Positions 1 to 64,000 of a DNA stretch of 64,000 bases are shown here, one piece after another. How positions within the stretch are numbered: the first letter of the stretch is position 1; each line of letters begins with the position of its first letter. The position numbers and the translations under genes were made by a program. This stretch comes from an uncultured Bacteroidota bacterium. GTDB taxonomy: Bacteria; Bacteroidota; Bacteroidia; Flavobacteriales_D; Sanyastnellaceae. Location: contig CAIZGX010000058.1 in NCBI GenBank assembly GCA_903932685.1, forward strand, positions 634 to 64,633. Direction: 5' to 3'. The notes beneath the pieces are model-generated. The model saw only the letters and a list, made by a program, of their open reading frames with translations. It had not been told where the DNA came from and searched no databases.

Positions 1-1
1 G

Positions 2-205
2 TTTTTCGCATCTATTCCTTTCCTTTTCAACAGCCCAGATATTGTTGGAAAGGGTCTTTCGAAGCAACTCGACGAAGGAGGTATAGGCTTCATGCTCATA
101 CTGTTGTTGTTGTTGTCGTTCCTTTACCGAAGTGTTAAGGTTTTTCGAAATCAGTTCATTTAATTCGGTTAATAACTCGCGGTTCGATTTTTTAGCTTGA
201 ATCAT
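2..205 (-). CDS. hypothetical protein, N-terminal part only (runs off the window start)
   Basis: ATG (complement of 203-205) opens a minus-strand frame, MIQAKKSNRELLTELNELISKNL...QQQQQYEHEAY..., that stays open to position 2. It is divergent from the PhoH-like gene. No recognisable motif. Confidence 0.3.
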   Translation of the reverse strand, partial: MIQAKKSNRELLTELNELISKNLNTSVKERQQQQQYEHEAYTSFVELLRKTLSNNIWAVEKERNRCEK

Positions 206-238
206 TGAAGAAGATATATTCGTTAAAACCAAACGAAC

Positions 239-1576
239 ATGGCTCCTCGCAAACAAAGAAAAATTTATGTGCTAGACACTTCTGTTCTTCTGCACGACCA
301 CAACAGTATTAACAGTTTCGAAGACAACTATGTTGCTATTCCCATAACTGTTTTAGAGGAGTTAGATAAGTTCAAAGTTGGAAATGAAAATAAAAATTTC
401 GAAGCACGTGAAACCATTCGAATCATTGACAGATTGTCTTCAACACACACACTGAATGCTTGGGTTCCTTTAGGAAACGGACACGGAGGGAAATTCAAAA
501 TTATTTTAGATATAGACCTTTCAGCGAACGACGATGCTGAAGCGATCTTTCAATCAAAGAAAAACGATCATAAAATCTTGAATGCGGCTATAGTTCTTCA
601 GAAGCAAGAAAAGAATAGCAAGGTTGTGTTGGTTACGAAAGACATTAACCTTCGTATCAAGGGGAAGGCGTTAGATATAGTTGCTGAAGATTACAAAACC
701 GGAAAAGTTAAAGAAAGTGTTACGGCTTATCGAGGTTATAGTGTTTTGGAGAATGTTTCAGCTGAAGCCATTCGAAAGCTATACACAGCAGGTGAATTGA
801 AAGACGCAAAGATCTTAGGTAAAGAAAAGCATAACAATCATTTTTATGTTTTGAAGTCAGGGACTTCGAGTGCACTTGCTTTTCACGGTGGAATAGAAAA
901 GAAAATTGAGCGTATAGATAAAGTTTATGCCATGGGCATTAAACCCAAGAATGCGGAACAAGCTTTCGCGCTTCATGCCATTATGAATCCTGAAATTAAA
1001 TTAATCACAATTTCGGGTGTTGCGGGAACAGGAAAAACCTTACTTGCATTAGCGGGTTCTTTGGAAATGAGAAATGGATTCGATCAATTGATTTTAGCGC
1101 GACCGATTATTCCACTTTCAAACAGAGATATTGGTTTCCTTCCAGGAGATGCCGAGGAAAAGGTTTCCCCCTATATGCAACCTTTATTCGATAATTTGAA
1201 TTTTATTAAGAAACAATATTCTGAGAATGAAAAAAAGCGTAAAGTAATCGACGAAATGCAAGCCGATGGAAGAATTATGATTACGCCGTTAGCGTTCATT
1301 CGCGGAAGAAGTCTTTCCAATTGTGTGTTTATTATAGATGAGGCCCAGAACTTGACTCCACACGAAGTGAAGACAATTATTACGCGAGCGGGGGAAAACA
1401 CGAAAGTTATTTTAACCGGAGATGTTCGTCAGATTGACACTCCTTATTTAGATGAGCAATCGAACGGTTTGTCATACGTAATGGATAGATTGAAAGGACA
1501 AGATTTATATTGTCACATTACACTCGAAAAAGGAGAAAGAAGCGAGCTAGCGAACCTAGCGAATGAGATGCTTTAG
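239..1576 (+). CDS. PhoH-like ATPase with N-terminal PIN domain (PhoH2/YlaK type)
   Basis: 445-aa ORF with a PIN-like N-terminus (IYVLDTSVLLHD), Walker A (GVAGTGKT) and Walker B (FIIDEAQN). Confidence 0.85.
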   Translation: MAPRKQRKIYVLDTSVLLHDHNSINSFEDNYVAIPITVLEELDKFKVGNENKNFEARETIRIIDRLSSTHTLNAWVPLGNGHGGKFKIILDIDLSANDDAEAIFQSKKNDHKILNAAIVLQKQEKNSKVVLVTKDINLRIKGKALDIVAEDYKTGKVKESVTAYRGYSVLENVSAEAIRKLYTAGELKDAKILGKEKHNNHFYVLKSGTSSALAFHGGIEKKIERIDKVYAMGIKPKNAEQAFALHAIMNPEIKLITISGVAGTGKTLLALAGSLEMRNGFDQLILARPIIPLSNRDIGFLPGDAEEKVSPYMQPLFDNLNFIKKQYSENEKKRKVIDEMQADGRIMITPLAFIRGRSLSNCVFIIDEAQNLTPHEVKTIITRAGENTKVILTGDVRQIDTPYLDEQSNGLSYVMDRLKGQDLYCHITLEKGERSELANLANEML

Positions 1577-1848
1577 GAAATCTCTTCAATATTGGAAAGA
1601 ACAACAATTTGTTCTTTCCCTTTCTTCGTTACGTTGTAACCAAGACCGCCTTTATTTACAATAAACCCTTCAAGGTACAACTTCGTTACACGCTCTCCGA
1701 GTTGCGTGCTATGAGTTTGGTGGGCAGCGTCGCGTTGAATACGCGTCCAGAAATTAGCCTCTAATTGATTGAGTTTAATGTATTGACTTTTGTTGTTTTT
1801 ACGGAAAGTCTGAATGATGTCTAAGATTACGAAATCGTATTTATCCAT
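1573..1848 (-). CDS. small hypothetical protein (91 aa)
   Basis: ORF only. It overlaps the PhoH-like gene tail-to-tail by 4 nt. No motif recognised. Confidence 0.4.
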   Translation of the reverse strand: MDKYDFVILDIIQTFRKNNKSQYIKLNQLEANFWTRIQRDAAHQTHSTQLGERVTKLYLEGFIVNKGGLGYNVTKKGKEQIVVLSNIEEIS

Positions 1849-1985
1849 GTTTTAAATCTCCAAAAGTTTTGTTTAAGCTTCTCAACGAATGTACTCTGCT
1901 AACTTGGGCATGTGACAAGCTTGTCGAAATTTTTGCTCACAACATATTAACTAAATTTTATACCTTCGTATTCAACCTTAATGAA

Positions 1986-3035
1986 ATGAAAAAACTGTTA
2001 CTCAGCGTTTTGATTGTAGCGCCTTTATGTTTGAGCGCACAAATTACTATAACCAAAAATAATTTGCCACTAGGTGGAGATATTCTTGCTCAAGAGAATG
2101 CAACTTATGTCGGAACATTCGATGAAGGAGATACAGGTCCGAATCACGTTTGGAATTTCGACGAAACGAATCTTACGTTAACTGGGAATATTCAGCAAAC
2201 GGAGTGTATAGATATTTCCTCAACACCTTTCACATACCAAATATTTTTCAATAGCCCTTTTGATTCTGAACACAATTCAGATTTTGCCGTAGGCCTGGCT
2301 TCAATAGGTGGAAGCACGCAAGGACTTCCTGTTACGTTGGAAGATATTTACTCGTATTACCAAAACAACAACAGCCGTTACGCTATTGTGGGAGTAGGCG
2401 CTACGGTAAGCGGTATTCCAATTCCGCAACAAGCGAGTCCTGTAGATGTTGTCTACGATTATCCAGTTGCTTTCGGAGACTTGCATACAAGCGTTTCAGA
2501 GCAGGTGATTCAAATTCCTACATTGGGATATAGAAAGACCAATCAGACGCGTGTAAATGAAGTAGACGGTTGGGGTACGGTGAATTACTTCGGAACCTCT
2601 TACGATGTAATTCGTGTTAAAACAACAATCAATGCTGCAGACTCGATTTATGTAGATCTGTTGGGTTTTGGATTTCAGTTCGATCGCCCCGAAACGATTG
2701 AGTATAAATTTTTAGTACAGGAGTTTATGGTTCCTCTGGTTCAAGTGAATTATACCGCGGGAGCGAATTCAGGTGTGTTGGTGGCATCTCAACCCATTGG
2801 TGTTATCGAGTCTAGCGCGCCACAAGTGGCAGTTTTTCCTAATCCAACAACAGATTACCTAACGGTTCAATGGAAAAACGCGAATAATGTCGCTTATGCT
2901 ATTTTCAATATGGAAGGGAAACGTGTTTTAGAGGGAAGCCTTTCAGACAATTCTCAAATTGAAGTGAACGCACTTGCAAACGGGTTGTATTTTTTGAAGA
3001 CAGCATCAAGTGAAACCTATTTCTTAAAGAAATAA
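1986..3035 (+). CDS. secreted protein with T9SS C-terminal sorting domain
   Basis: The internal ATG at 1986 gives the signal peptide MKKLLLSVLIVAPLCLSAQ. The C-terminal ~80 aa (VFPNPTTDYLTVQW...GLYFLKT) is typical of Por/T9SS CTDs. The longer ORF from 1869 has no signal peptide. Confidence 0.7.
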   Translation: MKKLLLSVLIVAPLCLSAQITITKNNLPLGGDILAQENATYVGTFDEGDTGPNHVWNFDETNLTLTGNIQQTECIDISSTPFTYQIFFNSPFDSEHNSDFAVGLASIGGSTQGLPVTLEDIYSYYQNNNSRYAIVGVGATVSGIPIPQQASPVDVVYDYPVAFGDLHTSVSEQVIQIPTLGYRKTNQTRVNEVDGWGTVNYFGTSYDVIRVKTTINAADSIYVDLLGFGFQFDRPETIEYKFLVQEFMVPLVQVNYTAGANSGVLVASQPIGVIESSAPQVAVFPNPTTDYLTVQWKNANNVAYAIFNMEGKRVLEGSLSDNSQIEVNALANGLYFLKTASSETYFLKK

Positions 3036-3053
3036 TAGAAGTTTATTGAAATG

Positions 3054-3081
3054 AAAAAGGGAGCAGGCTGCTCCCTTTTTT
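3054..3081. terminator. bidirectional rho-independent terminator
   Basis: Stem GGGAGCA (3059-3065) pairs with TGCTCCC (3069-3075). It is flanked by an A-run (3054-3058) and a T-run (3076-3081) and lies between convergent genes. Confidence 0.6.
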
Positions 3082-3096
3082 AATACTCGAAAATTC

Positions 3097-4233
3097 TTAA
3101 TAGCAAGTGAATTCCGTATTACTCGGATTCGGATCGCAGAAGTTTAAATCAAATGTGTAGATGCCGTTCATTAGCGCATTAATGTTACTGGTTCCGTTAC
3201 CAGCCTCCAACGGAATGTTCAACACATATGCACTAGCACGTGAAGCGAATAGACCTAATCCACCTACAACATTCGTATAACTTGGACGCTCTTGAATAAT
3301 ACCGGTCACAGGGTTGTTCACGTTAATGTATGTCTTGAGCTCATCGTTAGCTAATCCCATGCGCAATTCGAAAGCACGGGTTTTATTTCCGTCGTATGTT
3401 CCCACTTCGCGACGAATGTGCGTGTCTGTTATGAGGTTCGTGCCTATATACGAGAAGAAAGGTTCAGCATTGAACGTGAGGTTGTAGTAACCTGAATTCA
3501 AATCAATGTCGTCTGCATTAAAGGTTCCTATTTTCCAGTCAATGAATTTGTCAGTTGAAGAGACCAATTGAGTTAATGCGTTATCTGAATATAGGTTTTC
3601 AGTGTAATAGAAGCGCAATGCCAAATCGTAAATCTCAGCATTGTCAATCGGAGTCCAACGTATGGAAACATTGTCGCGATAATCGATTGCTCCTGTTACG
3701 GTGTTTATCGAGGCGAACGACATCCCTAAATTGGTTTGTGGACTTTGGAAAAAGACATTGGCTGAAGGAATAACGTTCGTCCATGCGAATACATCAGGAC
3801 GAGAAACGAAATCGGCAACGAGTTTATAGGTAGCGTTGGGATTAAGTCCGGAAGGAGTCGCAAAGTAATAAACGGTTTGAGCCGGCCCGTAAAACATTCC
3901 GTTCACGTCTTTGTTGTTGACGGTAATTGGCGAAAGGTTATGTGTTGCAATTGGATTAGGATTGCCTGTAACGTACTCGTCAATGCGCAGAGAAGTAAAT
4001 TCTTCCCACTTGTATTCCGAACTGTCGCGAATCATGGCGTAATCGTTCAAATTGCCATCACCAAGAAAGGTCTTATTTACTTTAACAAATTGGGTGTCGG
4101 CCTGTGGATCTAGCAATCCGAAAACAATTGTAGTACTCGCGTATGGAGCGGTAAGGTCAACATCTGTTTCGCAAGAAGAAAAAACGGATAACGAAATTGC
4201 CGCAATTGCCGACAATGAAATAATCTTATTCAT
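3097..4233 (-). CDS. hypothetical lipoprotein
   Basis: 378-aa ORF with a lipoprotein-type signal (MNKIISLSAIAAISLSVFSSC). No catalytic motif recognised. Confidence 0.6.
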   Translation of the reverse strand: MNKIISLSAIAAISLSVFSSCETDVDLTAPYASTTIVFGLLDPQADTQFVKVNKTFLGDGNLNDYAMIRDSSEYKWEEFTSLRIDEYVTGNPNPIATHNLSPITVNNKDVNGMFYGPAQTVYYFATPSGLNPNATYKLVADFVSRPDVFAWTNVIPSANVFFQSPQTNLGMSFASINTVTGAIDYRDNVSIRWTPIDNAEIYDLALRFYYTENLYSDNALTQLVSSTDKFIDWKIGTFNADDIDLNSGYYNLTFNAEPFFSYIGTNLITDTHIRREVGTYDGNKTRAFELRMGLANDELKTYINVNNPVTGIIQERPSYTNVVGGLGLFASRASAYVLNIPLEAGNGTSNINALMNGIYTFDLNFCDPNPSNTEFTCY

Positions 4234-4285
4234 GGTTCAAATATAAGTCTTGTTTGAGGACTACAAATTCAATTCTTCGGAATTC

Positions 4286-5341
4286 TTACGCGTTCAGCGA
4301 CATTAAAAACTTGAGGGTATTAACATTATCAGCATAATCAGATAACGTTGGGCATTGACTGTTTCCGAAAGGAATAAACTCATTTCCAACAATACATTGA
4401 ATTTGATTTTCGAGGTTTTTCAGGTGTTGAAGCAGCGCTTCTTTGTTTTCGTAACGTTCATAGAACACAGACGCAACAGGCGATGCAATGTTTATGTCTT
4501 CCTTGAAAATAACAAATCCGTTTTCCAAAAGATCTTCGTTGTTCAATAACCACACGGCTTTGTTGTAGTCATAGTTGTTCGCGTATTTGTTGTGAGTGGC
4601 AATGCTTTGAAAGCTGAAAATGCCGTTGAAGATTCTGTCTAAATCGAAATCAGCGGGCATGTATAGTTTGGTCACATTGCGGCATCCCAATCCGAAGTAA
4701 TCGAAAAGATCGTTTCCTAATTTCTCCAATTGCTCGTCCGTTTCATTTCCATCGAGAATAGCAACACTGTTTCTATTTTGACGAATGATATGCGGATATT
4801 TCCCAAAGTAATTGTGGAAGTGAACAGCAGTCGAATTGCTACCTGTGGCAATAACGGCATCGAAATTCTCTAAATTTCCTTTCGAAAAAGAATAGTTCAA
4901 TTCGAAATCGTTTTCAAACTTGCCTGCAATTTTTAAAAGTGCAGGAATAAGTATAGGGTCGTCGGAACTAAGTTTTATCAGAAGCTTATGTCCTGAAACA
5001 AGAACAGAAAGAATATCGTGAAATGCTACAACAGGAATATTTCCAGCGCAGATAACAGCAATGGTTTTAGGTGAAGTGGCATAGAAGTGGTCGTTTGTCC
5101 AGGCAGTTAATTTTTCAGCGGTTAGCTCATTCGCCCAAGCCGAAAGGGCTTGACGAACATTAGCAGCCGTGAACCAACCGTTAAATGTAAACGCTGATTC
5201 AATGACGTTATTCACTCCGTTGAACTCCTCTTCGGTTAATCCGCAAGCATAGCCAGGCCAATCTTGCTTGGTCGAAAACAGCTGCAGAGCCTGTCCCAGT
5301 TGAACAAATGTTTGAATTCGCTGTTCTAATGTTGAATTCAT
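4286..5341 (-). CDS. acyl-CoA reductase-like protein (LuxC family)
   Basis: Overall resemblance to LuxC-type acyl-CoA reductases of Bacteroidota (ICAGNIPVVAFHD, GLGCRNVTK). I start it at the internal Met (MNSTLEQ, 5341), which removes the overlap with the divergent ferredoxin gene. Confidence 0.55.
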   Translation of the reverse strand: MNSTLEQRIQTFVQLGQALQLFSTKQDWPGYACGLTEEEFNGVNNVIESAFTFNGWFTAANVRQALSAWANELTAEKLTAWTNDHFYATSPKTIAVICAGNIPVVAFHDILSVLVSGHKLLIKLSSDDPILIPALLKIAGKFENDFELNYSFSKGNLENFDAVIATGSNSTAVHFHNYFGKYPHIIRQNRNSVAILDGNETDEQLEKLGNDLFDYFGLGCRNVTKLYMPADFDLDRIFNGIFSFQSIATHNKYANNYDYNKAVWLLNNEDLLENGFVIFKEDINIASPVASVFYERYENKEALLQHLKNLENQIQCIVGNEFIPFGNSQCPTLSDYADNVNTLKFLMSLNA

Positions 5342-5399
5342 CGTAGGTGTATTAAATTTGCATGCGAAATTAAGGTTGAATTCAGATAAATAGCAGAAT

Positions 5400-5750
5400 A
5401 TGGCAATAATGATTACAGACGAATGCATCAACTGCGGTGCATGCGAACCAGAGTGTCCGAACCACGCAATTTACGAAGGTGGAGCAGAGTGGAAGTACAG
5501 TGAAGGAACAGGTCTCCGTGGAATCATGAATCCATTGAATGGTGGAGGTGAATTAGATGCAGATGGTTTGCAAGAAGCAAAGAGCATGGATGTGTACTAT
5601 ATCGTTTCAGACAAATGCACGGAGTGTGTTGGATTTCACGACGAACCACAATGTGCCGCGGTTTGTCCGGTTGATTGCTGCGTAGACGATCCCGAATTTA
5701 GAGAGACTGAAGAATATTTGTTGAAGAAGAAAGAGTTCATGCATTTGTAA
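5400..5750 (+). CDS. 4Fe-4S dicluster ferredoxin
   Basis: Two cluster motifs, [12 protein letters not shown] and [18 protein letters not shown]. Confidence 0.85.
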
Positions 5751-5770
5751 ATGCATCAAATCAGAGAAAG

Positions 5771-5796
5771 AAAAAGGGGCCGTAGCCCCTTTTTTT
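5771..5796. terminator. bidirectional rho-independent terminator
   Basis: A-run, then stem GGGGC (5776-5780), loop CGTA, stem GCCCC (5785-5789), then a T-run (5790-5796). It lies between convergent genes. Confidence 0.6.
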
Positions 5797-6511
5797 ATTT
5801 GAATAAAGGAGCTCTTAAATCGAAGAGTAAAAAAATAGTAATTCCGGTTAGAAGAAATAAAAAGCTATTTATTCCAACTGTCCATGTGTCGGAAGATGTT
5901 TTCCGCTGCTGAACGAAGTAAACTGGAACGTACACAAGGCAAAGCAAGCCAACAGATGAAAGCATAAGTATGTTAGCAAAGGGCCAATGTTGCACCTTGA
6001 AAACTCCACCACAGGCGAACAATAGCACAATTAAACTTATGAGGGCGCTGAGTGATTTTTGCGTTTTTGAAATGGGATGATTGTGCATTCCAATGAGGGC
6101 TAAGGGAACCGCAGCAAAGAGCACAAGAGCCAAGCTGCTTACAATGAGCATAGCTGCTCCGGCCAAATGGAATATTTTGAAGATTGATCCAGTTACCAAT
6201 AGTATACTGGAAAATGCTAATACGTAGTTCAATGACTTTTTCATGTGTTTGAATTTTTGTTGGTGAATAAATTGAATGGTTTCCATTTCAATTTCATGTA
6301 AGTTGTCATGAAAAAAACGTGGAAGAATTGAATAAAAGAACGAGTGGAAGTCCTCGTTATCCGACATTTCATTTTCAATAATTGTACACATGTGATCTAT
6401 CAAATTAGCTTGCAGATCAGGCAAACTAATTCCATGTGATTCAATTTCTTTTCGAATGAAATCAACTTGTTCGTCAGTTAATGAGACCATGGCTCGTTCC
6501 TTTATTCGCAT
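5795..6511 (-). CDS. membrane protein co-transcribed with the PadR regulator
   Basis: 238-aa ORF with a soluble N-terminal ~90 aa followed by about 5 hydrophobic helices. It overlaps the PadR gene 3' end. An alternative start is the Met at 6490. Confidence 0.6.
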   Translation of the reverse strand: MRIKERAMVSLTDEQVDFIRKEIESHGISLPDLQANLIDHMCTIIENEMSDNEDFHSFFYSILPRFFHDNLHEIEMETIQFIHQQKFKHMKKSLNYVLAFSSILLVTGSIFKIFHLAGAAMLIVSSLALVLFAAVPLALIGMHNHPISKTQKSLSALISLIVLLFACGGVFKVQHWPFANILMLSSVGLLCLVYVPVYFVQQRKTSSDTWTVGINSFLFLLTGITIFLLFDLRAPLFK

Positions 6512-6842
6512 CCAAGAGAATATGAAGTGTCTCCATAAACTCTCGGAGTTCGTCTATTTTCTTTTTACTTGTTGCCTTACCTTGTTTTGTTAGGCGGTAG
6601 TATTTACGCTGACGCTTTCCAATGAATTCCACTTCGGTTTCCAAGTCCTCACTGGCTTCCAAAGCATGAAGCAGGGGGTACAAGGCTCCTTCCGTGATTT
6701 GTATTTTGTCGTCGGTAAGTTCCTTTACCCGTTGTGTTATTTCGTAACCATACATACGTCCGTTCTCTTTTAGCAGATTTAGAACAATGGTTCGAAGAGT
6801 GCCTTTAATTAGTTCTGATGAATACATAGGACAAATATACAT
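6474..6842 (-). CDS. PadR family transcriptional regulator
   Basis: Winged-helix PadR signature (LKGTLRTIVLNLL...MYGYEITQRV...EGALYPLLHALE). An alternative start is at 6827. Confidence 0.85.
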   Translation of the reverse strand: MYICPMYSSELIKGTLRTIVLNLLKENGRMYGYEITQRVKELTDDKIQITEGALYPLLHALEASEDLETEVEFIGKRQRKYYRLTKQGKATSKKKIDELREFMETLHILLDANKGTSHGLIN

Positions 6843-6878
6843 AAGAAACTTATGTATTTACTGTTTTATTGTTGAAAG

Positions 6879-6912
6879 CAAAAAAAAGGAGCGAATATTC
6901 GCTCCCTTTTTT
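6879..6912 (-). terminator. rho-independent terminator downstream of the S46 peptidase gene
   Basis: Perfect 18-nt palindrome GGAGCGAATATTCGCTCC (6888-6905), flanked by an A-run and a T-run. Confidence 0.6.
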
Positions 6913-6929
6913 CAAATATCTAATTTCAA

Positions 6930-9092
6930 TTAGTTTCGGGCTCCTCTCACAAACAACATTTCATCTACAATATTCTTACCGCCCATAAGCTCTTCAACAA
7001 TGAACAACACATAACGAATGTCAACTGCAATCGTCCGCTGCAAGGCCGGTTCGTATGCAATGTCTCCGCTCATAGCCTCCCAGTTGCCGTCGAAGGCAAT
7101 ACCAATCACGTTTCCGTTTGCATCCAATACAGGGCTTCCGCTGTTTCCACCGGTGATGTCAAGGTCTGCAATGAAACAAGAAGGCAATTCACCTTTCTCA
7201 TTTGCATAACGACCGAACTGTTTGTTCTGAATTTTTTGTGCCAATGCTTCTGGAACAACGAACTCTGGATTGCTGTTGTCACGCTTCTCCATAATACCTG
7301 TGGCAGTAGTGTAGAAATCATAATGAACAGCATCTGCTGGAGTGTAGTCTTTCACTTGTCCGTATGTGATACGCATGGTGCTGTTCGCATCTGGTGCGTA
7401 TTGTTTTTCCGGATTCATTTCACGAAGTCCTGCTACAAATTCACGCTGTCCTTTGCTCATCTTCTCGCGAGGAATTAGTTTTCCTAAAGCATCACCGAAT
7501 TCACCAGCGCTTTTCGCTGTTGCAACAGCAAGATCTTTTTCGAAAACCTTTTGATTTGGCTTCGCCAAGAAGTTCATCAATTTAGTTTTGTCAACGATAA
7601 CAGAAGTTGCGAAAAGTTTGTCAGCATAAGCCTGAACGTTTCCTTTGTATTTCGCATCAAGCACTGCGTGCCAAGATGGACGCGCGTTTGCTGCAATGCG
7701 AGTGCGATACAAGTTTGTTAATGCAACAAACACATCCTTGTCGGTTTGAATGTTGTATTCCACATAGAAAGCTTCAGCAGATGCTTTGAATCCATCAAGC
7801 ATCGCTTGTTTCTTCGTAGCGTCCGTTTCAGCAAAATATTTTTCGAAGGTGCGTTGGAATTCAGAAGCCAAGCCCATGAATTCTGCTCCACCCATTCCAG
7901 TTAAACGAGCATACAAAAATGCTTTTTGTGTTTCGTTGGTTGAAGAATAAAAGTCTTGCAACATCGGAAGTGACTTGCCGTATTTTTCGTTAGCTGCAGA
8001 ATTAGAAGTTAACCACTTCGTGAATCCAGCTTCAGTAGCAGCTTTCTTTCCTTCAACATCTAAACGCTTCAATCCGCGTGTTTGTCCAATGTAGTACTTC
8101 CAAGAGTTTGCAGTGCTTGCATACTTCGCAGCATACATCAAACGAACACCTTCGTTCGCATCCATGTTCTTCTTCCAAGTTTCTAATTTCAATCCGAAGC
8201 ATTCAACCAAAATTGGGTTCTGCACGTCAACCGCTTGCTCAACTCCGTAAGAGGTTAAGTAACGAGAAGTTCTTGCAGGATAACCCATGATCATTGCGAA
8301 ATCGCCTTGCTTCACACCACCCATGTTAATAGGGAAGAAGTGCTTAGGCTTCAAAGGCGTGTTGTCTTTGCTGTAATCTGCAGGCTTATTTTCAGCACCT
8401 GCATAAATACGCAACATGCTGAAGTCACCGGTGTGACGTGGCCACATCCAATTGTCTGTATCACCACCGAATTTACCAACGCTTTCAGGAGGATTACCAA
8501 CTAAGCGAATGTCGCGATACGTTTGATAAACGAATAAGTAAAATTCGTTTCCAGCGTAGAATGTTTTTACTTCAGAATTGTATAAACCGCTTTCGTTCGC
8601 AGCCTTCACCAATTCTTTGTTTCGAGCCATAATTGCAGCTTCACGTTCTGCTTCAGTCATGTTCGCATTCACAGCGCCCAATACGCTTGATGTTACATCT
8701 TCAACACGAACCAAAAAAGAAAGCGTTAAGCCTGGAATCGGAATTTCTTGATCCAATGACTTCGCACAAAATCCGTTTTGAAGAATGTTGTTTTCTAATG
8801 TTGAAGAAGACTGAATCGCATCGTATGCGCAGTGGTGATTCGTGAATACAAGGCCTTTGTCACTCACAATTTCTCCAGTGCAAAATCCTGCTCCGAAGCG
8901 AACAATAGCATCTTTCAAAGATGCTTGATTAATGTTGTAGATGTCGTCTTTGGAAAGTTTTAATCCAAGACCTTGCATTTCAGCTTCGTTAATTTTATTC
9001 AACATAGCCACCACCCACATGCCTTCCGTAGCGAACATTGCGCTTGGGACCATCATGAGCACCGTTAGTGCGAGAATGAGATTTTTTTTCAT
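6930..9092 (-). CDS. S46 family dipeptidyl-peptidase (DPP7/DPP11-like)
   Basis: 720 aa with a signal peptide, catalytic His context TNHHCAY and Ser context GGNSGSPV. Length is typical of peptidase S46. Confidence 0.85.
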   Translation of the reverse strand: MKKNLILALTVLMMVPSAMFATEGMWVVAMLNKINEAEMQGLGLKLSKDDIYNINQASLKDAIVRFGAGFCTGEIVSDKGLVFTNHHCAYDAIQSSSTLENNILQNGFCAKSLDQEIPIPGLTLSFLVRVEDVTSSVLGAVNANMTEAEREAAIMARNKELVKAANESGLYNSEVKTFYAGNEFYLFVYQTYRDIRLVGNPPESVGKFGGDTDNWMWPRHTGDFSMLRIYAGAENKPADYSKDNTPLKPKHFFPINMGGVKQGDFAMIMGYPARTSRYLTSYGVEQAVDVQNPILVECFGLKLETWKKNMDANEGVRLMYAAKYASTANSWKYYIGQTRGLKRLDVEGKKAATEAGFTKWLTSNSAANEKYGKSLPMLQDFYSSTNETQKAFLYARLTGMGGAEFMGLASEFQRTFEKYFAETDATKKQAMLDGFKASAEAFYVEYNIQTDKDVFVALTNLYRTRIAANARPSWHAVLDAKYKGNVQAYADKLFATSVIVDKTKLMNFLAKPNQKVFEKDLAVATAKSAGEFGDALGKLIPREKMSKGQREFVAGLREMNPEKQYAPDANSTMRITYGQVKDYTPADAVHYDFYTTATGIMEKRDNSNPEFVVPEALAQKIQNKQFGRYANEKGELPSCFIADLDITGGNSGSPVLDANGNVIGIAFDGNWEAMSGDIAYEPALQRTIAVDIRYVLFIVEELMGGKNIVDEMLFVRGARN

Positions 9093-9116
9093 TTGATTTA
9101 TTTGAGGTTTGACGTT

Positions 9117-11030
9117 TTACTTTTTCAATTTCTTTTTGTTGGCATCCAACTTCGCTTGCTGCGCCTTTTGCATTTCTTCAATGCGTGAAGCAAATCCACC
9201 TTTTTTCTTCGGTTTCTTTTTGTTCGATTCAATTTTCTCACGAATAGAATCTTCATTCACGAAGTACTTCTTTATCGCCCACATTTGACCAATAGAAATA
9301 ACGTTCGCTGTGAAGTAGTACAAGCTTAATCCAGATGGCATGCTGTTGAAGAAGAAGATCATCATGAATGAGAAGATGTTCATCATCACTTTCATGTTAG
9401 GCATTCCCGGTTGAGTCATCGTTGGCTGAGAGCCCATGCTCATCTTCGAATAAACAAACGTAGATGCAGCCATTAACAAAGTGAATCCACTCACGTGCGC
9501 TCCGTAGAACGGTACGTTGAAAGGAAGATTTAAAATGCTGTCATACGCCGCCAAATCTTCTGCCCACAAGAAACTCTTTCCACGCAAAACAATCTCTGCT
9601 GGGAAGAAGCGGAACATCGCATAAAGAATAGGCATTTGAAGCAATACAGGAATACAACCCGCAAAAGGATTCACACCAGTCTGACGGTAAAGCGCCATCG
9701 TAGCTTGTTGCTTTTCCATCGGATCTTTTCCTTCGAACTTCTTGTTAATCTCATCGATCTCAGGCTTCAAAACGCGCATCTTCGCACCGCTTAAGAAGTT
9801 CTTCCAAGTGATAGGGAAGAGGACCATCTTAATTATAATGGTCACAATTAAAATAATTAATCCGAAGGATACAATGTAATCTGAAAGGAACCAAAACAAT
9901 GGGCGAACAGCATACTTGTTTACATAGCCAATGATCCACCATCCGTAGTCAATGATGTTGGTGAACTCGGCTGCGCCGCTGGCTTCAAGCGCTTTATACT
10001 CATTCGGACCTAGGTAAAATTGGAACTCAGCTTTTGAAATTGAAGATGATTGAACGCCTTCCATGCTCTTCATTTCGAAAGTCTTTATCTTCAAAGGCAA
10101 TTCAGCGTAATATGATTTGGTGTGCTGCGAATCTGCAGGAACCATAATGCTTAGGTCTGCGTTTTTATCGAAGCCTTCGGCGCTAATAATTGCAGCAGTG
10201 AAATAATCTTGCTTCATCGCAACCCAATTCAATTCCTTCTCTGGACGCTTCTGATCGCCCGCTCCTTCGCTCAGGTAGTTACGATCTTCTTCCACTTCAC
10301 GATAGAAAATAGAAGACTTGCTACGCTCTGCTTGAATTCCTTTTTCATTTGCCAATCCGTTCAGCAACCAACGGAAAACCAGCGGCGATCCGAACATTTC
10401 ATTCTCCATCCCCTTCGCCTCGAAATTACATTTTACATTGTAAGAGTTTGGCTCAATTGAATACGTCCACTGCAATTGCGCGTTGTTGCTTCCGGTTGCT
10501 GTTAAAACCACAGTAGCAGCTCCATCTGTTGCATTTGCGTTGGTCGTTGAAGCAGTGAAATTCAATTCACTCGACAGCAAAACAGCGCCGCTGCCATTCT
10601 TCCAAGCAATGTCCATCTTGCTTTGAGCGGTATCCCAAAGCTGAACTTGATTGTCTGAATTGAATTTCTTGTAATCAGCTTCAAGTAATTCTGCTGAATG
10701 TAACAATCCTCCTTTCGAAGAAATCTTAACTCTGATTTTATTGTTGGAAAGAACCGTGTACGTCTCTAGCGCTGGCATGGCAGCTGCATCCATTGAACCG
10801 TAACGAGCTGTATTCAAAACTGCAACTTCGGTAGGTATTGAAATACCGTTGGAGGTAACAGCATTAGAGCTTTCAGGGGCCGGAGTGCTTTCGGTTTGAG
10901 CCGTTTGTTCGGTTTGTTTAGGCGCATTTGCTGCCGCTTCAGCTTTGTTCTTTGCAGAATACCAACTAAAGCCAACGGCAATAAGAAGCATTAACGAAAG
11001 TCCAATGACGGTGTTTTTATCGAATTTCAT
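9117..11030 (-). CDS. yidC: membrane protein insertase YidC (long Bacteroidota form)
   Basis: 637 aa with an N-terminal TM helix, a large periplasmic domain and the C-terminal conserved YidC core (GCIPVLLQMPILYAMF...). Confidence 0.9.
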   Translation of the reverse strand: MKFDKNTVIGLSLMLLIAVGFSWYSAKNKAEAAANAPKQTEQTAQTESTPAPESSNAVTSNGISIPTEVAVLNTARYGSMDAAAMPALETYTVLSNNKIRVKISSKGGLLHSAELLEADYKKFNSDNQVQLWDTAQSKMDIAWKNGSGAVLLSSELNFTASTTNANATDGAATVVLTATGSNNAQLQWTYSIEPNSYNVKCNFEAKGMENEMFGSPLVFRWLLNGLANEKGIQAERSKSSIFYREVEEDRNYLSEGAGDQKRPEKELNWVAMKQDYFTAAIISAEGFDKNADLSIMVPADSQHTKSYYAELPLKIKTFEMKSMEGVQSSSISKAEFQFYLGPNEYKALEASGAAEFTNIIDYGWWIIGYVNKYAVRPLFWFLSDYIVSFGLIILIVTIIIKMVLFPITWKNFLSGAKMRVLKPEIDEINKKFEGKDPMEKQQATMALYRQTGVNPFAGCIPVLLQMPILYAMFRFFPAEIVLRGKSFLWAEDLAAYDSILNLPFNVPFYGAHVSGFTLLMAASTFVYSKMSMGSQPTMTQPGMPNMKVMMNIFSFMMIFFFNSMPSGLSLYYFTANVISIGQMWAIKKYFVNEDSIREKIESNKKKPKKKGGFASRIEEMQKAQQAKLDANKKKLKK

Positions 11031-11123
11031 GTTTAGTAAATGAGGTGCAAAAGTCGGAAGTATTCATAAAACTTCCACTTTTTTTTGTGTTCACTTCAAT
11101 TAATCGTGAATTTTGCCGAAATC

Positions 11124-12122
11124 ATGAAGCTAACCCATTCAACAATAAAGTTTTTCGTTTTGCTACTATTGCTGATTGTGGTATGCCTAATCGCCCTCAT
11201 GTTGGGTAGCCAATATCTAACCTTGAATTCGTTGTTTGAAGTAAGTGAATCTCCCGCTGGTCGTGTCCTCTGGCAACACCGTCTGCCCCATGTGCTGGGT
11301 GCTTTAATTGTTGGAAGCTCACTCGCATTGAGCGGGAATTACATGCAAGTAATTTTCCGAAATCCACTTGCCGGACCTTCTGTTCTTGGTATCACCGGTG
11401 GAGCCTCATTGGCAATGGCTGTTATATTTTTAACATCTTGGGGGTTAAATTGGTTCCTCAATGCAGGAACATGGGCTTTATTTATTCCGGCTTTTGCAGG
11501 GGCAATGTTGGTTCTCTCGTTGTTACTCGTTATTCAACGAAAACTTCCCATGGCTTCAACACTGCTTGTGGTGGGTTTGCTCTTTTCGCACTTCACCGGC
11601 GCCATTGAAAGCATTCTGCAAAAAATGGCTGGAGCTAACAACGTTGCGCAGTTTGTGGTTTGGGGAATGGGTTCTTTGGATAATCTTACGTTGGCGCAAT
11701 TGCCCTGGTTGTTATTAGGAGCTTTCGTTCCCTTCATTCCGACCTTTTATTTTTTAAGGAAGTTGAACGCTTTCGCCATGGGCGAGCAGATCGCAGCCAC
11801 TTCGGGAGTAGATGTTGTGAAACTGCGCTGGGTGTTTTTGATTTCAGTTGGAATTTCCACAGCAACAATAACTGCCTTCTGTGGACCCATTGCCTTCATT
11901 GGACTCATGGCGCCGCATGTTGCCCGAATGTTCATTCGAACCTTCAATCAACTTCAACTTGTACTTTTTATTCCATTCGTCGGAGCGCTGTTGTTGGTCA
12001 TTGCCGACGCCCTTTCGCGCTATTACGCATTGCCGCTCAACGCAGTGACCGCTGCAATAGGCATTCCGTGCGTGTTTTACATTGTGTTCAACCCTAAACG
12101 AAGCGGCGTATGGATCAGCTAG
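11124..12122 (+). CDS. ABC transporter permease, FecCD/BtuC family
   Basis: Polytopic membrane protein with the FecCD family pattern (GPIAFIGLMAPHVAR). Start taken at MKLTHST (11124). Confidence 0.8.
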   Translation: MKLTHSTIKFFVLLLLLIVVCLIALMLGSQYLTLNSLFEVSESPAGRVLWQHRLPHVLGALIVGSSLALSGNYMQVIFRNPLAGPSVLGITGGASLAMAVIFLTSWGLNWFLNAGTWALFIPAFAGAMLVLSLLLVIQRKLPMASTLLVVGLLFSHFTGAIESILQKMAGANNVAQFVVWGMGSLDNLTLAQLPWLLLGAFVPFIPTFYFLRKLNAFAMGEQIAATSGVDVVKLRWVFLISVGISTATITAFCGPIAFIGLMAPHVARMFIRTFNQLQLVLFIPFVGALLLVIADALSRYYALPLNAVTAAIGIPCVFYIVFNPKRSGVWIS

Positions 12123-12724
12123 TGGTGAATGAAGTTAGCGTTGTTCGTGGAAAGAAAACAGTTCTTTCCAACTTGAACATGTCATTCTCTTTCGGAGAGT
12201 TAGTGGCCATTGAAGGAAACAACGGTTCAGGGAAATCTACTTTTTTAGATGCGCTAGCAGGAATAATTTCCCTGTCTGAAGGTAAAATTTTTATGGAAGG
12301 AAAACCACTTAGTCAGATGACTTATTCTGATCGTGCATCCTTTATTTCTTACGTCCCTTCACGGAAAACAACCGCTGCAGCTTTGGAGGTTACAACAGCG
12401 ATTGCAGTGGGAGATGTATTTGGAAAGAAGATGAGTCGGGTGGAAGAGGCCATACAGAAATTCAACTTGAATGAACTTCAAAACAATCTGCTCACTGAGT
12501 TAAGCGACGGCGAATACCAGCGTGTTCAACTCGCGCGTGCGTGGGTTCAAGACACGCCTATTGTGCTGCTAGATGAGCCTGCTGCGCATCTAGACGCCAC
12601 GTCCCGCGAGAATTTATTTGCTGAATTGTTGAAGTGGGCCGAAGGCGATAATAAATTAGTTATCGTATGTTCCCACGAATTGCATTTGAACAAGCAGTTC
12701 GCTTCAAGAATTATTCAATTCTAA
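12110..12724 (+). CDS. ABC transporter ATP-binding protein
   Basis: Walker A (GNNGSGKST), signature (LSDGEYQR) and Walker B (VLLDEP). It overlaps the permease gene by 13 nt. Confidence 0.8.
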   Translation: MDQLVVNEVSVVRGKKTVLSNLNMSFSFGELVAIEGNNGSGKSTFLDALAGIISLSEGKIFMEGKPLSQMTYSDRASFISYVPSRKTTAAALEVTTAIAVGDVFGKKMSRVEEAIQKFNLNELQNNLLTELSDGEYQRVQLARAWVQDTPIVLLDEPAAHLDATSRENLFAELLKWAEGDNKLVIVCSHELHLNKQFASRIIQF

Positions 12725-12791
12725 TATTGAGCAATATTTGAGGCTTGAATCTGTTTCACAAAGACTTATTTTTACAAAAAATTATTAGACC

Positions 12792-14414
12792 ATGAAAAGA
12801 AGGCTAACCCTTTTCTTCGCGCTTTGTGCGTTTGTTTCTTTCTCTCAATCGAAGAGCGTTACTGCTCCAATTACTGATGTAACATTATTCTTGAGCGGTG
12901 CGCAAGTGACGCACAGGGGTGATGTAAACCTGAGGAAGGGGGAGAATACCCTTGTTCTATCTGGACTTACAGCCGGCATGGATGTTAACTCTATTCAGAT
13001 TTTAGGAAATAAGGATTACACAATCCTAAGTGTGAAGCATCAGATGAATTACACCTCGAAGGTTTCAAATACCCGCGTGCGTGCCATTCAGGACAGCATT
13101 AAACTTTTGGGTTTCCAAACTTCTGAACGCGCAAGTTTACGCGCTGTGTATCAGGAAGAAAAAGCGTTCTTGCAAGCGAATCGCTCAATTAAAGGAGACA
13201 ATGCGTTGCTTATTCGCGAGGACCTTTCCGAAATGGCAGACTTCTACAGAAGCCGCATGAAGGAAATTGAATACAAGATTTTAGACTTGAATCAGACCGA
13301 TCGTGAGAACAACGAAAAGCTTCAGCATTTACAAACACAGCTTTCGCAACTGCAATCACAAAACGTAACCAATCCGGGTGAAATTGAATTTGTCGTAACC
13401 ACCGATGAAGACAAGAGAGCAGATGTGGTGATTATCTATTTGGCAACCAATGCGGGCTGGACGCCCTACTACGACTTGCGTGCTGAAGACATTGAGTCTG
13501 ATATCGAATTCACCTATCGCGCGAAAGTGTGGCAAGGCACAGGCGCAGATTGGAAGCGTGTGAACTTGACCATTTCAACGGGTAATCCGAATGTGGGTGC
13601 GCAAGTTCCAGCATTGAATCCGTGGTACTTGAACATTTACGCTCCTCAAGCCTACCGCGGTAGAGCGAAGGCCGATGCGTATGGGTATGACGATCTTCAA
13701 AAACCTGCGGCCATGGCATCCGGGTATTTTGCTGAAATGGACAAATCATCTCGGGCAATGAATAGCATGCAAACGTCTGCTTCTTTCACAACAATTACAT
13801 CTAATTCAGTGAGCACTGAATTTAAAATTTCCATTAAATACGACATCGCTAGTGACAACCAGCCGGTTGAAGTGGTGATGCAAAAGCAACGCTTGAAAGC
13901 CTCTTATAAATACGTCGCAATTCCTAAATTGGAAGCAGCTGCATACTTACAAGCTGACATTATCGATTGGATGCAGTACAGCTTATTAAGCGGTGAAAGT
14001 AACATTTACTTCAAAGGAACATTTGTTGGAAACGGATACATAGACCCAGCTTTGGCGAACGATACGCTTCAATTGTCATTGGGACGCGACAACGCCATTA
14101 CCGTGAAACGCGATCAAGTGAAAGACTTCTGCAAGACCAGTGTTTTCGGCGTGAAGAAATCTACCTCTAAGGCCTATGAAATTACCATCGTGAACACGAA
14201 GAAGAAAGCAATCAATATTGAAGTCTACGACCAAGTTCCACTTACACAGAATGCAGATTTGGAAGTGGCAGTGGAAGAGCTTTCAGGAGCTACGCAAGAC
14301 ATTGCCACTGGTAAAGTAACGTGGAAGATGACCGTTGAACCCGAGAAGACAGAGAAGCGTCAATTACGATTCACGGTGAAATATCCGAAGAAGAATCTGA
14401 TTCAGAACTTGTAA
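12792..14414 (+). CDS. secreted DUF4139-like protein (mucoidy-inhibitor MuiA-like family)
   Basis: 540 aa with a signal peptide. The N-terminal ITDVTLFLSGAQV and a central coiled coil resemble the DUF4140/DUF4139 architecture. Family assignment is from memory only. Confidence 0.5.
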   Translation: MKRRLTLFFALCAFVSFSQSKSVTAPITDVTLFLSGAQVTHRGDVNLRKGENTLVLSGLTAGMDVNSIQILGNKDYTILSVKHQMNYTSKVSNTRVRAIQDSIKLLGFQTSERASLRAVYQEEKAFLQANRSIKGDNALLIREDLSEMADFYRSRMKEIEYKILDLNQTDRENNEKLQHLQTQLSQLQSQNVTNPGEIEFVVTTDEDKRADVVIIYLATNAGWTPYYDLRAEDIESDIEFTYRAKVWQGTGADWKRVNLTISTGNPNVGAQVPALNPWYLNIYAPQAYRGRAKADAYGYDDLQKPAAMASGYFAEMDKSSRAMNSMQTSASFTTITSNSVSTEFKISIKYDIASDNQPVEVVMQKQRLKASYKYVAIPKLEAAAYLQADIIDWMQYSLLSGESNIYFKGTFVGNGYIDPALANDTLQLSLGRDNAITVKRDQVKDFCKTSVFGVKKSTSKAYEITIVNTKKKAINIEVYDQVPLTQNADLEVAVEELSGATQDIATGKVTWKMTVEPEKTEKRQLRFTVKYPKKNLIQNL

Positions 14415-14419
14415 AAGAA

Positions 14420-15298
14420 ATGAGTCGATTGTTGTTTTGGCTTTTCCTGAAGCCCTTGAGTTTGCTGCCTTATTTTATTCTTTATCGAATATCTGATTTG
14501 GCGTTCTTCATCTTGTGCGTGTGCATGGGCTATCGCAAGAAGGTGGTCATGTACAATCTGGAATTGGTTTTTCCAACCAAAACAAAAAAAGAACGTGAGC
14601 AAATTGCTTGGGATTTTTACCGCCATTTCTGCGATCTGATATTGGAGGTCATTAAGAATTTTTCGGTATCCGAAAAGCAATTGCGTAAACGCTTCGTGGT
14701 GCACAATTCAGATGTGCTGAAGGCCTATTCAGAAAAGGGACAGAGCGTAATTGTTTGTGGAGGTCACTACGCGAATTGGGAGATGTGGGCACTAGCAGCA
14801 CCAATTCAATGCAGCATGCCACTCGTGGCTATTTACAAGCGATTGAGCAATCCTTATTTCGATCGTAAGATGCGCGAATCGCGCAAGAAGTATGGAATGC
14901 AACTGGTTTCAACACGCGCAACAAAAGAGTACTTGGAAGAGCACCAGGGCGAGCTTATGGGAATGGTCTTCGCTGTTGATCAATCGCCTGCCGATCCGAA
15001 GAAATGTGTTTGGATTAACTTCTTGGGCATTGAGACACCGGCGTATTATGGCGCAGAGAAGTATGCGAAAGAATTGAACCTTCCCGTTGTGTTTGGGCAT
15101 CTGAATAAAATTCGAAGAGGATATTACGAATCGCACTTTGAAGTGCTGACAGAAAATCCACGCGAATTCGAGACAGGAGGACTTATTCAATTGGCGAACG
15201 ACCGTGTGGCCGAGGATATTTATAAGAAACCCTATTTGTGGTTATGGACCCACAAGCGTTGGAAACACAAGGACAAGAAGCCGAAAGAACAGCAGTAA
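14420..15298 (+). CDS. lysophospholipid/lipid A acyltransferase (LpxL/HtrB-like LPLAT)
   Basis: 292 aa with an N-terminal TM helix and the HX4E acyltransferase motif (GGHYANWE). Confidence 0.7.
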   Translation: MSRLLFWLFLKPLSLLPYFILYRISDLAFFILCVCMGYRKKVVMYNLELVFPTKTKKEREQIAWDFYRHFCDLILEVIKNFSVSEKQLRKRFVVHNSDVLKAYSEKGQSVIVCGGHYANWEMWALAAPIQCSMPLVAIYKRLSNPYFDRKMRESRKKYGMQLVSTRATKEYLEEHQGELMGMVFAVDQSPADPKKCVWINFLGIETPAYYGAEKYAKELNLPVVFGHLNKIRRGYYESHFEVLTENPREFETGGLIQLANDRVAEDIYKKPYLWLWTHKRWKHKDKKPKEQQ

Positions 15299-15342
15299 AA
15301 ATGGGACGTTCGAAGGGAAATCAAAAAAAAATCAACTCTCTC

Positions 15343-15372
15343 TTGTTCCTTTCAGAATAATGCATATATTTG
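15343..15372 (+). promoter_or_regulatory. putative Bacteroidota-type promoter of rplS
   Basis: TTG at 15343-15345, a 19-nt spacer, and TATATTTG (TAnnTTTG -7 box) at 15365-15372. It lies 35 nt upstream of the ATG. Confidence 0.35.
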
Positions 15373-15406
15373 CAGCCCTATTTTTAGGGACGAAAATCAG
15401 ACGACT

Positions 15407-15772
15407 ATGAACCGCATAAAGGAACTTGAAAGCAGAATTAACCCAATCGCAGAATACCCAAAATTCTCTGCAGGTGACACCATTTCTGTAACGTATAAAA
15501 TTATTGAAGGAGCGAAAGAGCGTCTTCAAACATTCTCTGGAGTAGTAATCCAAAGAAGAGGAACAGGTTCAACAGAAACCTTTACCGTTCGCAAAATGTC
15601 GAACAGTGTGGGTGTTGAGCGTATCTTCCCAATTGCTTCACCTTTTATTGATAAAATTGAAGTGAACAAACGCGGAAAGGTGCGTCGTGCACGTATCTTC
15701 TACTTGCGCAGCCTTACTGGTAAAGCAAGTCGTATCCAAGAAAGAAAGTACTTCGGCCCAGTGTCGAAATAA
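15407..15772 (+). CDS. rplS: 50S ribosomal protein L19
   Basis: 121 aa with the strong bL19 pattern (FSAGDTISV...[15 protein letters not shown]...TFTVRK). Confidence 0.95.
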
Positions 15773-15797
15773 AAACACTTTGATAGAGTATAGATTA

Positions 15798-15819
15798 GGG
15801 TTCTTCGGAACCCTTTTTT
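15798..15819 (+). terminator. rho-independent terminator after rplS
   Basis: GGGTTC-TTCG-GAACCC hairpin (15798-15813) followed by TTTTTT. Confidence 0.65.
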
Positions 15820-15986
15820 ATTTACTAGAAATCAAAAACGCCCTTCCGTTGAAGAGCGTTTTCGATTCCTTAACCAAAACCTACACCCGATTGGGTGAAC
15901 CTTACTGCGCTAACGAATTCCTACTTTGTTAAATTGTGTGAATAAGAAAAAATAATCTTTCGAGTGCATTGAATTATTTTCGAAGC

Positions 15987-16394
15987 ATGAATAATGAAAA
16001 AAATCCATCGCTTTCGCACCTTATTGGATGTGTGGAAGAATTTCACAATGCATTCCGAATTCCCGTACGTAAAACACCAACAGGTGAATTGGAAGAACGT
16101 GAATACACCCTGCGTTTCAATTTAATGAAGGAAGAGAACGAAGAGTATTTGGAAGCTGCTCAGAATGGCGATATCGTTGAAATAGCCGATGCTTTAGGCG
16201 ACATGCTTTATATCCTATGCGGTACCATGAACGCGCACGGTCTGCACCAGCAAATGGGAGAGATCTTCGCAGAGATTCAGCGAAGCAACATGAGTAAGCT
16301 CGACGATAATGGCGAGCCTATCTATCGCGAAGACGGAAAGGTGATGAAGAGCAGTAATTATTTCAAACCGAATATTGCAAAGTTCTTAAAATAG
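15987..16394 (+). CDS. MazG-like nucleotide pyrophosphohydrolase family protein
   Basis: All-helical small protein with EEnEEYLEA and EIADALGDMLYI motifs, typical of MazG/HisE-like NTP pyrophosphohydrolases. Start taken at the ATG at 15987. Confidence 0.6.
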   Translation: MNNEKNPSLSHLIGCVEEFHNAFRIPVRKTPTGELEEREYTLRFNLMKEENEEYLEAAQNGDIVEIADALGDMLYILCGTMNAHGLHQQMGEIFAEIQRSNMSKLDDNGEPIYREDGKVMKSSNYFKPNIAKFLK

Positions 16395-16411
16395 AATAGC
16401 CCCGTTGTTGC

Positions 16412-16419
16412 TATCTTTG
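16412..16419 (+). promoter_or_regulatory. putative -7 box upstream of thrS
   Basis: TATCTTTG matches TAnnTTTG and lies 17 nt upstream of the thrS ATG. No clear -33 element. Confidence 0.3.
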
Positions 16420-16435
16420 CACCTCATTTTTCACT

Positions 16436-18376
16436 ATGTTAAACATCTCTTTACCCGATGGTAGCGTTCGCTCTGTAGAAGAAGGTACTTCTGCAATGCA
16501 ATTGGCTGCTCAAATTAGCGAAGGTCTTGCACGTAATGTGCTTGCTGCAGAAGTCAACGGAGTAGTTGTAGACGCTTCGCGTCCGCTTCCCGATAATGCT
16601 GCGGTAAAGTTGCTCACGTGGAATGACGAAAACGGAAAGTCCACCATGTGGCACAGCTCTGCTCACCTGATGGCTGAAGCGCTGGAAGTGCTTTATCCCG
16701 GTGTGAAATTGGCCATTGGTCCTCCGATTGAAAACGGATTTTACTACGATGTAGATTTCGAAGGAAAGCCGTTCACGCAAGAAGATTTTTCGAAGGTGGA
16801 AAAATTAATGTTGGAATTGGCGCGTCAGAAGAACGAATTCGTTCGCAAGGAAGTGTCTAAGGCCGATGCAATTTCTTACTTCACAGCGAAGGGAGATCAG
16901 TATAAATTAGAATTGATAGAAGGTCTTCAAGACGGAGAAATCACGTTCTACACCCAAGGTAATTTCACAGACTTATGTCGCGGTCCTCATATTCCAAACA
17001 CGGGATTCATTAAAGCCGCGAAGCTTATGAATGTTGCCGGTGCCTATTGGAGAGGCGACGAAAAAAATAAAATGTTAACGCGTGTTTACGCAATCACTTT
17101 TCCAAAAGCAGCTGAACTTGAAGAATATTTGGTTCAGGTGGAAGAAGCGAAGAAACGCGACCACAGAAAGCTTGGAAAGGAAATGGGCTTGTTCCATTTT
17201 TCTCAACGAGTAGGAAGCGGTTTGCCACTTTGGTTGCCGAAGGGAACCGACTTGCGCACACGTCTGCAGAACTTCTTGACTGTTGCGCAAAAGAAGGCCG
17301 GGTATCAACCGGTCATTACTCCGCACATAGGTTCGAAAGAATTGTATGAAACCAGCGGTCACTGGGCGAAATACGGTGCAGATAGTTTTCAACCCATACA
17401 CACTCCGCAAGAGGGAGAGATGTATATGTTGAAACCGATGAACTGTCCGCATCACTGCGAAATATACAATGCAGAACCACGCAGTTACAAAGATTTGCCA
17501 CTTCGCTTTTCTGAATTCGGAACGGTTTATCGTTACGAGCAAACAGGAGAGTTACACGGATTGACTCGTGTTCGTGGATTTACCCAAGACGATGCGCACA
17601 TCTTCTGCACGCCCGACCAGGTGAAGGAAGAAATTGGAAAAGTGATTGACTTGGTTCTTTACATTTTCAAGACCTTGAATTTCCATGATTTCTTGGCTCA
17701 AGTTTCGCTTCGCGATCCGATTAACCGTGAGAAATACATTGGTACGGATGAGAATTGGGAGAAAGCTGAATTGGCTATTCAGGAAGTAGCGAATGAGAAA
17801 GGACTTCGTACGGTGGTTGAATACGGTGAAGCTGCATTCTACGGGCCGAAGCTTGACTTCATGGTTCGCGATGCCATTGGAAGAAAATGGCAATTGGGTA
17901 CTGTTCAGTTGGATTACAATCTTCCGGAACGTTTCCAATTGGAATATACCGGATCGGACAATCAGAAGCACAGACCTGTCATGATCCATCGCGCACCTTT
18001 CGGAAGTATGGAGCGTTTTGTAGCAATTTTAATTGAGCACTGTGCTGGACAGTTTCCGTTGTGGTTATCGCCAGAGCAAGTGAGAATTTTGCCCGTTAGC
18101 GAGAAATACAACGATTACGCAAAAAAAGTAGCAAATACGCTAGAAATTTCCGATATTCGCGCCCTCGTTGACGATACTAACGAGAAAGTGGGAAAGAAAA
18201 TACGTGAAGCGGAGCTTGCAAAAGTGACCTACATGTTGGTGGTTGGTGAGACGGAAATGCTAGCAAACTCAGTGTCTGCACGTAAAAAAGGCGATGGAGA
18301 TTTGGGTGTGTTTAGTGTTGAAGACTTTGCCAATATGGTGAATGATGAAGTGGCTAACATGTTGAAAGAAATTTAA
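16436..18376 (+). CDS. thrS: threonine--tRNA ligase
   Basis: 646 aa with an N-terminal TGS domain, an editing domain, class II motifs ([11 protein letters not shown]) and an anticodon-binding C-terminus. Confidence 0.97.
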
Positions 18377-18407
18377 TAAACAAGGAGGAAATATCATAAA
18401 GCGCGAG

Positions 18408-18935
18408 ATGAGAGGCAGACGCATCTTTGAACCAGAACACAAAATTAACGATCGCATTAGCGCAGCCGAGGTACGCTTGGTAGGTGAGAATGTAGAAGTT
18501 GGAGTGTATTCTAGAGAAAAAGCATTAAAACTGGCTCAAGATTTAGAGGCAGATCTCGTAGAGATTTCCCCAAATGCCGTTCCACCGGTTTGTAGAATCA
18601 TTGACTACCGCAAGTTTCTTTACGATCAAAAGAAGAAGCAGAAGGAAATGAAGGCGAAGCAGGTGAACGTAACTGTAAAAGAAATTCGTTTCGGTCCTAA
18701 CACGGATGATCATGATTTTCAATTTAAGTTGAAGCACGCGCAAGAGTTCTTGAAAGAGGGAAGTAAGGTAAGAGCTTACGTTTTCTTTAAAGGTCGCTCT
18801 ATTGTTTTTAAAGAGAGAGGAGAAATATTGTTGTTGAAATTCGTTCAAGAACTTGCAGAGTTAGGAACTCCAGAGTTGTTGCCGAAATTGGAAGGGAAGA
18901 AAATGTTTGTTGTGATTAACCCAAAAAAGAAATAA
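18408..18935 (+). CDS. infC: translation initiation factor IF-3
   Basis: [14 protein letters not shown]...[17 protein letters not shown]...[14 protein letters not shown]. Coordinates use the ATG at 18408. The true start may be ATA at 18396 (see findings). Confidence 0.95.
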
Positions 18936-18953
18936 TTCTAACACCTAAATAAA

Positions 18954-19151
18954 ATGCCAAAAGCGAAAACAAAATCCGGCGCTAAGAAGCGTTTCCAGGT
19001 AACTGGATCCGGTAAGATTAAGCGTAAGAAGGCGTTCAAGAGACACATCTTAACCAAGAAGGGCACTAAGCAAAAGCGCAACTTGACAAAGACTGGTCTT
19101 GTACACCCATCTGACGAGAAATCGATCAAGGCGCAGTTGCTTGTAGCCTAA
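18954..19151 (+). CDS. rpmI: 50S ribosomal protein L35
   Basis: 65 aa, [14 protein letters not shown]..., in the conserved infC-rpmI-rplT order. Confidence 0.95.
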
Positions 19152-19239
19152 TGTTCACTCATTAAAGAAGCAAGGTAAAGTTTAACCCGGTAAAAGGTCT
19201 TAAGTTCGAAAGAACACCTTAGCCTAAAAACAAAAAGTT

Positions 19240-19587
19240 ATGCCACGCAGTAAAAACGCAGTCGCCAGTAGAGCCAGAAGAAGAAAAGTTCTTAAAATGG
19301 CAAAAGGTTATTTCGGTTCACGTAAAAACGTTTGGACAGTAGCCAAAAACTCAGTAGAAAAAGCATTATGCTATGCTTACATCGGACGTAAACTTCGCAA
19401 GCGCGATTTCCGTTCTTTGTGGATTGCTCGTATCAACGCCGGTGCTCGTCAGCACGGAATGTCATACAGCGCATTCATGGGTCAAATTCACGCACATGGA
19501 GTTGAATTGAATCGTAAGGTTCTTGCAGACTTAGCAATGAATCACCCAGAAGCGTTCAAAGCAGTAGCAGAGCGTGTAAAAAAATAA
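19240..19587 (+). CDS. rplT: 50S ribosomal protein L20
   Basis: 115 aa, [26 protein letters not shown].... Confidence 0.95.
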
Positions 19588-19610
19588 TTTCTAGCAATAG
19601 AAATAAGAAA

Positions 19611-19636
19611 AGCCCTCTTCGGAGGGCTTTTTTTTG
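19611..19636 (+). terminator. rho-independent terminator after rplT
   Basis: AGCCCTC-TTCG-GAGGGCT hairpin (19611-19628) followed by a T-run. Confidence 0.7.
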
Positions 19637-19644
19637 CTTCGCAA

Positions 19645-19752
19645 AAATGTCTGCGACTAATGTGCAAGCACGAATGCCGATGGCTAATGTCTACGACGAA
19701 TGTCTGCGACTAATGTGCAAGCACGAATGCCGTTGGCGAATGTCTTTCAGAC
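19645..19752 (+). repeat. mini-hairpin string, NAAT-linker family (8 hairpins, 53-bp higher-order repeat)
   Basis: The sequence reads GTC-TGC-GAC TAAT GTGC-AA-GCAC GAAT GCC-GAT-GGC TAAT GTC-TAC-GAC GAAT, then the block restarts at 19702 and ends with GTCT-TTC-AGAC at 19742-19752. Confidence 0.8.
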
Positions 19753-19825
19753 TATACGTCTTTTGACGAATAATGCATAACTCATTTGGAAGCTTCAGTG
19801 TGGTATGTATATATTTATTTATTGA

Positions 19826-20488
19826 ATGAAAAACACTTTTCTCTTTATGTCGCTGATGCTTTTTTCCACATTCGGATTTGCGCAGGACACCCTTCAAACA
19901 CCTTTGGAATTCGTTCAGGAAATGCCAACATACCCTGGAGGGCAAGATGCTATGTTTGAAGTGATCTTTGATCACTTAGTCTACCCAGAATATGAGAAAT
20001 CGATGAACATTGAGGGCACCGTTTTAATTCAATTTATTATTGAAAAAGATGGTACACCAACGAACTTCAAGGTTTTTCGTGGTGTTACGGATGGCTCGGG
20101 ATTGGACAGTGCGGCGCTTATGGCATGTAAACAACTGGGGAAGTTTAACCCGGGAAAACAGGACGATATTCCTCAACGAGTTTATTCTGGAATGCCAATA
20201 AAGTTTTCTTTGGCCGACGACGAAGAGCCAACGGAGGAAAGATTGAGTAAAGCAGATTTGAAAGAGATAAAAAAAGATGCGAAATACATCTGCGATATGA
20301 TGTCTCAAATAGAGGAAGCGCGAAGAGCCAACGACCAACTTAAAATTGATAGTTTAACTGCAGAGTTTGACGCAGTAGCAGCAGTCCTTCAAAAGAAATA
20401 CCCTAAAAACAGCGTTAGAGAAGATTATCTCGAAGACCTAGTTAAACCTTGCCTTGAAGAAGCCAGGAAAGCCGCAATGGGGCAGTAG
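19826..20488 (+). CDS. secreted TonB C-terminal domain protein with one C-terminal two-Cys helical module
   Basis: Signal peptide plus a TonB_C-like domain (PTYPGGQDAMFEVIFDHLVYPEYEKSMNIEGTVLIQFIIEKDGT). The C-terminal module is LKEIKKDAKYIC...KKYPKNS...LVKPCLEEA. Confidence 0.7.
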   Translation: MKNTFLFMSLMLFSTFGFAQDTLQTPLEFVQEMPTYPGGQDAMFEVIFDHLVYPEYEKSMNIEGTVLIQFIIEKDGTPTNFKVFRGVTDGSGLDSAALMACKQLGKFNPGKQDDIPQRVYSGMPIKFSLADDEEPTEERLSKADLKEIKKDAKYICDMMSQIEEARRANDQLKIDSLTAEFDAVAAVLQKKYPKNSVREDYLEDLVKPCLEEARKAAMGQ

Positions 20489-20509
20489 TTCTTTTCAAAA
20501 AAAAAACAT

Positions 20510-21457
20510 ATGATTAAAAGGACTTTTCTGTTTGTTGCTTTTGTAGCGATTCAAATGCTTTCCGCTGCGCAGGCCGACACCGCAATGTTTCCGCTTCCAA
20601 AGGATTATCCAAAATATCCAGCAGGAAAAGAAGCCTTGAATGCCTTCATTCAACAAAACATCGTCTACCCCGAATACGAAAAATCAATGGGCATTGAAGG
20701 GACGGTAGTTGTTTACTGCGATGTAGAATTAGATGGTACACTGAGTAATTTTAGAATAGGGTCAACAGTTGAAGGTTCGGTTGGGTTTGATGCCGAGGCC
20801 ATTCGTGTCTGTCAGAAATTAGGCAAGTTTACTCCGTGCATGCGAAACGGTAAGCCACTTTGCTTCATAATTGATATCGATGTGAAATTCGATTTGAATA
20901 ATGGAGACGAGATGGAAATGGCCATAGCGAAATTGAGCAATCAGGAGTTAAAGGAAATTGAGAAAGATGCAAAATGGTTTTGTGATTATTTAGCGAAAAC
21001 TACAGAGCCCCGAAGAGTTGGCGATGAAGATAAATTAGCGAAATTAACGAGCAAGTATCAGAAAGAATTAGATGTTTTAGAAGATAAATACCCAGGGAAA
21101 AGCCCGAAGAGCGTTCAATTTGAAAGATTGACCAAGCCCTGCATGGATGACATGTTCAAAAGAATGGGCATCGTGGATACCGACGGTGATGGTCTCTTTA
21201 CAAAAGAAGAAGCAGAATTGACTGCAAAGGAGCTTAAGCAAATAGAGAAAGATGCGAAGTATTTCTGCTCCTTGTTTAACGAAACAATAAGTGCGAAATT
21301 TAATGGCGATACGAAAAAAGTCGAAAGACTAAAAAAAGACTTAGAAATGAAGACCGCTGCGTTGCAAAAGAAATATCCAAAGGGTAGTAAAGCGGAAAAA
21401 AAGTTTGAAGACCTAGTCTTGCCCTGCCTCAAAGAGGCGATGAATCGCTCAAAATAA
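20510..21457 (+). CDS. secreted TonB C-terminal domain protein with two C-terminal two-Cys helical modules (paralog of the previous gene)
   Basis: Signal peptide plus a TonB_C-like domain (YPKYPAGKEALNAFIQQNIVYPEYEKSMGIEGTVVVYCDVELDGT). The module LKEIEKDAKWFC...KYPGKS...LTKPCMDD occurs twice. Confidence 0.7.
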   Translation: MIKRTFLFVAFVAIQMLSAAQADTAMFPLPKDYPKYPAGKEALNAFIQQNIVYPEYEKSMGIEGTVVVYCDVELDGTLSNFRIGSTVEGSVGFDAEAIRVCQKLGKFTPCMRNGKPLCFIIDIDVKFDLNNGDEMEMAIAKLSNQELKEIEKDAKWFCDYLAKTTEPRRVGDEDKLAKLTSKYQKELDVLEDKYPGKSPKSVQFERLTKPCMDDMFKRMGIVDTDGDGLFTKEEAELTAKELKQIEKDAKYFCSLFNETISAKFNGDTKKVERLKKDLEMKTAALQKKYPKGSKAEKKFEDLVLPCLKEAMNRSK

Positions 21458-21474
21458 ATAAATAATCGCTTTCA

Positions 21475-21596
21475 TTCATCCTTCAAAGAAGGTCATCACG
21501 AAGTGTCATCACAATGTGTTGTGTCATCACGACCTGTCGTGTCATCGGCTACGCCGTCATCCAGCTTCGCTGGTAATCACAACTTGTTGTGTAGTT
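21475..21596 (+). repeat. mini-hairpin string, TCAT-linker (GTCATC core) family, array A
   Basis: Perfect GTCATC at 21492, 21505, 21523, 21541 and 21556. Degenerate copies are TTCATC (21475), GTAATC (21573) and GTAGTT (21591). All 7 intervening words are self-complementary. Confidence 0.85.
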
Positions 21597-23847
21597 ATTC
21601 AATAACTATTTCATCACAAAACAACCAACTCGGTTCGCCTACGGCGTCGTGCCATTCCGGACATGGGCCGTTGTTTACTCCAATGACCTTGATGTATCGG
21701 GCCAATTGAACTTGACCTATACCGTGGCTGAATTGATCAATAAGCTCTCCTGAAGTTTGCTCTTCAATGTTCGGATTTATCGTAGCCACTTTGTCCCATA
21801 AATTTCCGTCGAAGCTCTTGTAAATCTCCACGGCTTTCGGACGGAAGATCCACGCATTCGCGTAATGAAACCAGCGCGTGGTCACATGCTCGAACGGCTT
21901 CACATCGCCCAAGTCAATCACCACTTCCATGTTCTTGCCTTGAACGCCTTGCCAAATACCGTCTCTGAAATTCGCAGTGCCAATTCTTCCATCGACCAAT
22001 GCGTTCTCACCACCACCCGGATAATACACACTCGGCGTATAGGCAAGCGTTACCTTTTTACCTGTCGCCATGTTCGAAGTGTATACGCGTGATTCGTAGA
22101 AAACTCCTGTGCTCCAAGGAAAGTAATATTCAAAGTTTAGCGTGGTGTAGCGTTCACTTACAATGATAGGTTTGGTGTAGGTTTGTCTGGTTTCTTCTTC
22201 GTTTTTTCTGTAGTTAACAATGATTAAACTGTTCGTACTTGTCACTGCTCGAACCTCAACCTCACCAGTAGGCAATACCTGTGAACGGAAATTCAAAGGG
22301 ACGTCTGGAAATCCGTATTTAATGTTCAACTTAACCAAGCGTTCGTAGTTCTTATAAACCCGAGCAGCAAAGGCTTCGTAATCGCGTTTCTTAGGTGCTG
22401 TCCACAAGACTTCACTCAACGCCAACAACCTTGGAAATACTTTGCTATCGACAAGCTCTTGCGGTGCTCTTTCGGTCCACATATTTCCTTCCGCACCGCG
22501 AATGTATTTTCCTTCTTCCGGGCTTAACTCAGCAGGCATTGGATTGAAGCTGTAGACCTTTTCCATGTTAATGTTATCGAGGCCGTAGTCTAAATAACAA
22601 TGCGAGGTCGGACTCATAACCACACCGTGCTTTTGCTTCGCTGCGGCAATTCCTCCTTCCATGCCTCGCCAGCTCTGAATCATAGCGTCTGCAGGAATTC
22701 CTCCTTCCAGAATTTCATCCCATCCAATAATCTGTCTTCCTTTCGTGTTGAGGTACTTCGCCATTTCTTCAATGAGCCACGTCTGCAACTGCGCTTCGTT
22801 TTTCAATCCGTGATCATGAATCCTCTTCTGACATTTATCGCAATGCTCCCAACGGAATTTCGGTGCTTCGTCTCCGCCAATGTGAATGTACTTACTCGGG
22901 AAAAGTGCGCAGACTTCGTCCATCACGTCTTTCAAAAACTGAACAGTGCTGTCGTTCCCTGCGCAATAAATGTCCTTGAACACGCCCCATTCCGTTTCAA
23001 CAGGAATACTCTCTCCTGTGCAGCTGAGCCACGGATAAGCACTAATAGCAGCCACCGAATGACCGGGCATTTCTATTTCCGGAATAATGGTAATGTGCCT
23101 GGCCTGAGCATAGGCAACAATGTCTTTGATTTGCTCTTGCGTGTAATAGCCTTCGCTCACATGATTCCCGAATTTATCCATTCGATAAGAACCAAGACGT
23201 GCAAGCTCTGGATATTTTTTTATTTCAATGCGCCAGCCTTGGTCTTCAGTTAAGTGCCAATGCAAGACATTCATTTTGTAAAACGCCAAAGCGTCTATGT
23301 ACTTCTTCACGGTAGGGACATCCATGAAATGTCTTCCGCAGTCGAGCAGCATTCCGCGATGCGGATAAACTGGCGCATCTGAAATGTCCATGCTTGGAAT
23401 TTCAAATTCAGCGAACGTTTCGTTCGTCTTGAAATACTTCGGTAACAATTGCTTCAAAGTCTGCATGCCCCGTGAAATGCCTTCTTCCGTGGCCGATGTT
23501 AAACGGATTTCATTTTCGCGAACGGTTAAATAGTAGGCTTCGGTATTGGAAGGAATGTTTTTCGTGAGTTGGAAAATGACTTTTTTGGGTTGACGTTTTT
23601 CCTCGCCTTGGTTGGAAACTTCAATAACCAAATCGGGTTCGTTCTCCTTCAGCCACGAATTGAAAAGTTCAACTTCTTGCTGACACATTCCAAGCCCTTC
23701 TGCTTGTGTGCCTGCCGTACATAGAAATCCTTTTCCGTGAACATACGCAATGCTAGTCGGCATTGGAATTAGGGTTTCTACTTGCGCGAACGTTGAAATG
23801 CCTTTCAACATAAATACAACAAGAAGTGATTTGAAAATAGGTTTCAT
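21595..23847 (-). CDS. beta-N-acetylhexosaminidase (GH20) with C-terminal F5/8 type C (discoidin) domain
   Basis: 750 aa with a signal peptide and a GH20 catalytic region (HWHLTEDQGWRIEIKKYPEL, IHIGGDEA). The C-terminal ~150 aa is discoidin-like. Confidence 0.85.
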   Translation of the reverse strand: MKPIFKSLLVVFMLKGISTFAQVETLIPMPTSIAYVHGKGFLCTAGTQAEGLGMCQQEVELFNSWLKENEPDLVIEVSNQGEEKRQPKKVIFQLTKNIPSNTEAYYLTVRENEIRLTSATEEGISRGMQTLKQLLPKYFKTNETFAEFEIPSMDISDAPVYPHRGMLLDCGRHFMDVPTVKKYIDALAFYKMNVLHWHLTEDQGWRIEIKKYPELARLGSYRMDKFGNHVSEGYYTQEQIKDIVAYAQARHITIIPEIEMPGHSVAAISAYPWLSCTGESIPVETEWGVFKDIYCAGNDSTVQFLKDVMDEVCALFPSKYIHIGGDEAPKFRWEHCDKCQKRIHDHGLKNEAQLQTWLIEEMAKYLNTKGRQIIGWDEILEGGIPADAMIQSWRGMEGGIAAAKQKHGVVMSPTSHCYLDYGLDNINMEKVYSFNPMPAELSPEEGKYIRGAEGNMWTERAPQELVDSKVFPRLLALSEVLWTAPKKRDYEAFAARVYKNYERLVKLNIKYGFPDVPLNFRSQVLPTGEVEVRAVTSTNSLIIVNYRKNEEETRQTYTKPIIVSERYTTLNFEYYFPWSTGVFYESRVYTSNMATGKKVTLAYTPSVYYPGGGENALVDGRIGTANFRDGIWQGVQGKNMEVVIDLGDVKPFEHVTTRWFHYANAWIFRPKAVEIYKSFDGNLWDKVATINPNIEEQTSGELIDQFSHGIGQVQLARYIKVIGVNNGPCPEWHDAVGEPSWLFCDEIVIE

Positions 23848-23856
23848 AAAAGAAGT

Positions 23857-24540
23857 TTATCGTTCGAAATATTCATGCGCTGCAACAATTGCTTTCAGCG
23901 CTGCGGTTTCAGTTCTTAATCGGTTTGTCCCCAAGGAAAGGGCAGGAGCATCGTTCGCCAATGCAATTTCATTTTTCGAAAAGTCTCCTTCCGGTCCAAT
24001 GAAAATAGATAGGCTCGCATGCTTTTCTTTCCATGTTGAAAGTTGAATCTTCGGGCCGTCTTCGCAGTGCGCAAGCAATTTCATTCCAGCTGCATTTTTC
24101 CATGCATCTTGAAATTTCACATCGAAATGCAATTCGGGTAATGAATATTGAAGGCTCTGCTTCAAAGCGGAAATGGCCACGCGCTCAATGCGCTCGGGTT
24201 TCATGCGAACACGTTCCGAGTGTTCGCAAACCAAAAAGGTTATGCTTCGAATGCCTATTTCAACGGCCTTTTCAACCAGCCATTCAATGCGATCGGCATT
24301 CTTCGTGGGGGCTACAAAAAGGTGTAAATGGGGATTCGTGTTTTCAATGGTTTTTCTCGAAAGCGTTGTTAACGTGCAATGCTTGTCGACCTTGTCTAGA
24401 GCGGCTTCTATGCGTTCGCCCTTGCCGTTGGTGAAGGTCAATTTCTCCCCTTCATGCAGGCGCAAAACTTTAATGTGACGGCTTTCTTCTTCGTTCAATT
24501 TCCAACTGCCGTCTTGTATTTCAGATGAAAAGAATAACAT
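23857..24540 (-). CDS. rsmE: 16S rRNA (uracil1498-N3)-methyltransferase
   Basis: 227 aa with the RsmE pattern (ESRHIKVLRL...) and a C-terminal SPOUT region (IFIGPEGDFS..E). Confidence 0.85.
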   Translation of the reverse strand: MLFFSSEIQDGSWKLNEEESRHIKVLRLHEGEKLTFTNGKGERIEAALDKVDKHCTLTTLSRKTIENTNPHLHLFVAPTKNADRIEWLVEKAVEIGIRSITFLVCEHSERVRMKPERIERVAISALKQSLQYSLPELHFDVKFQDAWKNAAGMKLLAHCEDGPKIQLSTWKEKHASLSIFIGPEGDFSKNEIALANDAPALSLGTNRLRTETAALKAIVAAHEYFER

Positions 24541-24602
24541 TGGAGCAAGTTAAGAAGGAAGCCGACAGGAATTGCCTAATTTTGCCGAGCAAATTTATTT
24601 CT

Positions 24603-25802
24603 ATGCCAAACATTTCATCGAAAGCGGTGGCTATGCCATCTTCTCCAATTCGCAAGCTGGTACCTTTTTCAGAGGCCGCTAAAGCTGCGGGAAAGACTGT
24701 TTATCACTTGAACATTGGTCAGCCCGACATTGAAACGCCAGAGATTGTGCGTGAGAAAATGAAGGCGCTTGACATTAAGGTTATTGAATACAGCAATTCA
24801 GACGGAATTGGTTCATACAAGAAAGGTTTAACGGGCTATTACGCTTCGAAGGATATTACCCTAACTCCGCAACAACTCATGATCACCACAGGTGGTTCAG
24901 AGGCATTGATTTTCACGTTCATGACGTGCATGAATCCAGGAGACGAAGTAATTATACCAGAACCGTTCTACGCGAACTACAACGGATTCGCGGTAATGGC
25001 CGGAGTGAACGTGGTTCCTGTTACTTCATACATTGAAACTGGATTCGCACTTCCTCCAATTTCTTCTTTTGAAGAAAAAATTACTCCGAATACGAAAGCG
25101 ATTTTGATTTGCAATCCTGGCAATCCAACCGGATATTTATATTCGAAGGAAGAGCTTGAGCAATTGCGCGATTTGGTTATTAAGCACGATTTGTTCTTGA
25201 TTGCAGATGAGGTTTATCGCGAGTTCATGTATGACGGAGCCGTTCCGCATTCAGTTATGAATTTGGAAGGGCTAGACAATCACGCCATCATGATTGACAG
25301 CGTGAGCAAGCGTTACAGCATGTGCGGTGCGCGCATTGGTGCACTCGTTACCCGCAACGCAGAGGTCATGGCCATGGCCATGAAGTTCGCGCAAGCAAGA
25401 CTTTCACCACCAACATTCGGACAGATTGCTTCAGAAGCGGCTTTGGATACTCCGCAAGAATATTTCGATGGAGTAGTTGCAGAGTACGTGAAGCGCAGAG
25501 ATATTTTAGTGAGCGGATTGAACGCCATTCCTGGCGTTATGTGTCCAAATCCAAAGGGTGCATTTTATTGCATTGCTCGTCTTCCAATTGACAACGCAGA
25601 TAAATTCTGCCAATGGATGTTGGAAGATTTTTCACACAACAATCAAACAGTGATGATGGCTCCAGCAACTGGATTCTACGCTACACCAGGGGCTGGAACC
25701 AATGAAGTGCGCTTGGCTTATGTGTTGAATGAAGATGCGCTTCGCAATGCGGTTGAATGTTTGAAAGTGGCTCTTGAGCAGTATCCGGGAAGAACGCACT
25801 AA
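24603..25802 (+). CDS. pyridoxal phosphate-dependent aminotransferase, class I (aspartate aminotransferase-like)
   Basis: SPIRKL near the N-terminus, NPGNPTG, and the PLP-lysine motif SVSKRYSMCGARIG. Start taken at the ATG at 24603, which removes the overlap with rsmE. Confidence 0.85.
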   Translation: MPNISSKAVAMPSSPIRKLVPFSEAAKAAGKTVYHLNIGQPDIETPEIVREKMKALDIKVIEYSNSDGIGSYKKGLTGYYASKDITLTPQQLMITTGGSEALIFTFMTCMNPGDEVIIPEPFYANYNGFAVMAGVNVVPVTSYIETGFALPPISSFEEKITPNTKAILICNPGNPTGYLYSKEELEQLRDLVIKHDLFLIADEVYREFMYDGAVPHSVMNLEGLDNHAIMIDSVSKRYSMCGARIGALVTRNAEVMAMAMKFAQARLSPPTFGQIASEAALDTPQEYFDGVVAEYVKRRDILVSGLNAIPGVMCPNPKGAFYCIARLPIDNADKFCQWMLEDFSHNNQTVMMAPATGFYATPGAGTNEVRLAYVLNEDALRNAVECLKVALEQYPGRTH

Positions 25803-25819
25803 ACAGAAATTGATACCAT

Positions 25820-25851
25820 AAAAAAAGGTGTTCATCTGAACACCTTTTTTG
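25820..25851. terminator. bidirectional rho-independent terminator
   Basis: A-run, then GGTGTTCA (25827-25834), loop TC, TGAACACC (25837-25844), then a T-run. It lies between convergent genes. Confidence 0.65.
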
Positions 25852-25853
25852 TT

Positions 25854-27830
25854 TTAAAGAACTCTGAAAACCGTTCTTCTGTTTTTTGCTTTTCCTTCCG
25901 GAGTGGCATTCGAATCAATCGGTTGGGTTTCGCCGTATCCTTCCGATTCAATGCGCGTTGCGGCAATGCCTTTCGACTCTAAATATGTTTTAACGCTGAG
26001 GGCTCTAGCTTGAGAAAGTTTCAAGTTGGCCGATTCATCGCCGTCGCTATCGGTGTGTCCTTCAATACGAATACGCATGGTTTGATTTTTCACAAGAAGC
26101 TCGATCAACTTGGCTAATTCAATGTGCGATTCAGTTTCTAAATTCGAACTGTTGGTTTTGAAGAAAATGTTTTCAAGCACAATAGATGCACCTGAATCCA
26201 TTTTCTGTAATGGCGCATCTTTGCGATACGGTCTAGATGGAGTGAAATCGCGCAACGAGAAATTTGAAGAATAGAAGAGGTAACTGTTCGCGCTAACATT
26301 CAATGCGTAGTCGTTTCCTGCTGGAAGACAAACCAAGAAGTAACCGTCTCTGCTTTTGTTAGAAAACGTTTCAGCTACGATTTCTCCGTTGCTCAAATTC
26401 AACAATTGTAATTTTCCGTCTAACGGTGCATTCGTTTTGCTGTCGAACACAAACCCTTCCACATAACTCACATAGCGAGGTCTTACGCTTTCAGGTAACT
26501 CGAAAGAGTAAAGATCCAATCCGCCTTTTCCGCCTTCGCGGTTACTTGCCATGAGCGCAATGTCTCCTTGTGCGGTAACTTGAATGGAGTTCTCATTCGC
26601 TGCGGTGTTGATCGGATATCCCAAATTCACAGGCTTACTCCATGATCCGTCTTGTTGCAAGCGACTTACGAAAATGTCTAGTCCGCCCATGCCCGGATGT
26701 CCGTCTGAAGAGAAGTACAGAGTCTGTCCATCTGGATGAACGAACACGCTTTCTTCTCTTCCTTTGGTGTTAATGAATCCGGGAACCTTCGCTGGTTCGC
26801 TCCATTCGCCGGCTTCGTTGATTTGACTGAAGTAAATATTCGGATCTTCCACGGCTCCGCCTTTTCCTTTCTTTCCTCGAATGAAATACAACGTTGCACC
26901 ATCGGCAGTTAAGCTCGGTTGTGTTTCCCAATAACTTGAATTGATTCCAACTCCGAAGTTTTCAGCAGCGGTCCATCCGTTTGCCGTGCGAAGCGAATAA
27001 AACAAATCGCAACTTCCAAGACCGGTGAGGGTTTCGCCGTATTCATATCCAGGAAGTTCGCAGGCGGTGAACACGATTGTTTGTCCGTCGGCGCTTAATG
27101 TTGGCGCCCCTTCGTTGTAGAGTGTGTTGATTGATTTTACGGGAAGAGATGCGTTCCAACCTTCATTGAAGTTTTTCGTTTCCGTTCTTTCACTCATGAA
27201 GAAGTCTTCGTGTTTGCCTTCGAATGCACGCTTGTCGTTTAATAATCGTGTGAACAGAAGTGTCTTCGTGTCGGCTGTGATGCAGGGAAAGTATTCGTCG
27301 TTTTCGGTGTTGATTTTATCTCCGAGGTTAATGGGGTTGAAGGGTACGGGATATTTGATGCTTTGCTTGGAGAAGACACAACTTTCAAGAATGAGCTGCG
27401 CGCGGTAATGCACGTTTGGGTTGGGCTTTGGCATCTTCGTGTATGTGGTTATCGCTTGCTCGGCTTTGTCGTATTCGGCAACACTGAAATAGCATTCGCC
27501 CAACATGTAATAGCCCATGGGGAAAATGGTAGCGTTGATCGAAAGTCCTTTCTCGAGCGGAGCTATTGCTTTCTGCATTTCATTTTTTTCTGCGTAGATC
27601 TGTCCCATGAGAAAATATGCTTCAGCGAATTGATCTTCACTTTGAAGCAAGTCTTCAAGAATAACAAGCGCGAGGCTGGAATTGTATTGTCCGTATGCCG
27701 TAATGGCTTCTTCGTATTTCGAAATGGCGCGCTTGTTTTTAATGCTGTATTCCTTGTGCGGCTGGGCCAAGCATGAATTCAACATAAATAGGAATGTCAA
27801 AGAAACAAGCGAAGTAATAATTCTATTCAT
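25854..27830 (-). CDS. OmpA family protein with N-terminal TPR and TolB-like beta-propeller repeats
   Basis: 658 aa with a signal peptide, TPR-like helices, repeated WD40-like/TolB motifs (PSLTADGATLYF, VHPDGQTLYFSSD) and a C-terminal OmpA domain (IEGHTDSDGD...NRRTVF). Confidence 0.8.
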   Translation of the reverse strand: MNRIITSLVSLTFLFMLNSCLAQPHKEYSIKNKRAISKYEEAITAYGQYNSSLALVILEDLLQSEDQFAEAYFLMGQIYAEKNEMQKAIAPLEKGLSINATIFPMGYYMLGECYFSVAEYDKAEQAITTYTKMPKPNPNVHYRAQLILESCVFSKQSIKYPVPFNPINLGDKINTENDEYFPCITADTKTLLFTRLLNDKRAFEGKHEDFFMSERTETKNFNEGWNASLPVKSINTLYNEGAPTLSADGQTIVFTACELPGYEYGETLTGLGSCDLFYSLRTANGWTAAENFGVGINSSYWETQPSLTADGATLYFIRGKKGKGGAVEDPNIYFSQINEAGEWSEPAKVPGFINTKGREESVFVHPDGQTLYFSSDGHPGMGGLDIFVSRLQQDGSWSKPVNLGYPINTAANENSIQVTAQGDIALMASNREGGKGGLDLYSFELPESVRPRYVSYVEGFVFDSKTNAPLDGKLQLLNLSNGEIVAETFSNKSRDGYFLVCLPAGNDYALNVSANSYLFYSSNFSLRDFTPSRPYRKDAPLQKMDSGASIVLENIFFKTNSSNLETESHIELAKLIELLVKNQTMRIRIEGHTDSDGDESANLKLSQARALSVKTYLESKGIAATRIESEGYGETQPIDSNATPEGKAKNRRTVFRVL

Positions 27831-27914
27831 AATCGTTTTGAGCGTTCTGTTCGTTGTTACGAAATTCTTTGAATTAATGGGTTAACCGCAGTTGGTTCGA
27901 ATTATTTTTGAACA

Positions 27915-28433
27915 ATGCAAATTGTTTTACTTTCCGACACGCACGGTTACTTCGACGACCGATTACAAGAACACTGCCGAAATGCCGATGAGATTTGGCA
28001 TGCGGGAGACATTGGGTCGGAAGAGATCGTGACTCAATTGGAATCGATGGGGAAGGTCACTCGAATTGTCTATGGAAATATCGACGATGCGCGTGTTCGT
28101 TCCATGACGAAAGAAGACTTGATTTTCGAAGTAGATGGGGTGCGTGTTTTTATGACGCACATTGGTGGAAGGCCGCCGTCTTATCCGGCGCGTGTTTCGA
28201 AAATAATTCAAGATGAAAAAATAGATGTGTTCATTTGCGGACACTCGCACATTTGTTTAGCAGGAAAAAATCAGAGACAGGGAAATCTTCACCTCAATCC
28301 TGGAGCCGCTGGTACGCATGGCTTTCACAAGGTGCGCACGCTCATGCGTTTTCAAATTCAAAAAGGAAAAATCACGAATTTGGAAGTGGTGGAATTGGGT
28401 CCACGTGCGGTTCGAATCTCAGACGAGATTTAA
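27915..28433 (+). CDS. metallophosphoesterase (YfcE/MJ0936 family)
   Basis: Motifs LLSDTHG, HAGD and CGHSH. Confidence 0.8.
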   Translation: MQIVLLSDTHGYFDDRLQEHCRNADEIWHAGDIGSEEIVTQLESMGKVTRIVYGNIDDARVRSMTKEDLIFEVDGVRVFMTHIGGRPPSYPARVSKIIQDEKIDVFICGHSHICLAGKNQRQGNLHLNPGAAGTHGFHKVRTLMRFQIQKGKITNLEVVELGPRAVRISDEI

Positions 28434-28720
28434 TTTTTTATTTTGAAGACGTACACGTCTTCGTTCGGCTTCTTCATGAAATATTCTTCACGCGCCAATT
28501 TTTCGAGTTCGAAGTTTTTCGCGTTAATCGCTTGAAGTTGTTCCTTGGCGCGTTGATTTTCTTTTTCAACTTGAACGGCTTGGTCGCGCAGTTTGTGCAA
28601 CTCCCAACGAGATGAGATAATGAAAGGAATGTCGATGTTGTTTATGAAAAGATTGTAAACCACGAACAAGGCTAGGGTGAGTAGGTAGCGATTTTTGAAG
28701 ACGAGCAAGATCTTTTTCAT
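28430..28720 (-). CDS. septum formation initiator family protein (FtsB/DivIC-like)
   Basis: 96 aa with a single N-terminal TM helix followed by a coiled coil (LRDQAVQVEKENQRAKEQLQAI). Confidence 0.6.
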   Translation of the reverse strand: MKKILLVFKNRYLLTLALFVVYNLFINNIDIPFIISSRWELHKLRDQAVQVEKENQRAKEQLQAINAKNFELEKLAREEYFMKKPNEDVYVFKIKN

Positions 28721-28802
28721 GAGTCTAATTTCGTGAATTTGTTGGAATCATTCGCATTCAATTCGGCATGTTTCACACAGGACGGTGTTATTTTAGCGGC
28801 CC

Positions 28803-30899
28803 ATGAGGTATTTCAACGAGCAACTGGTAACAGATCTTGAGTTTCAAGAGATTCGCAATGTGCTGTCTTCGTTCGCGAAGCAGCCCACTGCTGCTGCTGC
28901 ATTGTTGGAACTTTCGCCTTATGGAAATTTCGATTTGTGGAAATGGACCCTTGAGATCACACATGAACTCAAGACCCTTTTGCAAAACGACATTGCTATT
29001 CCGGCTTTGGATTTCAAAGAGTTCGGTGAAGAGTTGAAATTGCTTCGAGTGAAAGATGCGGTGCTGGCGGAAGAGAGCTTCGCTAAAATTCTTCAGGGTA
29101 TTCGCATTATTGGTTTGTTGAAGAACATTCCTGAAGAAGTGCGCTTATCGGTTCCGTGCTTGAACGAATTGATTCAAACCTGCGAATACACCGATGAGAT
29201 AGAGATTGAAATCTTGAAAATCTTCGATGCGAAGTGGTTGGTGCGCGACGAAGCGTCTCATGAACTTTCTGTTATTAGACACGAAATTGTTGCCACCCGA
29301 AGGGAAATCTCTAAGAACTTTTTGAGAGTCATGAAAGACTGTCAAGGCAAAGGATTCTTGGGAGATACCGGAGAAGCTTATTTGTTAGACCGAAGAGTAT
29401 TGAGCGTGTTGAGTGTATACAAGCGAAAGGTGCCCGGGAATGTCTTGGGGACGAGCAAGACGGGAGTTTTAACATACATAGAGCCGGGAGTGAATACACT
29501 TTTGAATTCACAAATGGAAATGCTTTTCGGCGATGAACGCGCTGAAATTCGGAAGATTCTTCAACGACTCACACGTTACTTATCCGGACACGCAGTTATG
29601 TTGAAGTCGGTATTGGATACCCTTCTTCAACTCGATAATATTCAGGCACGTGTGCGCTTGGCTGTGCTCATGAGTGCTCAGAAGGTTCAGTTTGTTTCAG
29701 AGCCAACTGTGAAACTCAACAAAGCTTTTCATCCGCTCTTGCTTTTGAAAAATGCAGAGCGAGGAAAAAAGACTATTCCGCAATCGTTGGAACTAAACAG
29801 TGAGCAGCGCATGATGGTTATCTCCGGTCCGAATGCAGGAGGAAAAAGTATAACGTTGAAGACAGTTGGACTTATACAACTTATGTGGGAATGCGCATTG
29901 CTTGTGCCTGCTGAAGAGTCGAGTGTGTTAAGTCGATTCGATTGCATACTCACCGACATTGGCGACAATCAGAGTATAGAGAATCAGCTGTCAACGTATT
30001 CGTATCGGTTGAAGCGCATGAAGTTTTTCTTGGATTCAGCGAATAGAAGATCACTGATTTTGTTAGATGAATTTGGAACGGGATCAGACCCGGAATTGGG
30101 TGGCGCCTTGGCCGAAGTTTTTTTCGAAGAGTTATATGCGCGAAAATCGTTTGGAGTGATAACCACGCACTTTTCCCCCATTAAAATTAAAGCTTCGCAA
30201 TTGCGTAATGCGGTGAATGGATGTATGCTTTTCAATACAGCAACTTTGGAGCCGACATACATCCTCAGTGTTGGCGAACCGGGCTCTTCGTTCACTTTCG
30301 AAGTGGCGAAGATGAATGGAATTCCGGAAGATTTATTGGATCGTGCGAAGAAGAAATTAAGCAAGCAGAAAATTGAAATGGATAGTTTGCTTTCCGATTT
30401 ACAACGACAGAAATCTGAGTTGGAGACGGGTATATCGGCCGCCAGAAAACAAGAGGCGAGCGCAAGAAAAGAGGAGCAAACTTTTCAATCTAAATTGGAA
30501 AAACTTCAAGATAAATTAGACAAGCAGCAAGTGACTTCCGAAAGAAATAACAAGTATATTATTTTAGGAAAGAAGGCAGATCAACTGGTAGAGAAATTCA
30601 ATCTTCGCGCGAAGAATAAAGATGTACTAGAAGAGCTAAAGAAATTTGTTGCGGTGGAAAAGACAGAGCGCGAAGAATCTCGAAAAAAGAAGAGGGTTCT
30701 TACAGAATCTAAAGTTAAGACTGCGACCAAAGAAAAGGTTATTCAAGATCGAAAGAAAATGATTGCGGGAGCTACTGTTCGATTGGAAAAGACGCAACAG
30801 ATAGGTGAAATTCTCGAAGTCATTGGCGAAACAGCTACGGTAGCTTTCGGAGTGTTTAAGACAAAAGTTGAATTAGGAAAACTTCTCTTAATCCGTTAG
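28803..30899 (+). CDS. mutS2: MutS2-family protein lacking the C-terminal Smr domain
   Basis: MutS domain V ATPase (SGPNAGGKS, LLDEFGTGSDP), a long coiled coil and a KOW-like C-terminus. The ORF ends without an Smr domain. Confidence 0.8.
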   Translation: MRYFNEQLVTDLEFQEIRNVLSSFAKQPTAAAALLELSPYGNFDLWKWTLEITHELKTLLQNDIAIPALDFKEFGEELKLLRVKDAVLAEESFAKILQGIRIIGLLKNIPEEVRLSVPCLNELIQTCEYTDEIEIEILKIFDAKWLVRDEASHELSVIRHEIVATRREISKNFLRVMKDCQGKGFLGDTGEAYLLDRRVLSVLSVYKRKVPGNVLGTSKTGVLTYIEPGVNTLLNSQMEMLFGDERAEIRKILQRLTRYLSGHAVMLKSVLDTLLQLDNIQARVRLAVLMSAQKVQFVSEPTVKLNKAFHPLLLLKNAERGKKTIPQSLELNSEQRMMVISGPNAGGKSITLKTVGLIQLMWECALLVPAEESSVLSRFDCILTDIGDNQSIENQLSTYSYRLKRMKFFLDSANRRSLILLDEFGTGSDPELGGALAEVFFEELYARKSFGVITTHFSPIKIKASQLRNAVNGCMLFNTATLEPTYILSVGEPGSSFTFEVAKMNGIPEDLLDRAKKKLSKQKIEMDSLLSDLQRQKSELETGISAARKQEASARKEEQTFQSKLEKLQDKLDKQQVTSERNNKYIILGKKADQLVEKFNLRAKNKDVLEELKKFVAVEKTEREESRKKKRVLTESKVKTATKEKVIQDRKKMIAGATVRLEKTQQIGEILEVIGETATVAFGVFKTKVELGKLLLIR

Positions 30900-32332
30900 T
30901 TCTTCGGAGTAAGGTTTAGGGCTTTTCCAAGCTCAATCATGTGAGCGAAAGCTTCTTCGAAATTATTCTGAATCTTTCCGTCGAGAATAGCGTCTTTAAT
31001 TGCATTTTTTATTTCGCCAACCTCTTTACAAGGTGTTAAATTGAAGGTTTCCATGACTAGTTCACCGCTGATAGGGGGTTGGAAATTTCGAACACGATCC
31101 TTCTCTTCAAGCTCTACCAATTTCAACTTTACCTTTTCGTAATTCGCTAAATAGCGTTTCACTTTCGTTTCGTTTTTCGAGGTAATGTCTGCTTGACAAA
31201 GCAACATCAAATCATCAATATCATCGCCCGCCTCAAATAACAATCTGCGAACCGCCGAATCTGAAATCTCATCTTTCGTTAGCGCAATTGGCCTAAGGTG
31301 AAGAGCCACTAGTTTTTGCACAAACTTCATTTGATGATCCAACGGAAGCTTTAAGCGCTGGAAAATCTTCGGCACCCATCGCGCTCCAATATCTTCGTGA
31401 CCATGAAAGGTCCAGCCAATGCCGTCTTCAAATCTTTTCGTATGTGGCTTAGCAATATCGTGCAGCACTGCTCCCCAAAGCAACCAAAGGTTGTTTGTAT
31501 TCGCGCGCAGATTGTCGACCACTTCTAGCGTGTGATAAAAATTGTCTTTATGAGCGTAGTTGTTTTTCTTCTCAACACCATGAAGCTTCACCATTTCGGG
31601 AAAGAACTGGTGAAGCAAATCTGTATCGAAGAGAAGCTTTAATCCCACCGAAGGCTTTTTGGAAAGAAGAATCTTGTTGAATTCAACCATGGTTCTTTCA
31701 ACACTTACTATTTCCAGTCTTGCAGCATTTTCTTTAATTGCCTGAAGACTTCTTTCTTCAATGGTGAAGTTAAGTTGAGCAGCAAAACGAATGGCGCGCA
31801 TCATGCGCAATGGATCGTCGCTGTAGGTTATGGCGGGTTCTAAAGGTGTGCGGAGAATTTTATTTTCTAAATCCAATAGCCCATTAAACGGATCAACAAG
31901 TTCTCCGAAGTTCTCTTCTTGCAGTGAGAGTGCCATAGCATTCACGGTGAAGTCTCTGCGCATTTGGTCGTCTTCTAAACTTCCCTTTTCAACATCGGGT
32001 TTTCTGCTTGCTGCACGATAGGATTCTTTTCGGGCAGAAACGAATTCTACCTCGCTTCCTTTGTACACGAAATGTGCGGTTCCGAAGTTTGCAAAGATTG
32101 ACACGCGCTTCACGTTAAGTAGTTCAGCCGTTCTATTAGCTAATGCAGGCCCGTCGCCACTGGTAACAATGTCAATATCTTTATTGAGCCTCTTCAACAT
32201 AAGATCTCTGACGTATCCGCCAATAACAAATGCTTCAGCATGCTGCTCAGAGGCCGCTTGTTGAACGGCTCGAAAGACTGTTTTTTTTAGATGACGACTA
32301 AAGTTCATTTGCGGCGCAAAGGTACTTTTCAA
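30896..32332 (-). CDS. tRNA nucleotidyltransferase / poly(A) polymerase family protein with HD domain
   Basis: GGYVRDLML...DIDIV nucleotidyltransferase motif and an HD region (LHDIAKP, HGHEDIG). Confidence 0.8.
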   Translation of the reverse strand: MKSTFAPQMNFSRHLKKTVFRAVQQAASEQHAEAFVIGGYVRDLMLKRLNKDIDIVTSGDGPALANRTAELLNVKRVSIFANFGTAHFVYKGSEVEFVSARKESYRAASRKPDVEKGSLEDDQMRRDFTVNAMALSLQEENFGELVDPFNGLLDLENKILRTPLEPAITYSDDPLRMMRAIRFAAQLNFTIEERSLQAIKENAARLEIVSVERTMVEFNKILLSKKPSVGLKLLFDTDLLHQFFPEMVKLHGVEKKNNYAHKDNFYHTLEVVDNLRANTNNLWLLWGAVLHDIAKPHTKRFEDGIGWTFHGHEDIGARWVPKIFQRLKLPLDHQMKFVQKLVALHLRPIALTKDEISDSAVRRLLFEAGDDIDDLMLLCQADITSKNETKVKRYLANYEKVKLKLVELEEKDRVRNFQPPISGELVMETFNLTPCKEVGEIKNAIKDAILDGKIQNNFEEAFAHMIELGKALNLTPKN

Positions 32333-32436
32333 AACTAGGAATCAGAAATATTTGTTTTGGAGGTTAAAAACGACTGGAAGAGCAACTTCTTGAAGCTTAT
32401 TTCAGTCATATATTGCGTACGCTAAACCATAATAAA

Positions 32437-32826
32437 ATGAAAAAAGTCCTAGCCTTATTCTTGTTTGTGTTTTTTTGCGGCGCCTGTGTTTATGCACAGA
32501 ATGCCCAAGTTACTTTTGGATCAACCACAAATTTCTCAATTGTTGAAGATGGATTTCATCCAGTGAAATTCCAGTTGACTGAAGGATCCAATGCAAACGT
32601 AGAAGGACTTTTGCAATATGTTCAGAACAATCCTAAATACTTCAAGGTGCAAGTTGATGGAAACGAACTGACTTTAAATTTTGTAGAGGGTGTGCACTGG
32701 GGTGTTTGGATGAAAGTCTTCGGAGCCATGGAGGTTTCGCAAATTGAAATTCGGGAAGCCAATCAGAATATAGTTGTTGATCCTCGTGGTTTTTTGGATC
32801 ACTTCAATTTATTGACAACTCACTAA
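32437..32826 (+). CDS. small secreted hypothetical protein
   Basis: Signal peptide MKKVLALFLFVFFCGACVYAQ from the internal ATG at 32437. No motif recognised. Confidence 0.5.
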   Translation: MKKVLALFLFVFFCGACVYAQNAQVTFGSTTNFSIVEDGFHPVKFQLTEGSNANVEGLLQYVQNNPKYFKVQVDGNELTLNFVEGVHWGVWMKVFGAMEVSQIEIREANQNIVVDPRGFLDHFNLLTTH

Positions 32827-33761
32827 GCCGAAGCGCGTTTCAACTTGTCGTTGATTGCGCGACCTAGATTTTCATCGGGAAGAAATTCCGCAAGGATAAC
32901 ATCGATATTCATCTGGTCGAGTTCTCTCAGGTATGCGAAGAGATTCGAAGCTGCTTCTGTGAAATTCCCCGTTCGACTTAATATGCGTTGCGATTCAACC
33001 TTAAAATCTTCCTTGAAACTAAGCACACCAATTTTCTGTGATGAGAAGGAATGCATCAGTTCGCGAATGTTTCCAACATAAATAGGTTTTCTAGGAGCGT
33101 AATGACTTGAGAGCATTCCTGGCGAAGCGGGCGAGCTAGATGAATGTTGTTGAATGTGAATGTTGGAAGTGAAACGTTGAAGGTCTTCCACCGAGATTCC
33201 ACCTAAACGAAGAATTTCTAACTCGTTGTGTTGAACTCGCAAAACAGTCGATTCAATTCCCACAGCACATTTCCCGCCGTTGAGTATGTAAGAAATTTTT
33301 TCGCCAAGTTGGTCTTCCACATGCTCGGCACTTGTAGGGCTGATGTATCCGAAAGGATTCGCACTAGGCGCTGCCAGCGGAAAGGGAAGACTTTTTAAAA
33401 GTTCAAGCGTAATCGGATGATTCGGAATTCGAATTCCAACTTCCTGCAATCCGGAAGTGGTTAAGTCCGGAATGCATGTTTTTTTTGGAAGTAGCACCGT
33501 TAATGGACCTGGCCAAAAGTTTTCCATCAGATTGAACGCCAATTCAGGAATTTCTTCCACATATAATTCAACATCGGATACTTGTCCAACATGAACAATT
33601 AAGGGATCGAAATGCGGCCTATTCTTCGCCTCGAAAATCTTTGAAACCGCCATTTCACTCAAGGCGTTTCCAGCCAAACCATAGACAGTTTCCGTGGGAA
33701 TAGCAACCACTTCATTTTGAAGAAGAAAATCTCGAGCTATTTTTATTTCATTGCCAATCAT
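32823..33761 (-). CDS. tsaC: L-threonylcarbamoyladenylate synthase (Sua5/YwlC/TsaC family, long form)
   Basis: YrdC domain (VAIPTETVYGLAGNA, SANPFG) plus a Sua5 C-terminal domain. Start taken at MIGNEIK (33761). Confidence 0.85.
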   Translation of the reverse strand: MIGNEIKIARDFLLQNEVVAIPTETVYGLAGNALSEMAVSKIFEAKNRPHFDPLIVHVGQVSDVELYVEEIPELAFNLMENFWPGPLTVLLPKKTCIPDLTTSGLQEVGIRIPNHPITLELLKSLPFPLAAPSANPFGYISPTSAEHVEDQLGEKISYILNGGKCAVGIESTVLRVQHNELEILRLGGISVEDLQRFTSNIHIQQHSSSSPASPGMLSSHYAPRKPIYVGNIRELMHSFSSQKIGVLSFKEDFKVESQRILSRTGNFTEAASNLFAYLRELDQMNIDVILAEFLPDENLGRAINDKLKRASA

Positions 33762-33807
33762 GAATTGCAAAAGTAGGGAATTCAATTTTCTCCTATATTT
33801 GCATCCG

Positions 33808-34347
33808 ATGGCAAAAAAAATCACCTTGATCAATGGCGGACTGCTGAATATGATCATTCAAAGGTTGTGTCGTCAATTAATCGAAAATCACAAGGACTTT
33901 TCTTCAACCATACTTATCGGACTTCAGCCGCGGGGCGTGTTTTTTTCTGAGCGAATTGTTGAGGAGTTAGCAAAATCGGGACACCAAGTGAAATGGGGAA
34001 TTGTAGACCCAACTTTTTATCGCGACGATTTTAGAATTCACGACAAGCCCCTCCTAGCCAAGTCTACAGATATGAAGCACAGTGTTGAAGGAATGAATGT
34101 GGTTTTAATCGACGATGTGTTATTTACAGGTAGAACTATTCGAGCGGGTATGGAAGGACTTATGGAGTACGGAAGACCCAAATCAGTCGAATTGTTGGTG
34201 CTCATAGACCGAAAGAAGGGAAGAGAAGTGCCTATTGAAGCCACTTATATCGGAAAAGAAGTAGAGAGTTTCGACAATCAACGTGTAAGAGTTATGTGGA
34301 AGAGTGAAGGGGAAAAGGAAGATCATGTAATTTTTTTGAACGACTAA
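33808..34347 (+). CDS. pyrR: bifunctional pyr operon regulator / uracil phosphoribosyltransferase PyrR
   Basis: PRPP-binding motif VVLIDDVLFTGRTIRA. It lies immediately upstream of pyrB. Start taken at the ATG at 33808. Confidence 0.9.
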   Translation: MAKKITLINGGLLNMIIQRLCRQLIENHKDFSSTILIGLQPRGVFFSERIVEELAKSGHQVKWGIVDPTFYRDDFRIHDKPLLAKSTDMKHSVEGMNVVLIDDVLFTGRTIRAGMEGLMEYGRPKSVELLVLIDRKKGREVPIEATYIGKEVESFDNQRVRVMWKSEGEKEDHVIFLND

Positions 34348-34348
34348 C

Positions 34349-35287
34349 ATGAAGCTAAGCACCAAACACCTCATTGCCATTGAGCCGCTGAAAAAAGCGG
34401 ACATTGACTTGATTTTTTCGCAAGCCGACGAGTTCAAAGAAGTGTTAAACAGACCCATTAAGAAGGTTCCTTCTTTAAGAGACATTACAGTAGCCAATTT
34501 GTTTTTTGAAAATTCAACCCGCACACGTTTGAGTTTTGAGTTGGCCGAGAAAAGACTCGGTGCAGATGTGGTTAATTTTTCCGCATCAACATCTTCAGTG
34601 AAGAAAGGAGAAACCCTAATCGACACGGTCAACAATATCCTGGCTATGAAAGTAGACATGGTGGTTATGCGTCACGCTTCGCCTGGTGCTTGCCAATTTT
34701 TATCGGAAAGAACGAATGCGGTAGTTGTTAATGCAGGAGACGGTACTCACGAGCACCCAACACAGGGATTGCTCGACGCCTTTTCAATCAGAGAAAAATT
34801 AGGGAAGGTCGAAGGGAAAAAAGTAGTTATTGTTGGAGACATTACCCACAGCAGGGTAGCCCTTAGTAATATTTATTGTTTACAGAAATTAGGCGCAGAA
34901 GTAATGGTATGTGGTCCAACCACATTAATTCCGAAACACATCGAATCCTTAGGAGTAAAGGTAGAGCACAATCTTCAGCGCGCCCTTGAATGGTGCGATG
35001 TAGCGAACATGCTGCGCATTCAATTGGAAAGACAAGATGCAGGAATCCCATATTTCCCAAGTCTTCGCGAGTATACTGACTTGTTCGGCTTGACACAAGA
35101 TCGTTTGAATTCTCTTGGAAAAGAAATCGTTATCATGCACCCAGGACCGATTAACCGCGGAGTTGAAATTTCGAGTGAAGTTGCCGACGGCCGAAACAGC
35201 ATTATTTTGAATCAAGTTGAAAACGGAGTTGCTATTCGAATGGCAACGATTTTCCTTCTCGCGCAAGGAATAAAAAGAGTGAGCTAA
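34349..35287 (+). CDS. pyrB: aspartate carbamoyltransferase catalytic subunit
   Basis: Motifs FFENSTRTRLSFE, HPTQGLLD and HPGP. Confidence 0.95.
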   Translation: MKLSTKHLIAIEPLKKADIDLIFSQADEFKEVLNRPIKKVPSLRDITVANLFFENSTRTRLSFELAEKRLGADVVNFSASTSSVKKGETLIDTVNNILAMKVDMVVMRHASPGACQFLSERTNAVVVNAGDGTHEHPTQGLLDAFSIREKLGKVEGKKVVIVGDITHSRVALSNIYCLQKLGAEVMVCGPTTLIPKHIESLGVKVEHNLQRALEWCDVANMLRIQLERQDAGIPYFPSLREYTDLFGLTQDRLNSLGKEIVIMHPGPINRGVEISSEVADGRNSIILNQVENGVAIRMATIFLLAQGIKRVS

Positions 35288-35354
35288 TACGTCAATTATT
35301 TTTTTTTTGTTTTTCTTCCCATAAAATTGGCTAATTTTGAGAAAATAGTATTTT

Positions 35355-35717
35355 ATGAATTTCGTTTCTGATCAAAAAGAAAAGTTAGTGTATATCACCT
35401 CGAACGTAGAGAAGCTCGATGCCATTTATGCACCAGAGCTTAAATCGGAGTTGGTCCTTCAAAATCGAAACACTCAACGCAACATTATTGTTGATCTTTC
35501 TGCAACGAAATACATTGACTCTTCTGGATTGTCTGCATTACTTGTTGGTCAGCGCTTGTGTCGCGAGGCAATTGGCACATTCGTAGTATGCGGACTACAA
35601 GAAACGGTCAAGAAATTAATTTCCATATCTCAGTTGGACTCTGTATTTAAAATTACGCCAACGTTAAGCGAGGCCATTGATTTGGTATACATGGAAGAAG
35701 TTGAACGTGAAATCTAA
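35355..35717 (+). CDS. STAS domain protein (anti-sigma factor antagonist-like)
   Basis: 120 aa with a SpoIIAA-like pattern (DLSATKYIDSSGLSALLV). Confidence 0.7.
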   Translation: MNFVSDQKEKLVYITSNVEKLDAIYAPELKSELVLQNRNTQRNIIVDLSATKYIDSSGLSALLVGQRLCREAIGTFVVCGLQETVKKLISISQLDSVFKITPTLSEAIDLVYMEEVEREI

Positions 35718-35726
35718 ACCCTCAAT

Positions 35727-36527
35727 ATGAAAAAACAATTACTTACTCTTTTAGCTTTCGCAGCTCTTTCATTGCCTGCAGCTGCGCAATGTAATTCCGC
35801 CGACTATGATTGGGCTGGACAAACTTTCGGTGTTAGCCCAAATCCAGCTTTGGGAGAAAACTTCGCTCCAGGTCTTCAAGGTCAGCCTTATGCGGATGTT
35901 CTTTACGTAAGAACTCCAACAACTGCAGCTGATATTGATCCTACCTATCCAGCGTTGATTAGCATTAACTCCATTCATTTAGATGCTGTGTTTTACGGAA
36001 TCGTTTCTGCTGTTGATACAACCTGGGCAGATCTTGCAGGTCTAGGTTTGTCAATCTCTTGTAACAACAACGGTGAAAATGCAGATCCTTGCATGTTCGA
36101 CGCAGGTGCGGGATATTGCGGAGACATCGCAGGTACACCGAACCAAACAGGTATTTTCCCGGTGAAGATTGTAGTTACTGCAAACTTGCTTCTGTTAGGA
36201 GATGTTCCCTACGAGTTTACTGGTTATACCCTCGACTTTTCTGGAAACAGCGTAACTGAAGGTGTTACTTTCAACGATGTTGTTAAGGTTTCTCCAAACC
36301 CGGCAAACGAATTCACTTTGGTTACCTTCCCAATGGGAACGAATGACCAAGCTGAAGTTTCTGTATACAACACCATGGGTCAATTGGTATTCTCTGAGAA
36401 AACTATGACTACGCCTGGTGCTAACACTTATCGTTTAAACACTTCGAACTTTCCAGTAGGAAACTACGTGGCTCGTTTGGTTTCAGGAAAGAATGTTGCA
36501 GAGAAGTTGATTCAAGTTCAACACTAA
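35727..36527 (+). CDS. secreted protein with T9SS C-terminal sorting domain
   Basis: Signal peptide plus a C-terminal CTD (VSPNPANEFTLVTF...VYNTMGQLVF...GNYVARLV). Confidence 0.7.
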   Translation: MKKQLLTLLAFAALSLPAAAQCNSADYDWAGQTFGVSPNPALGENFAPGLQGQPYADVLYVRTPTTAADIDPTYPALISINSIHLDAVFYGIVSAVDTTWADLAGLGLSISCNNNGENADPCMFDAGAGYCGDIAGTPNQTGIFPVKIVVTANLLLLGDVPYEFTGYTLDFSGNSVTEGVTFNDVVKVSPNPANEFTLVTFPMGTNDQAEVSVYNTMGQLVFSEKTMTTPGANTYRLNTSNFPVGNYVARLVSGKNVAEKLIQVQH

Positions 36528-36550
36528 TACGAATTATTCACGACCTTTGA

Positions 36551-36586
36551 AGCCGTCTCGTGTTGAACGAGGCGGCTTTCTTTTTT
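36551..36586 (+). terminator. rho-independent terminator after the T9SS-CTD gene
   Basis: Stem AGCCGTCTCG (36551-36560) pairs with CGAGGCGGCT (36568-36577) with one G:T pair, followed by a T-rich run. Confidence 0.55.
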
Positions 36587-37495
36587 ATGCTTTTTCAAGT
36601 TACCATACTCGGATGTGGCGCTGCAACGCCAACCTCGCGCCACAAACCAACGGCGCAGGTGGTGAATGTCCACGACAAGTATTTTCTTATTGATTGTGGG
36701 GAAGGAACCCAAATGCAATTACGGAAGTATAAGGTGAAGATGCAACGTATTCAAGCCATCTTCATTTCACATCTTCATGGCGATCATTTCTTCGGACTTA
36801 TTGGCTTGTTGAGCACTTATAATTTATTAGGAAGGAAAACCCCATTGACGATATACGGTCCTCCAGGATTGGAAGATGTAATTCGACTTCAATTCAAAGT
36901 TTCGGAATCATATTTCGACTACGAATTGGTTTTTGAGGAAACCCAAGACAAAGAGAAACAACTCATTTTTGAAGACGATACCGTTCGTGTTTTTTCTTTT
37001 CCATTGAAACACCGCGTGCCTTGTACCGGATTCGTTTTTGAGGAAAAAGAACGAAAGCTGAACATAGAAAAGTGGGCGATTGTTGAATACAAACTTCAGC
37101 CTTCAGAAATTTTGTTGTTGAAGAAGGGAATCGATGTGGAACGGGAAAATGAAGTCATTCCATTTGGAAAAGTAACTAGCCCTTCAGCGCCCATTCGCAG
37201 ATATGCCTATTGTTCAGACACGGCTTACGACGAACGCATAGTTCCGAATATTCAGAATTCAGATATGGTTTATCATGAAACCACATTCTTACAAGAGGAT
37301 TTAGAGCGAGCCAAGAAGACCTTTCATTCTACCACCATTCAAGCGGCTACAATAGCGAAAATGTCGGGTGCGAAGAAGTTGGTAGTCGGACACTACAGCA
37401 GCAGATACAGCGACGATGAGCTTTTTAAAACAGAGGCCATGACTGTATTTCCGAATACCGAAATAGCCAACGAGGGAGTTATTTTCGATCTTTAA
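36587..37495 (+). CDS. rnz: ribonuclease Z
   Basis: Metallo-beta-lactamase motif SHLHGDH. N-terminal LGCGAATPT. Start taken at the ATG at 36587, downstream of the terminator. Confidence 0.85.
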   Translation: MLFQVTILGCGAATPTSRHKPTAQVVNVHDKYFLIDCGEGTQMQLRKYKVKMQRIQAIFISHLHGDHFFGLIGLLSTYNLLGRKTPLTIYGPPGLEDVIRLQFKVSESYFDYELVFEETQDKEKQLIFEDDTVRVFSFPLKHRVPCTGFVFEEKERKLNIEKWAIVEYKLQPSEILLLKKGIDVERENEVIPFGKVTSPSAPIRRYAYCSDTAYDERIVPNIQNSDMVYHETTFLQEDLERAKKTFHSTTIQAATIAKMSGAKKLVVGHYSSRYSDDELFKTEAMTVFPNTEIANEGVIFDL

Positions 37496-37547
37496 AAATC
37501 TTTTCTGCGAGTGAGTGTATTTGGTACACTTTCTATATCTTGCAGGT

Positions 37548-38879
37548 ATGAATAAGCAACGATTAAGTTTTTGGCAAATCTGGAACATGAGCTTTGGGTT
37601 CATGGGAATTCAATTCGGTTGGGCGCTGCAGATGGCCAACATGAGTTCTATCTATGAATTCTTAGGAGCTAAATCTGGAGAAATCCCCTTGCTTTGGTTA
37701 GCTGCGCCGTTAACTGGATTCATCGTTCAGCCCATCATAGGCTACCTCAGTGATCGCACCTGGCATCCGAAATTCGGAAGAAGAAGACCTTATTTCATGA
37801 TAGGAGCTATCTTAAGTTCTATTGCTTTGGTACTCATGCCCAATTGCAGTGAATTGTGGATGGCTGCTGGATTGTTGTGGATTCTAGACTCTTCCATAAA
37901 TATTTCTATGGAGCCGTTCCGTGCCTTTGTCGCGGATAACCTTCCTGAAGAGCAACGCACCTTCGGATTTAGCATGCAATCTCTTTTTATAGGATTAGGG
38001 TCGGTGGTAGCGAGCGCTTTGCCATGGATCTTCACCAATTGGGTTGGAATGAAAGATGAAATTGGTCACGTCGGAATTCCATCGAATGTCAAATGGAGCT
38101 TTTACATTGGCGCAGCGGCATTTTTCTTTTTTGTGCTATATACGGTTATCACCTCAAAAGAGTATCCACCTGAAGAGAATAAAGCTGGAACTCCAGTTGA
38201 AAAAAAGAAGGGTGGACTGATGCACGGATTGAATGAAATATTCGATGCTATTTTGAATATGCCGAAACGGATGAAGCAATTGGCATTGGTGCAATTTCTA
38301 ACATGGCCTGGATTATTCTTAATGTGGTTTTATTACACCCCTGCAGTTGGTGTAGATATTTTTGGCGGAAGCGCCGATAGCACGGATCCGGCTATAAAGG
38401 AATTGTATAAGCAAGGAACTGAATTGGCAGGATTGACCTATTCCTTTCAAAATTTAATCACATTTTCATTTGCAATGCTTCTTCCGTTGTTGGTGAAACC
38501 GTTGGGACAGAAAATAACCCATCAATTGTGCTTGAGCATAGGTGGCGCGGGGCTAATAGCACTCTCGTTTATTCATGGTGCAGAGAATCAAATTTATTTG
38601 TTTGCGGTCATGGGTGCAGTTGGAATAGCCTGGGCGAGCATACTTTCAATGCCTTATGCCATGCTTGCAGATTGCTTGCCTTCAGACAAGATTGGAGTTT
38701 ACATGGGGATATTTAATTTCTTCATCGTTCTTCCCGAAATTATTGCGGCTCTGTCTTTCGGTTGGGTAATGGATACATTCCTCGATAACAATAGACTATT
38801 AGCCGTCTCAATTGGCGGAGGCCTGTTAATTTTAGCTGGAATTTTAACCATGCGCATTAGCGAGACGAAGAACTCTTAG
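37548..38879 (+). CDS. MFS transporter, GPH/SLC45 (sucrose-H+ symporter-like) family
   Basis: About 12 TM helices and the RxGRR-type motif (DRTWHPKFGRRRPYF). Confidence 0.75.
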   Translation: MNKQRLSFWQIWNMSFGFMGIQFGWALQMANMSSIYEFLGAKSGEIPLLWLAAPLTGFIVQPIIGYLSDRTWHPKFGRRRPYFMIGAILSSIALVLMPNCSELWMAAGLLWILDSSINISMEPFRAFVADNLPEEQRTFGFSMQSLFIGLGSVVASALPWIFTNWVGMKDEIGHVGIPSNVKWSFYIGAAAFFFFVLYTVITSKEYPPEENKAGTPVEKKKGGLMHGLNEIFDAILNMPKRMKQLALVQFLTWPGLFLMWFYYTPAVGVDIFGGSADSTDPAIKELYKQGTELAGLTYSFQNLITFSFAMLLPLLVKPLGQKITHQLCLSIGGAGLIALSFIHGAENQIYLFAVMGAVGIAWASILSMPYAMLADCLPSDKIGVYMGIFNFFIVLPEIIAALSFGWVMDTFLDNNRLLAVSIGGGLLILAGILTMRISETKNS

Positions 38880-38911
38880 AACTATCTTTGAAGTTCTAAT
38901 TCGAAACGATA

Positions 38912-39484
38912 GTGGAGCTTGTATCAACTTTTCTTCCAACCCAATACGGCGACTTTAAAATTAAGGCGTTCGATAGCGGCAATGCCGAACTTCCGAACTT
39001 GGCTTTAATACACCCCGAGTGCGATAAATCGTTACCTGTTGTTGTGCGTATTCATTCAGAATGCATGACCGGAGATGTCTTCGGATCACGCAAATGCGAT
39101 TGTGGCGATCAGCTGCACGAGGCACTAAAACAATGCGGAGAAGAAAGAGGTGTTTTAATATACTTGCGCCAGGAGGGAAGAGGAATCGGATTAGTGAATA
39201 AACTGAAGGCCTACCAACTGCAAGAGAAAGGCATGGATACCGTTGAAGCGAACGAAGCACTTGGCTTCGATGCTGATTTAAGAACGTTTGATCAAGCAGT
39301 GGAAATATTATTGGAGTTGGAAATTCGACAAGTAAAATTGTTGACGAACAATCCGCTGAAGATGGAAGCTCTTCAAGGCATAGGTTTTGTGAGCGTTGAA
39401 CGCGTTCCGTTGCACGGAGTAGAATTCGATTCGAATAAAAATTATTTGAACACGAAGCGCGAAAAAATGGGACATCAACTTTGA
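38912..39484 (+). CDS. ribA: GTP cyclohydrolase II
   Basis: GTG start. Zinc and active-site region is VRIHSECMTGDVFGSRKCDCGDQL, followed by YLRQEGRGIGL. Confidence 0.85.
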   Translation: MELVSTFLPTQYGDFKIKAFDSGNAELPNLALIHPECDKSLPVVVRIHSECMTGDVFGSRKCDCGDQLHEALKQCGEERGVLIYLRQEGRGIGLVNKLKAYQLQEKGMDTVEANEALGFDADLRTFDQAVEILLELEIRQVKLLTNNPLKMEALQGIGFVSVERVPLHGVEFDSNKNYLNTKREKMGHQL

Positions 39485-39494
39485 TTCTTTCAAC

Positions 39495-41528
39495 ATGAAT
39501 AAAGGCTTATTCATTTTCTTAATTTTCTTTTGTTCCTTGGGAATGCTACATGCCCAAAATTGCGATTACACACCAACGAAGAATATTCAGAAACTATTGG
39601 ATAAGGCAGCGGATGGAAAAAAGTATTCCAGCGATGAACGTATAGTATTTCTGGAACAAGCATTAGAGCAAGACGCGGAATGTCTTCCGTGTATGCTACA
39701 ATTGGGGGAAATGAAATTCCTTCGAGCAAAACGTCAGGGCTCAGGTTTCGAGGAGACCATTCGTCTGTATGAAGAATTAAAAACGAAGTGCGAAGAGTAT
39801 CATTCGGAAATGTATTATTTCTTAGGAGCCATGCACTACGCCAATCAAGCCTATGATGAAGCCGCTGAGTCTTTCGAAAAGTTTTTGCGCTTCCCTGATG
39901 GTAATCCTTCTAAATTTAATTCCAACTACGATAAAAAATACAAAGAGGTTGAAGAGGCTTTGGTTTCAGTGAAAGCCTACAACAAGATTTTCAACGGAAA
40001 TAAAAATTACGTTTTCAAACCGAAAAAAGTAACAGGTGTTTCTACACCGAGCGATGAATACCTTCCCATGATTTCTCCCGATGGTGAAATTTTGTTCTTC
40101 ACACGTTTGCTTATCAAACAAGCCAAAGGAGATTTCACAAGTAAAGAAGTGGAAGAATTCACATGGAGCAAGCGCGTTGATATCAATGCGCAATTCGACA
40201 ACGGATTGGCGCTTCCTCCACCTTTCAACAAAGGCGGTTCATACGGTGGAGCAACGCTTTCAATCGACAACAAAGAACTCATTATTGCGAAGTCTAATCC
40301 GAACGCAAAAAACGCAAACAACATCGATTTGTTTTCAACCCGATTCGAACGCATTACCAAAGATGACGGAAGCATTGGTTATGTATGGAGTGATTGGGTG
40401 AGTTTGGGCGAAGGGGTGAATACACCTGACGGATGGGAAGCGCAGCCTTCATTGAGTGGTGACGGACAAACACTCATCTTCGCTGCCGTGCGTCCGGAAT
40501 GCATGAAAGACAATTCAGGAAATTTCAGTCACGATTTATTCATGTCGCGAAAACAATCTGACGGAACTTGGGGAAAATGCTCAGCACTTCCGACTTCGAT
40601 AAATACAAAGGGACAAGAGAAGGCGCCTTTCATTCATAGCGACAGTCACACCATTTATTTTTCGAGCGATGGGCATTTAGGAGTAGGAGGAATGGATTTC
40701 TTCTACGCGAAAATAAACGTTGACGGAACCTTCAGTGAAGTAGAAAATATTGGAGCTCCCATTAACGATGAAAATGATCAGATTGGAATTATTGTAAGCA
40801 GCGACGGTGAGTTGGCGTACTTCGGAGCCGATCGTTATTTGGGTGAAAAGAGTTACGATATTTTTCAATTCAACATGCCCGAAAAAGCAAAGCCAGAGCG
40901 TGTTGCAATTATTAAAGGGGAAGTAAAAGGCGACGATGGAACCCCTGCACAGAATGCTTCCGTAACTATTCAATACGCTCAGTCGGGTAGTGAAGAGCAA
41001 GTGAAGGTGAACAACGACGACGGTTCATACGCGGCTATTGTTCGCACGAACAAGAAAGAAGATGTGGTGTTGAAGGTGGAAGGAGAAAACATTGCGTTCA
41101 ATGCGCACGTCATTTCGAAAAAAGAAAACAGCGATCCCGCTGCAATCTTGAAGTTGAATTTAGAAACCTCTGTTGTTGCAGAGAACAAACCGTTTGTCAT
41201 TAACGACATTTATTATTCAACCAGTTCGACTTCCATCAATGAAGAATCGAAGTTGATTTTAACTCAGTTTGCAGATTATTTGAAAGAACATGCGTCTTGG
41301 ATCATTGAAATTCGCGGACATACCGATAACATTGGAGACGATAAATCGAATGAAGCACTATCTTTAGGAAGAGCAAATCAAGTCAAAGACTTTTTGGTTT
41401 CGAATGGTGTGAAGGTCGAGCAGTTATCTGCAAAGGGATTCGGGAAAGCGAAGCCTGTTGCATCGAACGACACGGAGTCGGGTAGAGCGAAAAACAGAAG
41501 AACAGAATTTGTAATTAAAAAACTCTAG
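39495..41528 (+). CDS. OmpA family protein with TPR and TolB-like beta-propeller repeats (paralog of 25854-27830)
   Basis: 677 aa with the same architecture as its paralog. C-terminal OmpA domain is [11 protein letters not shown]...NRRTEF. Confidence 0.8.
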
Positions 41529-41529
41529 C

Positions 41530-42201
41530 ATGCGAATAGATATTCTTACCATTCTGCCTCGCTTGCTCGACGGGCCTTTTGCAGATTCAATCTTGAATCG
41601 CGCGCAGAAGAACGGCCTGTGTGAAATTCACATCCACAACATTCGTGATTACTCAACAGATAAGCACAAGAGTGTAGACGATTATCAGTTTGGCGGTGGA
41701 GCGGGCATGGTGATGCTTATTCAACCCATTGCAGATTGCATAGATAAGTTAAAGGCCGAGCGCGAATACGACGAGATTATTTATTTGACTCCGGATGGAG
41801 ATAGACTAAACCAAAGCATGTGCAACACCTTCTCGTTGGGAAAGAATTTGCTCATGATTTGCGGACATTACAAAGGCATTGATCAGCGTTTACGCGACCA
41901 CTATGTGACGCGCGAAATTTCAATTGGAGATTATGTATTGAGTGGAGGAGAATTAGCTGCTGCTGTTTTGGTAGATGCGATCGTGCGATTAATCCCTGGC
42001 GTGATGAACGATGAAACAAGTGCGTTGACCGATTCGTTTCAAGATAATTTATTGGCTCCTCCCGTATACACGAGACCTGCAGAGTATAACGGTTGGAAGG
42101 TTCCAGATGTTTTGACTTCAGGAAATTTCAAAGTCATTGAAGAGTGGCGCATGCAACAAGCTTTTGAAAAAACGAAAACGCGAAGACCCGACTTGCTATG
42201 A
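41530..42201 (+). CDS. trmD: tRNA (guanine37-N1)-methyltransferase
   Basis: [10 protein letters not shown]... and the SPOUT knot region [14 protein letters not shown]. Confidence 0.93.
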
Positions 42202-43463
42202 GCACGCCACTTGCGGAAAGAATGCGTCCGAAGACATTCGATGAATACGTTGGACAATCGCATTTGATTGGCAAGGGCGCTGTGTTGCGCAGTATTATTG
42301 AAAGCGGACATATACCAAGCATGATTTTCTGGGGCCCTCCGGGTGTTGGGAAAACAACGTTAGCAAATATCATTGCGCAAACACAACAACGTCCTTTCTT
42401 TTCGCTTTCTGCCATCAATAGCGGAGTGAAAGAAATTCGTGAAGTGTTAGATCAAGCCGGAAAGGGCGGACTGTTTCAGAAGAGTGCTATTTTATTCATC
42501 GACGAGATTCATCGCTTTTCAAAGAGCCAGCAAGATTCATTACTCGGTGCGGTTGAGAAGGGAGTTGTAACTCTTATTGGCGCGACAACAGAAAACCCTT
42601 CATTCGAAGTGAACGGCGCCTTGTTGTCGCGCTCGCAGGTATACACCCTGAATGCGCTCACCAAAGATGAACTCAATCAGTTATTGGAAGACGTCATTGT
42701 TCGCGATGAAGCGCTTCGCGCTAGGAATATTCAATTAGAGGAAACGCAATCCTTATTGAAATACAGCGGCGGCGATGCCCGCCGATTGCTAAATGTACTT
42801 GAGTTAGTTGTTGAATCCATTTCAGAGACGCCTTGCGTCATTAAAAACGAATCAGTAGAGAACGTCATTCAAACAAATGCTGCACGTTACGACAAGACCG
42901 GTGAAATGCATTACGATGTCATCTCAGCGTTTATTAAAAGCGTTCGCGGAAGTCATGCGCAAGCAGCAACATATTATCTAGCGCGCATGATTAAAGGCGG
43001 AGAAGACCCGCTATTTATAGCGCGAAGATTGGTCATATTGGCTTCAGAAGACATTGGATTAGCGAATCCGAATGCGCTATTGATTTCGGAAGCAACCTTT
43101 CGCGCTGTTCAAAATATAGGCTGGCCTGAAGCGCGCATTCCACTAAGTATGTGCACAGTGTATTTGGCAACCAGCGCGAAAAGCAATTCTGTCTATACCG
43201 CCATTGACGCCGCTTTGGCGTTGGTGGAACAAACGGGAGATTTGCCTGTGCCTATGCATCTTCGCAATGCTCCAACGAAATTAATGAAGGAGTTGGGATA
43301 CGGAAAGAACTACGAATACGCGCATGCGCACGAAGGGAATTTTGTTCGTCAAGAATTTCTTCCAGAAGAAATTGCATCGTCAGAATTCTACACGCCAGGA
43401 AACAATCCGAAGGAAGCGGCTATTCTAAAATGGCTTCAAGAACGTTGGGGAACGAATGAATAA
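42198..43463 (+). CDS. rarA: replication-associated recombination protein A (AAA+ ATPase)
   Basis: LAERMRP...[20 protein letters not shown] and a MgsA C-terminal domain. Confidence 0.9.
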
Positions 43464-44532
43464 TAACACGACACGAAACTTTGGACTCGATTTATTTCGA
43501 GCGTTGGCCATTGTGTTGGTTGTGTTGTCTCACGGAAAATTTTTGTTGAATGGAACGGTTCTAGAGAATTTTCCGTTCGTGAAAATGCTCGACGGCGTTG
43601 ATTTGTTTTTCGTGTTAAGCGGATTTTTAATTGGCGGAATTTTATTGAAGTCCTCTTCTGAAGGATTGAATTGGCGAGGCATTGCGCACTTTTGGAAGAG
43701 AAGATGGTTGCGCACTTTGCCGAATTATTATTTGATCTTGTTCTTGAATTTCATTTTCATTTCTTGTGGAATTATTTCCGGAGACTTAACTGTTTTCGGT
43801 TGGAAGTTTATTGTATTCCTTCAAAATTTCACAAAGCCGCTCATTGGATTTTTCTGGGAGTCGTGGAGCTTGGCAGTTGAGGAGTGGTTCTACATTTTTA
43901 CTCCAGTTATGCTTTGGGGACTACTGAAAGTGTTTCGATTGAAATGGGCTTATCTCATTGCAACGCTTGTAATGATTGCTGTTCCCTTGATCTATCGCGC
44001 TTATTCCTTTGATTCGAAGCTCGACGATTTCTGGTTCGATGTGCAGGTCCGAAAGATTGTGGTCTTTCGACTCGATGCTATTGCATTCGGATTGTTGCTC
44101 GCCTGGATTTGTTCTTTCCATAAAGATCTTTGGGACAAGTGGAAAAACGTAGGGCTTGTTTTGGGTTTGGCAATAGTTTTATTCTTGTTGAATAACAGCG
44201 CTTCCAACGCAACTTTTTATCGTCAAGTATTTTATTTCAGCATAACACCTTTCGCTATAGCACTTATCCTTCCTTGGTTTGAAGGGATTACTTCTTCATG
44301 GAAGCGCTTGGTAAGTGCCGTGACGCACATCAGTAAGATTTCGTATTCGATGTATTTAATTAACCTTGCGCTCGTTGCCCAAGTCATCGGATTGAATTTT
44401 CCTGTTCAAGGAAATGCAGATGGGATAATGAAGTACGTTGCCTATTGGTTTATTGTGATTACAGTCTCTTCGGCGCTTTACTACTTTGTGGAAAGACCGA
44501 TTCTTCGGTGGAGAGATGACGCTTCGCGATGA
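43456..44532 (+). CDS. acyltransferase family 3 membrane protein (OafA-like)
   Basis: N-terminal GLDLFRALAIVLVVLSH and about 10 TM helices. The last five codons and the stop lie inside hairpin array B. Confidence 0.75.
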   Translation: MNNNTTRNFGLDLFRALAIVLVVLSHGKFLLNGTVLENFPFVKMLDGVDLFFVLSGFLIGGILLKSSSEGLNWRGIAHFWKRRWLRTLPNYYLILFLNFIFISCGIISGDLTVFGWKFIVFLQNFTKPLIGFFWESWSLAVEEWFYIFTPVMLWGLLKVFRLKWAYLIATLVMIAVPLIYRAYSFDSKLDDFWFDVQVRKIVVFRLDAIAFGLLLAWICSFHKDLWDKWKNVGLVLGLAIVLFLLNNSASNATFYRQVFYFSITPFAIALILPWFEGITSSWKRLVSAVTHISKISYSMYLINLALVAQVIGLNFPVQGNADGIMKYVAYWFIVITVSSALYYFVERPILRWRDDASR

Positions 44533-44631
44533 CGCAACGCGTTGCGATGACACAACACGACGTGATGACAATCTGCGATTGATGACCACTTCGTGGATGA
44601 CGGCGAAGCCGATGACCGCGCAGCGGATTAA
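44515..44631 (-). repeat. mini-hairpin string, GTCATC family, array B (inverted orientation)
   Basis: GATGAC on the + strand at 44515, 44528, 44546, 44564, 44581, 44596 and 44611, with a degenerate GATTAA at 44626. Six of 7 words are self-complementary. Confidence 0.85.
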
Positions 44632-45647
44632 TGAATGTGGTTTGCGATGTTACGTGCGATGGAAGGACCTTCGTAGATGAAGCCCGTGTATACTTGAACA
44701 AGGGAAGCACCTGCATCTATTTTTTCTTGCGCATTTTGTGAAGTGTGAATTCCTCCAACGCCAATGATTGGAAATGCGCCGTTCGATTTTGAATGCAAAT
44801 AGCGAATCACATCGGTTGAACGCGCACGCACAGGAGCTCCGCTCAATCCGCCCATTCCAATGCTTTGAATGGTTTGTGTACTCGTTTGCAAATTCTCTCT
44901 TGAAATGGTTGTGTTCGTTGCAATGACTCCCGCAATTTTTGTTTGAAGAACAATTTCAACAATGTCATTCAATTGATCGTCTGTTAAATCCGGAGCAATT
45001 TTTAAAAAGATTGGACGCGGTTTTGGGAAGGTGTTATTTGTTTCAGCAAGAGCAGAAAGAATTTTCATTAATGGCTCTTTCTCTTGCAACTCGCGTAAAC
45101 CCGGTGTATTCGGAGAGCTTACATTCACCACGAAATAATCTACACAATCGTGAAGGGCATTCAAACAAATTAAATAATCACTCAACGCATCTTCATTCGG
45201 AGTGATTTTATTCTTTCCGATATTTCCTCCAACAATAATATTTGATTTTCGTTTTCTCAAGCGTACTGCAGCGTCTTCAACCCCACCGTTATTAAATCCC
45301 ATGCGATTAATCAACCCATTATCTAACGGAAGTCTGAATAATCGTGGTTTGTCATTTCCAGGTTGTGCCTTCGGAGTAAGCGTTCCGATTTCCACATGTC
45401 CGAATCCTAACAATGCCAACTCATCTATCCAACGCGCATCCTTATCAAACCCAGCAGCCAATCCCACCTTATTGGGAAATTCAATTCCTGCTACAACAAT
45501 CTTGTTTTCTTTCGCTTTGAAAATTGATTTTAAAATCATTTTTCCTCCAGGCATTCTTGAAGAAAATTTCAATAAATCCATGGCCAAGTAATGCGCCTTC
45601 TCCGGAGAAAAAAGAAAAAAGAAAGGTTTAATCAGAAGCTTATACAT
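44628..45647 (-). CDS. pyrD: dihydroorotate dehydrogenase (quinone), class 2
   Basis: [18 protein letters not shown] and GVGGI motifs. Start taken at [11 protein letters not shown] (45647). Confidence 0.9.
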
Positions 45648-45661
45648 GCTGCAAAAATACA

Positions 45662-45892
45662 GCATCTCATCCATCAATCGTAGATTGTCATCACCTTCGG
45701 TGTCATCCGCTCCGCGGTCATCGGCTTCGCCGTCATCAATCGCAGATTGTCATCACCTTCGGTGTCATCCGCTCCGCGGTCATCGGCTTCGCCGTCATCA
45801 ATCGCAGATTGTCATCACCTTCGGTGTCATCGCAACGCGTTGCGTCATCGCGAAGCGTCATCCGCTCCGCGGTCATCCACGAAGTGGTAATG
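45662..45892 (+). repeat. mini-hairpin string, GTCATC family, array C (largest, with a 62-bp higher-order repeat)
   Basis: 13 perfect GTCATC cores between 45687 and 45877. The 14 intervening or flanking words are all self-complementary. Blocks 45687-45748 and 45749-45810 are identical. Confidence 0.9.
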
Positions 45893-45995
45893 GTGAATAA
45901 CTCTGTTGATATGTGTGAATTTCACTTTCGTCGCAAGGCTTCGTATGCCGTTTATTTTTGATAAAATCGAAAGGTTAACAAAATAGTAAAGGCAT

Positions 45996-46547
45996 ATGAT
46001 TACATTTTTTGGAAAAAAGAAAATCTCAGCAGAACGCGCAGCAACGCTGTTCGTGAATACACTGTTGGATTCAGTGGAAGGTGGTTTTTCGGAAGTTGCT
46101 GGATTTATCCGCGATACGCCTGAGCTAGTTAGTACTCCGAAAATTAGTGATGAGGAATACGGTAAATTCTTAATGATTGCCATTGTAGGAAACTTCAATT
46201 ACTTAAATGAGCATTTCCGCGATGGTGAAGGCGATTTAATTGTTCAGCATTGTATAGATCAGTTCGCACCTGTTTTCGATTTGTCTCCAATTGCCTTCCA
46301 AGCCAAATTGAACGACTACAAGAAGTTCATGGCTCATGTTAATTTCCCTTCGAAGAATATTTTGTACAGCATGTCTAAGGCTGTATTCTTCAAATATGAA
46401 TTGAATCAATACCAAGACGAGTATTTCAGAAGCATGAATACGCCGAATCCAATTTTCTTGAAGAGCTTGGATGAAGTGATGCGTAATTTCATTTGGGACT
46501 GGGAAGCATTCTGCGACAAATACAAGGTTCAGTTAGGCGGAGCCTAA
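45996..46547 (+). CDS. hypothetical cytoplasmic protein (183 aa)
   Basis: ORF only, apparently helical, with no signal peptide or motif recognised. It is bracketed by arrays C and D. Confidence 0.5.
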   Translation: MITFFGKKKISAERAATLFVNTLLDSVEGGFSEVAGFIRDTPELVSTPKISDEEYGKFLMIAIVGNFNYLNEHFRDGEGDLIVQHCIDQFAPVFDLSPIAFQAKLNDYKKFMAHVNFPSKNILYSMSKAVFFKYELNQYQDEYFRSMNTPNPIFLKSLDEVMRNFIWDWEAFCDKYKVQLGGA

Positions 46548-46656
46548 CACGCGTGGCGATGACAATCTTCGATTGATGACGGCAAGGCCGATGACACAAC
46601 ACGTTGTGATGACACTTTCAGTGATGACCTCTTCGCGTATGACACTTCGTGATTAA
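46548..46656 (-). repeat. mini-hairpin string, GTCATC family, array D (inverted orientation)
   Basis: Opens with the palindrome CACGCGTG (46548-46555). GATGAC at 46558, 46575, 46590, 46608 and 46623, then TATGAC (46638) and GATTAA (46651). Confidence 0.8.
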
Positions 46657-48147
46657 TTAATTTTGAATGAAGTATTCTAAGACGGTATCTTTTCCAGATT
46701 TCAAATCTTCTAAACTTTGTTCCAAAGGAATGTTTGGAAGTATGGGCGTTCGCGAATAACTGAACGTGTTTTTATAGTTGTATCGAATGGTCGGAACCGA
46801 ATAGGAAATTCCAGATTCTGAAAGTTGAACGGTGGTGGCGTTACCCCAGGTGCCGTTGGTAGTGGCGTTGCAAGGAGTTCCAATAAGTATTGCTCGATGA
46901 TTGCTTTGAAGCAATTGCGCGAAATCGCAAGCCGCAGAGACTGTATTTCCATTCATAAAAACGGCCATCTTTCCTGTGTAGACATGTTCTTTGCGCTGAC
47001 GCTGAGGGATACTGAAAAATGCGGTGTCTGATTCTTCCAAGGGCGTTTGACTCAACAAGTAGTATTGGTACATATCTTCACTCCGCTTGAATCGTTTCTC
47101 TGTGAATTCTGGGAAATGTTTCATTCTGAAATTTGAAACAATCTGATACGAATAGTCACTCGCTTTCCAGATAATATTACTCGGTGTGTTCAGTCCGGAT
47201 GGAGTTAAAAAGGAGCAGAGGTATTCAACCATTGAACTAGATCCGCCGGGGTTGTCACGAACGTCAATAGCAATATGAAGGATACCTAACTCTCTCGCCG
47301 CTTGAAAGAACTTTCTGATTTTCTTGACGTCGTTTTGAAAAGGTCGTGAAGAAAAGGAGCGAACGGTTAAAACAGCTTTGTCTTCATTCAAATAAAAAGT
47401 AGCTTCAATGTTTTTTTTATTTGGTTTGAAATGTTCGCGTCTAATTTTTTGAAGTTGCTTTATATCTACCAATTGCACTTCAACGCTGTCTATTTTATTG
47501 TCAACGCGGAAAACAATAGTCTCAACATCCCAATCGTTTTGCAAAGGATTTGCAAAAAAATGTGCTGGCGTGTAATAATAGGCTGCGGCTTCGTCGCTGG
47601 CATTCATAGCATTTCCCTCGTCGACGCTCCATTCTTTCGCAAGCTTGTGCAATTCAGTCATGGAAAGTTTTCCAACAGAAAGTATTTCACTTCCAAAAGG
47701 AGGACCACCAATTTGAGTTTCTTCAACATAAAATTTTCCGTCAATGGGTTGAATGAACAAAGGCAAAAAGCCAGAGTCGTATCCACATGATTCGAACAAC
47801 AGGCGATACACGTGTGTCTGCAAATGCGAGTCTTCAACAACACGAATAAATCGATTTAAATTTTGAGCATGTTGAATCATTGTTCTGTCTTCAGAATAAT
47901 AGTTAAAAGCTTTTTTGTACGCTTCGCCAAATGCCTCCTTGCCGCAATAGGCATATGGATCTGGATGAACAGTAAGAAGTTTTTCTTCAAGCTCAATCAG
48001 ATCGTCAATTAAATGGTCAGCGCAAATGCGTTCAATACTTCGTTCGCAGCGATAATACGCTTTTGAATTCGGATCGAAGCACGTGTCGGATTGAGCAGAT
48101 ACTTGAATAGCTGCCAAAGTAAAAAGTAACAAAAGAAGTATACGCAC
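46657..48147 (-). CDS. peptidase S41 family protein
   Basis: 496 aa with a GTG start and a signal peptide. Carries the S41-type motif IDVRDNPGGS. Confidence 0.65.
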   Translation of the reverse strand: MRILLLLLFTLAAIQVSAQSDTCFDPNSKAYYRCERSIERICADHLIDDLIELEEKLLTVHPDPYAYCGKEAFGEAYKKAFNYYSEDRTMIQHAQNLNRFIRVVEDSHLQTHVYRLLFESCGYDSGFLPLFIQPIDGKFYVEETQIGGPPFGSEILSVGKLSMTELHKLAKEWSVDEGNAMNASDEAAAYYYTPAHFFANPLQNDWDVETIVFRVDNKIDSVEVQLVDIKQLQKIRREHFKPNKKNIEATFYLNEDKAVLTVRSFSSRPFQNDVKKIRKFFQAARELGILHIAIDVRDNPGGSSSMVEYLCSFLTPSGLNTPSNIIWKASDYSYQIVSNFRMKHFPEFTEKRFKRSEDMYQYYLLSQTPLEESDTAFFSIPQRQRKEHVYTGKMAVFMNGNTVSAACDFAQLLQSNHRAILIGTPCNATTNGTWGNATTVQLSESGISYSVPTIRYNYKNTFSYSRTPILPNIPLEQSLEDLKSGKDTVLEYFIQN

Positions 48148-50193
48148 TTATTCGTCGTTGCGTTTTTTAACCATGGTTAAGATCGTCGCTAACGCCACAG
48201 TCTCTCCAGTTTCGTCGTAAACGTCAACCAAGAACTTCACAATTCCTTTTGGAATATCGTCTTCGCTTCGTTTCTCTTGCGCAATTTTTTCCTTCACGGT
48301 AAAGCGAACGGCAATGGTCATTCCCGGATATACGGGTTTTGTAAAGCGCGCTTCGTCTATTCCATAATTCAACAAGACTGGACCTTTCTTCGGGTCAACG
48401 AACAATCCTGCAGCTTTCGATAAAACGAAATATCCGTGAGCCACGCGGCGCTCGAAGATGGTTCCTTCCAAAGAGGTAGCGTCCATGTGCGCGTAGAAAT
48501 TATCTCCACTCACATTCGCGAAGTTCACAATGTCGGCTTCAGATACAGTGTGCTTGTGTGTGAAGACAGTGTCTCCAACAACAAGGTCTTCGAAATGCTG
48601 ACGGAACAAGTGGGGTTGTGCTTCGGCTTGTTCGCCGCCTTGCTGATAAACACCAGTAATGGCAGTCAACATAGTTGGCGATCCTTGAATAGCCGTGCGT
48701 TGCAAGTAATGCATAACACCGCGCTTTCCACCCATCTCTTCTCCACCTCCGGCACGACCCGGTCCGCCGTGAACAAGCATAGGCATTGGGCTTCCGTGAC
48801 CGGTGCTTTCTTTCGCGCTAGCTCTGTTCAATACTAAAATTCTTCCGTGATGCGTTGCTGCATTCAAAACGAAATCGCGAGCAATGGCTGTGTCGTTCGT
48901 GGTAATGCTACACACCAAACTTCCTTTTCCTAATTTCGAAATAGCAACAGCCTCTTCAGTTGTTGAATAAGGCATAAGGGTAGCGATAGGGCCGAAGGCT
49001 TCCACGCTGTGCGAGCTTAATCTTTCGAAAGGTTTGTCGTTGAGCAATAGCGTTGGCGACATGAAGGCTCCCTTCGTGCCATCCGCTTCAATAAGATTTA
49101 TGGTATCGTTTCCGAATACAACTTCACTTTCTTTTTTCAATTCGTTCAAGGCAGCAACAACGTCTTCGCGCTGAGCCATTCCAGCTAAAGATCCCATGCG
49201 AACTTTTTCGTTGCGCGGATCTCCAATAGAGGTTTGTCCAAGTGCTTTCACAAGCGCTTCTTGAACGTCTGACAAGTATTTTTCAGGAACTAAAATTCTT
49301 CTTACTGCGGTACATTTTTGTCCGCACTTCACTGTAATTTCTTTGCGAACTTCCTTCACGAATAAATCGAATTCTTCGGTGCCAGGCGCTGCGTCGAGTC
49401 CGAGTATAGCGGCGTTCAGCGAGTCGGCTTCCATGGTGAAGGGTATGGATTGGTCTACCAATCGGGGATGTGACTTCAACATTTTTCCGGTTGAAGCAGA
49501 GCCGGTGAAGGTTACCACGTCTTGCATTTCCAAATGATCGAAAATACCGTTGGCACTTCCGCAAATCAATTGCAAGGCGCCTTCCGGAAGAATTCCTGAA
49601 GCGTGAATATCGCGAACAACCACTTCTGTTACATACGAGGTCAATGTTGCAGGCTTCACCACAGCAGGAACACCCGCTAATAGGTTCACCGCAATCTTTT
49701 CCAACATTCCCCATACCGGGAAATTGAATGCGTTAATATGAAGCGCAACACCTTCCTTCGGAACCATAATGTGGTGACCAATGAAGGTTCCTTCTTTCGA
49801 AAGTTTGGCCAATTCTCCGTCAACATAAAACGAAGAATTTGGGAACTGCTTACGCAAAGAGGCGTAAGCAAAGAGGTTTCCGATTCCACCGTCAATGTCA
49901 ATCCAAGAGTCAATCTTAGTAGCCCCCGTCTTCACGCTCACAGCGTAATACGCGGCTTTGCGCTCGGTTAAATAGAGGGCCAATGCCTTCAACATTCTAC
50001 CGCGTTCTTGGAAGGTCATCTTGCGAAGTGCTGGACCGCCTGTCTCGCGACCGTAGTTCAGCATAGCGCCGAAATCCAATCCGGAACTGTCAGCTACCGC
50101 TACCAATTCTCCATTTACTGCATCGAAAAGTTCGGTTCCTTTTCCGCTGCCGGAAATCCATTGCCCAAGGGCGAAATTTTGAAGTTGTTGCAT
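48148..50193 (-). CDS. paaZ: bifunctional aldehyde dehydrogenase / MaoC-type hydratase (PaaZ-like)
   Basis: 681 aa with an N-terminal ALDH domain (catalytic Cys context CGQKCTAVRR) and a C-terminal hot-dog MaoC domain. This is the same architecture and length class as PaaZ. Confidence 0.75.
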   Translation of the reverse strand: MQQLQNFALGQWISGSGKGTELFDAVNGELVAVADSSGLDFGAMLNYGRETGGPALRKMTFQERGRMLKALALYLTERKAAYYAVSVKTGATKIDSWIDIDGGIGNLFAYASLRKQFPNSSFYVDGELAKLSKEGTFIGHHIMVPKEGVALHINAFNFPVWGMLEKIAVNLLAGVPAVVKPATLTSYVTEVVVRDIHASGILPEGALQLICGSANGIFDHLEMQDVVTFTGSASTGKMLKSHPRLVDQSIPFTMEADSLNAAILGLDAAPGTEEFDLFVKEVRKEITVKCGQKCTAVRRILVPEKYLSDVQEALVKALGQTSIGDPRNEKVRMGSLAGMAQREDVVAALNELKKESEVVFGNDTINLIEADGTKGAFMSPTLLLNDKPFERLSSHSVEAFGPIATLMPYSTTEEAVAISKLGKGSLVCSITTNDTAIARDFVLNAATHHGRILVLNRASAKESTGHGSPMPMLVHGGPGRAGGGEEMGGKRGVMHYLQRTAIQGSPTMLTAITGVYQQGGEQAEAQPHLFRQHFEDLVVGDTVFTHKHTVSEADIVNFANVSGDNFYAHMDATSLEGTIFERRVAHGYFVLSKAAGLFVDPKKGPVLLNYGIDEARFTKPVYPGMTIAVRFTVKEKIAQEKRSEDDIPKGIVKFLVDVYDETGETVALATILTMVKKRNDE

Positions 50194-50263
50194 CTGATTT
50201 TTCTCTTGTTGCGAAGTTAATCGGAAAGTGCCGCACTTGGAATGATTGATGTATTTTTACAAC

Positions 50264-51313
50264 ATGAATAAGGTTACGCATTTAATTACCGGCGGTTGTG
50301 GTTTTGTGGGAAGAAACATGGTGAAGAGACTCTTCAACACCACCGAGGCGCAGTTGATTTTCATCGATGATTTATCGGTTGGAACACACCCCGACACTTG
50401 GCTCAATGCCACGAAAACGAACTACGGCGAAGGCTTCACAGTTTACAACGGAAGATTGCTATTCATTCATGCCGATGCGTTGAAGGTGATGCGCGCGTTT
50501 TCAGAAGACGAGAAATACTTTGGAAAGAATTTTCAGTTTGAAATAGATCGCATCAACGATGTCTTCCATTTCGCAGCTATTGTAGGTGGAAGAACGAAGA
50601 TAGACGGAGATCCGATGGCCGTTGCATTAGACCTTGCTATTGATGCGGAAATGTTTTACTGGGCCTGCAGATACAAGCCGGAAAGGCTCATGTATCCAAG
50701 CTCTTCAGCCGCTTATCCAATCGATCTTCAGACAATAGACGGAGCTATAGCATTGAAAGAGTCTGACATTGATTTCAAGCGAATGGGCGAACCCGATATG
50801 ACTTACGGATGGAGCAAACTAACAGGTGAGTTCCTTGCGAAAATTGCAGCCTCACATTACGGTTTGAAGGTGACGTGCATTCGTCCGTTTAGCGGATACG
50901 GTGAAGATCAAGATTTGACTTATCCCGTTCCCGCTATTGCAGCCCGCGCAGCGAAGAAAGAAGATCCATTTGAAGTTTGGGGAAGTGGTAATCAAGGCAG
51001 AGACTTCGTTCACATCGACGATGTAATCGACTGCATCTTGTTGGCCATGGATCACATTCACGACGGAACAGCCATTAATATTGGAATGGGAAAACTCACT
51101 TCCTTCAATGAAATTATTCGCGTGTTCTGTGGATATGCAGGATACGAGCCTACCATCAAGCCTTTGTTGGACAAGCCGGTGGGCGTGCATTCGCGCTATT
51201 GCGACATGACCTACGTTCAAGAGAAGTTGGGATGGACAGCAAAGATTTCCATTGAAGAAGGAATGAAGCGCGTGTACGATGCGGCCGTGAAAAAATTAGC
51301 AGCGCAGCAGTAG
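50264..51313 (+). CDS. NAD-dependent epimerase/dehydratase (SDR family)
   Basis: Rossmann motif ITGGCGFVGRN and YGWSK (YxxxK). Confidence 0.8.
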   Translation: MNKVTHLITGGCGFVGRNMVKRLFNTTEAQLIFIDDLSVGTHPDTWLNATKTNYGEGFTVYNGRLLFIHADALKVMRAFSEDEKYFGKNFQFEIDRINDVFHFAAIVGGRTKIDGDPMAVALDLAIDAEMFYWACRYKPERLMYPSSSAAYPIDLQTIDGAIALKESDIDFKRMGEPDMTYGWSKLTGEFLAKIAASHYGLKVTCIRPFSGYGEDQDLTYPVPAIAARAAKKEDPFEVWGSGNQGRDFVHIDDVIDCILLAMDHIHDGTAINIGMGKLTSFNEIIRVFCGYAGYEPTIKPLLDKPVGVHSRYCDMTYVQEKLGWTAKISIEEGMKRVYDAAVKKLAAQQ

Positions 51314-52588
51314 ATGAAGAATAGAACAATTGTTTGCTTCGGTCCAGGTCCGCGCTTCAAAGGCGGAATGCAGAACTACAACACTTCGTTGGCGTTGGCA
51401 TTGGACAAGGAAGAGCGAAACAATGTTCACATTGTTAGTTGGACGCAGCAGTATCCGGCTATCATTCCCAGAGAATTCGTAGACAAAAGCAGCACAACAG
51501 ATTTGTTGGAAGGAAGTCGCGTGAAAGTGACTTACTTGACGAATTACAACAATCCGTTTAGTTGGATTGAAACAGCCAATTACATTATTTCACTGAAACC
51601 AGAAATGGTCACCATTCAGTGGAGCATAGCCCTACAAGGATTACCCATGGCTTTCATTGCAAAGCGCTTGCGCAAGGCGGGGATTCATGTGGTGTTCGAT
51701 ATTCACTTTGTAATTCAAAAGGAGCACAGCTCATTAGATAAGTTTTTGACGAAGTATGCCTTAAAACACGCCTCATCTTTTGTGGTTCACGCTTTGCATA
51801 CGTTTGAAGAATTGAAAACAGTTTTCCCCGAACGTTCGTTCGGTTTGGTAGATCAGTTGGATATTCATGAAAAGGCATTCACATCGGTTGTGAAGTTATA
51901 TCATCCGATTTACGACTTGTACAAGCCCATTCCGAATTTCAATGTTGAAGAAGAAAAAGCGAAGTTGGGCTTGAAGAAACACGTCTTTTTGTATTTCGGA
52001 TTCATTCGGAAGTACAAAGGGCTAGACTTGGCCATTCAAGCATTTGCTGAATTGTGTAAGGAAAGGGACGATGTTTCGTTTTTGATTTGCGGAGAGTCTT
52101 TTTGGAAGACACTCGATGATTCGAAGTGGAGCACGAAGGTGAAACAAATGCTATTCGGTTGGGCGAAGAAGATTGTGCTGCGCAAATCAGACGACGAGCG
52201 TGAAGACAATCCGTTGGAATGGATAGAAAAAATGAGTATTCAAGAAAACTGCGTGGTGTTCAATCGATTCATTTCGAACGAAGAATTGCCCAAGTTTTTT
52301 CAAGTGTCCGATGCGGCAGTGTTGTTCTACAGAACGGCAACACCCAGCGGAATTGAGTCGTTGAGTTATAATTTCAAGATGCCTATTTTGGCGACTAAAG
52401 TTGGACATTTTCCGGAAACAATAGTAGACGGATTCAACGGCTATTTAGCCGAAGCAGAAGATATTCAAAGCATGAAAAATCAGATGCTTCGCATTTTAGA
52501 ATCTCCTGTAGACAGAGAGAATGTTGCGAAGGCAACAGAGAACATGAGTTGGACCAATTACGCAAAAGCCATTTGCAATTATGAGTAA
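51314..52588 (+). CDS. glycosyltransferase, GT4 (GT-B) family
   Basis: 424 aa with a C-terminal GT1/GT4 pattern (PSGIESLSYNFKMPILATKVGHFPETIVDGFNGYL). Confidence 0.75.
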   Translation: MKNRTIVCFGPGPRFKGGMQNYNTSLALALDKEERNNVHIVSWTQQYPAIIPREFVDKSSTTDLLEGSRVKVTYLTNYNNPFSWIETANYIISLKPEMVTIQWSIALQGLPMAFIAKRLRKAGIHVVFDIHFVIQKEHSSLDKFLTKYALKHASSFVVHALHTFEELKTVFPERSFGLVDQLDIHEKAFTSVVKLYHPIYDLYKPIPNFNVEEEKAKLGLKKHVFLYFGFIRKYKGLDLAIQAFAELCKERDDVSFLICGESFWKTLDDSKWSTKVKQMLFGWAKKIVLRKSDDEREDNPLEWIEKMSIQENCVVFNRFISNEELPKFFQVSDAAVLFYRTATPSGIESLSYNFKMPILATKVGHFPETIVDGFNGYLAEAEDIQSMKNQMLRILESPVDRENVAKATENMSWTNYAKAICNYE

Positions 52589-53213
52589 CATTGTACACCA
52601 CAGAAAGAGCTATGAAAAACATAGCTTAGAGGTAGAAGATTTGAAAGCCACTCCGCATGAAATGTTGGAGTTTTGGTTAAGTGAAGTAGAGGAGTTGCAT
52701 GATTTTAATGCCATGGTCGTTAGTAGCGTTGATGCTTCCGGACAGCCGCATTCGCGTGTGGTTTTGCTTCGCGGGGTTAATGAAGATGGATTGAAGTTCT
52801 ACACGAATTACTCCTCTAACAAAGGACAAGAGCTTGAGCTAAACAACAAAGTCGCTTTAAATTTTTTCTGGCCAACTGTTGAACGTCAAGTTCGGGTGGA
52901 AGGTGAATTACACAAATTGAGTGACGCCGAGAGCGACGCTTATTTCAATAGTCGTCCGCGTGAAAGTCAAATAGGAGCGTGGGTTTCACCGCAGAGTGCT
53001 ACTATAGATTCGCGAGAAGTGTTGAACGAGCGCTTCAGAGAGTTTACAAATAAATTTGAAGGTCATCCGGTGCCTCGTCCTGCCCATTGGGGCGGATACA
53101 TCATTCGTCCGAAGTATTTCGAGTTTTGGCAGGGAAGACCGAATCGTTTGCACGATCGATTGACCTATTCTTTGGTTGAAGGAAATTGGTCAATTGGAAG
53201 AATGGCACCGTGA
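52581..53213 (+). CDS. pdxH: pyridoxamine 5'-phosphate oxidase
   Basis: RVVLLRG, RQVRVEG, and a C-terminal FWQGRPNRLHDR. Confidence 0.9.
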   Translation: MSNIVHHRKSYEKHSLEVEDLKATPHEMLEFWLSEVEELHDFNAMVVSSVDASGQPHSRVVLLRGVNEDGLKFYTNYSSNKGQELELNNKVALNFFWPTVERQVRVEGELHKLSDAESDAYFNSRPRESQIGAWVSPQSATIDSREVLNERFREFTNKFEGHPVPRPAHWGGYIIRPKYFEFWQGRPNRLHDRLTYSLVEGNWSIGRMAP

Positions 53214-53279
53214 TTCCCTAGAAAAATAGTTGGATTAAATTTTTTATTATCTTTAATAAAAATTTATTTTCCTTAATAT

Positions 53280-54800
53280 ATGTATAAAGCAATTCGTGCC
53301 CTACTCGTTTTTTCTGTTGTAATATCCTGTTTGTGCGCATCCTCCCAAGTAGAAGTCGTTAAGCAAAAACGATTCGAACATAACGGTGCTGTCGCAACAA
53401 GCGTTACTCCAAGCAATAAGGTAATAACCTATTCCATTATTTCGGAAAAAGGAGAAGACGATCAGTTGGAAATTGTCGCCTATGATGAAAAATTAGAGGA
53501 AGAAGGAAGGTTTCAAGCGAAATGTTCAGAGCGAAATATTTTCAAGACGCACGCTCTTTCGGGAACAGGAGAGTATTATTTCTCTCTAATGATTGATAAG
53601 GGAAGAGAAATTCATTCCGTTGTTTTTAATACAAGCACTTTGGAAGGAACAGAACTTCGTGTACCGTTGGAGAGGAAATTCGAACCGAATGGAAATTTGG
53701 ATTTCTTCGGCGGATCTTCGACCACTTGTTTCAAGAATAAATTTTTCATTTTAGGTACTGTTAAAAATGTGCCCTGTATACTTGTGTACAACATGCAAAC
53801 AGGAACACAGCACATTACCTTCATTCCAGGTATGGACAAGAATAACCGCGTTTCCTTTTTAAGCACGGTGGAAGCAGCTCCTTCAATTCAAGTTATGTTT
53901 TTTCATTCCAAACCGAAGAAGATTGATGCGCAATACATTGTTTCAATCAATGAATTCGGAGAGATAGAAGGAAAGCCAGTTTCGATTATGGCGCAGAAAG
54001 AAAAATTGCTTATCGATGGGAATGTGACTTGGGTAGATGAGCACACTTCTCTTATTTGCGGAGCAACAGGTGAGAAATCGAGCATCGCAAAGGGTATGTA
54101 TATTTTGGAAATAAAAGATGGAGAAGTCGTTCGAAGAAACGATTACAATTTCAATGATTTCAAAGATTTTTATTCACTCTTGAGTGTAAAGACACAGAAT
54201 AAAATTGAAAAAAAGAAAAGCAAAAAGAAGAATTTCGAATCGCAGTGCTACATGGTTACTCACCCGGTCGCGTTCAGCGATAAAACATGGACGGTTGTAG
54301 GAGAGGTGTTTTATCCGACTTACCGCGCCGAGACCCAGACCTCTTATGTGAATGGGAAGACCGTTACGCGAACCGTAATGGTATTCGATGGATTCCAATA
54401 TACGCACGCGGTTGTCTTGCAGGTAAATGAAGAGTTAGAAAAGATCAATGACTTTACATTTGAATTAGAAATTTCGGAGAATCCTATGTTTCCGAAGAAA
54501 TACATTCGCACTGCTCAAATGGGATCTCAGTTGAATTTCTATTACGCGGATGTCTTTAATTTTGGACATGTTTCTCTTGAAGAAGGGGAATTGGAAGTTT
54601 CTCCATTGGTTGATATTGTTGATTCTGACAAGGATTTAAAGGATTCAGAGAAAGTGACCAACCTCATTAACTCGAATGTAAAATATTGGTACAAAGATTT
54701 TTATCTAATTACCGAAACATTTCGGGCAAAGGATAGTGATGAGTCACTTGGTAATAAGCGTAAAATGTTCGTTCAATTCAAAAAAATAAAAATTGAATAA
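53280..54800 (+). CDS. secreted hypothetical protein (506 aa)
   Basis: Signal peptide only. No motif recognised. Confidence 0.55.
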   Translation: MYKAIRALLVFSVVISCLCASSQVEVVKQKRFEHNGAVATSVTPSNKVITYSIISEKGEDDQLEIVAYDEKLEEEGRFQAKCSERNIFKTHALSGTGEYYFSLMIDKGREIHSVVFNTSTLEGTELRVPLERKFEPNGNLDFFGGSSTTCFKNKFFILGTVKNVPCILVYNMQTGTQHITFIPGMDKNNRVSFLSTVEAAPSIQVMFFHSKPKKIDAQYIVSINEFGEIEGKPVSIMAQKEKLLIDGNVTWVDEHTSLICGATGEKSSIAKGMYILEIKDGEVVRRNDYNFNDFKDFYSLLSVKTQNKIEKKKSKKKNFESQCYMVTHPVAFSDKTWTVVGEVFYPTYRAETQTSYVNGKTVTRTVMVFDGFQYTHAVVLQVNEELEKINDFTFELEISENPMFPKKYIRTAQMGSQLNFYYADVFNFGHVSLEEGELEVSPLVDIVDSDKDLKDSEKVTNLINSNVKYWYKDFYLITETFRAKDSDESLGNKRKMFVQFKKIKIE

Positions 54801-54802
54801 GT

Positions 54803-55636
54803 TTGAAAATTCGATTAACACTATGGGTTTGTCTATTATCAATGTCTGCGGATGCCCAGTATTTCGTTGATATTTTTTCGTTCAATAGACAGGCTTACAA
54901 CATCCCTTCAGGCGCCCAAACGAGTGACCTTTTTGTCAATGCGTTTATTCCAAAGGTTCTGAAAAACGGCAACACCGTTTTTGTTCGTGCACATTATGAA
55001 AAGCTTTCGATGCAAAGAGATTCATTGTCTGCCGATTATTCTTCGATCACACTTCCTATTGGCATGCAAGTTCAATTGAAGAATCCGAAATGGAAATTCA
55101 CAGGCTTGATTATTCCGAAAATAGCCGGTGCGGATTTGAGCGCGGCGTTTTCAGATGTTTTTCAAATTGGAGCGTATTCATTATTCACGGTAACAGAGTC
55201 TGAAAAATTTCGATACAAATTCGGATTGTATTACAATCGAGAATTCTTCGGGAATTTCTTTGTGCCGCTCGTTGGAGTTGATTGGAAGGTGTCTGATCGT
55301 TTTTCCGTATTCGGCACACTGCCTCAGAGCTTTAAGGCTTCCTATGCGATATTTCCTTCTCGCGTGAATGCAGGATTGGCCTTTCGCTCCATGACAAGAT
55401 CATTTCGTGGTGAAGACAACAACACTTTTGTTCGTTACAATGAATTGCAATTCAAAGCGTTTTTCGATTTTTATGTAACTCCAAAGAATGTAGTCTTTGT
55501 CGAAGGCGGATATTTCCTCGGGAAAACACCGCTACTTTATAACAATACCGACACCAAGAATCCTGTTAATTCTAATTTATTGAAGGAAGGGATAGCATTC
55601 CCTTTGATTAATGCTGGATGGGCGTTAAGATTCTAA
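54803..55636 (+). CDS. putative outer-membrane beta-barrel protein
   Basis: TTG start gives the signal peptide MKIRLTLWVCLLSMSADAQ. Alternating amphipathic strands, with a C-terminal aromatic residue (ALRF). Confidence 0.5.
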   Translation: MKIRLTLWVCLLSMSADAQYFVDIFSFNRQAYNIPSGAQTSDLFVNAFIPKVLKNGNTVFVRAHYEKLSMQRDSLSADYSSITLPIGMQVQLKNPKWKFTGLIIPKIAGADLSAAFSDVFQIGAYSLFTVTESEKFRYKFGLYYNREFFGNFFVPLVGVDWKVSDRFSVFGTLPQSFKASYAIFPSRVNAGLAFRSMTRSFRGEDNNTFVRYNELQFKAFFDFYVTPKNVVFVEGGYFLGKTPLLYNNTDTKNPVNSNLLKEGIAFPLINAGWALRF

Positions 55637-57921
55637 AAAAGTTCGGTTAAAATTCGAAGGGTTTCTTTCGACGCGTCTTTCGGATGCAACGCTGTGTCTG
55701 AAATACCCGAGATTACCCGTGTAACATCGTGGTCTATTTTTCCTTCAACAAACCAATCGGAACCTTTCGCAACTGTAATGTAAACCGAATAGTTGTGGTG
55801 CATGGTTCCAGGGCGTTCACCAATGATATGTAAGACACATTTTTTATTTGTTGAAATGGAATCGCCAAAGAGCTGTTCGCCGCAGCGGTAGCCCGCACGA
55901 ACTCTTCCATGTTGAATGAATAAATTGTTTTTGCTCAACGTGTATTTGTCCTTCAATAATACATTCAGTTCTTTAACATAAGGTTCCAAATGTCCTTGGT
56001 CAAGAATAGAAGAAACATTCAATCCGTCAGAAACTACAACCTGAATATCGGGAGTTTTATTCTTCCATTTCGATTTTAAAATTTCCAAAGCGTAGATGCT
56101 ATCGCGTGAAAGTTGTTCGCCCGATTGCGGATGGTAGATGTAATCTTTTCGGTTTGAAGAAAGAGTGGCCAGCGCTATTCCTTCAGTAAGTGATTTCTTA
56201 AAATTCGGAGGTGTTTCTTCCCAAAGACATTTCTTAGCATCTGCATAAAGTAGGCGAATTTCTTGCTCAAGGTCAGGATTCATTTCCCAATAATCCTTTC
56301 CGAATCCTTTCGCAATTGGAACACCTCGTTCTCGAACTCGTTCAATGCATGCAAGACCTTCCGAATAAATTTCGTCCATTGGCTGCGTATCACCTTTCAA
56401 TTTTCGATATTGGTAATACATCCAAACAGGATCTCCAAAGTGATTTGAAGGTTTGTTGTTTTCATCAATAATTTCCATCTGCTTGAAAAACGCCCACATG
56501 GCATCATTGATCTTGTATCCAAACTTTTCGCGAATGCGCAGGTGATCGCTAAACGATGTGGTTAAGTAACTCAACATAGGATCGTTCTTCGTTGGAAGAG
56601 CCATGAGATAACCCGGATTGGCTGGCATGATTTGATCAATGCACCAGTCTAAATCATCGAGTGAAACATCCATGTGCAGCGTGGTGCAAATGTCCAAGCC
56701 AATCATGAGTCCGTGTAATTTCCCCATCACTAAATCTTCCAAGCAACAACGAACCAATTGTTCTTTCGTTCTGAAAACTTCCGGACCAATGAATCCAGCA
56801 ACATCATTCAAATGCACCCAAGACTCTTCGTTGAGTTGTTGTTTTAATCCGCGCCACAGGCCGTATTTACGCGACTCGTGAATAAGCATGTCGAAGCCTT
56901 CTCCGTGCCCGTTCGTTTCATCAGCACCTTGTCCGGTTTCAGCATAGAGTCCGAATTTACCTTTGCGCTGTGAGGCGTATTTCTTAAGTTTTTCAATGGT
57001 TACATCGAAGGTCTGATTTGCTTTCACAGTGCCGGCAATACTCTGAAACCACATGCCGGTTTGACCGTTGTAAGTCTTTTCTACTTCAGCTTGAATATCG
57101 ATGTGCGCCAACACAGAATGTGAAAGCGTATTTTCTAGTTTGAAGGTGGTAAGCAAATCGTATAAAGCCATTTCAATTTTCGCAACCGATTCCGGATTGC
57201 TTGAAACAGGATTGTTACCTAGAACCAAATCACCAACACTGTAGCTCCACGCGTCGAACACCTGCCAAACAATGTCTTCAATGTTATCGGTGGGAGAGTT
57301 GGGTTGAACGCGAGCGCTCATGTATCCCTTCGAACCCATTTGAGTTCCGGGAAGCGGATGGAAAATTTTGCTGCTAATTGCGATGAGCTCTTGGTTCGAC
57401 ATGAGCTTCACAACACAAGCAATGATGTCGCTTGTTAAGTAGGGAAGTAGGTCATGAATCTCAGTTTCAGAGGACTTCAAGAGAAGTTCTTTAAAATCGT
57501 TCATGCGAAGTTTACCAATGGCTTTTCCAGATTCTGTTTCTTGAAAAGCGCGTGTAGATTGTTCAATGAATTCCGATTGTTCATCGGTGAAAACAGAATG
57601 TTTGCGAATGTTGTCAAGGCTGGTTTCAGCAAGAAGCATGCGTGCCTTCAACCGATCTTCATCGCTTGCGGCAGCTATTCCAGCAATTTCATCGCCTTCT
57701 TTGAATTCATTGGCAGCGCCAAGTAATTGTCGATACAGGGTAACGTCGAAACTTCCTTTTTGACGTTGAATGTATTGAAACAAATCTTCACCAACGAGGG
57801 GAGAAGGGACTTCAATTTTTTCGAAATGAAAATGATCAGACTCCCCGATAACTTTCCCTGAAACAAGTGTGTACGAGACTGTCGCCATTCCTAGTTTGCT
57901 TAAAAAATCGCGACGCTCCAT
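55633..57921 (-). CDS. eutBC: fused ethanolamine ammonia-lyase large and small subunits (EutB-EutC) with a twin-arginine-like N-terminal extension
   Basis: Residues ~45-500 align by eye to EutB (EGDEIAGIAAASDEDR, LYAETGQG, AGFIGPE, MGKLHGLMIGLD). Residues ~520-762 align to EutC (VVVSDGLN, HIIGERPG). The N-terminus is MERRDFLSKLG. Confidence 0.85.
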   Translation of the reverse strand: MERRDFLSKLGMATVSYTLVSGKVIGESDHFHFEKIEVPSPLVGEDLFQYIQRQKGSFDVTLYRQLLGAANEFKEGDEIAGIAAASDEDRLKARMLLAETSLDNIRKHSVFTDEQSEFIEQSTRAFQETESGKAIGKLRMNDFKELLLKSSETEIHDLLPYLTSDIIACVVKLMSNQELIAISSKIFHPLPGTQMGSKGYMSARVQPNSPTDNIEDIVWQVFDAWSYSVGDLVLGNNPVSSNPESVAKIEMALYDLLTTFKLENTLSHSVLAHIDIQAEVEKTYNGQTGMWFQSIAGTVKANQTFDVTIEKLKKYASQRKGKFGLYAETGQGADETNGHGEGFDMLIHESRKYGLWRGLKQQLNEESWVHLNDVAGFIGPEVFRTKEQLVRCCLEDLVMGKLHGLMIGLDICTTLHMDVSLDDLDWCIDQIMPANPGYLMALPTKNDPMLSYLTTSFSDHLRIREKFGYKINDAMWAFFKQMEIIDENNKPSNHFGDPVWMYYQYRKLKGDTQPMDEIYSEGLACIERVRERGVPIAKGFGKDYWEMNPDLEQEIRLLYADAKKCLWEETPPNFKKSLTEGIALATLSSNRKDYIYHPQSGEQLSRDSIYALEILKSKWKNKTPDIQVVVSDGLNVSSILDQGHLEPYVKELNVLLKDKYTLSKNNLFIQHGRVRAGYRCGEQLFGDSISTNKKCVLHIIGERPGTMHHNYSVYITVAKGSDWFVEGKIDHDVTRVISGISDTALHPKDASKETLRILTELF

Positions 57922-58048
57922 ACTTGCTTTGTTTCTCTAAATTTAAAAATTAATTTCTTCCCTCTCTTACCTCAGGTCGAAAGATATTTCGACCCTATAT
58001 CTTCCCCTCTCTTCCCTTTTATCAATGCAAATCTAACGAACTCTCGCC

Positions 58049-58196
58049 CTCATCACAACGTGTGGTGTCATCCGCTCCGCGGTCATCGGCTTCGCCGTCA
58101 TCAATCTCCGATTGTCATCACCTTCGGTGTCATCGGCTTTGCCGTCATCCACGAAGTGGTCATCAATCTCCGATTGTCATCCGCTCCGCGGTATTG
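58049..58196 (+). repeat. mini-hairpin string, GTCATC family, array E
   Basis: Perfect GTCATC at 58067, 58082, 58097, 58114, 58129, 58144, 58159 and 58176. Degenerate copies are CTCATC (58049) and GTATTG (58191). Eight of 9 words are self-complementary. Confidence 0.85.
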
Positions 58197-58210
58197 TGTA
58201 TTTTTGATCC

Positions 58211-58798
58211 ATGGAATTCAAAAAAGGAGATCACGTTCGTTTTTTAAACGATACCGGAGAGGGAGTAATCGTCGGTTTCCCTCAAGCCGATACCGCTACG
58301 GTAGAGGATAGCAGTGGCTTTCCATTCGATCACCCACTTCGAGAATTAGTAAAAATTGAAAATTCAAAACACGAGTTTTCACAATACAATCAAGTGCAGC
58401 CGAATACGCGCGAGATGCTCGATCGGAATTTGGACGCGCATGCAGTGAAAGCGGCATCGAAAGACTTCAAGAACAGATACAAAGAGCGCGCGGCGAATGA
58501 CTTTCCACACAACGCCGATTTGTTCGAGGTTGATTTGCACATTCATGAATTGCTCGACAATTATGAGCGCATGACGAACGGAGAAATCGTAACCATTCAA
58601 ATGGAACACTTCGAGCGTATGCTGGCCATTGCAGAAAAGAAAAAAGTTAAGAAGGTTATTTTCATTCATGGAGTGGGGCAGGGAGTCTTGCGCGCAGAGA
58701 TTCGTTCATTCATCAAAAGCTATTATCCACAATGTGAATTCCTCGATGGGAATTACCAGAAATACGGACACGGCGCAACAGAAGTTAGATTCAGATAA
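58211..58798 (+). CDS. Smr domain protein with KOW-like N-terminus
   Basis: C-terminal Smr pattern (VDLHIHEL...VIFIHGVGQGVLR). N-terminal FKKGDHVRFLNDTGEGVIVGF. Confidence 0.75.
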   Translation: MEFKKGDHVRFLNDTGEGVIVGFPQADTATVEDSSGFPFDHPLRELVKIENSKHEFSQYNQVQPNTREMLDRNLDAHAVKAASKDFKNRYKERAANDFPHNADLFEVDLHIHELLDNYERMTNGEIVTIQMEHFERMLAIAEKKKVKKVIFIHGVGQGVLRAEIRSFIKSYYPQCEFLDGNYQKYGHGATEVRFR

Positions 58799-58806
58799 CA
58801 TTCAAC

Positions 58807-60339
58807 ATGAAAAAAATATTCCTTTCATTTATCGCGATTGCATTCGTGCTGAGCGCATCGGCACAAAAGAAAAACGCAAAGCCTTTCGCAACGCAACTCA
58901 CCACTTTGGAAGCCAAGATGAACGAGGGCTTGTCGAAGTACAACGTTCCCGGTGGCGCCATTGCCATTGTCTACAACAACGAAATTATTTTGTCGAAAGG
59001 ATTCGGTTTGAAGGACGCTGCGACGAAAGAGCCTGTGACTGAAAACAGTTCCTTCGCGATAGCCAGTAACTCGAAGGCCTTCACCAGCGCGGCATTGGCA
59101 ATCTGTGTCGATCGAGGATTGTTGAAGTGGGACGATAAGGTTCAAGATTTTCTTCCAGAATTAAAATTATATGACCCGTATGTTTCGGCGAATTTGACGG
59201 TGCGCGATTTGCTTTCGCATCGACAAGGATTCGAGACATTCGCTGGAGATTTAATCTGGTACGGAACGAATCACTCTCGAAGTGAAATTTTGCGCAGATG
59301 GCAGTTCGTTGAACCGAAGTACGGTTTCCGCACAACCTATGGTTACTGCAATATTGCGTTTTTGGCGGCTGGACAAATCGTTGAGAAAGTAACCGGAAAA
59401 ACATGGGATGAATTTGTGAAGAATGAATTTTTTATTCCGTTGGGAATGAAAAACGCGAATACTTCAATCACTGCGTTTCAGCCAGGCGCCGACATTGCTT
59501 CTCCGCATAACACGGTGAAGGAAAAAAACATTCCCATTCCTTATGTGAATTGGGACAACGTTGGCCCTGCGGGAAGTATTAATGCCTGTGTGAATGAACT
59601 GAGCCAATGGATGATGTTGCAGTTGAACAAAGGAACATTAGGAGGAAAGAAATACTGGGACGAAAAGCGCACCTACGAAATGTGGGAGTACAACATTAAC
59701 AAGCCGGTGAGTAAGTGGCAGCGCGAGAATATGCCTTCGCGTCATGCGAACGGATACGGCATGGGTTGGGAGCTTATGGAATACGGCGGACACAAGATTG
59801 TGAGTCACGGCGGTGGTTATGACGGAATGATTTCGAAAACGATTTTGATTCCCGATATGAATTTAGGATTTGTAATTTTAACGAACAGCAACAACTCGTT
59901 GCCGAGCGCCATGGGGTTTGAGTTCTTGGATTTGTTTTTAGGAGTGAAAGGAGGAAAAGATTGGGTGACTGAATTCGCTCCAAAGGCAGAAGAGCCTGAA
60001 TTATTATCTCCACCTACGGGGGAGGCTTATGAATGGATTTTTCCGGTTACATCGGAGATAGAAGGGGTTTATCGCAGTGAGATGTATGGAGACGTTGAAG
60101 TGATAAAGAAAGATGATGGGTATAAAATCGATTTCAAGCCAACAGAGTTGTTTAAGGGTGATCTCATTCACAGAGATAACAATGTATTCACTTTGCATTG
60201 GTCAACGCAAATGATGCTTCCGAGCGGCAAGGTGCAGTTTATAGCGAATATGGAAGGCGAGATTGAAGAGATGCGCGTGTTTGTTGAGAATCCGGATTTT
60301 GATTTTTCTGAATTGAAGTTATTTAGGGTGAAAGAATAG
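58807..60339 (+). CDS. serine hydrolase, beta-lactamase (class C/PBP-like) family
   Basis: Signal peptide, SxxK motif (ASNSKAFT), a YxN-like motif (YCNIAF), and an extra C-terminal beta-rich domain. Confidence 0.8.
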   Translation: MKKIFLSFIAIAFVLSASAQKKNAKPFATQLTTLEAKMNEGLSKYNVPGGAIAIVYNNEIILSKGFGLKDAATKEPVTENSSFAIASNSKAFTSAALAICVDRGLLKWDDKVQDFLPELKLYDPYVSANLTVRDLLSHRQGFETFAGDLIWYGTNHSRSEILRRWQFVEPKYGFRTTYGYCNIAFLAAGQIVEKVTGKTWDEFVKNEFFIPLGMKNANTSITAFQPGADIASPHNTVKEKNIPIPYVNWDNVGPAGSINACVNELSQWMMLQLNKGTLGGKKYWDEKRTYEMWEYNINKPVSKWQRENMPSRHANGYGMGWELMEYGGHKIVSHGGGYDGMISKTILIPDMNLGFVILTNSNNSLPSAMGFEFLDLFLGVKGGKDWVTEFAPKAEEPELLSPPTGEAYEWIFPVTSEIEGVYRSEMYGDVEVIKKDDGYKIDFKPTELFKGDLIHRDNNVFTLHWSTQMMLPSGKVQFIANMEGEIEEMRVFVENPDFDFSELKLFRVKE

Positions 60340-60382
60340 GTTAGGATGTAAGGGTTTAGCCTTCAAAAAAATGATTGAATCA

Positions 60383-60412
60383 TTGGTAAGTTAGAGTAAT
60401 TGCTTATATTTG
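60383..60412 (+). promoter_or_regulatory. putative promoter of tRNA-Arg
   Basis: TTG at 60383-60385, a 19-nt spacer, and TATATTTG at 60405-60412. It lies 18 nt upstream of the tRNA 5' end. Confidence 0.4.
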
Positions 60413-60430
60413 CACCCGCTTAACAGCAAT

Positions 60431-60507
60431 GGCATTGTAGCTCAACTGGATAGAGCATCGCACTACGGATGCGAAGGTTTGGGGTTCGAATCCCTACAGT
60501 GTCACCA
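60431..60507 (+). tRNA. tRNA-Arg (anticodon ACG)
   Basis: Hand-folded cloverleaf. Acceptor GGCATTG/CAGTGTC, D arm GCTC/GAGC, anticodon stem TCGCA/TGCGA with loop CTACGGA, T arm TGGGG-TTCGAAT-CCCTA, and an encoded CCA. 77 nt. Confidence 0.9.
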
Positions 60508-60521
60508 TCAAGCAACCAAAT

Positions 60522-60545
60522 CCCCGACGACAGTTGGGGGTTTTT
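60522..60545 (+). terminator. rho-independent terminator after tRNA-Arg
   Basis: CCCCGAC-GACA-GTTGGGG hairpin followed by GTTTTT. Confidence 0.55.
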
Positions 60546-60557
60546 GGTTTAAGGAAT

Positions 60558-60668
60558 GTCTCATTCTCATTCTGTTTCTCTAACTCATTCAGATTCTCTT
60601 TCCCATTCTGTTTCTCATACTCATTCAGATTCTCTTTCCCATTCTGTTTCTCATACTCATTCTGAATT
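60558..60668. repeat. 36-bp tandem repeat (2 full copies plus partial copies on both sides)
   Basis: ACTCATTCAGATTCTCTTTCCCATTCTGTTTCTCAT at 60583-60618 is repeated exactly at 60619-60654. There are partial copies at 60558-60582 and 60655-60668. Confidence 0.85.
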
Positions 60669-60733
60669 TTTGGTAACTACCCTAGATGCTTTCAAATGCC
60701 TTCATTCGATAGAAATTCGGAGGCTTTAATTTA

Positions 60734-60760
60734 TTTGTACGGAATTTTACCGTACATTTG
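60734..60760 (+). promoter_or_regulatory. putative promoter and operator of the toxin-antitoxin operon
   Basis: Inverted repeat TGTACGG (60736-60742) / CCGTACA (60750-60756) overlaps a TACATTTG -7 box (60753-60760). It lies 6 nt upstream of the antitoxin ATG. Confidence 0.4.
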
Positions 60761-60765
60761 TAATT

Positions 60766-61059
60766 ATGAAAATGGAGAAGAATCTTTCGTCACGAATTGA
60801 AGTGCGCCTCACATCTGAGCAAAAGGAGCTGTTCGAAAACGCTGCACAACTTGCTGGGCATAGAAGCCTAAGTGATTTTATTGTACAAACCATTCAGGCT
60901 AAGGCTTCCGAAGTGGTAAATCAACAAGCTGCAATAACGTTAAGCAAAAGAGACGCTGTAATGTTTGTCGATTTAATCACCAACGCGCCAAAGCCAAACG
61001 CTAAGCTCAAGAAAGCTTATGCTAACTACCGAAAACTTTCTATGGTGGCTGAGAAGTAA
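60766..61059 (+). CDS. DUF1778 (RHH, TacA-like) type II antitoxin
   Basis: 97 aa with the typical DUF1778 N-terminus (RIEVRLTSEQKELFENAAQLAGHRSLSDFIV). Its stop overlaps the start of the GNAT gene (TAATG). Confidence 0.8.
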   Translation: MKMEKNLSSRIEVRLTSEQKELFENAAQLAGHRSLSDFIVQTIQAKASEVVNQQAAITLSKRDAVMFVDLITNAPKPNAKLKKAYANYRKLSMVAEK

Positions 61060-61553
61060 TGGAGATTCTTGACAAGAAAAAACACGCGATTGAAAAATTC
61101 AATTGTGGAAATGAAGCACTGAATCGCTATCTAACTGTTCAAGCTGGACAGGATATGCGAAAGAAATTGTCGGTGTGTTTTGTTTTGAACGATGACTATA
61201 CGCGCGATTTAATCGGTTATTATACGCTCTCTTCATTCGCAATTAATGCCGATGCAATTCCAAATACAATTAAGGTGAGCGCTCCACGGAATTATTCTAA
61301 AATTCCTGCTACTCTACTTGGACGTTTGGCTATTGACTTGAAATTTCAGGGAAAAGGGTTAGGTGAATTTGTTTTAATGAATGCGCTTGAGCGTGCGCAT
61401 GATGCGAGTTTAAAGATTGGATCCTTGGCTGTAATTGTTGATCCTATTGACAAGGCGGCTGAAGATTTTTATTCTCAATACGGATTTGTAAAGTGTAAGG
61501 ATGGTCATCAAATGATGTTGGCAATGAAGACTATTGCTACCTTGTTAAACTAA
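61059..61553 (+). CDS. GNAT family acetyltransferase toxin (TacT/AtaT-like)
   Basis: 164 aa. FNCGNEALNRYL...QD near the N-terminus and the acetyl-CoA motif GRLAIDLKFQGKGLGEFVL. Translationally coupled to the DUF1778 gene. Confidence 0.8.
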   Translation: MEILDKKKHAIEKFNCGNEALNRYLTVQAGQDMRKKLSVCFVLNDDYTRDLIGYYTLSSFAINADAIPNTIKVSAPRNYSKIPATLLGRLAIDLKFQGKGLGEFVLMNALERAHDASLKIGSLAVIVDPIDKAAEDFYSQYGFVKCKDGHQMMLAMKTIATLLN

Positions 61554-61580
61554 TTCCCTTTTTGTTTCACTAACCCAAAC

Positions 61581-61588
61581 TATCTTTG
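61581..61588 (+). promoter_or_regulatory. putative -7 box upstream of the T9SS-CTD gene
   Basis: TATCTTTG matches TAnnTTTG and lies 22 nt upstream of the ATG at 61611. Confidence 0.3.
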
Positions 61589-61610
61589 GTTGGTAATAAT
61601 TCGAAACCAT

Positions 61611-63524
61611 ATGATTCAGAGAAGTCTTTTTTTATTCATCGCAGTATTCTTAACGTTTGCTCACAGTCATGCTTTCAACGTGACATTCCAGGTAAATATG
61701 CAAAACGTATTTTTTGGATTCTCTACCCCTGAAGTAAACGGGACATTCAATAGCTGGTGTGGTGGATGTAATCCAATGACAGACGCAGATGGAGATGATA
61801 TTTGGGAAGTAACCATACCATTTGAAGCAGGTTCATACGAATACTTATTCGCTTACGATAATTGGTCAGGCTCAGAACAACTAACTGCTGGCTCTGAATG
61901 CACAGTTACAAACGTCGGTTACACCAACCGTGTTTTAAACGTAGATGCAGATTTAACTCTTCCTGTAGTTTGTTGGGCAAGTTGTACAAATTGTATAGAT
62001 ATCCCGACCTCTGGCGTAACTTTCCAAGTAGATATGACCGGTCAAACTGTTAGCCCAACCGGTGTGCACATTGCTGGAAGTTTCGCAGATGCTAACAGTG
62101 ACGGTACTATCGATAATCCCTATCCCAATTGGGATCCGAGTGTACTTGCTTTGACAAACGCAGGAAATGGAATATGGTCGATAACGTTAGATTTGGCTGC
62201 GGGTTCGTATGAATACAAATTCATCAATGGAAATGTGTGGGACATAACCGAGTTTTTTGCTGCCGATGCTGTTTGCGTGCAAGGATTTTTCGGTAACCGC
62301 TCGGTAACCGTAGGAAGCGCAAATCAAATTCTTCCGGTTGTTTGCTGGAATGAATGTGTTTCTTGTGATTTGGTCGGTTCGGGTTGCATGGATGCTGCCG
62401 CCTGCAACTACGATCCTAATGCGATTATTGAAGGTCTGTGTGTTTATCCAAATGTAATTCCAGAAATCATCGTTGAGCCTTTTGGTGGTAATTGCTACAA
62501 TAACGGGGTTAATATTTATCCGTCGGCGGGAAATTTTATTCAGTACAGTTGGGGCTCTGGTTGGGCGAATAACATAAGTCCTTTCAGCTATGAAGATACG
62601 CTTGTGTTAAATTTCTCAATGGAAAACCTCTATTTTACAGCAACTGATGATACGGGGTGTGCGTTTACTTTAGGACCCATTTCTGTGAGTACCATTCCAT
62701 TGCCAAATGTATTTATGTGTATGGTAACCGTGAATGAAACCACAGGTAAAAATCAGATTGTTTGGGATCCTTTCCCTTCAGATGTTCATGAAACAGTTGT
62801 TGTATTCAAAGAGTCGAATGTTCAAGGCGTTTATGAGGAAATTGGAACAGCACCTTATGACGGAATCGGAGTTTTTGAAGATTTGAATTCCAATCCAATA
62901 ATTCAGGCAAATAGATACGCAATTGGAACAAGAGATTCCTGCGGTTTTCAAACTGCTTCTGTGGCGGCTTTGAATCATAAAACAATACATTTAACTGCAA
63001 ATCAGGGTATTGGAAACAACATTAATTTGATTTGGACTGCCTACGAAGCGAACACAATTGAAGGGCCAATGCAAATTTCGAGTTATAATATTTACAGAGG
63101 CGCTTCAGCATCGAGTTTAAGTTTGATTGCAACTGTAGCGGGAAATGTTTTGTCCTACACAGACATCGCACCGCCTGCTACTGAGTTTTTATATGTCATT
63201 GAAGTAGCAGGATTGGGATGCGATCCAAGCAGAGAAATGATGTCCTCGCGTTCGAATGTCATGAACTTGTTGGCTTCGAACATTACTGAAGAGATGAATT
63301 CGACTCTTCAAATTTTTCCGAATCCAGCTTCAACAAGCATTACCATTCAAATAAATGAAAGTGAATTAGGTATGCCTGTATTCATCTTCAATGCACTTGG
63401 ACAAGAAGTATTCAGCGAGAGAATCACTTCGGTGAATCAATTGTTGAACATTGAAAAACTAACAGAAGGATTTTATTTTCTAAAAATTGAAGGACGTGTA
63501 GTCCGACTTCAAATAGTAAAATAA
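61611..63524 (+). CDS. secreted protein with two CBM-like repeats and a T9SS C-terminal sorting domain
   Basis: Signal peptide from the ATG at 61611. Duplicated ~100-aa module (TFQVNM...GSYEYLFAYDNW and TFQVDM...GSYEYKFINGNVW). CTD is IFPNPASTSITIQ...GFYFLKI. Confidence 0.75.
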   Translation: MIQRSLFLFIAVFLTFAHSHAFNVTFQVNMQNVFFGFSTPEVNGTFNSWCGGCNPMTDADGDDIWEVTIPFEAGSYEYLFAYDNWSGSEQLTAGSECTVTNVGYTNRVLNVDADLTLPVVCWASCTNCIDIPTSGVTFQVDMTGQTVSPTGVHIAGSFADANSDGTIDNPYPNWDPSVLALTNAGNGIWSITLDLAAGSYEYKFINGNVWDITEFFAADAVCVQGFFGNRSVTVGSANQILPVVCWNECVSCDLVGSGCMDAAACNYDPNAIIEGLCVYPNVIPEIIVEPFGGNCYNNGVNIYPSAGNFIQYSWGSGWANNISPFSYEDTLVLNFSMENLYFTATDDTGCAFTLGPISVSTIPLPNVFMCMVTVNETTGKNQIVWDPFPSDVHETVVVFKESNVQGVYEEIGTAPYDGIGVFEDLNSNPIIQANRYAIGTRDSCGFQTASVAALNHKTIHLTANQGIGNNINLIWTAYEANTIEGPMQISSYNIYRGASASSLSLIATVAGNVLSYTDIAPPATEFLYVIEVAGLGCDPSREMMSSRSNVMNLLASNITEEMNSTLQIFPNPASTSITIQINESELGMPVFIFNALGQEVFSERITSVNQLLNIEKLTEGFYFLKIEGRVVRLQIVK

Positions 63525-63536
63525 AGATGGAAGGAC

Positions 63537-63995
63537 CTACGGTCTTGGATTATTAAAAGGTACTTTCTGTCCGTCTACAAACGGTGCGATGTCTATTATT
63601 GGCGAGTACTTCCATTTTCCATTCTCTAACACATACCCGTCGTAGCTTCCGTCTGGACCATACTCGGGAAAGAAGCCTTCGTAGATAGCTTCACGCGGAG
63701 ATAAATGGTCAACGACTATGGTCTTTTGTTTTTCGTAATATCGAAGTGAGCATGTCACTTGATCGCTGTATTCAAATACCACTCGTTTGGGATTACGATC
63801 TTCAAATTCGAAAAAGTTCCCACCGAATTTACATCCGTCCTTGCTTAACGTAATGACCTCAATCATTTTATTATTCGATAAATTGTCCTTCGCCTCGAAT
63901 CCCAATAAAGCGTAACTGTTTCCACCTTTCTTTCCTTTGCTCATGGGAACAATGGAATAATACAATGCGCCGGGCCATTTCCCTTCGTCAAACAC
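63537..63995 (-). CDS. hypothetical protein (possibly N-terminally longer, since the window ends 5 nt upstream)
   Basis: 152-aa ORF convergent with the T9SS gene. No motif recognised. Confidence 0.45.
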   Translation of the reverse strand: MFDEGKWPGALYYSIVPMSKGKKGGNSYALLGFEAKDNLSNNKMIEVITLSKDGCKFGGNFFEFEDRNPKRVVFEYSDQVTCSLRYYEKQKTIVVDHLSPREAIYEGFFPEYGPDGSYDGYVLENGKWKYSPIIDIAPFVDGQKVPFNNPRP

Positions 63996-64000
63996 TTTGT

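Follow-up and report, generated by a model that had tools for sequence, protein, structure and literature searches.

The string of small hairpins upstream of pyrD, here called array C, is one of many loci of a REP-like repeat family that occurs between the genes of a freshwater Flavobacteriales group and appears to be undescribed. The unit of this family is a mini-hairpin of 9-15 nt, clamped by C...G, together with the tetranucleotide TCAT. We consider it moderately probable that the family is a lineage-specific, non-coding, REP-like repeat which is structured as single-stranded DNA, is mobile and recombinogenic and has spread by strand-specific, structure-dependent copying. Its design is minimal and modular, with a fixed tetranucleotide and a hairpin of 3-6 bp and almost any sequence strung in polar arrays, and its hosts are abundant uncultured freshwater Flavobacteriales.

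Within the window, i.e., the whole stretch of 64,000 nt that was analyzed, array C has the following layout.

45667-45891, plus strand: array C, a TCAT-CCAT leader, 14 mini-hairpin words joined by TCAT and a terminal TAAT linker (45888-45891)
45675-45687: first word of array C, CAATCGTAGATTG
45877-45887: last word of array C, CCACGAAGTGG
45687-45831, plus strand: 62-bp higher-order repeat of array C, words CACC-CCGC-CGGC-CAATC, with block copies at 45687-45748 and 45749-45810 and a partial third copy from 45811

All 13 GTCATC hexamers listed in the earlier note (starting at 45687, 45702, 45717, 45732, 45749, 45764, 45779, 45794, 45811, 45826, 45844, 45857 and 45872) are present, and the degenerate copies at the array ends were found as described (CCATC at 45671-45675, GTAATG at 45887-45892). 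The inter-linker words are, as had been claimed, without exception perfect inverted repeats with a stem of 3-6 bp, a loop of 2-3 nt and a C...G clamp. The exact 62-bp higher-order repeat was also recovered by Tandem Repeats Finder (period of 62 nt, 2.6 copies, 98% matches, 45672-45831). Array C is intergenic, with pyrD (44628-45647, minus strand) on one side and a conserved gene of 183 aa (45996-46547, plus strand) on the other, and its units are of mixed length (13, 15, 17 and 18 nt), which bears out the view that it is not a peptide repeat and that its sites are not phased; a coding peptide repeat was rejected on the same two grounds. The array was recovered in independent ENA, JGI, NCBI and Logan assemblies and is therefore no assembly artefact. 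One 62-bp block fewer is present in array C of strains L125 and L126, a difference in block number from the window and L123 that could reflect short-read assembly.

Throughout the family the interior linker is TCAT in 760 of 773 cases. We analyzed the words between the linkers in GTCATC-periodic runs which were picked without a palindromy requirement. Perfect palindromes account for 703 of 750 words (94%) as compared to 2.4% when the interiors were shuffled, the control for spacer self-complementarity that the earlier note had proposed. A covariation analysis of the 55 distinct 11-nt words showed that 98.2% of the cells are paired, against 73.8% after shuffling and 24-51% in slid controls; doubly changed cells number 54 against 18 in the shuffles, and none of 500 shuffles matched the observed pairing or the observed number of doubly changed cells. 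The pairing and the excess of double changes across words therefore demonstrate that the structure is kept while the sequence drifts. This had been suggested for array C and holds for 156 word types, with compensatory changes.

Triloops predominate among the words. Of 119 distinct words, 108 are closed by a C-G pair and 65 have a GNA or TNC loop, the latter against an expectation of 12.5%. The remark that GCGAAGC is an unusually stable DNA mini-hairpin was apt: C(GNA)G loops predominate and the array heads are of the CGC-GNA-GCG type. To our knowledge, C(GNA)G is the only mini-hairpin class that has been shown to extrude at physiological supercoiling. The supercoil-driven extrusion of the N4 promoter hairpins needs a C:G closing pair and a 5′G...3′A triloop (PMC4496689). 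As in the N4 hairpins and in d(GCGNAGC), C:G closing with a GNA triloop is dominant in the TCAT arrays and near-universal in their heads; N4 has three single promoter hairpins used by the phage RNA polymerase, whereas here hundreds are arrayed in a bacterial chromosome. The arrays amount to a natural data set in which hundreds of C(GNA)G-class DNA mini-hairpins co-vary. Folding of array C with DNA parameters gives a string of hairpins like beads (z -5.1; other strand z -4.75), whereas with RNA parameters the MFE structure is not a hairpin string and z is only -2.3. DNA-type loops together with a DNA but not an RNA fold of array C are therefore a DNA rather than an RNA signature. Identical adjacent words are avoided (4 observed, 46 expected), and this avoidance keeps the fold of each hairpin unique.

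The window contains four further TCAT arrays and one array of a sister family.

21476-21591, plus strand: array A, between convergent TonB_C and GH20 genes, ending 3 nt from the GH20 stop
44516-44630, minus strand: array B, 7 words, read as GATGAC on the plus strand, from the last codons of an acyltransferase gene to the pyrD stop
46548-46656, minus strand: array D, filling the gap between the convergent stops of the 183-aa gene and an S41 peptidase gene
58050-58191, plus strand: array E, 9 words, between the divergent eutBC and Smr-domain genes
19645-19745, plus strand: sister family, G...C-clamped mini-hairpins with [G/T]AAT linkers

The terminal TAAT linker of array B provides the TAA stop of pyrD. 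Together the five TCAT arrays and the [G/T]AAT sister array make up 1.3% of the window. That the arrays form a dispersed family was confirmed with related DNA from freshwater Flavobacteriales/Crocinitomicaceae (about 577 kb), which contains 132 arrays comprising 753 units, the words being of 156 types; the shuffled 577 kb contained no array. These counts refer to array-related loci, so that a copy number per genome is only extrapolated from them. Loci that are not orthologous share identical words and multi-word blocks, and blocks such as CGCAAC-CGC and CGGC-CCAC-CAATC were found in different arrays. Further linker families coexist with TCAT, namely GAAT and TCAA, and CYTC in the outgroup; they point to a putative general module of hairpin and tetranucleotide whose tags are specific to a lineage or an enzyme.

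When one genome per species was scanned for four GTCATC cores with 15-nt spacing, the true arrays among the matches listed came only from MAGs of Flavobacteriales and Crocinitomicaceae (L002, L023, L057, L084 and L092). The pattern is too permissive, with 5 true hairpin arrays among at least 120 loci, and the remaining matches listed were rejected as Asp-rich coding repeats of unrelated phyla that lack palindromic spacers. With one common word as query a metagenome scan returned 86 freshwater loci, and a scan of viral contigs for arrays gave 0 matches. The earlier note had recognized no known repeat family in array C, and we likewise found no catalogued element: BLAST against plasmid and phage collections gave no match to the arrays, the literature search yielded no description of TCAT or mini-hairpin arrays, and the sole Rfam match at the gathering score in the whole window is a tRNA elsewhere. 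At E<=1 Rfam returned chance-level snoRNA matches only; the weak C/D-box matches among them stem from UGAUGA on the reverse strand and were rejected as chance.

The arrays are polar: they begin with a GNA head hairpin whose stem is GC-only, continue in a variable body and end in a tail of T plus A/T-rich sequence. The head hairpin, which is the first on the TCAT strand, has a GC-only stem in 78% of the cases and a GNA loop in 86%, as compared to 27% and 41% of the interior words; typical heads are CGC-GNA-GCG, CCGC-GAA-GCGG and CCC-GAA-GGG. T flanks every hairpin: the 5′ flank of the array approximates YCAT (CCAT, TAAT, CCCT) and has the T in 59 of 61 cases, and in the 3′ flank a T precedes A/T. 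Terminal linkers are degenerate, being TAAT, TATT or CCAT instead of TCAT. The two strands also differ in their loops (GAA 212 vs. TTC 64, GCA 56 vs. TGC 7, but TCC 68 vs. GGA 5), and single mismatches on the TCAT strand are G.T in 14 and A.C in 3 cases, a set of only 17 words.

Where arrays are paired they are arranged head-to-head (25 pairs) and never tail-to-tail (0 pairs). About 20 of the head-to-head junctions have a common 15-nt centre, CCGCTTCGCGGAGCG, either exactly or with one base changed. The centre CCGCTTCGCGGAGCG consists of two overlapping head hairpins, one per strand, and was found at at least 10 non-orthologous loci. A REPIN-like long hairpin formed by the head-to-head arms was rejected because the arms hold different words. 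Fold-back replication as the source of these pairs was rejected as well, as it predicts tail-to-tail pairs and mirror-image arms and neither was found.

In co-directional gene contexts 24 arrays are sense and 25 antisense; 28 arrays are in convergent and 17 in divergent contexts. The GC skew of the window is uniformly positive and its arrays occur in both orientations (three plus, two minus), five arrays being too few for a real replication-strand test. As there is no transcription bias and both orientations occur under uniform GC skew, the strand specificity belongs to the element and not to host transcription, the replication strand having been checked only within the window. Array edges that face the 3′ end of a gene lie within 5 nt of the stop codon or overlap it in 61 of 104 cases, and those facing gene starts leave 20-150 nt. 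Stop codons are overwritten by the arrays and supplied anew: a terminal linker, e.g., TAAT, frequently serves as the stop codon, and at three sites the adjacent stop is TAA with the array and TGA or TAG without it. Clustering of the neighbour proteins revealed no recurrent associated gene beyond orthologous loci, the neighbours being housekeeping genes. At L092 arrays flank a gene for a 4-helix bundle of the 23S IVS type, which recurs at orthologous sites only.

In the outgroup (L224 and L227, with 74% identity in pyrD) sites B, C and D are free of TCAT arrays, and at site D only 3 nt separate the convergent stop codons. At site B the array is missing in L129 and L189, which have one lone hairpin, and the 8-unit array of L169 is missing in L201. 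Strains with 98-99% identical flanks vary in the number and order of the words, with 10-14 words in array C, 1, 7 or 9 in array B and 6-13 in array E; for array C this bears out the unit-number polymorphism upstream of pyrD which the earlier note had proposed to look for. The strain comparison further revealed block duplications and hybrid words, e.g., CGGCTTCGGTG and CACCTTCGCCG, and the hybrid words mark unequal recombination between units. A clean single-unit insertion with a defined target duplication was not seen among the strain comparisons, and recombination or slippage can explain all the array changes observed.

It is possible, if doubtful, that the arrays are an enzyme-free and functionless mutational by-product of slippage, microhomology template switching and gene conversion, in which quasipalindrome correction keeps the arms complementary. 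The hybrid words and block duplications would fit, as would array B, which looks as if part of array C had been copied there in inverted orientation, starting from a CGCGAAGCG hairpin that was already present; moreover, palindromic words are identical on both strands, making inter-strand switches easy, and no transposase was found in the window and about 0.8 Mb of loci. What such a by-product leaves unexplained is considerable: the same tetranucleotide in 98% of the linkers across more than 100 loci, the coexistence of distinct linker families, the polar head-body-tail design, the exclusive head-to-head pairing with one conserved centre at at least 10 loci, the strand asymmetries, the strong avoidance of identical neighbours and the entry into a 3-nt intergenic gap without a seed.

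Direct evidence that arrays remodel gene order comes from pyrD, which lies between arrays B and C.

44546-45722 (1.15 kb), unstranded: pyrD-bearing segment, inverted relative to L226, L191, L224 and L227 (blastn)
44515-44553, unstranded: arm in array B, 39 nt, 100% complementary to 45824-45862
45824-45862, unstranded: arm in array C, partner of the array B arm in the 39-nt perfect inverted repeat
45652-45659, minus strand: TATTTTTG, putative pyrD -7 box of the TAnnTTTG type, 4 nt upstream of the ATG

In L224, L227, L226 and L191 pyrD is oriented like its neighbours, and L226 and L191 have a head-to-head pair of arrays with pyrD between them. The pyrD segment is inverted in the window and in nine related lineages, with collinear flanks and with both breakpoints inside arrays B and C. 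The 39-nt inverted-repeat arms are substrates for recombination, and array C is accordingly chimeric, made up of an old pyrD-upstream and an old pyrD-downstream array. The assignment of array C to the divergent promoter region of pyrD is thus correct in this genome but describes a derived state. Neighbour-joining trees were built for pyrD and for the 183-aa gene; in both, inverted and non-inverted lineages interleave, and the inverted type was monophyletic in 0 of 200 bootstraps for pyrD and likewise for the 183-aa gene, from which we infer that the flip was probably recurrent; recombination between lineages is an alternative source of the interleaved trees. The -7 promoter consensus of Bacteroidetes is TAnnTTTG, and we take TATTTTTG to be the -7 box of pyrD. 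A TTG located 15 nt further upstream is the end of the first hairpin word, and the outgroup has the counterpart TATCTTTG at the same spacing. The box is inside the inverted segment, so that it moves with pyrD.

It is also conceivable, though quite improbable, that the arrays act at the RNA level, either as parts of mRNAs which protect the 3′ end or terminate transcription as REP elements do, or by displaying single-stranded UCAU to an RNA-binding protein, as a sponge or cis-regulator in the manner of MAEB or CsrB. The proximity of gene-3′-facing edges to stop codons (61 of 104) is consistent with this, the palindromes fold in transcripts from either strand, and the mismatches favoured on the TCAT strand are G.U-compatible (17 words). 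A precedent for tandem hairpins with conserved linkers is MAEB of Burkholderia, an intergenic element in which one small hairpin is repeated 2-12 times; it has a 5′ regulatory configuration beside metabolic genes in 132 of 141 cases, and its level of action (RNA, DNA or repeat) is likewise undecided (PMC1950547). In contrast to the conserved hairpin positions of MAEB, the stems of the TCAT arrays vary, and the arrays have neither an orientation bias nor a functional gene association. The unbiased co-directional orientation (24 vs. 25) argues against an RNA element, as it leaves no tie between a UCAU-specific function and host transcripts; Rho-utilization sites and KH-type UCAU sites, which are orientation-dependent, were rejected for the same lack of bias. 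Further points against an RNA element are that the arrays occur equally at promoters and gene ends, that the loops are DNA-type triloops and no UUCG or GNRA tetraloops, that the RNA MFE structure of array C is no hairpin string and has a z of only -2.3, and that Rfam gave no match. The fast turnover of units and the absence of arrays in close relatives argue against a conserved regulation.

Iteron-like GTCATC/GATGAC sites in double-stranded DNA for a regulator or nucleoid protein would account for the invariant repeated hexamer core and the intergenic or promoter location but are highly improbable, since the core spacing of 13, 15, 17 and 18 bp is not helically phased, the neighbours are housekeeping genes without a common function, and such sites give no reason for self-complementary spacers with compensatory changes or for GNA loops with C-G closing pairs. 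These three explanations are less well supported than the reading as REP-like DNA.

REP-type elements, the classic case of hairpin DNA that is selfish or domesticated, have mostly been described in Proteobacteria, with fixed-sequence units of 20-40 nt. Like REP/BIME, the TCAT arrays are high-copy, dispersed, extragenic palindromes with a conserved tetranucleotide beside the hairpin; their stems co-vary, they often lie just 3′ of stop codons, they are strain-variable and recombinogenic, and one strand is read. REP units are imperfect palindromes of about 20-40 nt that have stems of 7-13 bp, family-specific sequences and GTAG, GT[AG]G or CGTC tags (PMC3733652; PMC6006769). The TCAT units differ from them in having only 13-18 nt, stems of 3-6 bp, more than 150 sequences and TCAT on both sides. 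Unlike the alternating orientation of BIMEs, the units are direct within an array and only whole arrays pair, head-to-head. Atypical REPs of the Bacteroidetes RAYT subclass 2.6 have GCTAG/GCTGG tags and stems of 8-10 bp (PMC6006769 Table S1), and Fluviicola taffensis is reported to carry a TnpA-Y1 of this subclass (PMC6006769, supplementary file 1, Figure S7). As tags and stem lengths differ, we rejected the assignment of the TCAT arrays to these atypical REPs.

The arrays also resemble the ends of IS200/IS605 elements (IS608, ISDra2), with their small ssDNA hairpins and a tetranucleotide cleavage or target site, and an element that targets the position 3′ of a tetranucleotide and itself terminates with that tetranucleotide would build just such strings. 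Unlike IS200/IS605, the TCAT arrays lack tnpA/tnpB and distinct left and right ends, and their terminal linkers are degenerate. Their hairpins are far shorter than those of the IS200/IS605 type, which are reported to have 20-25 nt (PMC6006769). In contrast to the replication-strand preference of IS200/IS605 there is no consistent relation to GC skew in the window, for which five arrays are too few. We searched the window and about 0.8 Mb of array-bearing loci in six frames by regex for an ORF with the HUH...Y motif of RAYT and IS200 proteins and found none, a sample that is too small for excluding a single-copy HUH gene; a REPtron, in which the repeats flank their cognate RAYT gene, was likewise not found among the TCAT-array loci (about 0.8 Mb). 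The comparison with REP/BIME and IS200/IS605 made in the earlier note therefore stands as an analogy only: the GTAG/CGTC tag and the 20-40 nt unit are absent from the arrays and a HUH/Y1 gene from the 0.8 Mb.

Very short hairpin-forming or hairpin-preserving repeats that are mobile or expanding, tandem, intergenic and confined to a single lineage are known from the STRR heptamers of cyanobacteria and the SDR of Nostoc; these belong to another phylum, have another unit structure and have no fixed 4-nt linker between self-complementary words. CRISPR arrays have identical repeats of 24-48 nt and unique spacers of similar length. Here the repeat has 4-6 nt and the spacers are palindromes of 9-15 nt which recur at many loci, so that a CRISPR array was rejected.

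Returning to the REP-like DNA reading, the constraint would act on the TCAT strand as single-stranded or supercoil-extruded DNA, each word folding into a mini-hairpin of the C(GNA)G type and TCAT remaining single-stranded. Blocks of units would be copied into new intergenic sites by a strand-specific, structure-dependent process. By analogy with REP/RAYT and IS200/IS605 the most likely agent would be an HUH/Y1-type enzyme that nicks and joins at the linker; alternatively, template-switch copying may be seeded by shared words. Once seeded, an array would grow until coding or promoter constraints stop it, would be remodelled by slippage and gene conversion and could serve as a recombination substrate. 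If the arrays serve the host at all, for instance by protecting mRNA 3′ ends or buffering supercoils, that role would be secondary. It counts against this reading that neither a transposase nor a HUH gene was found in the window and the 0.8 Mb of related loci, a sample too small for excluding a single-copy gene, that a clean single-unit insertion was not seen, and that the degenerate terminal linkers (TAAT, TATT, CCAT) are not predicted by strict IS608-like insertion. The family provides a concrete search image for the missing enzyme, which should be linker-specific, hairpin-dependent and strand-specific. A more far-reaching version, in which an enzyme writes the module of C(GNA)G mini-hairpin and TCAT, GAAT, TCAA or CYTC and the arrays extrude as topological buffers and act as inversion switches, e.g., of pyrD, is unlikely; if true, such arrays would be a new class of genome-structuring element and not a variant of REP.

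On the practical side the arrays break short-read assemblies and mislead gene callers. Public gene calls contain spurious ORFs and N-terminal extensions of pyrD by 30-50 codons.

Besides the TCAT-linked arrays, hairpin strings with other linkers were found in the window and in related loci (L-numbers):

window 19645-19745: second mini-hairpin array family, G...C-clamped hairpins with [G/T]AAT linkers
L157 4551-4700, L158 6436-6592, L184 3306-3431 and L187 577-662: third hairpin family, ATCAAT/ATTGAT (TCAA/TTGA) linkers
L224 5028-5093 and L225 1684-1749: short array of C[C/T]TC-linked hairpins, in the outgroup spacer between pyrD and the hypothetical gene

Downstream of rplT there is an intrinsic terminator, and directly behind it lies the [G/T]AAT-linked array, with the words GTC-TGC-GAC, GTGC-AA-GCAC and GCC-GAT-GGC; the same family is carried by L144, L208, L183 and L145. 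In the TCAA/TTGA family the orientation changes inside one array, at a TTAA junction, whereas the TCAT family displays no such switch. The outgroup has no TCAT arrays; its C[C/T]TC-linked hairpins (GTAAC-GTA-GTTAC and other words) occupy the same intergenic site as the TCAT array of the window, which suggests that the linker families are lineage-specific.

The arrays also distort gene calls. An array unit encodes the C-terminus (DDASR*) of the acyltransferase gene at window 43456-44532, and the public calls of pyrD homologues (P0001-P0011) are 30-50 codons too long because the open reading frames extend into the array.

Other genes noted, among them neighbors of arrays:

window 28803-30899: MutS2-like gene with MutS_V and MSSS, lacking the Smr domain
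window 58211-58798: stand-alone Smr-domain gene, directly downstream of array E
L092 410-808: four-helix-bundle gene (23S rRNA intervening-sequence type), also in L173, L184 and L201

A TATTTTTG box precedes the ATG of the stand-alone Smr gene by 5 nt. The four-helix-bundle gene of L092 is flanked by TCAT arrays on both sides, and within the sampled loci it recurs at orthologous sites only.

Gene content varies between strains at two places:

window 53280-54800: 506-aa hypothetical gene, no Pfam match
window 60431-60504: tRNA, start of the block 60431-61553 and onward
window 60559-60664: 18/36-nt tandem repeat with the TCTCATTC motif, after the tRNA

The hypothetical gene is found in the window, L121 and L133 and is missing from L122, L124 and L134. 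The TCTCATTC repeat is followed by a TacA/GNAT-type toxin-antitoxin pair and then a Por_Secre_tail/CBM48 gene. Strain L134 lacks this block of ~3 kb, which marks it as a strain-variable islet at a tRNA. At the window start (239-1576) a gene encodes a fusion of PIN_4 and a PhoH-like ATPase.

Follow-up and report, generated by a model that had tools for sequence, protein, structure and literature searches.

Array D, which lies between two convergent genes in a 64,000-nucleotide window (the whole stretch of DNA that was analysed), is non-coding and consists of minute palindromes spaced by the constant word GATGAC. With confidence that is about evenly balanced, the array is read here as one locus of a REP/BIME-like, strand-symmetric minisatellite of DNA hairpins; that it is neither a conserved structured RNA nor an essential terminator is part of the same reading and is held at the same even level. 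An element of this kind would work, or would merely propagate, at the DNA level and symmetrically on both strands.

Array D and its sister arrays in the window

Array D is far beyond chance. The window contains 50 copies of GATGAC, against 29.4 +/- 5.1 in shuffled sequences, and 38 of the 50 fall inside five arrays (A–E) made of GATGAC plus palindromes (table 1). At least five same-strand cores within 71 nt have a Poisson probability of ~1e-11, and a single perfect 3-bp palindromic word has a chance of ~1/64. The probability that the arrays represent chance, an assembly artefact or a coding repeat is negligible: the statistics exclude chance, arrays recur in independent ENA, JGI, NCBI and Logan assemblies and in several species, and a reading frame cannot be kept across units of 13 and 17 nt. 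Gene callers do predict ORFs over the arrays (a 97-aa gene in L001 and an 84-aa ORF at window positions 45646-45900), which favors a coding repeat, but the called ORF product has no Pfam match.

Table 1. Positions of the five arrays, of the parts of array D and of its flanking genes within the window
Feature	Position	Strand	Remarks
Array A	21492..21561	-	5 exact cores; degenerate end units out to about 21470-21606
Array B	44515..44628	+	7 cores; convergent junction
Array C	45672..45877	-	13 cores; directly upstream of pyrD; inverted relative to B
183-aa ORF	45996..46547	+	No Pfam family; 3' end supplied by array D
Leading hairpin	46532..46548	+	GTTAGGC-GGA-GCCTAAC, 7 bp, predicted from sequence
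Stop TAA of 183-aa ORF	46545-46547	+	Directly before array D
Array D	46548-46656		
Opening word	46548..46557	+	C-ACGCGTG-GC; 8-nt palindrome CACGCGTG at 46548-46555
Five exact GATGAC cores	46558..46628	+	Starts at 46558, 46575, 46590, 46608 and 46623
Decayed unit	46629..46643	+	Imperfect word CTCTTCGCG, then mutated core TATGAC (46638)
Terminal anchor unit	46644..46656	+	ACTTCGT plus end core GATTAA (46651-46656)
TTA, complement of peptidase S41 stop	46657-46659	minus-strand gene	Directly after array D
Peptidase S41 gene	46657..48147	-	Convergent with 183-aa ORF
Array E	58067..58181	-	8 cores; divergent junction, eutBC versus Smr-domain gene

The coordinates, cores and words that a sequence-only reading had given for array D were reproduced exactly, and its assignment of the array to the GTCATC/GATGAC family, at a convergent junction and abutting both stop codons, was likewise borne out. 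The word GGCGGAGCC (46536-46544) inside the leading hairpin forms the last codons of the 183-aa ORF (LGGA, then the TAA stop) and TAAC, the stop TAA plus C, is a degenerate first core; at the site of the leading hairpin, relatives carry TAAC followed by CGCTTCGCG. The opening word of array D corresponds, in diverged form, to the first unit that relatives conserve (CGCTTCGCG or CGCGATGCG). The palindromic words among the five exact cores are AATCTTCGATT, GGCAAGGCC, ACAACACGTTGT and ACTTTCAGT, each of which folds as a separate hairpin under DNA parameters. The decayed word has CGCTTCGCG as its counterpart in L007 and in relatives, and the terminal anchor unit, which directly adjoins the peptidase S41 stop, is kept in every array-bearing relative. 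The sequence after the array (TTAATTAATTTTG) shows no T-run adjoining a hairpin. Tandem Repeats Finder (score 30) missed array D because its units are too dissimilar to each other.

Array A lies where a GH20 hexosaminidase gene and a gene encoding a TonB_C domain converge. In array B the acyltransferase gene ends at a TGA within the second core, and pyrD, on the opposite strand, has its stop in the end core GATTAA. Array C contains a 62-nt four-unit higher-order repeat (98% identity), and array E has 12 cores in a strain that is ~97% identical. Core spacing is 13-18 bp (13, 15, 17, 18), most often 15. All five arrays are intergenic or overlap last codons only, and three of the five fill convergent junctions stop to stop. 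The units within each array are all head-to-tail; pairs of arrays that face each other head-to-head were limited to L110 and L119. Of the strand-switch junctions in the window, 5 out of 17 carry arrays, compared with 0 out of 38 other junctions (p = 0.002), an association that is partly a by-product of the pyrD inversion described below; co-directional arrays are found in L102, L110 and L051. No orientation rule relative to the flanking genes was found in the window and related loci. A possible depletion of GATGAC outside the arrays was dropped, with 15 copies observed against 39 expected from a first-order Markov model and 20.5 from a fourth-order model (z = -1.2, not significant).

Pairing, loops and folding of the units

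A total of 296 units with 64 distinct words was tallied from the window plus related loci, not from the whole genome. Each unit consists of the hexamer GATGAC followed by a palindrome of 7-13 nt, and the C at the end of one core and the G at the start of the following core add a closing C-G pair, the array being a string of 3-6-bp hairpins with ATGA linkers. Watson-Crick pairing is complete in 279 of the 296 units and in 50 of the 64 distinct words. More than 1000 stem positions include no more than 4-5 G·T pairs, and one-sided changes from G-C to G-U are absent from the 296-unit set. The loop-closing pair is C-G in 216 out of 235 triloop units (92%; 43 of 49 distinct words), and the triloop is GNA or its complement TNC in 202 out of 235 (86%) and in 32 of the 49 distinct words, where 12.5% would be expected (p about 1e-17). 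Almost all words of odd length have C-GNA-G at their center, read on one strand or the other. GNA lies on the top strand in 92 cases and on the bottom strand in 110, and the abundance of the loop base N falls in the order A (138), G (35), C (22) and T (7). Chimeras of two known words make up most of the unpaired words (GGCGGAGCG, CGCGAAGCC, ACCGAAGCC and ACAACACGACGT) and, from their composition, appear to be recombination scars.

The words had earlier been proposed to differ mainly in their loops and to have stems that vary yet still pair, and both proposals are upheld by the tally of the window and related loci. Single differences between 9-nt words affect the loop in 19 cases and the stem in 4 (33% loop expected), and all seven single differences between 11-nt words lie in the loop. 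Mirrored double changes are over-represented (5/37 and 4/13 vs about 8% expected), word cells are paired to 97-100%, and the covariation scores of 0.56 and 0.70 compare with 0.13 and 0.15 in shuffles. The absence of G-U intermediates, together with the strand-symmetric GNA/TNC loops and the C-G closure, would point to a constraint on DNA or on two strands and not to a conserved structured RNA, although strict Watson-Crick pairing is equally expected if the hairpins must work as RNA in both transcription directions.

Under DNA parameters the minimum-energy fold of arrays A, C and E is exactly one hairpin per word on most strands tested (z = -3.7 to -4.8). Array D, which had been described as a diverged member of the family, is indeed weaker (z = -2.4 and -1.9 vs about -4), with one mutated core and one mutated word. 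Folded as RNA, arrays D (z = +0.5 and -0.5) and B (+0.3 and -1.2) are no better than shuffles and arrays A, C and E are structured as RNA too (-1.2 to -4.0), the contrast between DNA and RNA z values partly reflecting the two energy models and not being a clean test. At gathering thresholds only a tRNA passes in an Rfam search of the whole window. At permissive E-values the region 44300-46900 gives C/D-box snoRNA matches of 14-18 bits (thresholds 39-49, E above 1), which arise because the cores resemble UGAUGA; no CUGA D box follows the UGAUGA-like cores.

The hairpins of Escherichia coli REP elements have a role between transcription units, and they are the model for an RNA-level explanation of the arrays in which transcribed hairpin strings would act as bidirectional terminators, insulators or 3' exonuclease barriers. 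Metatranscriptome contigs, which are direction-less, run through array D, indicating that it is probably transcribed, and other arrays are also included in RNA-derived contigs; array C was found in no RNA contig of the four runs examined, where contig depth cannot show absence. A function at the RNA level is supported by these contigs, by the stop-to-stop filling of three convergent junctions and by the RNA folds of arrays A, C and E, and action in two directions would explain the missing G·U pairs. In addition, canonical intrinsic terminators that might take over this task were not detected in the vicinity: a scan of positions 43000-59000 identified no G+C-rich stem of 5 or more bp with a U-tract in or beside arrays B-E. 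The explanation is nevertheless considered unlikely. Arrays D and B fold no better than shuffles as RNA, a U-tract is absent after the arrays, two of the five are located upstream of divergent promoters, and at the junction of array D the genes of sister lineages overlap, leaving no spacer. RNA contigs span both convergent genes over array D, which argues against tight termination, barring DNA carry-over. Furthermore, the loop preference and the closing pair match a stability rule that is specific to DNA, and we know of no RNA rule that combines C-G closure with a preference for GNA loops.

Variation among relatives and distribution

At the junction orthologous to that of array D, alignable relatives (~84% nucleotide identity) carry 0, 1, 2, 4, 6 or 7 units next to a 183-aa protein that is 92-96% identical, and in sister lineages that lack the array the two convergent genes overlap. 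The first and last units are conserved across array-bearing relatives and the inner units are not. The same variants are carried by metatranscriptome contigs. The sequence-only reading had attributed the maintenance of the hairpins to point substitution followed by compensation; instead, the differences at this junction are overwhelmingly gains, losses or replacements of whole units from a shared word pool, or the absence of the entire array. Its claim of compensatory changes survives in a single plausible in-place pair, AATC..GATT in the window compared with AACC..GGTT in L134, L143 and L080.

In arrays B, C and E the number of units differs even between strains that are 96-100% identical (B contains 7 or 9 cores, C 5-13 and E 8 or 12), the polymorphism between close strains that characterizes minisatellites. 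A four-unit block is duplicated in array E of L279, and the junction of the duplication carries a chimeric word (ACCGAAGCC) derived from ACCGAAGGT and GGCGAAGCC. In six relatives (L131, L133, L137, L138, L139 and L140) the pyrD segment, which arrays B and C bound in opposite orientations, is flipped, with breakpoints inside the two arrays. L011 has a 13-unit array at a junction where L279 (84% identical) has none. The first core of the L011 array coincides with a native ATGAC, the sole example of possible seeding of a new locus, with microhomology. No target-site duplication was seen between filled and empty sites, the flanks being replaced and not cleanly interrupted. Arrays are present at the B and C positions in every sampled lineage and the GATGAC core is identical in all array-bearing MAGs, so that neutral drift alone is a poor explanation and concerted evolution, a recognising factor or selection is needed.

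The invariant hexamer beside variable words, the identity of the core in all array-bearing MAGs and the location of arrays C and E upstream of promoters are also what an iteron-like platform for a protein that binds double-stranded DNA would predict, the palindromic words then being incidental or secondary sites. Such a platform is very unlikely: it leaves unexplained why perfect palindromy with a C-GNA-G center is shared by >90% of the variable words, the spacings of 13, 15, 17 and 18 bp do not fit the helical repeat, relatives differ from 0 to 13 units at one locus, and isolated GATGAC outside the arrays is not enriched (15 vs 20.5 expected).

A scan of contigs with a four-core pattern returned at least 120 matches, ~110 of which are ordinary repeats, apparently mostly coding, from unrelated taxa. 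True arrays among the matches listed were limited to L011, L051, L080, L102, L110 and L119, and the array-bearing hosts found among these matches are freshwater Flavobacteriales/Crocinitomicaceae MAGs only. The distant relatives L141-L154, whose 183-aa protein is 41-74% identical, contain neither arrays nor an analogous clustered hexamer. Palindromic words were present in none of the 119 viral-contig matches listed for the four-core pattern, and no viral contig matched GATGAC-ACAACACGTTGT-GATGAC; judged from these scans, phages do not seem to carry the repeat family. The literature searched gave no description of arrays of the GATGAC type.

The genus encodes a RayT (PF01797, 27.6 bits, HuH-like motif MPDHTHGLL; named 'REP element-mobilizing transposase RayT' by JGI), which raises the question of enzymatic mobilization. 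An HUH/Y1 nuclease similar to RayT and specific for single strands, or another site-specific enzyme, might recognize the hairpin plus GATGAC and cut the linker, inserting units 3' of ATGAC-like targets such that arrays grow unit by unit. A conserved short guide word beside a variable hairpin follows the logic of REP/RAYT and IS200/IS605 systems (PMC6006769). Fluviicola taffensis (NCBI family Crocinitomicaceae) has a subclass 2.6 TnpA-Y1, the core is identical in all array-bearing species, and the L011 array has its first core on a native ATGAC, at a junction where a relative has no array. However, mobilization of this kind is thought improbable. The RayT gene lies at a fixed locus in some lineages (L278, L281-L283, L285 and L286), and no GATGAC units flank it in six contigs, so that a REPtron arrangement is lacking; nearby hairpins are AT-rich and differ from the array words. 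The RayT gene is missing from that locus in the window strain, L276 and L277, and arrays vary between near-identical strains all the same. Chimeric words and block duplications suggest homologous or slipped misalignment and not cutting at the core, and stems of 2-5 bp are far below those of any REP listed for RAYTs. A phmmer search of RayT against PDB sequences gave spurious matches only.

Mechanism, comparison with known systems and significance

In the preferred reading, that of a DNA hairpin minisatellite, each unit of DNA that has become single-stranded (for example during replication or as a displaced strand) would fold into a separate mini-hairpin, whichever of the two strands is exposed. 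Identical linkers and shared loop cores would then allow the strands to realign out of register, leading to the gain and loss of units and blocks, chimeric words, shuffling of words between arrays and loss of whole arrays, and a pair of arrays in opposite orientation would cause the inversion of the DNA between them. Arrays would settle where they are harmless, at gene ends and especially between abutting convergent genes, and could there supply the final codons of a gene together with its TGA or TAA stop. We infer that the hairpins form in vivo in single-stranded DNA and that slippage or ectopic recombination is the engine of array change; palindromy is presumably kept since hairpin-forming units get amplified, or via hairpin-templated repair.

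Bacterial minisatellites or VNTRs, for example the mycobacterial MIRUs, are intergenic tandem arrays with a strain-variable copy number that changes through slippage or unequal recombination. The units of VNTRs are near-identical copies, whereas in the GATGAC arrays 6 nt are constant and the rest consists of about 20 different palindromic stems. REP, BIME and REPIN elements, a comparison that includes the atypical REP-like hairpins of Bacteroidetes subclass 2.6 TnpA-Y1, are like the arrays short extragenic palindromes in many copies clustered at gene ends (five arrays with 38 exact cores within the 64 kb of the window), in which a short conserved word adjoins a hairpin and the two sides of the stem change together, and both are strain-variable, recombination-prone and of a function that is hard to pin down. 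The guide tetranucleotide GT[AG]G of REPs lies 0-2 nt 5' of the hairpin foot (PMC6006769), but neither GTAG nor GTGG was found at the hairpin feet, and the constant word is GATGAC/GTCATC in 296 out of 296 units. The basal stem of REPs is 7-20 bp with a loop of 2-5 nt, compared with 2-5 bp plus one C-G pair from the core and loops of 2-4 nt in the arrays, and the basic REP unit is an inverted doublet, whereas the arrays are head-to-tail with up to 13 different words. In a REPtron the RAYT is flanked by repeats, unlike the RayT of this genus, the flanks of which lack GATGAC units.

The unusually stable mini-hairpin DNAs d(GCGNAGC) and d(GCGAAGC), described by Hirao, Yoshizawa and colleagues (PMC13037366, PMC3201870), share with the arrays both the closing C-G pair and the GNA triloop, and exact copies of the published GCGAAGC and CCGAAGG lie within words such as GGCGAAGCC and ACCGAAGGT. 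The melting temperatures of d(GCGNAGC) follow the same order as the loop abundance A>G>C>T of the arrays (PMC13037366), and mini-hairpin stability depends on the closing pair (PMC3201870). The natural examples are single hairpins in phage and plasmid single-strand origins and in a phage promoter (PMC13037366), in contrast to genomic tandem arrays on both strands that are known from sequence and predicted folds. The direct repeats of the TAACTGA heptamer in Beggiatoaceae, Cyanobacteria and some Bacteroidetes are intergenic and, like the arrays, represent a lineage-restricted short word of unknown function that is present or absent between relatives (PMC4679880). They consist of direct heptamers alone, with no palindromic words reported, and are mostly forward and just upstream of starts (PMC4679880), whereas palindromes are inserted between the GATGAC words of the arrays, for which no orientation rule was found. 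CRISPRs also alternate constant and variable segments, but their repeats are identical, 23-47 nt long and separated by unique spacers, whereas in the arrays a non-palindromic 6 nt is constant and the variable segments are palindromes of 7-13 nt from a small set that recurs within and between arrays. No cas families were found among the 20 flanking proteins scanned.

A bolder possibility, to which a small probability is given, is a new kind of element, either single-stranded DNA nano-elements of 13-18 nt moved singly by a dedicated enzyme or a DNA-hairpin platform kept by the host. In the former case the mini-hairpin plus GATGAC could be recognized and moved or copied 3' of ATGAC-like targets. 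In the latter, by analogy with the mini-hairpins of phage G4 and RSF1010 ssiA, the units could serve as signals for priming or for the exclusion of SSB, or they could be built-in recombination sites that flip genes such as pyrD. If true, these would to our knowledge be the first chromosomal arrays of functional DNA mini-hairpins.

The arrays also carry a warning for annotation and assembly, with spurious ORFs called over arrays, contigs ending in arrays and array D missed by Tandem Repeats Finder, and they could provide high-resolution strain markers in lake metagenomes. Even if the arrays are only a selfish minisatellite, palindromy is maintained in them without a conserved RNA. If the reading as a DNA hairpin minisatellite is right, abundant freshwater Flavobacteriales carry a class of repeats that obeys the stability rules of DNA mini-hairpins and not those of RNA, which would offer a natural test bed for the formation and action of d(C-GNA-G) mini-hairpins in living cells and would be a source of fast change in lake bacteria through the turnover of units, the alteration of C-termini and stop codons and the inversion of genes.

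Units and layout of array D

Array D lies between a 183-aa ORF and a peptidase S41 gene, and all coordinates that the sequence-only reading gave for it were correct when the sequence was re-checked (table). Each unit consists of a constant core, GATGAC (GTCATC on the other strand), and a palindromic word; the words between the cores of array D are AATCTTCGATT, GGCAAGGCC, ACAACACGTTGT, ACTTTCAGT, CTCTTCGCG, and ACTTCGT. The array begins within the 183-aa ORF, whose final codons (GGCGGAGCC, 46536-46544) equal a word and whose TAA plus C forms a degenerate core, the C-terminus reading LGGA and then TAA (window 46536-46547). C-terminal codons and stop codons of flanking genes are supplied by arrays (window 44515-44532, 46536-46547); the acyltransferase beside array B ends in ...RDDASR and its stop is the TGA of the second core (window 44515-44532).

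Coordinates of array D, its sister arrays, and the RayT-like gene
Feature	Position	Strand
183-aa ORF stop TAA	46545-46547	+
CACGCGTG in array D	46548-46555	
Exact GATGAC cores of array D	46558, 46575, 46590, 46608, 46623	+
Mutated core TATGAC of array D	46638	
End core GATTAA of array D	46651-46656	
Peptidase S41 stop	complement of 46657-46659	minus
Array A	21492-21561	minus
Array B	44515-44616	plus
Array C	45687-45877	minus
Array E	58067-58181	minus
RayT-like gene	L278 16661-17212	minus

The window contains 50 GATGAC sequences (29.4 ± 5.1 in shuffles), of which 38 fall within the five arrays, and five same-strand cores in 71 nt have a Poisson p of ~1e-11; array D is well beyond chance expectation. 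Tandem Repeats Finder did not detect it because its units are too dissimilar to each other, and array D is a genuine yet comparatively decayed member of the family.

Unit anatomy was analyzed in 296 units (64 distinct words of 7, 9, 11, 12, or 13 nt) from the window and related loci. Perfect pairing from the ends inward, with an unpaired centre of 2-4 nt, was found in 279 of the 296 units and 50 of the 64 distinct words. The word set holds at least 19 distinct stems, including GGC/GCC, CGC/GCG, ACC/GGT, CAC/GTG, ACT/AGT, and AAC/GTT and the longer AATC/GATT, AAAC/GTTT, CTTC/GAAG, ACAAC/GTTGT, GCAAC/GTTGC, and ACGAC/GTCGT. Successive cores also pair with one another, the final C of one with the initial G of its successor, so that an array is a series of hairpins linked by ATGA. 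When the distinct 9-nt and 11-nt words were aligned without gaps, paired cells made up 97% and 100% and covariation scores were 0.56 and 0.70, whereas shuffles scored 0.13 and 0.15 and none of 500 scored as high; in a control with the partner column shifted by 1-3 positions, 15-64% of the cells paired and scores were ≤0.14. The sequence-only reading had described words that differ in their loops or in stems that still pair. Counted over the window together with related loci, and not over a whole genome, single differences fall in the loop 19 times and in the stem four times among 9-nt words and seven and zero times among 11-nt words, and mirrored double changes are over-represented; both its loop-versus-stem prediction and its structural observation stand.

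Turnover at the array D junction and rearrangement between arrays

Orthologous junctions (183-aa protein 92-96% identical) were taken from a protein-anchored scan of metagenome contigs. Five related contigs (L131, L133, L137, L138, and L139) have no array at the junction and the two genes abut or overlap, L130 has two decayed units, and the remaining unit counts are one (L132), two (L135), four (L143 and L080), six (L136), and seven (L134). Since sister lineages have no spacer here, array D is dispensable. All arrays at the junction open with TAAC plus CGCTTCGCG, or with a near variant of this unit, and close with GATGAC ACTTCGT GATTAA; the inner units vary in number, identity, and order and draw on the same pool of words as elsewhere in the genome. 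These junction variants also occur in metatranscriptome contigs (46535 joined to 46657; 46537 to 46590 or 46627). Array-bearing and array-free lineages interleave in a neighbor-joining tree of the 183-aa ORF; the tree is short and recombination likely, and no count of gains and losses was therefore drawn.

One pair looks like an in-place compensatory change: the window has AATC..GATT and then GGCAAGGCC, and L143 has AACC..GGTT and then GGCAAAGCC. All other changes at the junction are whole-unit turnover. Such a locus history does not fit RNA hairpins preserved through compensatory substitutions, the model that had been implied.

Unit number in arrays B, C, and E varies even among strains that are 96-100% identical. 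Array C contains a 62-nt repeat spanning four units (98% identity), and array E of L279 carries a duplicated four-unit block with a junction word, ACCGAAGCC, that is a chimera of ACCGAAGGT and GGCGAAGCC. Non-pairing words are mostly two-word chimeras of known words (GGCGGAGCG, CGCGAAGCC, ACAACACGACGT, ACAACGCGTTGC). Such chimeras and block repeats are probable marks of out-of-register alignment at common loop or core sequence, which could occur by slippage or by unequal or ectopic recombination.

Arrays B and C are mutually inverted and have units in common, and the ~1.2-kb pyrD segment between them (window 44515-45877) is flipped in six contigs (L131, L133, L137, L138, L139, and L140) with breakpoints inside the two arrays. 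The inverted pyrD is present in each of the five contigs without array D, and all contigs showing both array D and pyrD have the window orientation. TATTTTTG (window 45640-45680, minus), situated between pyrD (start ATG TAT AAG) and the end of array C, is a putative Bacteroidetes-type -7 promoter box (consensus TAnnTTTG) and moves together with pyrD in the inverted lineages. ORFs of 84-97 aa are called over array C (window 45646-45900 plus strand; L001 2674-2967), spuriously because the GTCATC reading direction is without stop codons.

A 13-unit array in L011 (7747-7949) occupies the convergent junction of a Bac_transf gene and an aminotransferase gene, where the window's species (L279 21585-21600) has no array. 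Its first core overlaps a native ATGAC, and the aminotransferase reads into the array, which supplies its last codons and, in the second core, its TGA stop.

Hairpins at the DNA or the RNA level

One-sided G-C to G-U changes are absent (0) from the 9-nt and 11-nt alignments, and G·T pairs number 4-5 in >1000 stem positions. Among 235 triloop units, 216 have a C-G loop-closing pair and 202 a GNA triloop or its complement TNC (32 of 49 distinct words, p ~1e-17), with GNA near-evenly on the top (92) and bottom (110) strands. The missing G-U changes, the C-G closure, and the GNA/TNC triloops favor DNA over RNA. The motif C-GNA-G is known as "mini-hairpin DNA"; only GNA loops form it (PMC13037366), and the closing pair has a strong influence on its stability (PMC3201870). 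The abundance order of N in the array triloops (A 138, G 35, C 22, T 7) equals the published Tm order of GCGNAGC, A (76 °C) > G > C > T (PMC13037366), and GGCGAAGCC and ACCGAAGGT are among the words that include the published GCGAAGC and CCGAAGG.

With DNA parameters, the predicted fold of arrays A, C, and E is a single hairpin per word on most strands tested (z -3.7 to -4.8), and z is -2.4 and -1.9 for array D and -0.8 and -2.1 for array B. With RNA parameters A, C, and E are still structured, and neither D (+0.5, -0.5) nor B (+0.3, -1.2) improves on shuffles; as this contrast is partly due to the energy models, it is supporting rather than decisive evidence.

It is rather unlikely that the arrays act in RNA, as terminators or stabilisers that work in both directions. 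Window arrays occupy 5 of 17 strand-switch junctions versus 0 of 38 co-directional ones (p = 0.002), an association partly caused by the pyrD inversion, and co-directional arrays occur in L102, L110, and L051. The arrays are probably transcribed, since RNA-derived contigs, which are directionless and may include DNA, pass through array D. No intrinsic-terminator pattern was found at arrays B-E and no Rfam family matched the arrays, weak C/D-box matches being due to UGAUGA. No rule was found for core orientation relative to neighboring genes. An array that serves to bind protein is very improbable.

Distribution and relation to REP elements

Metagenome contigs from freshwater lakes and rivers match the window (100% identity for L005, ~97% for MAG GCA_947491445.1). 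The arrays are flanked by ordinary housekeeping genes, and a T9SS sorting domain identifies the organism as a member of the Bacteroidota. Other features of the window are a degenerate 27-nt tandem repeat (19646-19743, ~3.3 copies) between two ORFs, which does not belong to the GATGAC family; a single 762-aa ORF (55633-57921, minus strand) with both ethanolamine ammonia-lyase domains, EutB and EutC, which suggests that the large and small subunits are fused, and with array E 146 nt upstream; and, at 60431-61553, a tRNA (60431-60504), a 36-nt tandem repeat (60559-60664, 2.9 copies), a TacA-like antitoxin ORF, and a GNAT acetyltransferase, the last two likely a TacAT-type toxin-antitoxin pair.

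One genome per species was scanned for a pattern of four cores, which matched at least 120 loci, and six of the 120 listed (L011, L051, L080, L102, L110, and L119) have different palindromic words between the cores. The remaining listed matches were rejected as arrays, being plain repeats, apparently mostly coding. The six MAGs are labeled Flavobacteriales, Crocinitomicaceae, or Bacteroidota, and those whose isolate name tells the source are from lakes and rivers; L011 and L080 are syntenic with the window organism (~84% nucleotide identity). L110 (3441-3573) and L119 (819-1083) show a head-to-head meeting of two opposite arrays (GATGAC ... CGCTTCGCGGAGCG ... GTCATC), a composite not seen in the window. 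GATGAC-type arrays are absent from the loci of relatives with a 183-aa protein 41-74% identical, and two scans of IMG/VR viral contigs gave none, one judged among the matches listed. It seems that only a narrow group of lineages carries the family.

Enzyme-mediated mobilisation of the units is doubtful. Some lineages of the genus (L278, L281-L283, L285, and L286) have a 183-192 aa Y1 transposase-like gene (PF01797, 27.6 bits; HuH-like motif MPDHTHGLL), named "REP element-mobilizing transposase RayT" by JGI, between PadR and peptidase S46 genes. The window (6843-6929), L276, and L277 lack it at this site, its flanks hold no GATGAC unit in any contig carrying it, and the hairpins beside it are AT-rich and unlike GATGAC units. 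A subclass 2.6 TnpA-Y1, a subclass with atypical REP-like hairpins, is listed for Fluviicola taffensis, and tabulated REPs have 8-10-bp stems (PMC6006769). The logic of REP/RAYT systems is similar to that of the GATGAC family, which lacks their defining features.

We could find no account of GATGAC mini-palindrome arrays in the literature searched, and the family is apparently undescribed. With about even confidence, we read it as a strand-symmetric, REP/BIME-like hairpin minisatellite at the DNA level, whose DNA mini-hairpin units would turn over whole by slippage and recombination, be tolerated at gene ends, and be able to rearrange the genome.

What the first reader, a model, noticed from the sequence alone, without database searches (positions are those of the whole stretch)
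58049..58196. Array E: a GTCATC-family array in the divergent region between eutBC and the Smr gene, ending 15 nt before the Smr start codon
Perfect cores occur at 58067, 58082, 58097, 58114, 58129, 58144, 58159 and 58176. Degenerate copies are CTCATC at 58049 and GTATTG at 58191. The words, in order, are ACAACGTGTGGT (one mismatch), CGC-TCC-GCG, GGC-TTC-GCC, AATC-TCC-GATT, ACC-TTC-GGT, GGC-TTT-GCC, CAC-GAA-GTG, AATC-TCC-GATT and CGC-TCC-GCG. The three-word block GGCTTCGCC / AATCnCnGATT / ACCTTCGGT has the same order as in array C 12 kb away. The only differences are loop substitutions (GCA to TCC, TTC to TTT). That pattern indicates copying between loci followed by structure-preserving drift. 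The array occupies most of the 289-nt divergent control region, so any promoter for either gene must lie within or right next to it.
Basis: seen in the sequence. Interest (0 to 1): 0.7.

Follow-up and report, generated by a model that had tools for sequence, protein, structure and literature searches.

The report
Hypervariable arrays of DNA mini-hairpins
Array E is one copy of a dispersed repeat family found in some freshwater Flavobacteriales: tandem strings of tiny hairpin-forming DNA words joined by the constant hexamer GTCATC, which change copy number between strains and look like self-expanding structural DNA rather than a dedicated switch for the eutBC and Smr genes.

Summary
Array E (58049-58196) is one of five GTCATC arrays in the window. 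The same family occurs in Flavobacteriales and Crocinitomicaceae MAGs and in freshwater metagenome contigs. I found it in no phage, plasmid or Rfam family.

Each unit is a TCAT linker plus a C...G-closed palindrome of 7-14 nt. Across 88 word types the stems covary almost perfectly and almost never use G-U pairs. Three quarters of the loops are GNA or its complement, which is the very stable DNA mini-hairpin motif.

Arrays vary within a species: E has 5, 8 or 12 units next to an identical Smr protein. Arrays sit next to promoters and stop codons. One lies in frame inside fdhD, where protein length varies from 254 to 294 aa. Relatives with 59-91% identical Smr have no array upstream.

A dedicated regulatory role is not supported.

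Best reading: a lineage-specific, expansion-prone mini-hairpin minisatellite acting at the DNA level. How it spreads between loci, and whether it has any host function, remain open.

The parts
58041..58048 (+). Array head motif CTCTCGCC. It resembles the head ..CTCGC[GC]CAGC-GTCATC of single-armed arrays at other loci.
   Evidence: L003, L172, L263.
58049..58066 (+). First, degenerate unit: CTCATC plus ACAACGTGTGGT, a quasi-palindrome with one mismatch. It is conserved in all strain variants.
58067..58190 (+). Eight perfect units of GTCATC plus word: CGCTCCGCG, GGCTTCGCC, AATCTCCGATT, ACCTTCGGT, GGCTTTGCC, CACGAAGTG, AATCTCCGATT, CGCTCCGCG. Each word plus the flanking C and G forms a 4-5 bp hairpin with a 3-nt loop, and the linker is TCAT.
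   Evidence: With DNA parameters the minimum-energy fold is nine beads-on-a-string hairpins, z = -4.4.
58191..58196 (+). Terminal degenerate core GTATTG (array tail).
   Evidence: It is conserved in all strain variants.
58199..58206 (+). Predicted Bacteroidetes -7 promoter box TATTTTTG (TAnnTTTG), 4 nt before the Smr ATG at 58211. This is a leaderless-type arrangement.
   Evidence: TAnnTTTG-N4-ATG occurs 5 times in the window, each at the start of a long ORF; shuffles give a mean of 1.0 and a maximum of 4. The consensus is taken from PMC7366714.
58028..58035 (-). Predicted -7 box TAGATTTG pointing towards eutBC, 13 nt from the array head. It implies a leader of about 100 nt.
   Evidence: This is a motif match only; no transcription start data exist.
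55633..57921 (-). Fused ethanolamine ammonia-lyase gene, EutB plus EutC domains.
58211..58798 (+). Smr-domain protein of 195 aa.
21475..21590 (+). Array A of the same family, between the convergent genes for a TonB_C-domain protein and a GH20 enzyme.
44515..44631 (-). Array B. Its head overlaps the pyrD stop codon. Its last GATGAC supplies the TGA stop of the Acyl_transf_3 gene on the other strand.
45665..45892 (+). Array C, 13 units including a 62-nt four-word block repeated 2.6 times. Its head abuts the pyrD -7 box (TATTTTTG-CAGC-ATG, ATG at 45647 on the minus strand).
46548..46651 (-). Array D, lying after the stop codon of the Peptidase_S41 gene.

Best explanation
Array E is one locus of a dispersed, lineage-specific family of non-coding tandem repeats. 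It is a minisatellite whose unit is a 4-nt linker (TCAT, inside the constant GTCATC) plus a very short C...G-closed palindrome. The centre of that palindrome is usually C-GNA-G or its complement, which is the exceptionally stable DNA mini-hairpin motif.

Shown. The family exists at many loci and in several Flavobacteriales genomes. Hairpin potential is kept by compensatory changes with strict Watson-Crick pairing. Copy number and word content differ between strains that share identical flanking proteins. Chimeric words mark crossovers inside units. Arrays stop at sequences that look functional, namely -7 boxes, stop codons and the reading frame.

Inferred. Whenever the region is single-stranded (replication, transcription, or negative supercoiling between divergent promoters), the units fold one by one. 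Folded units and the repeated hexamer cause misaligned pairing. Whole units or multi-unit blocks are then gained and lost by slippage or unequal recombination. Template switching within a hairpin, or selection at the level of the repeat, restores perfect stems. The array expands until it reaches DNA under selection.

For the neighbouring genes the array is simply the DNA upstream of two outward-facing core promoters. Any effect on eutBC or Smr expression is secondary and not required, because close relatives lack the array. How arrays are seeded at new loci is not explained. Conserved heads and a conserved 13-nt centre in two-armed arrays hint at a small mobile seed.
For: Not chance, and dispersed: five arrays in 64 kb. 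The same architecture is in MAGs L003, L028, L057, L072, L109 and L118 and in 13 metagenome contigs.

Hairpins maintained: 263 of 278 word tokens and 74 of 88 word types are perfect hairpins. Among distinct word types, 97% (9-nt words) and 100% (11-nt words) of cells are paired, with 31 and 28 double-sided changes; 0 of 500 shuffles reach the observed covariation score.

DNA level rather than RNA level: only 2 G-U pairs in 217 cells, and the loop-closing pair is C-G in 31 of 33 and 15 of 17 types. GNA or TNC loops make up 195 of 263 tokens. Their token ranking GAA > GGA > GCA > GTA equals the published Tm order of d(GCGNAGC); among word types the order is GAA (21), GCA (8), GGA (7), GTA (6). 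Only GNA triloops form that mini-hairpin, and the RNA version is far less stable. GNA lies on either strand within one array. With DNA parameters the minimum-energy fold is exactly nine separate hairpins (z = -4.4 and -3.6), whereas with RNA parameters it is not.

Hypervariable: E has 5, 8 or 12 units with the chimeras ACCTTCGCC and GGCTTCGGT. C has 13, 9, about 8 or 6 units, and B has 7 or 9. Multi-word blocks are tandemly duplicated.

Not gene-specific: Smr orthologues lack the array. Arrays occur at 3' ends, at 5' ends, and in frame in fdhD, where protein lengths run from 254 to 294 aa in 5-aa steps. In a two-armed array in L251, both arms are antisense to the flanking genes.
Against: No experiment or rate measurement supports slippage. 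Copy-number differences come from short-read metagenome assemblies, which can collapse higher-order repeats; differences in word content cannot be explained that way.

Sites B, C and D still carry arrays in relatives at 82-88% DNA identity. That persistence, together with the near-perfect maintenance of stems, could reflect a host function.

Simple slippage does not explain array polarity, the conserved head, the conserved centre GATGAC-GCTCCGCGAAGCG-GTCATC found at several unrelated loci, or spread to new loci.

In the three arrays lying between co-directional genes, the GTCATC strand is the sense strand (3 of 3; too few to test).
Confidence: 0.55

Rival explanations
1. Enzyme-driven mobile element of the REP/RAYT or IS200/IS605 type. 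An HUH-type or similar single-strand DNA enzyme would recognise a small hairpin plus the adjacent constant GTCATC, cut there, and copy or transpose units. This would seed new loci and build polar arrays from a head.
For: The constant short motif sits at the foot of each hairpin, as GTAG does in REPs. The hairpins are of the DNA-stable type. Conserved heads and a conserved 25-nt centre with 6-nt inverted ends occur at unrelated loci. Arrays have polarity. Arrays are absent from close relatives (L279, L293) but present in more distant MAGs, which fits gain or loss of a driver.
Against: No transposase-like gene lies next to any array examined. No target-site duplication was seen at the pyrD empty-versus-filled comparison. 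REP hairpins are longer and have a fixed sequence. No whole genome could be searched.
Confidence: 0.15
2. Cis-acting double-stranded or extruded DNA element with a host function at promoters. It could be an array of binding sites for a nucleoid or regulatory protein that reads GTCATC every 13-18 bp. It could also be a supercoil-absorbing insulator between divergent promoters.
For: Array tails abut -7 boxes at many loci: E, L057, L229, L264, L176, L186 and L220. E fills the space between two outward-facing -7 boxes. Arrays persist at the same sites in diverged relatives. Mini-hairpins are known in promoters and priming sites, for example phage N4 and ssiA.
Against: The spacing of the only constant motif varies (13, 15, 17 or 18 bp), so sites rotate around the helix. 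Half of the arrays are at gene 3' ends or inside a gene. Copy number is unconstrained within a species. Orthologous promoters work without arrays. Stems of 4-5 bp are short for cruciform extrusion (general knowledge).
Confidence: 0.15
3. RNA-level element. The array would be transcribed within UTRs and act as a string of RNA hairpins, as a 3'-end stabiliser or terminator cluster, a 5'-leader structure, or a protein sponge that binds at GUCAUC.
For: Arrays A, B and D start right after a stop codon in the sense orientation. Three of three arrays between co-directional genes are in the sense orientation. Clusters of hairpins have been proposed as terminators (PMC8355165). REPs stabilise mRNA (general knowledge).
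Against: At E the predicted Smr promoter lies downstream of the array, so the array is not in the Smr mRNA. G-U pairs are almost absent. Loops are of the DNA-stable GNA class on either strand, and the RNA counterpart is weak. With RNA parameters the fold is not beads-on-a-string and z is only about -2.8. The genome has ordinary hairpin-plus-U terminators, for example at 19614-19640. Both arms of the two-armed array in L251 are antisense to the neighbouring genes. No Rfam match was found.
Confidence: 0.1
4. Artefact, chance pattern or coding sequence. This would mean an assembly error, a random cluster, or a translated 5-residue repeat.
For: ORFs of 61 and 83 aa can be drawn through the array. 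Gene callers do call ORFs across such arrays. Most hits of a four-core pattern in other phyla are coding repeats.
Against: An identical array E was recovered in four independent assemblies made with different assemblers. Enrichment is 18 matches against 0.01 expected. Units of 15 and 17 nt break any reading frame. Palindromy of every word is not a coding property.
Confidence: 0.01

Closest known systems
REP / BIME elements (repetitive extragenic palindromes) and their RAYT transposases
   Same: Both are dispersed and mostly extragenic. Both are hairpin-forming, with a short constant motif at the foot of the hairpin. Both are clustered, variable between strains, and often found after stop codons.
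   Different: REP palindromes are 20-40 nt with a conserved sequence and usually occur in alternating orientation. Here the palindromes are 7-14 nt, variable and covarying. The constant part is the linker. Units are head to tail. No RAYT gene was seen.
Bacterial minisatellites / VNTRs such as MIRU
   Same: Both are tandem intergenic units. Copy number is polymorphic within a species. Whole blocks of units are duplicated or deleted.
   Different: MIRU units are 40-100 bp with a fixed sequence. Here units are 13-18 bp with a vocabulary of at least 88 interchangeable hairpin words.
Short tandem intergenic heptamers (cyanobacterial STRR; TAACTGA repeats, MacGregor 2015, PMC4679880)
   Same: Both are lineage-restricted short tandem intergenic repeats. 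Both often end a few nucleotides before start codons. Both also occur in some Bacteroidetes.
   Different: The heptamer repeats are plain direct repeats of one unit with no hairpin component.
DNA mini-hairpins d(GCGNAGC) (Hirao et al.; review PMC13037366)
   Same: The central C-GNA-G (or its complement) matches the motif. The token ranking GAA > GGA > GCA > GTA follows the measured stability order.
   Different: Known natural cases are single hairpins in phage origins, ssiA and phage N4 promoters. They are not chromosomal arrays of tens of units.
Rickettsia palindromic elements (RPE)
   Same: Both are palindromic repeats that can sit in frame inside protein-coding genes without destroying them. 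Here the example is fdhD. The comparison rests on general knowledge.
   Different: RPEs are single 100-150 bp elements, not hypervariable arrays of mini-hairpins.
TIGR arrays (Tas systems), including their stem-loop variant (PMC12045711)
   Same: Both are tandem arrays with very short repeats. In the stem-loop variant the palindromes are variable but consistently present.
   Different: TIGR units are about 36 nt with two 8-12 nt spacers and box C/D motifs, and they lie next to a Nop-domain tas gene. Here there is no room for spacers (3-nt loops, 4-nt linker), no box D, and no tas gene, and the arrays are scattered.

Membership tests
REP/BIME | Dispersed, multi-copy, extragenic location | tested here: met
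   Five arrays in 64 kb, all intergenic. One intragenic exception was found elsewhere, in fdhD.
REP/BIME | Unit is a 20-40 nt imperfect palindrome of conserved sequence with a 5' GTAG-type tetranucleotide | tested here: not met
   Palindromes are 7-14 nt, with 88 different sequences. The conserved part is the GTCATC linker.
REP/BIME | Associated RAYT (Y1 HUH transposase) gene in the genome | not testable with these tools
   No whole genome was available. No such gene was seen among the genes flanking the arrays.
CRISPR array | Repeats of 23-50 nt, unique spacers of similar size, and cas genes nearby | tested here: not met
   The repeat is 6 nt. The 'spacers' are 7-14 nt palindromes drawn from a shared vocabulary. 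The flanking genes are eutBC and Smr.
TIGR-Tas array | Two alternating 8-12 nt repeats with 9-nt spacers (36-nt unit), or stem-loop units carrying box C/D and two spacers | tested here: not met
   The period is 13-18 nt, with one constant hexamer, 3-nt loops and no CUGA box.
TIGR-Tas array | Adjacent Nop-domain tas gene | tested here: not met
   Pfam hits on the neighbours are EutB/EutC, Smr, TonB_C, GH20, Acyl_transf_3, DHO_dh and Peptidase_S41. The 183-aa protein without a Pfam hit is not array-linked in relatives.
Minisatellite / VNTR | Head-to-tail tandem units with copy-number polymorphism between strains | tested here: met
   E has 5, 8 or 12 units. C has 13, 9, about 8 or 6. B has 7 or 9. 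All were compared next to identical flanking proteins.
DNA mini-hairpin motif d(C-GNA-G) | GNA triloop closed by a C-G pair on at least one strand | tested here: met
   195 of 263 perfect tokens have GNA or TNC loops, and 42 of 62 triloop types do, against 12.5% expected. The closing pair is C-G in 31 of 33 and 15 of 17 types. The defining rule is from PMC13037366.
DNA mini-hairpin motif d(C-GNA-G) | The hairpins actually form in the cell | not testable with these tools
   Only in-silico folding was possible.
Intrinsic terminator / hairpin-cluster terminator | Lies downstream of a stop codon in the transcribed strand; G+C-rich hairpin followed by a U tract | tested here: not met
   E lies upstream of both neighbouring genes. 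No terminator-like site was found in the array. Arrays A, B and D do follow stop codons but lack T runs.
Any Rfam RNA family | Covariance-model match at or near the gathering score | tested here: not met
   Only a tRNA was found in the window. The best hit in 57880-58300 scores 11 bits against a gathering score of 55.
Conserved cis-regulatory element of eutBC or Smr | Present upstream of the orthologous genes in related genomes | tested here: not met
   Smr orthologues at 91, 89, 69 and 59% identity have 60-110 nt upstream regions without arrays.

The most novel reading that the evidence does not exclude
The arrays may be the product and substrate of an undiscovered system that acts on single-stranded DNA hairpins, for example an HUH-type nuclease, a primase-polymerase or a hairpin-reading polymerase. 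Such a system would add or copy 'GTCATC + mini-hairpin' units directionally from a conserved head. It would give these bacteria hundreds of programmable hairpin sites, used for priming, for transcription initiation or insulation, or as decoys for hairpin-promoter phage polymerases. The polarity, the conserved heads and centres, the strict Watson-Crick palindromy and the DNA-specific GNA loops are all compatible with this. None of my results excludes it.
Probability: 0.15. Interest if true: 0.85.

Novelty: new variant of a known kind. Interest (0 to 1): 0.6.

Why it matters
If confirmed, this would be a natural case in which the very stable DNA mini-hairpin motif is used, or propagates itself, genome-wide. 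The repeat architecture is a constant linker with variable, covarying hairpins, the inverse of REP and CRISPR logic.

It gives a testable system for asking whether short DNA hairpins form in living cells and drive repeat instability. It supplies highly polymorphic strain markers for abundant freshwater Flavobacteriales. It warns annotators, because gene callers draw false ORFs through these arrays and misplace starts (pyrD was called at 303, 348 and 365 aa).

It also points to repeat-mediated genome change: an inversion of pyrD bounded by two inverted arrays, and a length-variable linker inside FdhD.

For the two genes named in the finding, the practical message is that their promoters probably lie at the two edges of the array and do not need it.

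Tried and rejected
1. Known RNA family. Rfam at gathering threshold on the whole window, and at E-value threshold on 57880-58300, gave nothing.

2. Sigma-70 promoters or terminators inside the array. None were found; the scan does not cover Bacteroidetes promoters.

3. Phage or plasmid origin. None of 25 viral pattern hits has an array. There is no blastn match in the phage or plasmid collections.

4. Genome-wide census. Only six true loci were recovered, so the taxonomic range is a lower bound.

5. A conserved regulatory element of Smr. Rejected after looking at four tiers of orthologues.

6. Association with the uncharacterised 183-aa protein that lies between arrays C and D (three of the five arrays cluster there). 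Its family is small and restricted to Flavobacteriales, but homologues at 74, 58 and 43% identity have no arrays within 6-10 kb. Rejected.

7. TIGR-Tas arrays. Considered because of the resemblance to their stem-loop variant. Rejected on unit anatomy and gene context.

8. The centre motif GCTCCGCGAAGCG of two-armed arrays. It is absent from the window.

9. Look-up of the PyrD protein with my corrected start found no record.

10. Literature searches for the hexamer, mini-hairpin arrays and tandem hairpins found no description of this family.

Full report
**1. The observation**

Reading 57850-58400 and locating every GTCATC reproduces the finding exactly. Perfect cores lie at 58067, 58082, 58097, 58114, 58129, 58144, 58159 and 58176. 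A degenerate CTCATC lies at 58049 and GTATTG at 58191. The nine listed words lie between them.

GTCATC-N9-GTCATC occurs 18 times in the window against 0.01 expected. 38 of the 50 GTCATC/GATGAC hexamers sit in five arrays:
- A: 21475-21590, plus strand
- B: 44515-44631, minus strand
- C: 45665-45892, plus strand
- D: 46548-46651, minus strand
- E: the array in the finding

The neighbours of E are a fused EutB-EutC gene (55633-57921, minus strand) and an Smr-domain gene (58211-58798, plus strand). The array takes 148 of the 289 intergenic nucleotides.

**2. Anatomy of a unit**

Each word is a small palindrome, and the C and G of the flanking hexamers add one more pair. The real unit is therefore a 4-nt linker TCAT plus a hairpin of 3-6 bp with a 2-4 nt loop.

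With DNA energy parameters the minimum-energy fold of E is exactly nine separate hairpins on either strand (z = -4.4 and -3.6). With RNA parameters the best fold is a different, long-range structure, and z is only -2.8 and -2.9.

**3. The family elsewhere**

A pattern scan of one genome per species was mostly noise from coding repeats. It still returned true arrays (all words palindromic) from five MAGs labelled Flavobacteriales or Crocinitomicaceae, at 42-44% G+C. A metagenome scan added 13 contigs. None of 25 viral hits carries an array. Array E has no match in the plasmid or phage collections. No Rfam family matches. Literature searches found no description of the family.

**4. The vocabulary**

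Over 47 distinct arrays there are 278 word tokens of 88 types. 263 tokens (95%) and 74 types (84%) are perfect hairpins.

Treating distinct word types as an alignment gives the following:
- 9-nt words are 97% paired, with 31 double-sided (compensatory) changes.
- 11-nt words are 100% paired, with 28 double-sided changes.
- No shuffle out of 500 reaches the observed covariation, and slid registers fall to 20-50% pairing.
- Only 2 G-U pairs occur in 217 cells.
- The loop-closing pair is C-G in 31 of 33 and 15 of 17 types.

Loop counts are GAA 73, TTC 51, TCC 40, GCA 19 and GTA 8. GNA or its complement therefore accounts for 195 of 263 tokens, and for 42 of 62 triloop types, against 12.5% expected.

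The review of DNA mini-hairpins (PMC13037366) states three relevant facts. Of all 64 GCNNNGC heptamers, only GNA loops form the mini-hairpin. The Tm order is A 76 > G 73 > C 71 > T 70 °C. The RNA version is much weaker (39 °C for r(GCGAAAGC)). My token frequencies follow that same order (124 > 41 > 21 > 9). Among word types the order is GAA 21, GCA 8, GGA 7, GTA 6.

Strict Watson-Crick palindromy, GNA on either strand within one array, and a DNA-specific stability rule all point to DNA rather than RNA as the level at which the hairpins matter. This last step is an inference.

**5. Variation between strains**

Seven contigs encode a Smr protein identical to the window's:
- One has 5 units (L121).
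- Five have 8 units; four of these are identical to the window, and one has a different loop.
- One has 12 units (L122, GCA_947491445.1).

The first and last units are constant and the interior changes. Non-palindromic chimeras appear (ACCTTCGCC, GGCTTCGGT). These are halves of ACCTTCGGT and GGCTTCGCC joined at the shared CTTCG, which marks misaligned recombination.

Around an identical 183-aa protein, array C has 13, 9, about 8 or 6 units, B has 7 or 9, and D has 5-6. Blocks of 3-4 words are tandemly duplicated in many arrays.

Short-read assembly could collapse such blocks, which is a caveat. It cannot create different words. The identical array E was also recovered from four separate samples.

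**6. Relation to genes**

Arrays A, B and D lie between convergent genes, with their heads right after a stop codon. One GATGAC of B supplies the TGA stop of the gene on the other strand. Arrays C and E lie between divergent genes.

Where an array tail faces a gene start, it abuts a Bacteroidetes -7 box (TAnnTTTG; consensus cited from PMC7366714). At E the sequence is TATTTTTG-ATCC-ATG. The same TAnnTTTG-N4-ATG arrangement occurs at five long-ORF starts in the window, against a shuffle mean of 1.0 and maximum of 4, and after arrays in L057, L229, L264, L176, L186 and L220.

A leftward TAGATTTG lies 13 nt from E's head. E therefore fills the space between two outward-facing core promoters. The -33 motif is reported as not identifiable in Flavobacterium, which would make the upstream DNA replaceable.

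**7. Is E a regulator of its neighbours?**

Smr orthologues at 91% (L279-282), 89% (L273), 69% (L274, L275) and 59% (L276-278) identity all have short ordinary upstream regions. These 6-10 kb loci contain no array at all. In the 91% relative, a three-gene MBOAT/DHHW/GDSL cassette separates eutBC from Smr.

The array is thus not a conserved control element. In contrast, sites B, C and D still carry arrays, with different words, in relatives at 82-88% DNA identity. An array-less relative at 74% protein identity (L293) shows the empty site: the pyrD stop runs directly into the sequence that follows array C's tail.

**8. Arrays are not confined to non-coding DNA**

In L172 and L263 an array lies in frame inside a genuine fdhD gene (Pfam FdhD-NarQ, E = 8e-60). 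It sits in the linker after the CGICG cysteine loop, a stretch that does not align with E. coli FdhD 4PDE.

The 120 best homologues (at least 78% identity) have lengths of 254, 259, 264 and so on up to 294 aa. The variable part consists of DDERSSMTLR and DDRGA repeats. These are 17+13-nt and 15-nt GATGAC units read in frame. The words there are still perfect palindromes. A promoter-specific function does not predict this. A property intrinsic to the repeat does.

**9. Higher-order features**

Many arrays elsewhere are two-armed. The arms point outward from a conserved centre GATGAC-GCTCCGCGAAGCG-GTCATC, which is found at several unrelated loci but not in the window. In L251 both arms are antisense to the flanking convergent genes, so orientation is not set by transcription of the neighbours.

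Single-armed arrays start with ..CTCGC[GC]CAGC-GTCATC, and E has the related CTCTCGCC-CTCATC. Heads, centres and polarity are not explained by slippage alone. They are the main reason to keep an enzyme-driven or mobile-seed model alive.

In the window lineage pyrD is inverted relative to L268 and L293, and it is bounded by the inverted arrays B and C. This suggests, but does not prove, recombination between arrays.

**10. Word order**

E shares a run of four stem classes (CGC, GGC, AATC, ACC) with the 62-nt period of array C. P is 0.056 by shuffling E's order and 0.012 for random draws. E also shares GGC, CAC, AATC with array B. Both AATC words of E carry a TCC loop, where B and C have GCA, which indicates homogenisation within an array. 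Copying between loci is plausible but only moderately supported by this test.

**11. Candidates examined and set aside**

- The 183-aa protein between C and D has no Pfam or NCBIfam match and belongs to a family of about 160 proteins restricted to Flavobacteriales. It is not accompanied by arrays in relatives.
- TIGR-Tas arrays have 36-nt units with two spacers, box C/D motifs and a Nop-domain gene, so they do not fit.
- REP/BIME, MIRU, the TAACTGA heptamers and hairpin-cluster terminators each share some traits. Each fails on unit anatomy.

**12. Verdict**

- Observation: confirmed.
- Interpretation: partly supported.
- Best explanation (0.55): a lineage-specific, expansion-prone minisatellite of DNA mini-hairpins. 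It occupies whatever DNA selection leaves free, including the space between the eutBC and Smr promoters.
- Rivals: an enzyme-driven mobile element (0.15), a promoter-proximal DNA element with a host function (0.15), an RNA hairpin array (0.10), and artefact (0.01).
- Novelty: I found no prior description, and I rate it a new variant of a known kind (dispersed palindromic or tandem repeats).
- Interest: 0.6.

Noticed in passing
L172:3235-3302 (fdhD 2856-3650, minus strand); L263:825-907; proteins P0121-P0240: A GTCATC array lies in frame inside the fdhD gene and encodes DDERSSMTLR and DDRGA repeats after the CGICG loop. Homologues range from 254 to 294 aa in 5-aa steps, so this is a hypervariable intragenic array kept in frame.
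   Followed up: yes
window 19646-19755: A second kind of mini-hairpin array has a [T/G]AAT linker instead of TCAT. Its units include GTCTGCGAC, GTGCAAGCAC, GCCGATGGC and GTCTACGAC. It lies between an ordinary hairpin-plus-T8 terminator (19614-19640) and the gene starting at 19826.
   Followed up: partly
window 4233(-), 6827(-), 27915(+), 45647(-), 58211(+): Five genes have a -7 box TAnnTTTG exactly 4 nt before the ATG. This implies leaderless or nearly leaderless mRNAs, which are reported as rare in Bacteroides (3.7% of 5' UTRs under 10 nt).
   Followed up: partly
window 44515-45892 versus L268:1-1664 and L293:4914-6555: pyrD is inverted in the window lineage relative to L268 and to the array-less L293, and it is bounded by the oppositely oriented arrays B and C. 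This may be an inversion by recombination between arrays, or for L268 a misassembly through shared words.
   Followed up: partly
L283, L284, L286 (2174-2467); pyrD calls in L283-L290: Gene callers place a 97-aa ORF straight through array C and call pyrD at 303, 348 or 365 aa. In the window ORF listing likewise extends pyrD to a TTG at 45677, although a -7 box plus ATG at 45647 is the likelier start. The arrays cause annotation artefacts.
   Followed up: partly
L279:1-5000, L280 and L281:1-5000, L282:259-630, compared with window 55633-58211: The eutBC-Smr junction is a rearrangement hot spot. A close relative has an MBOAT/DHHW/GDSL-LysM cassette between the two genes. Two contigs lack eutBC there, and another has a different 370-nt upstream region.
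   Followed up: partly
window 57935-58020 (minus-strand leader of eutBC): An 8-bp hairpin GGTCGAAA-GATA-TTTCGACC (57975-57994) is flanked by two purine-rich direct repeats (AAGAGAGGGGAAGA and AAGAGAGGGAAGAA on the minus strand) in the predicted eutBC leader of about 100 nt. No Rfam match was found.
   Followed up: no
window 60559-60664: A 36-nt unit (TCTCTTTCCCATTCTGTTTCTCATACTCATTCAGAT) is repeated 2.9 times at 94% identity. It lies just downstream of a tRNA gene (60431-60504) and its terminator-like hairpin. It does not form hairpins and is unrelated to the GTCATC family.
   Followed up: no
window 46532-46548: A 7-bp hairpin GTTAGGC-TCC-GCCTAAC (GGA loop on the plus strand) lies at the tail of array D. 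It covers the last codons and the stop of the 183-aa gene. Its arms happen to fit the integron attC core and inverse-core consensus, which is probably coincidence.
   Followed up: no
window 45996-46547: The 183-aa protein has no Pfam or NCBIfam match. It belongs to a small family of about 160 members found only in Flavobacteriales MAGs, including Putridiphycobacter and Salibacteraceae. Its function is unknown.
   Followed up: partly
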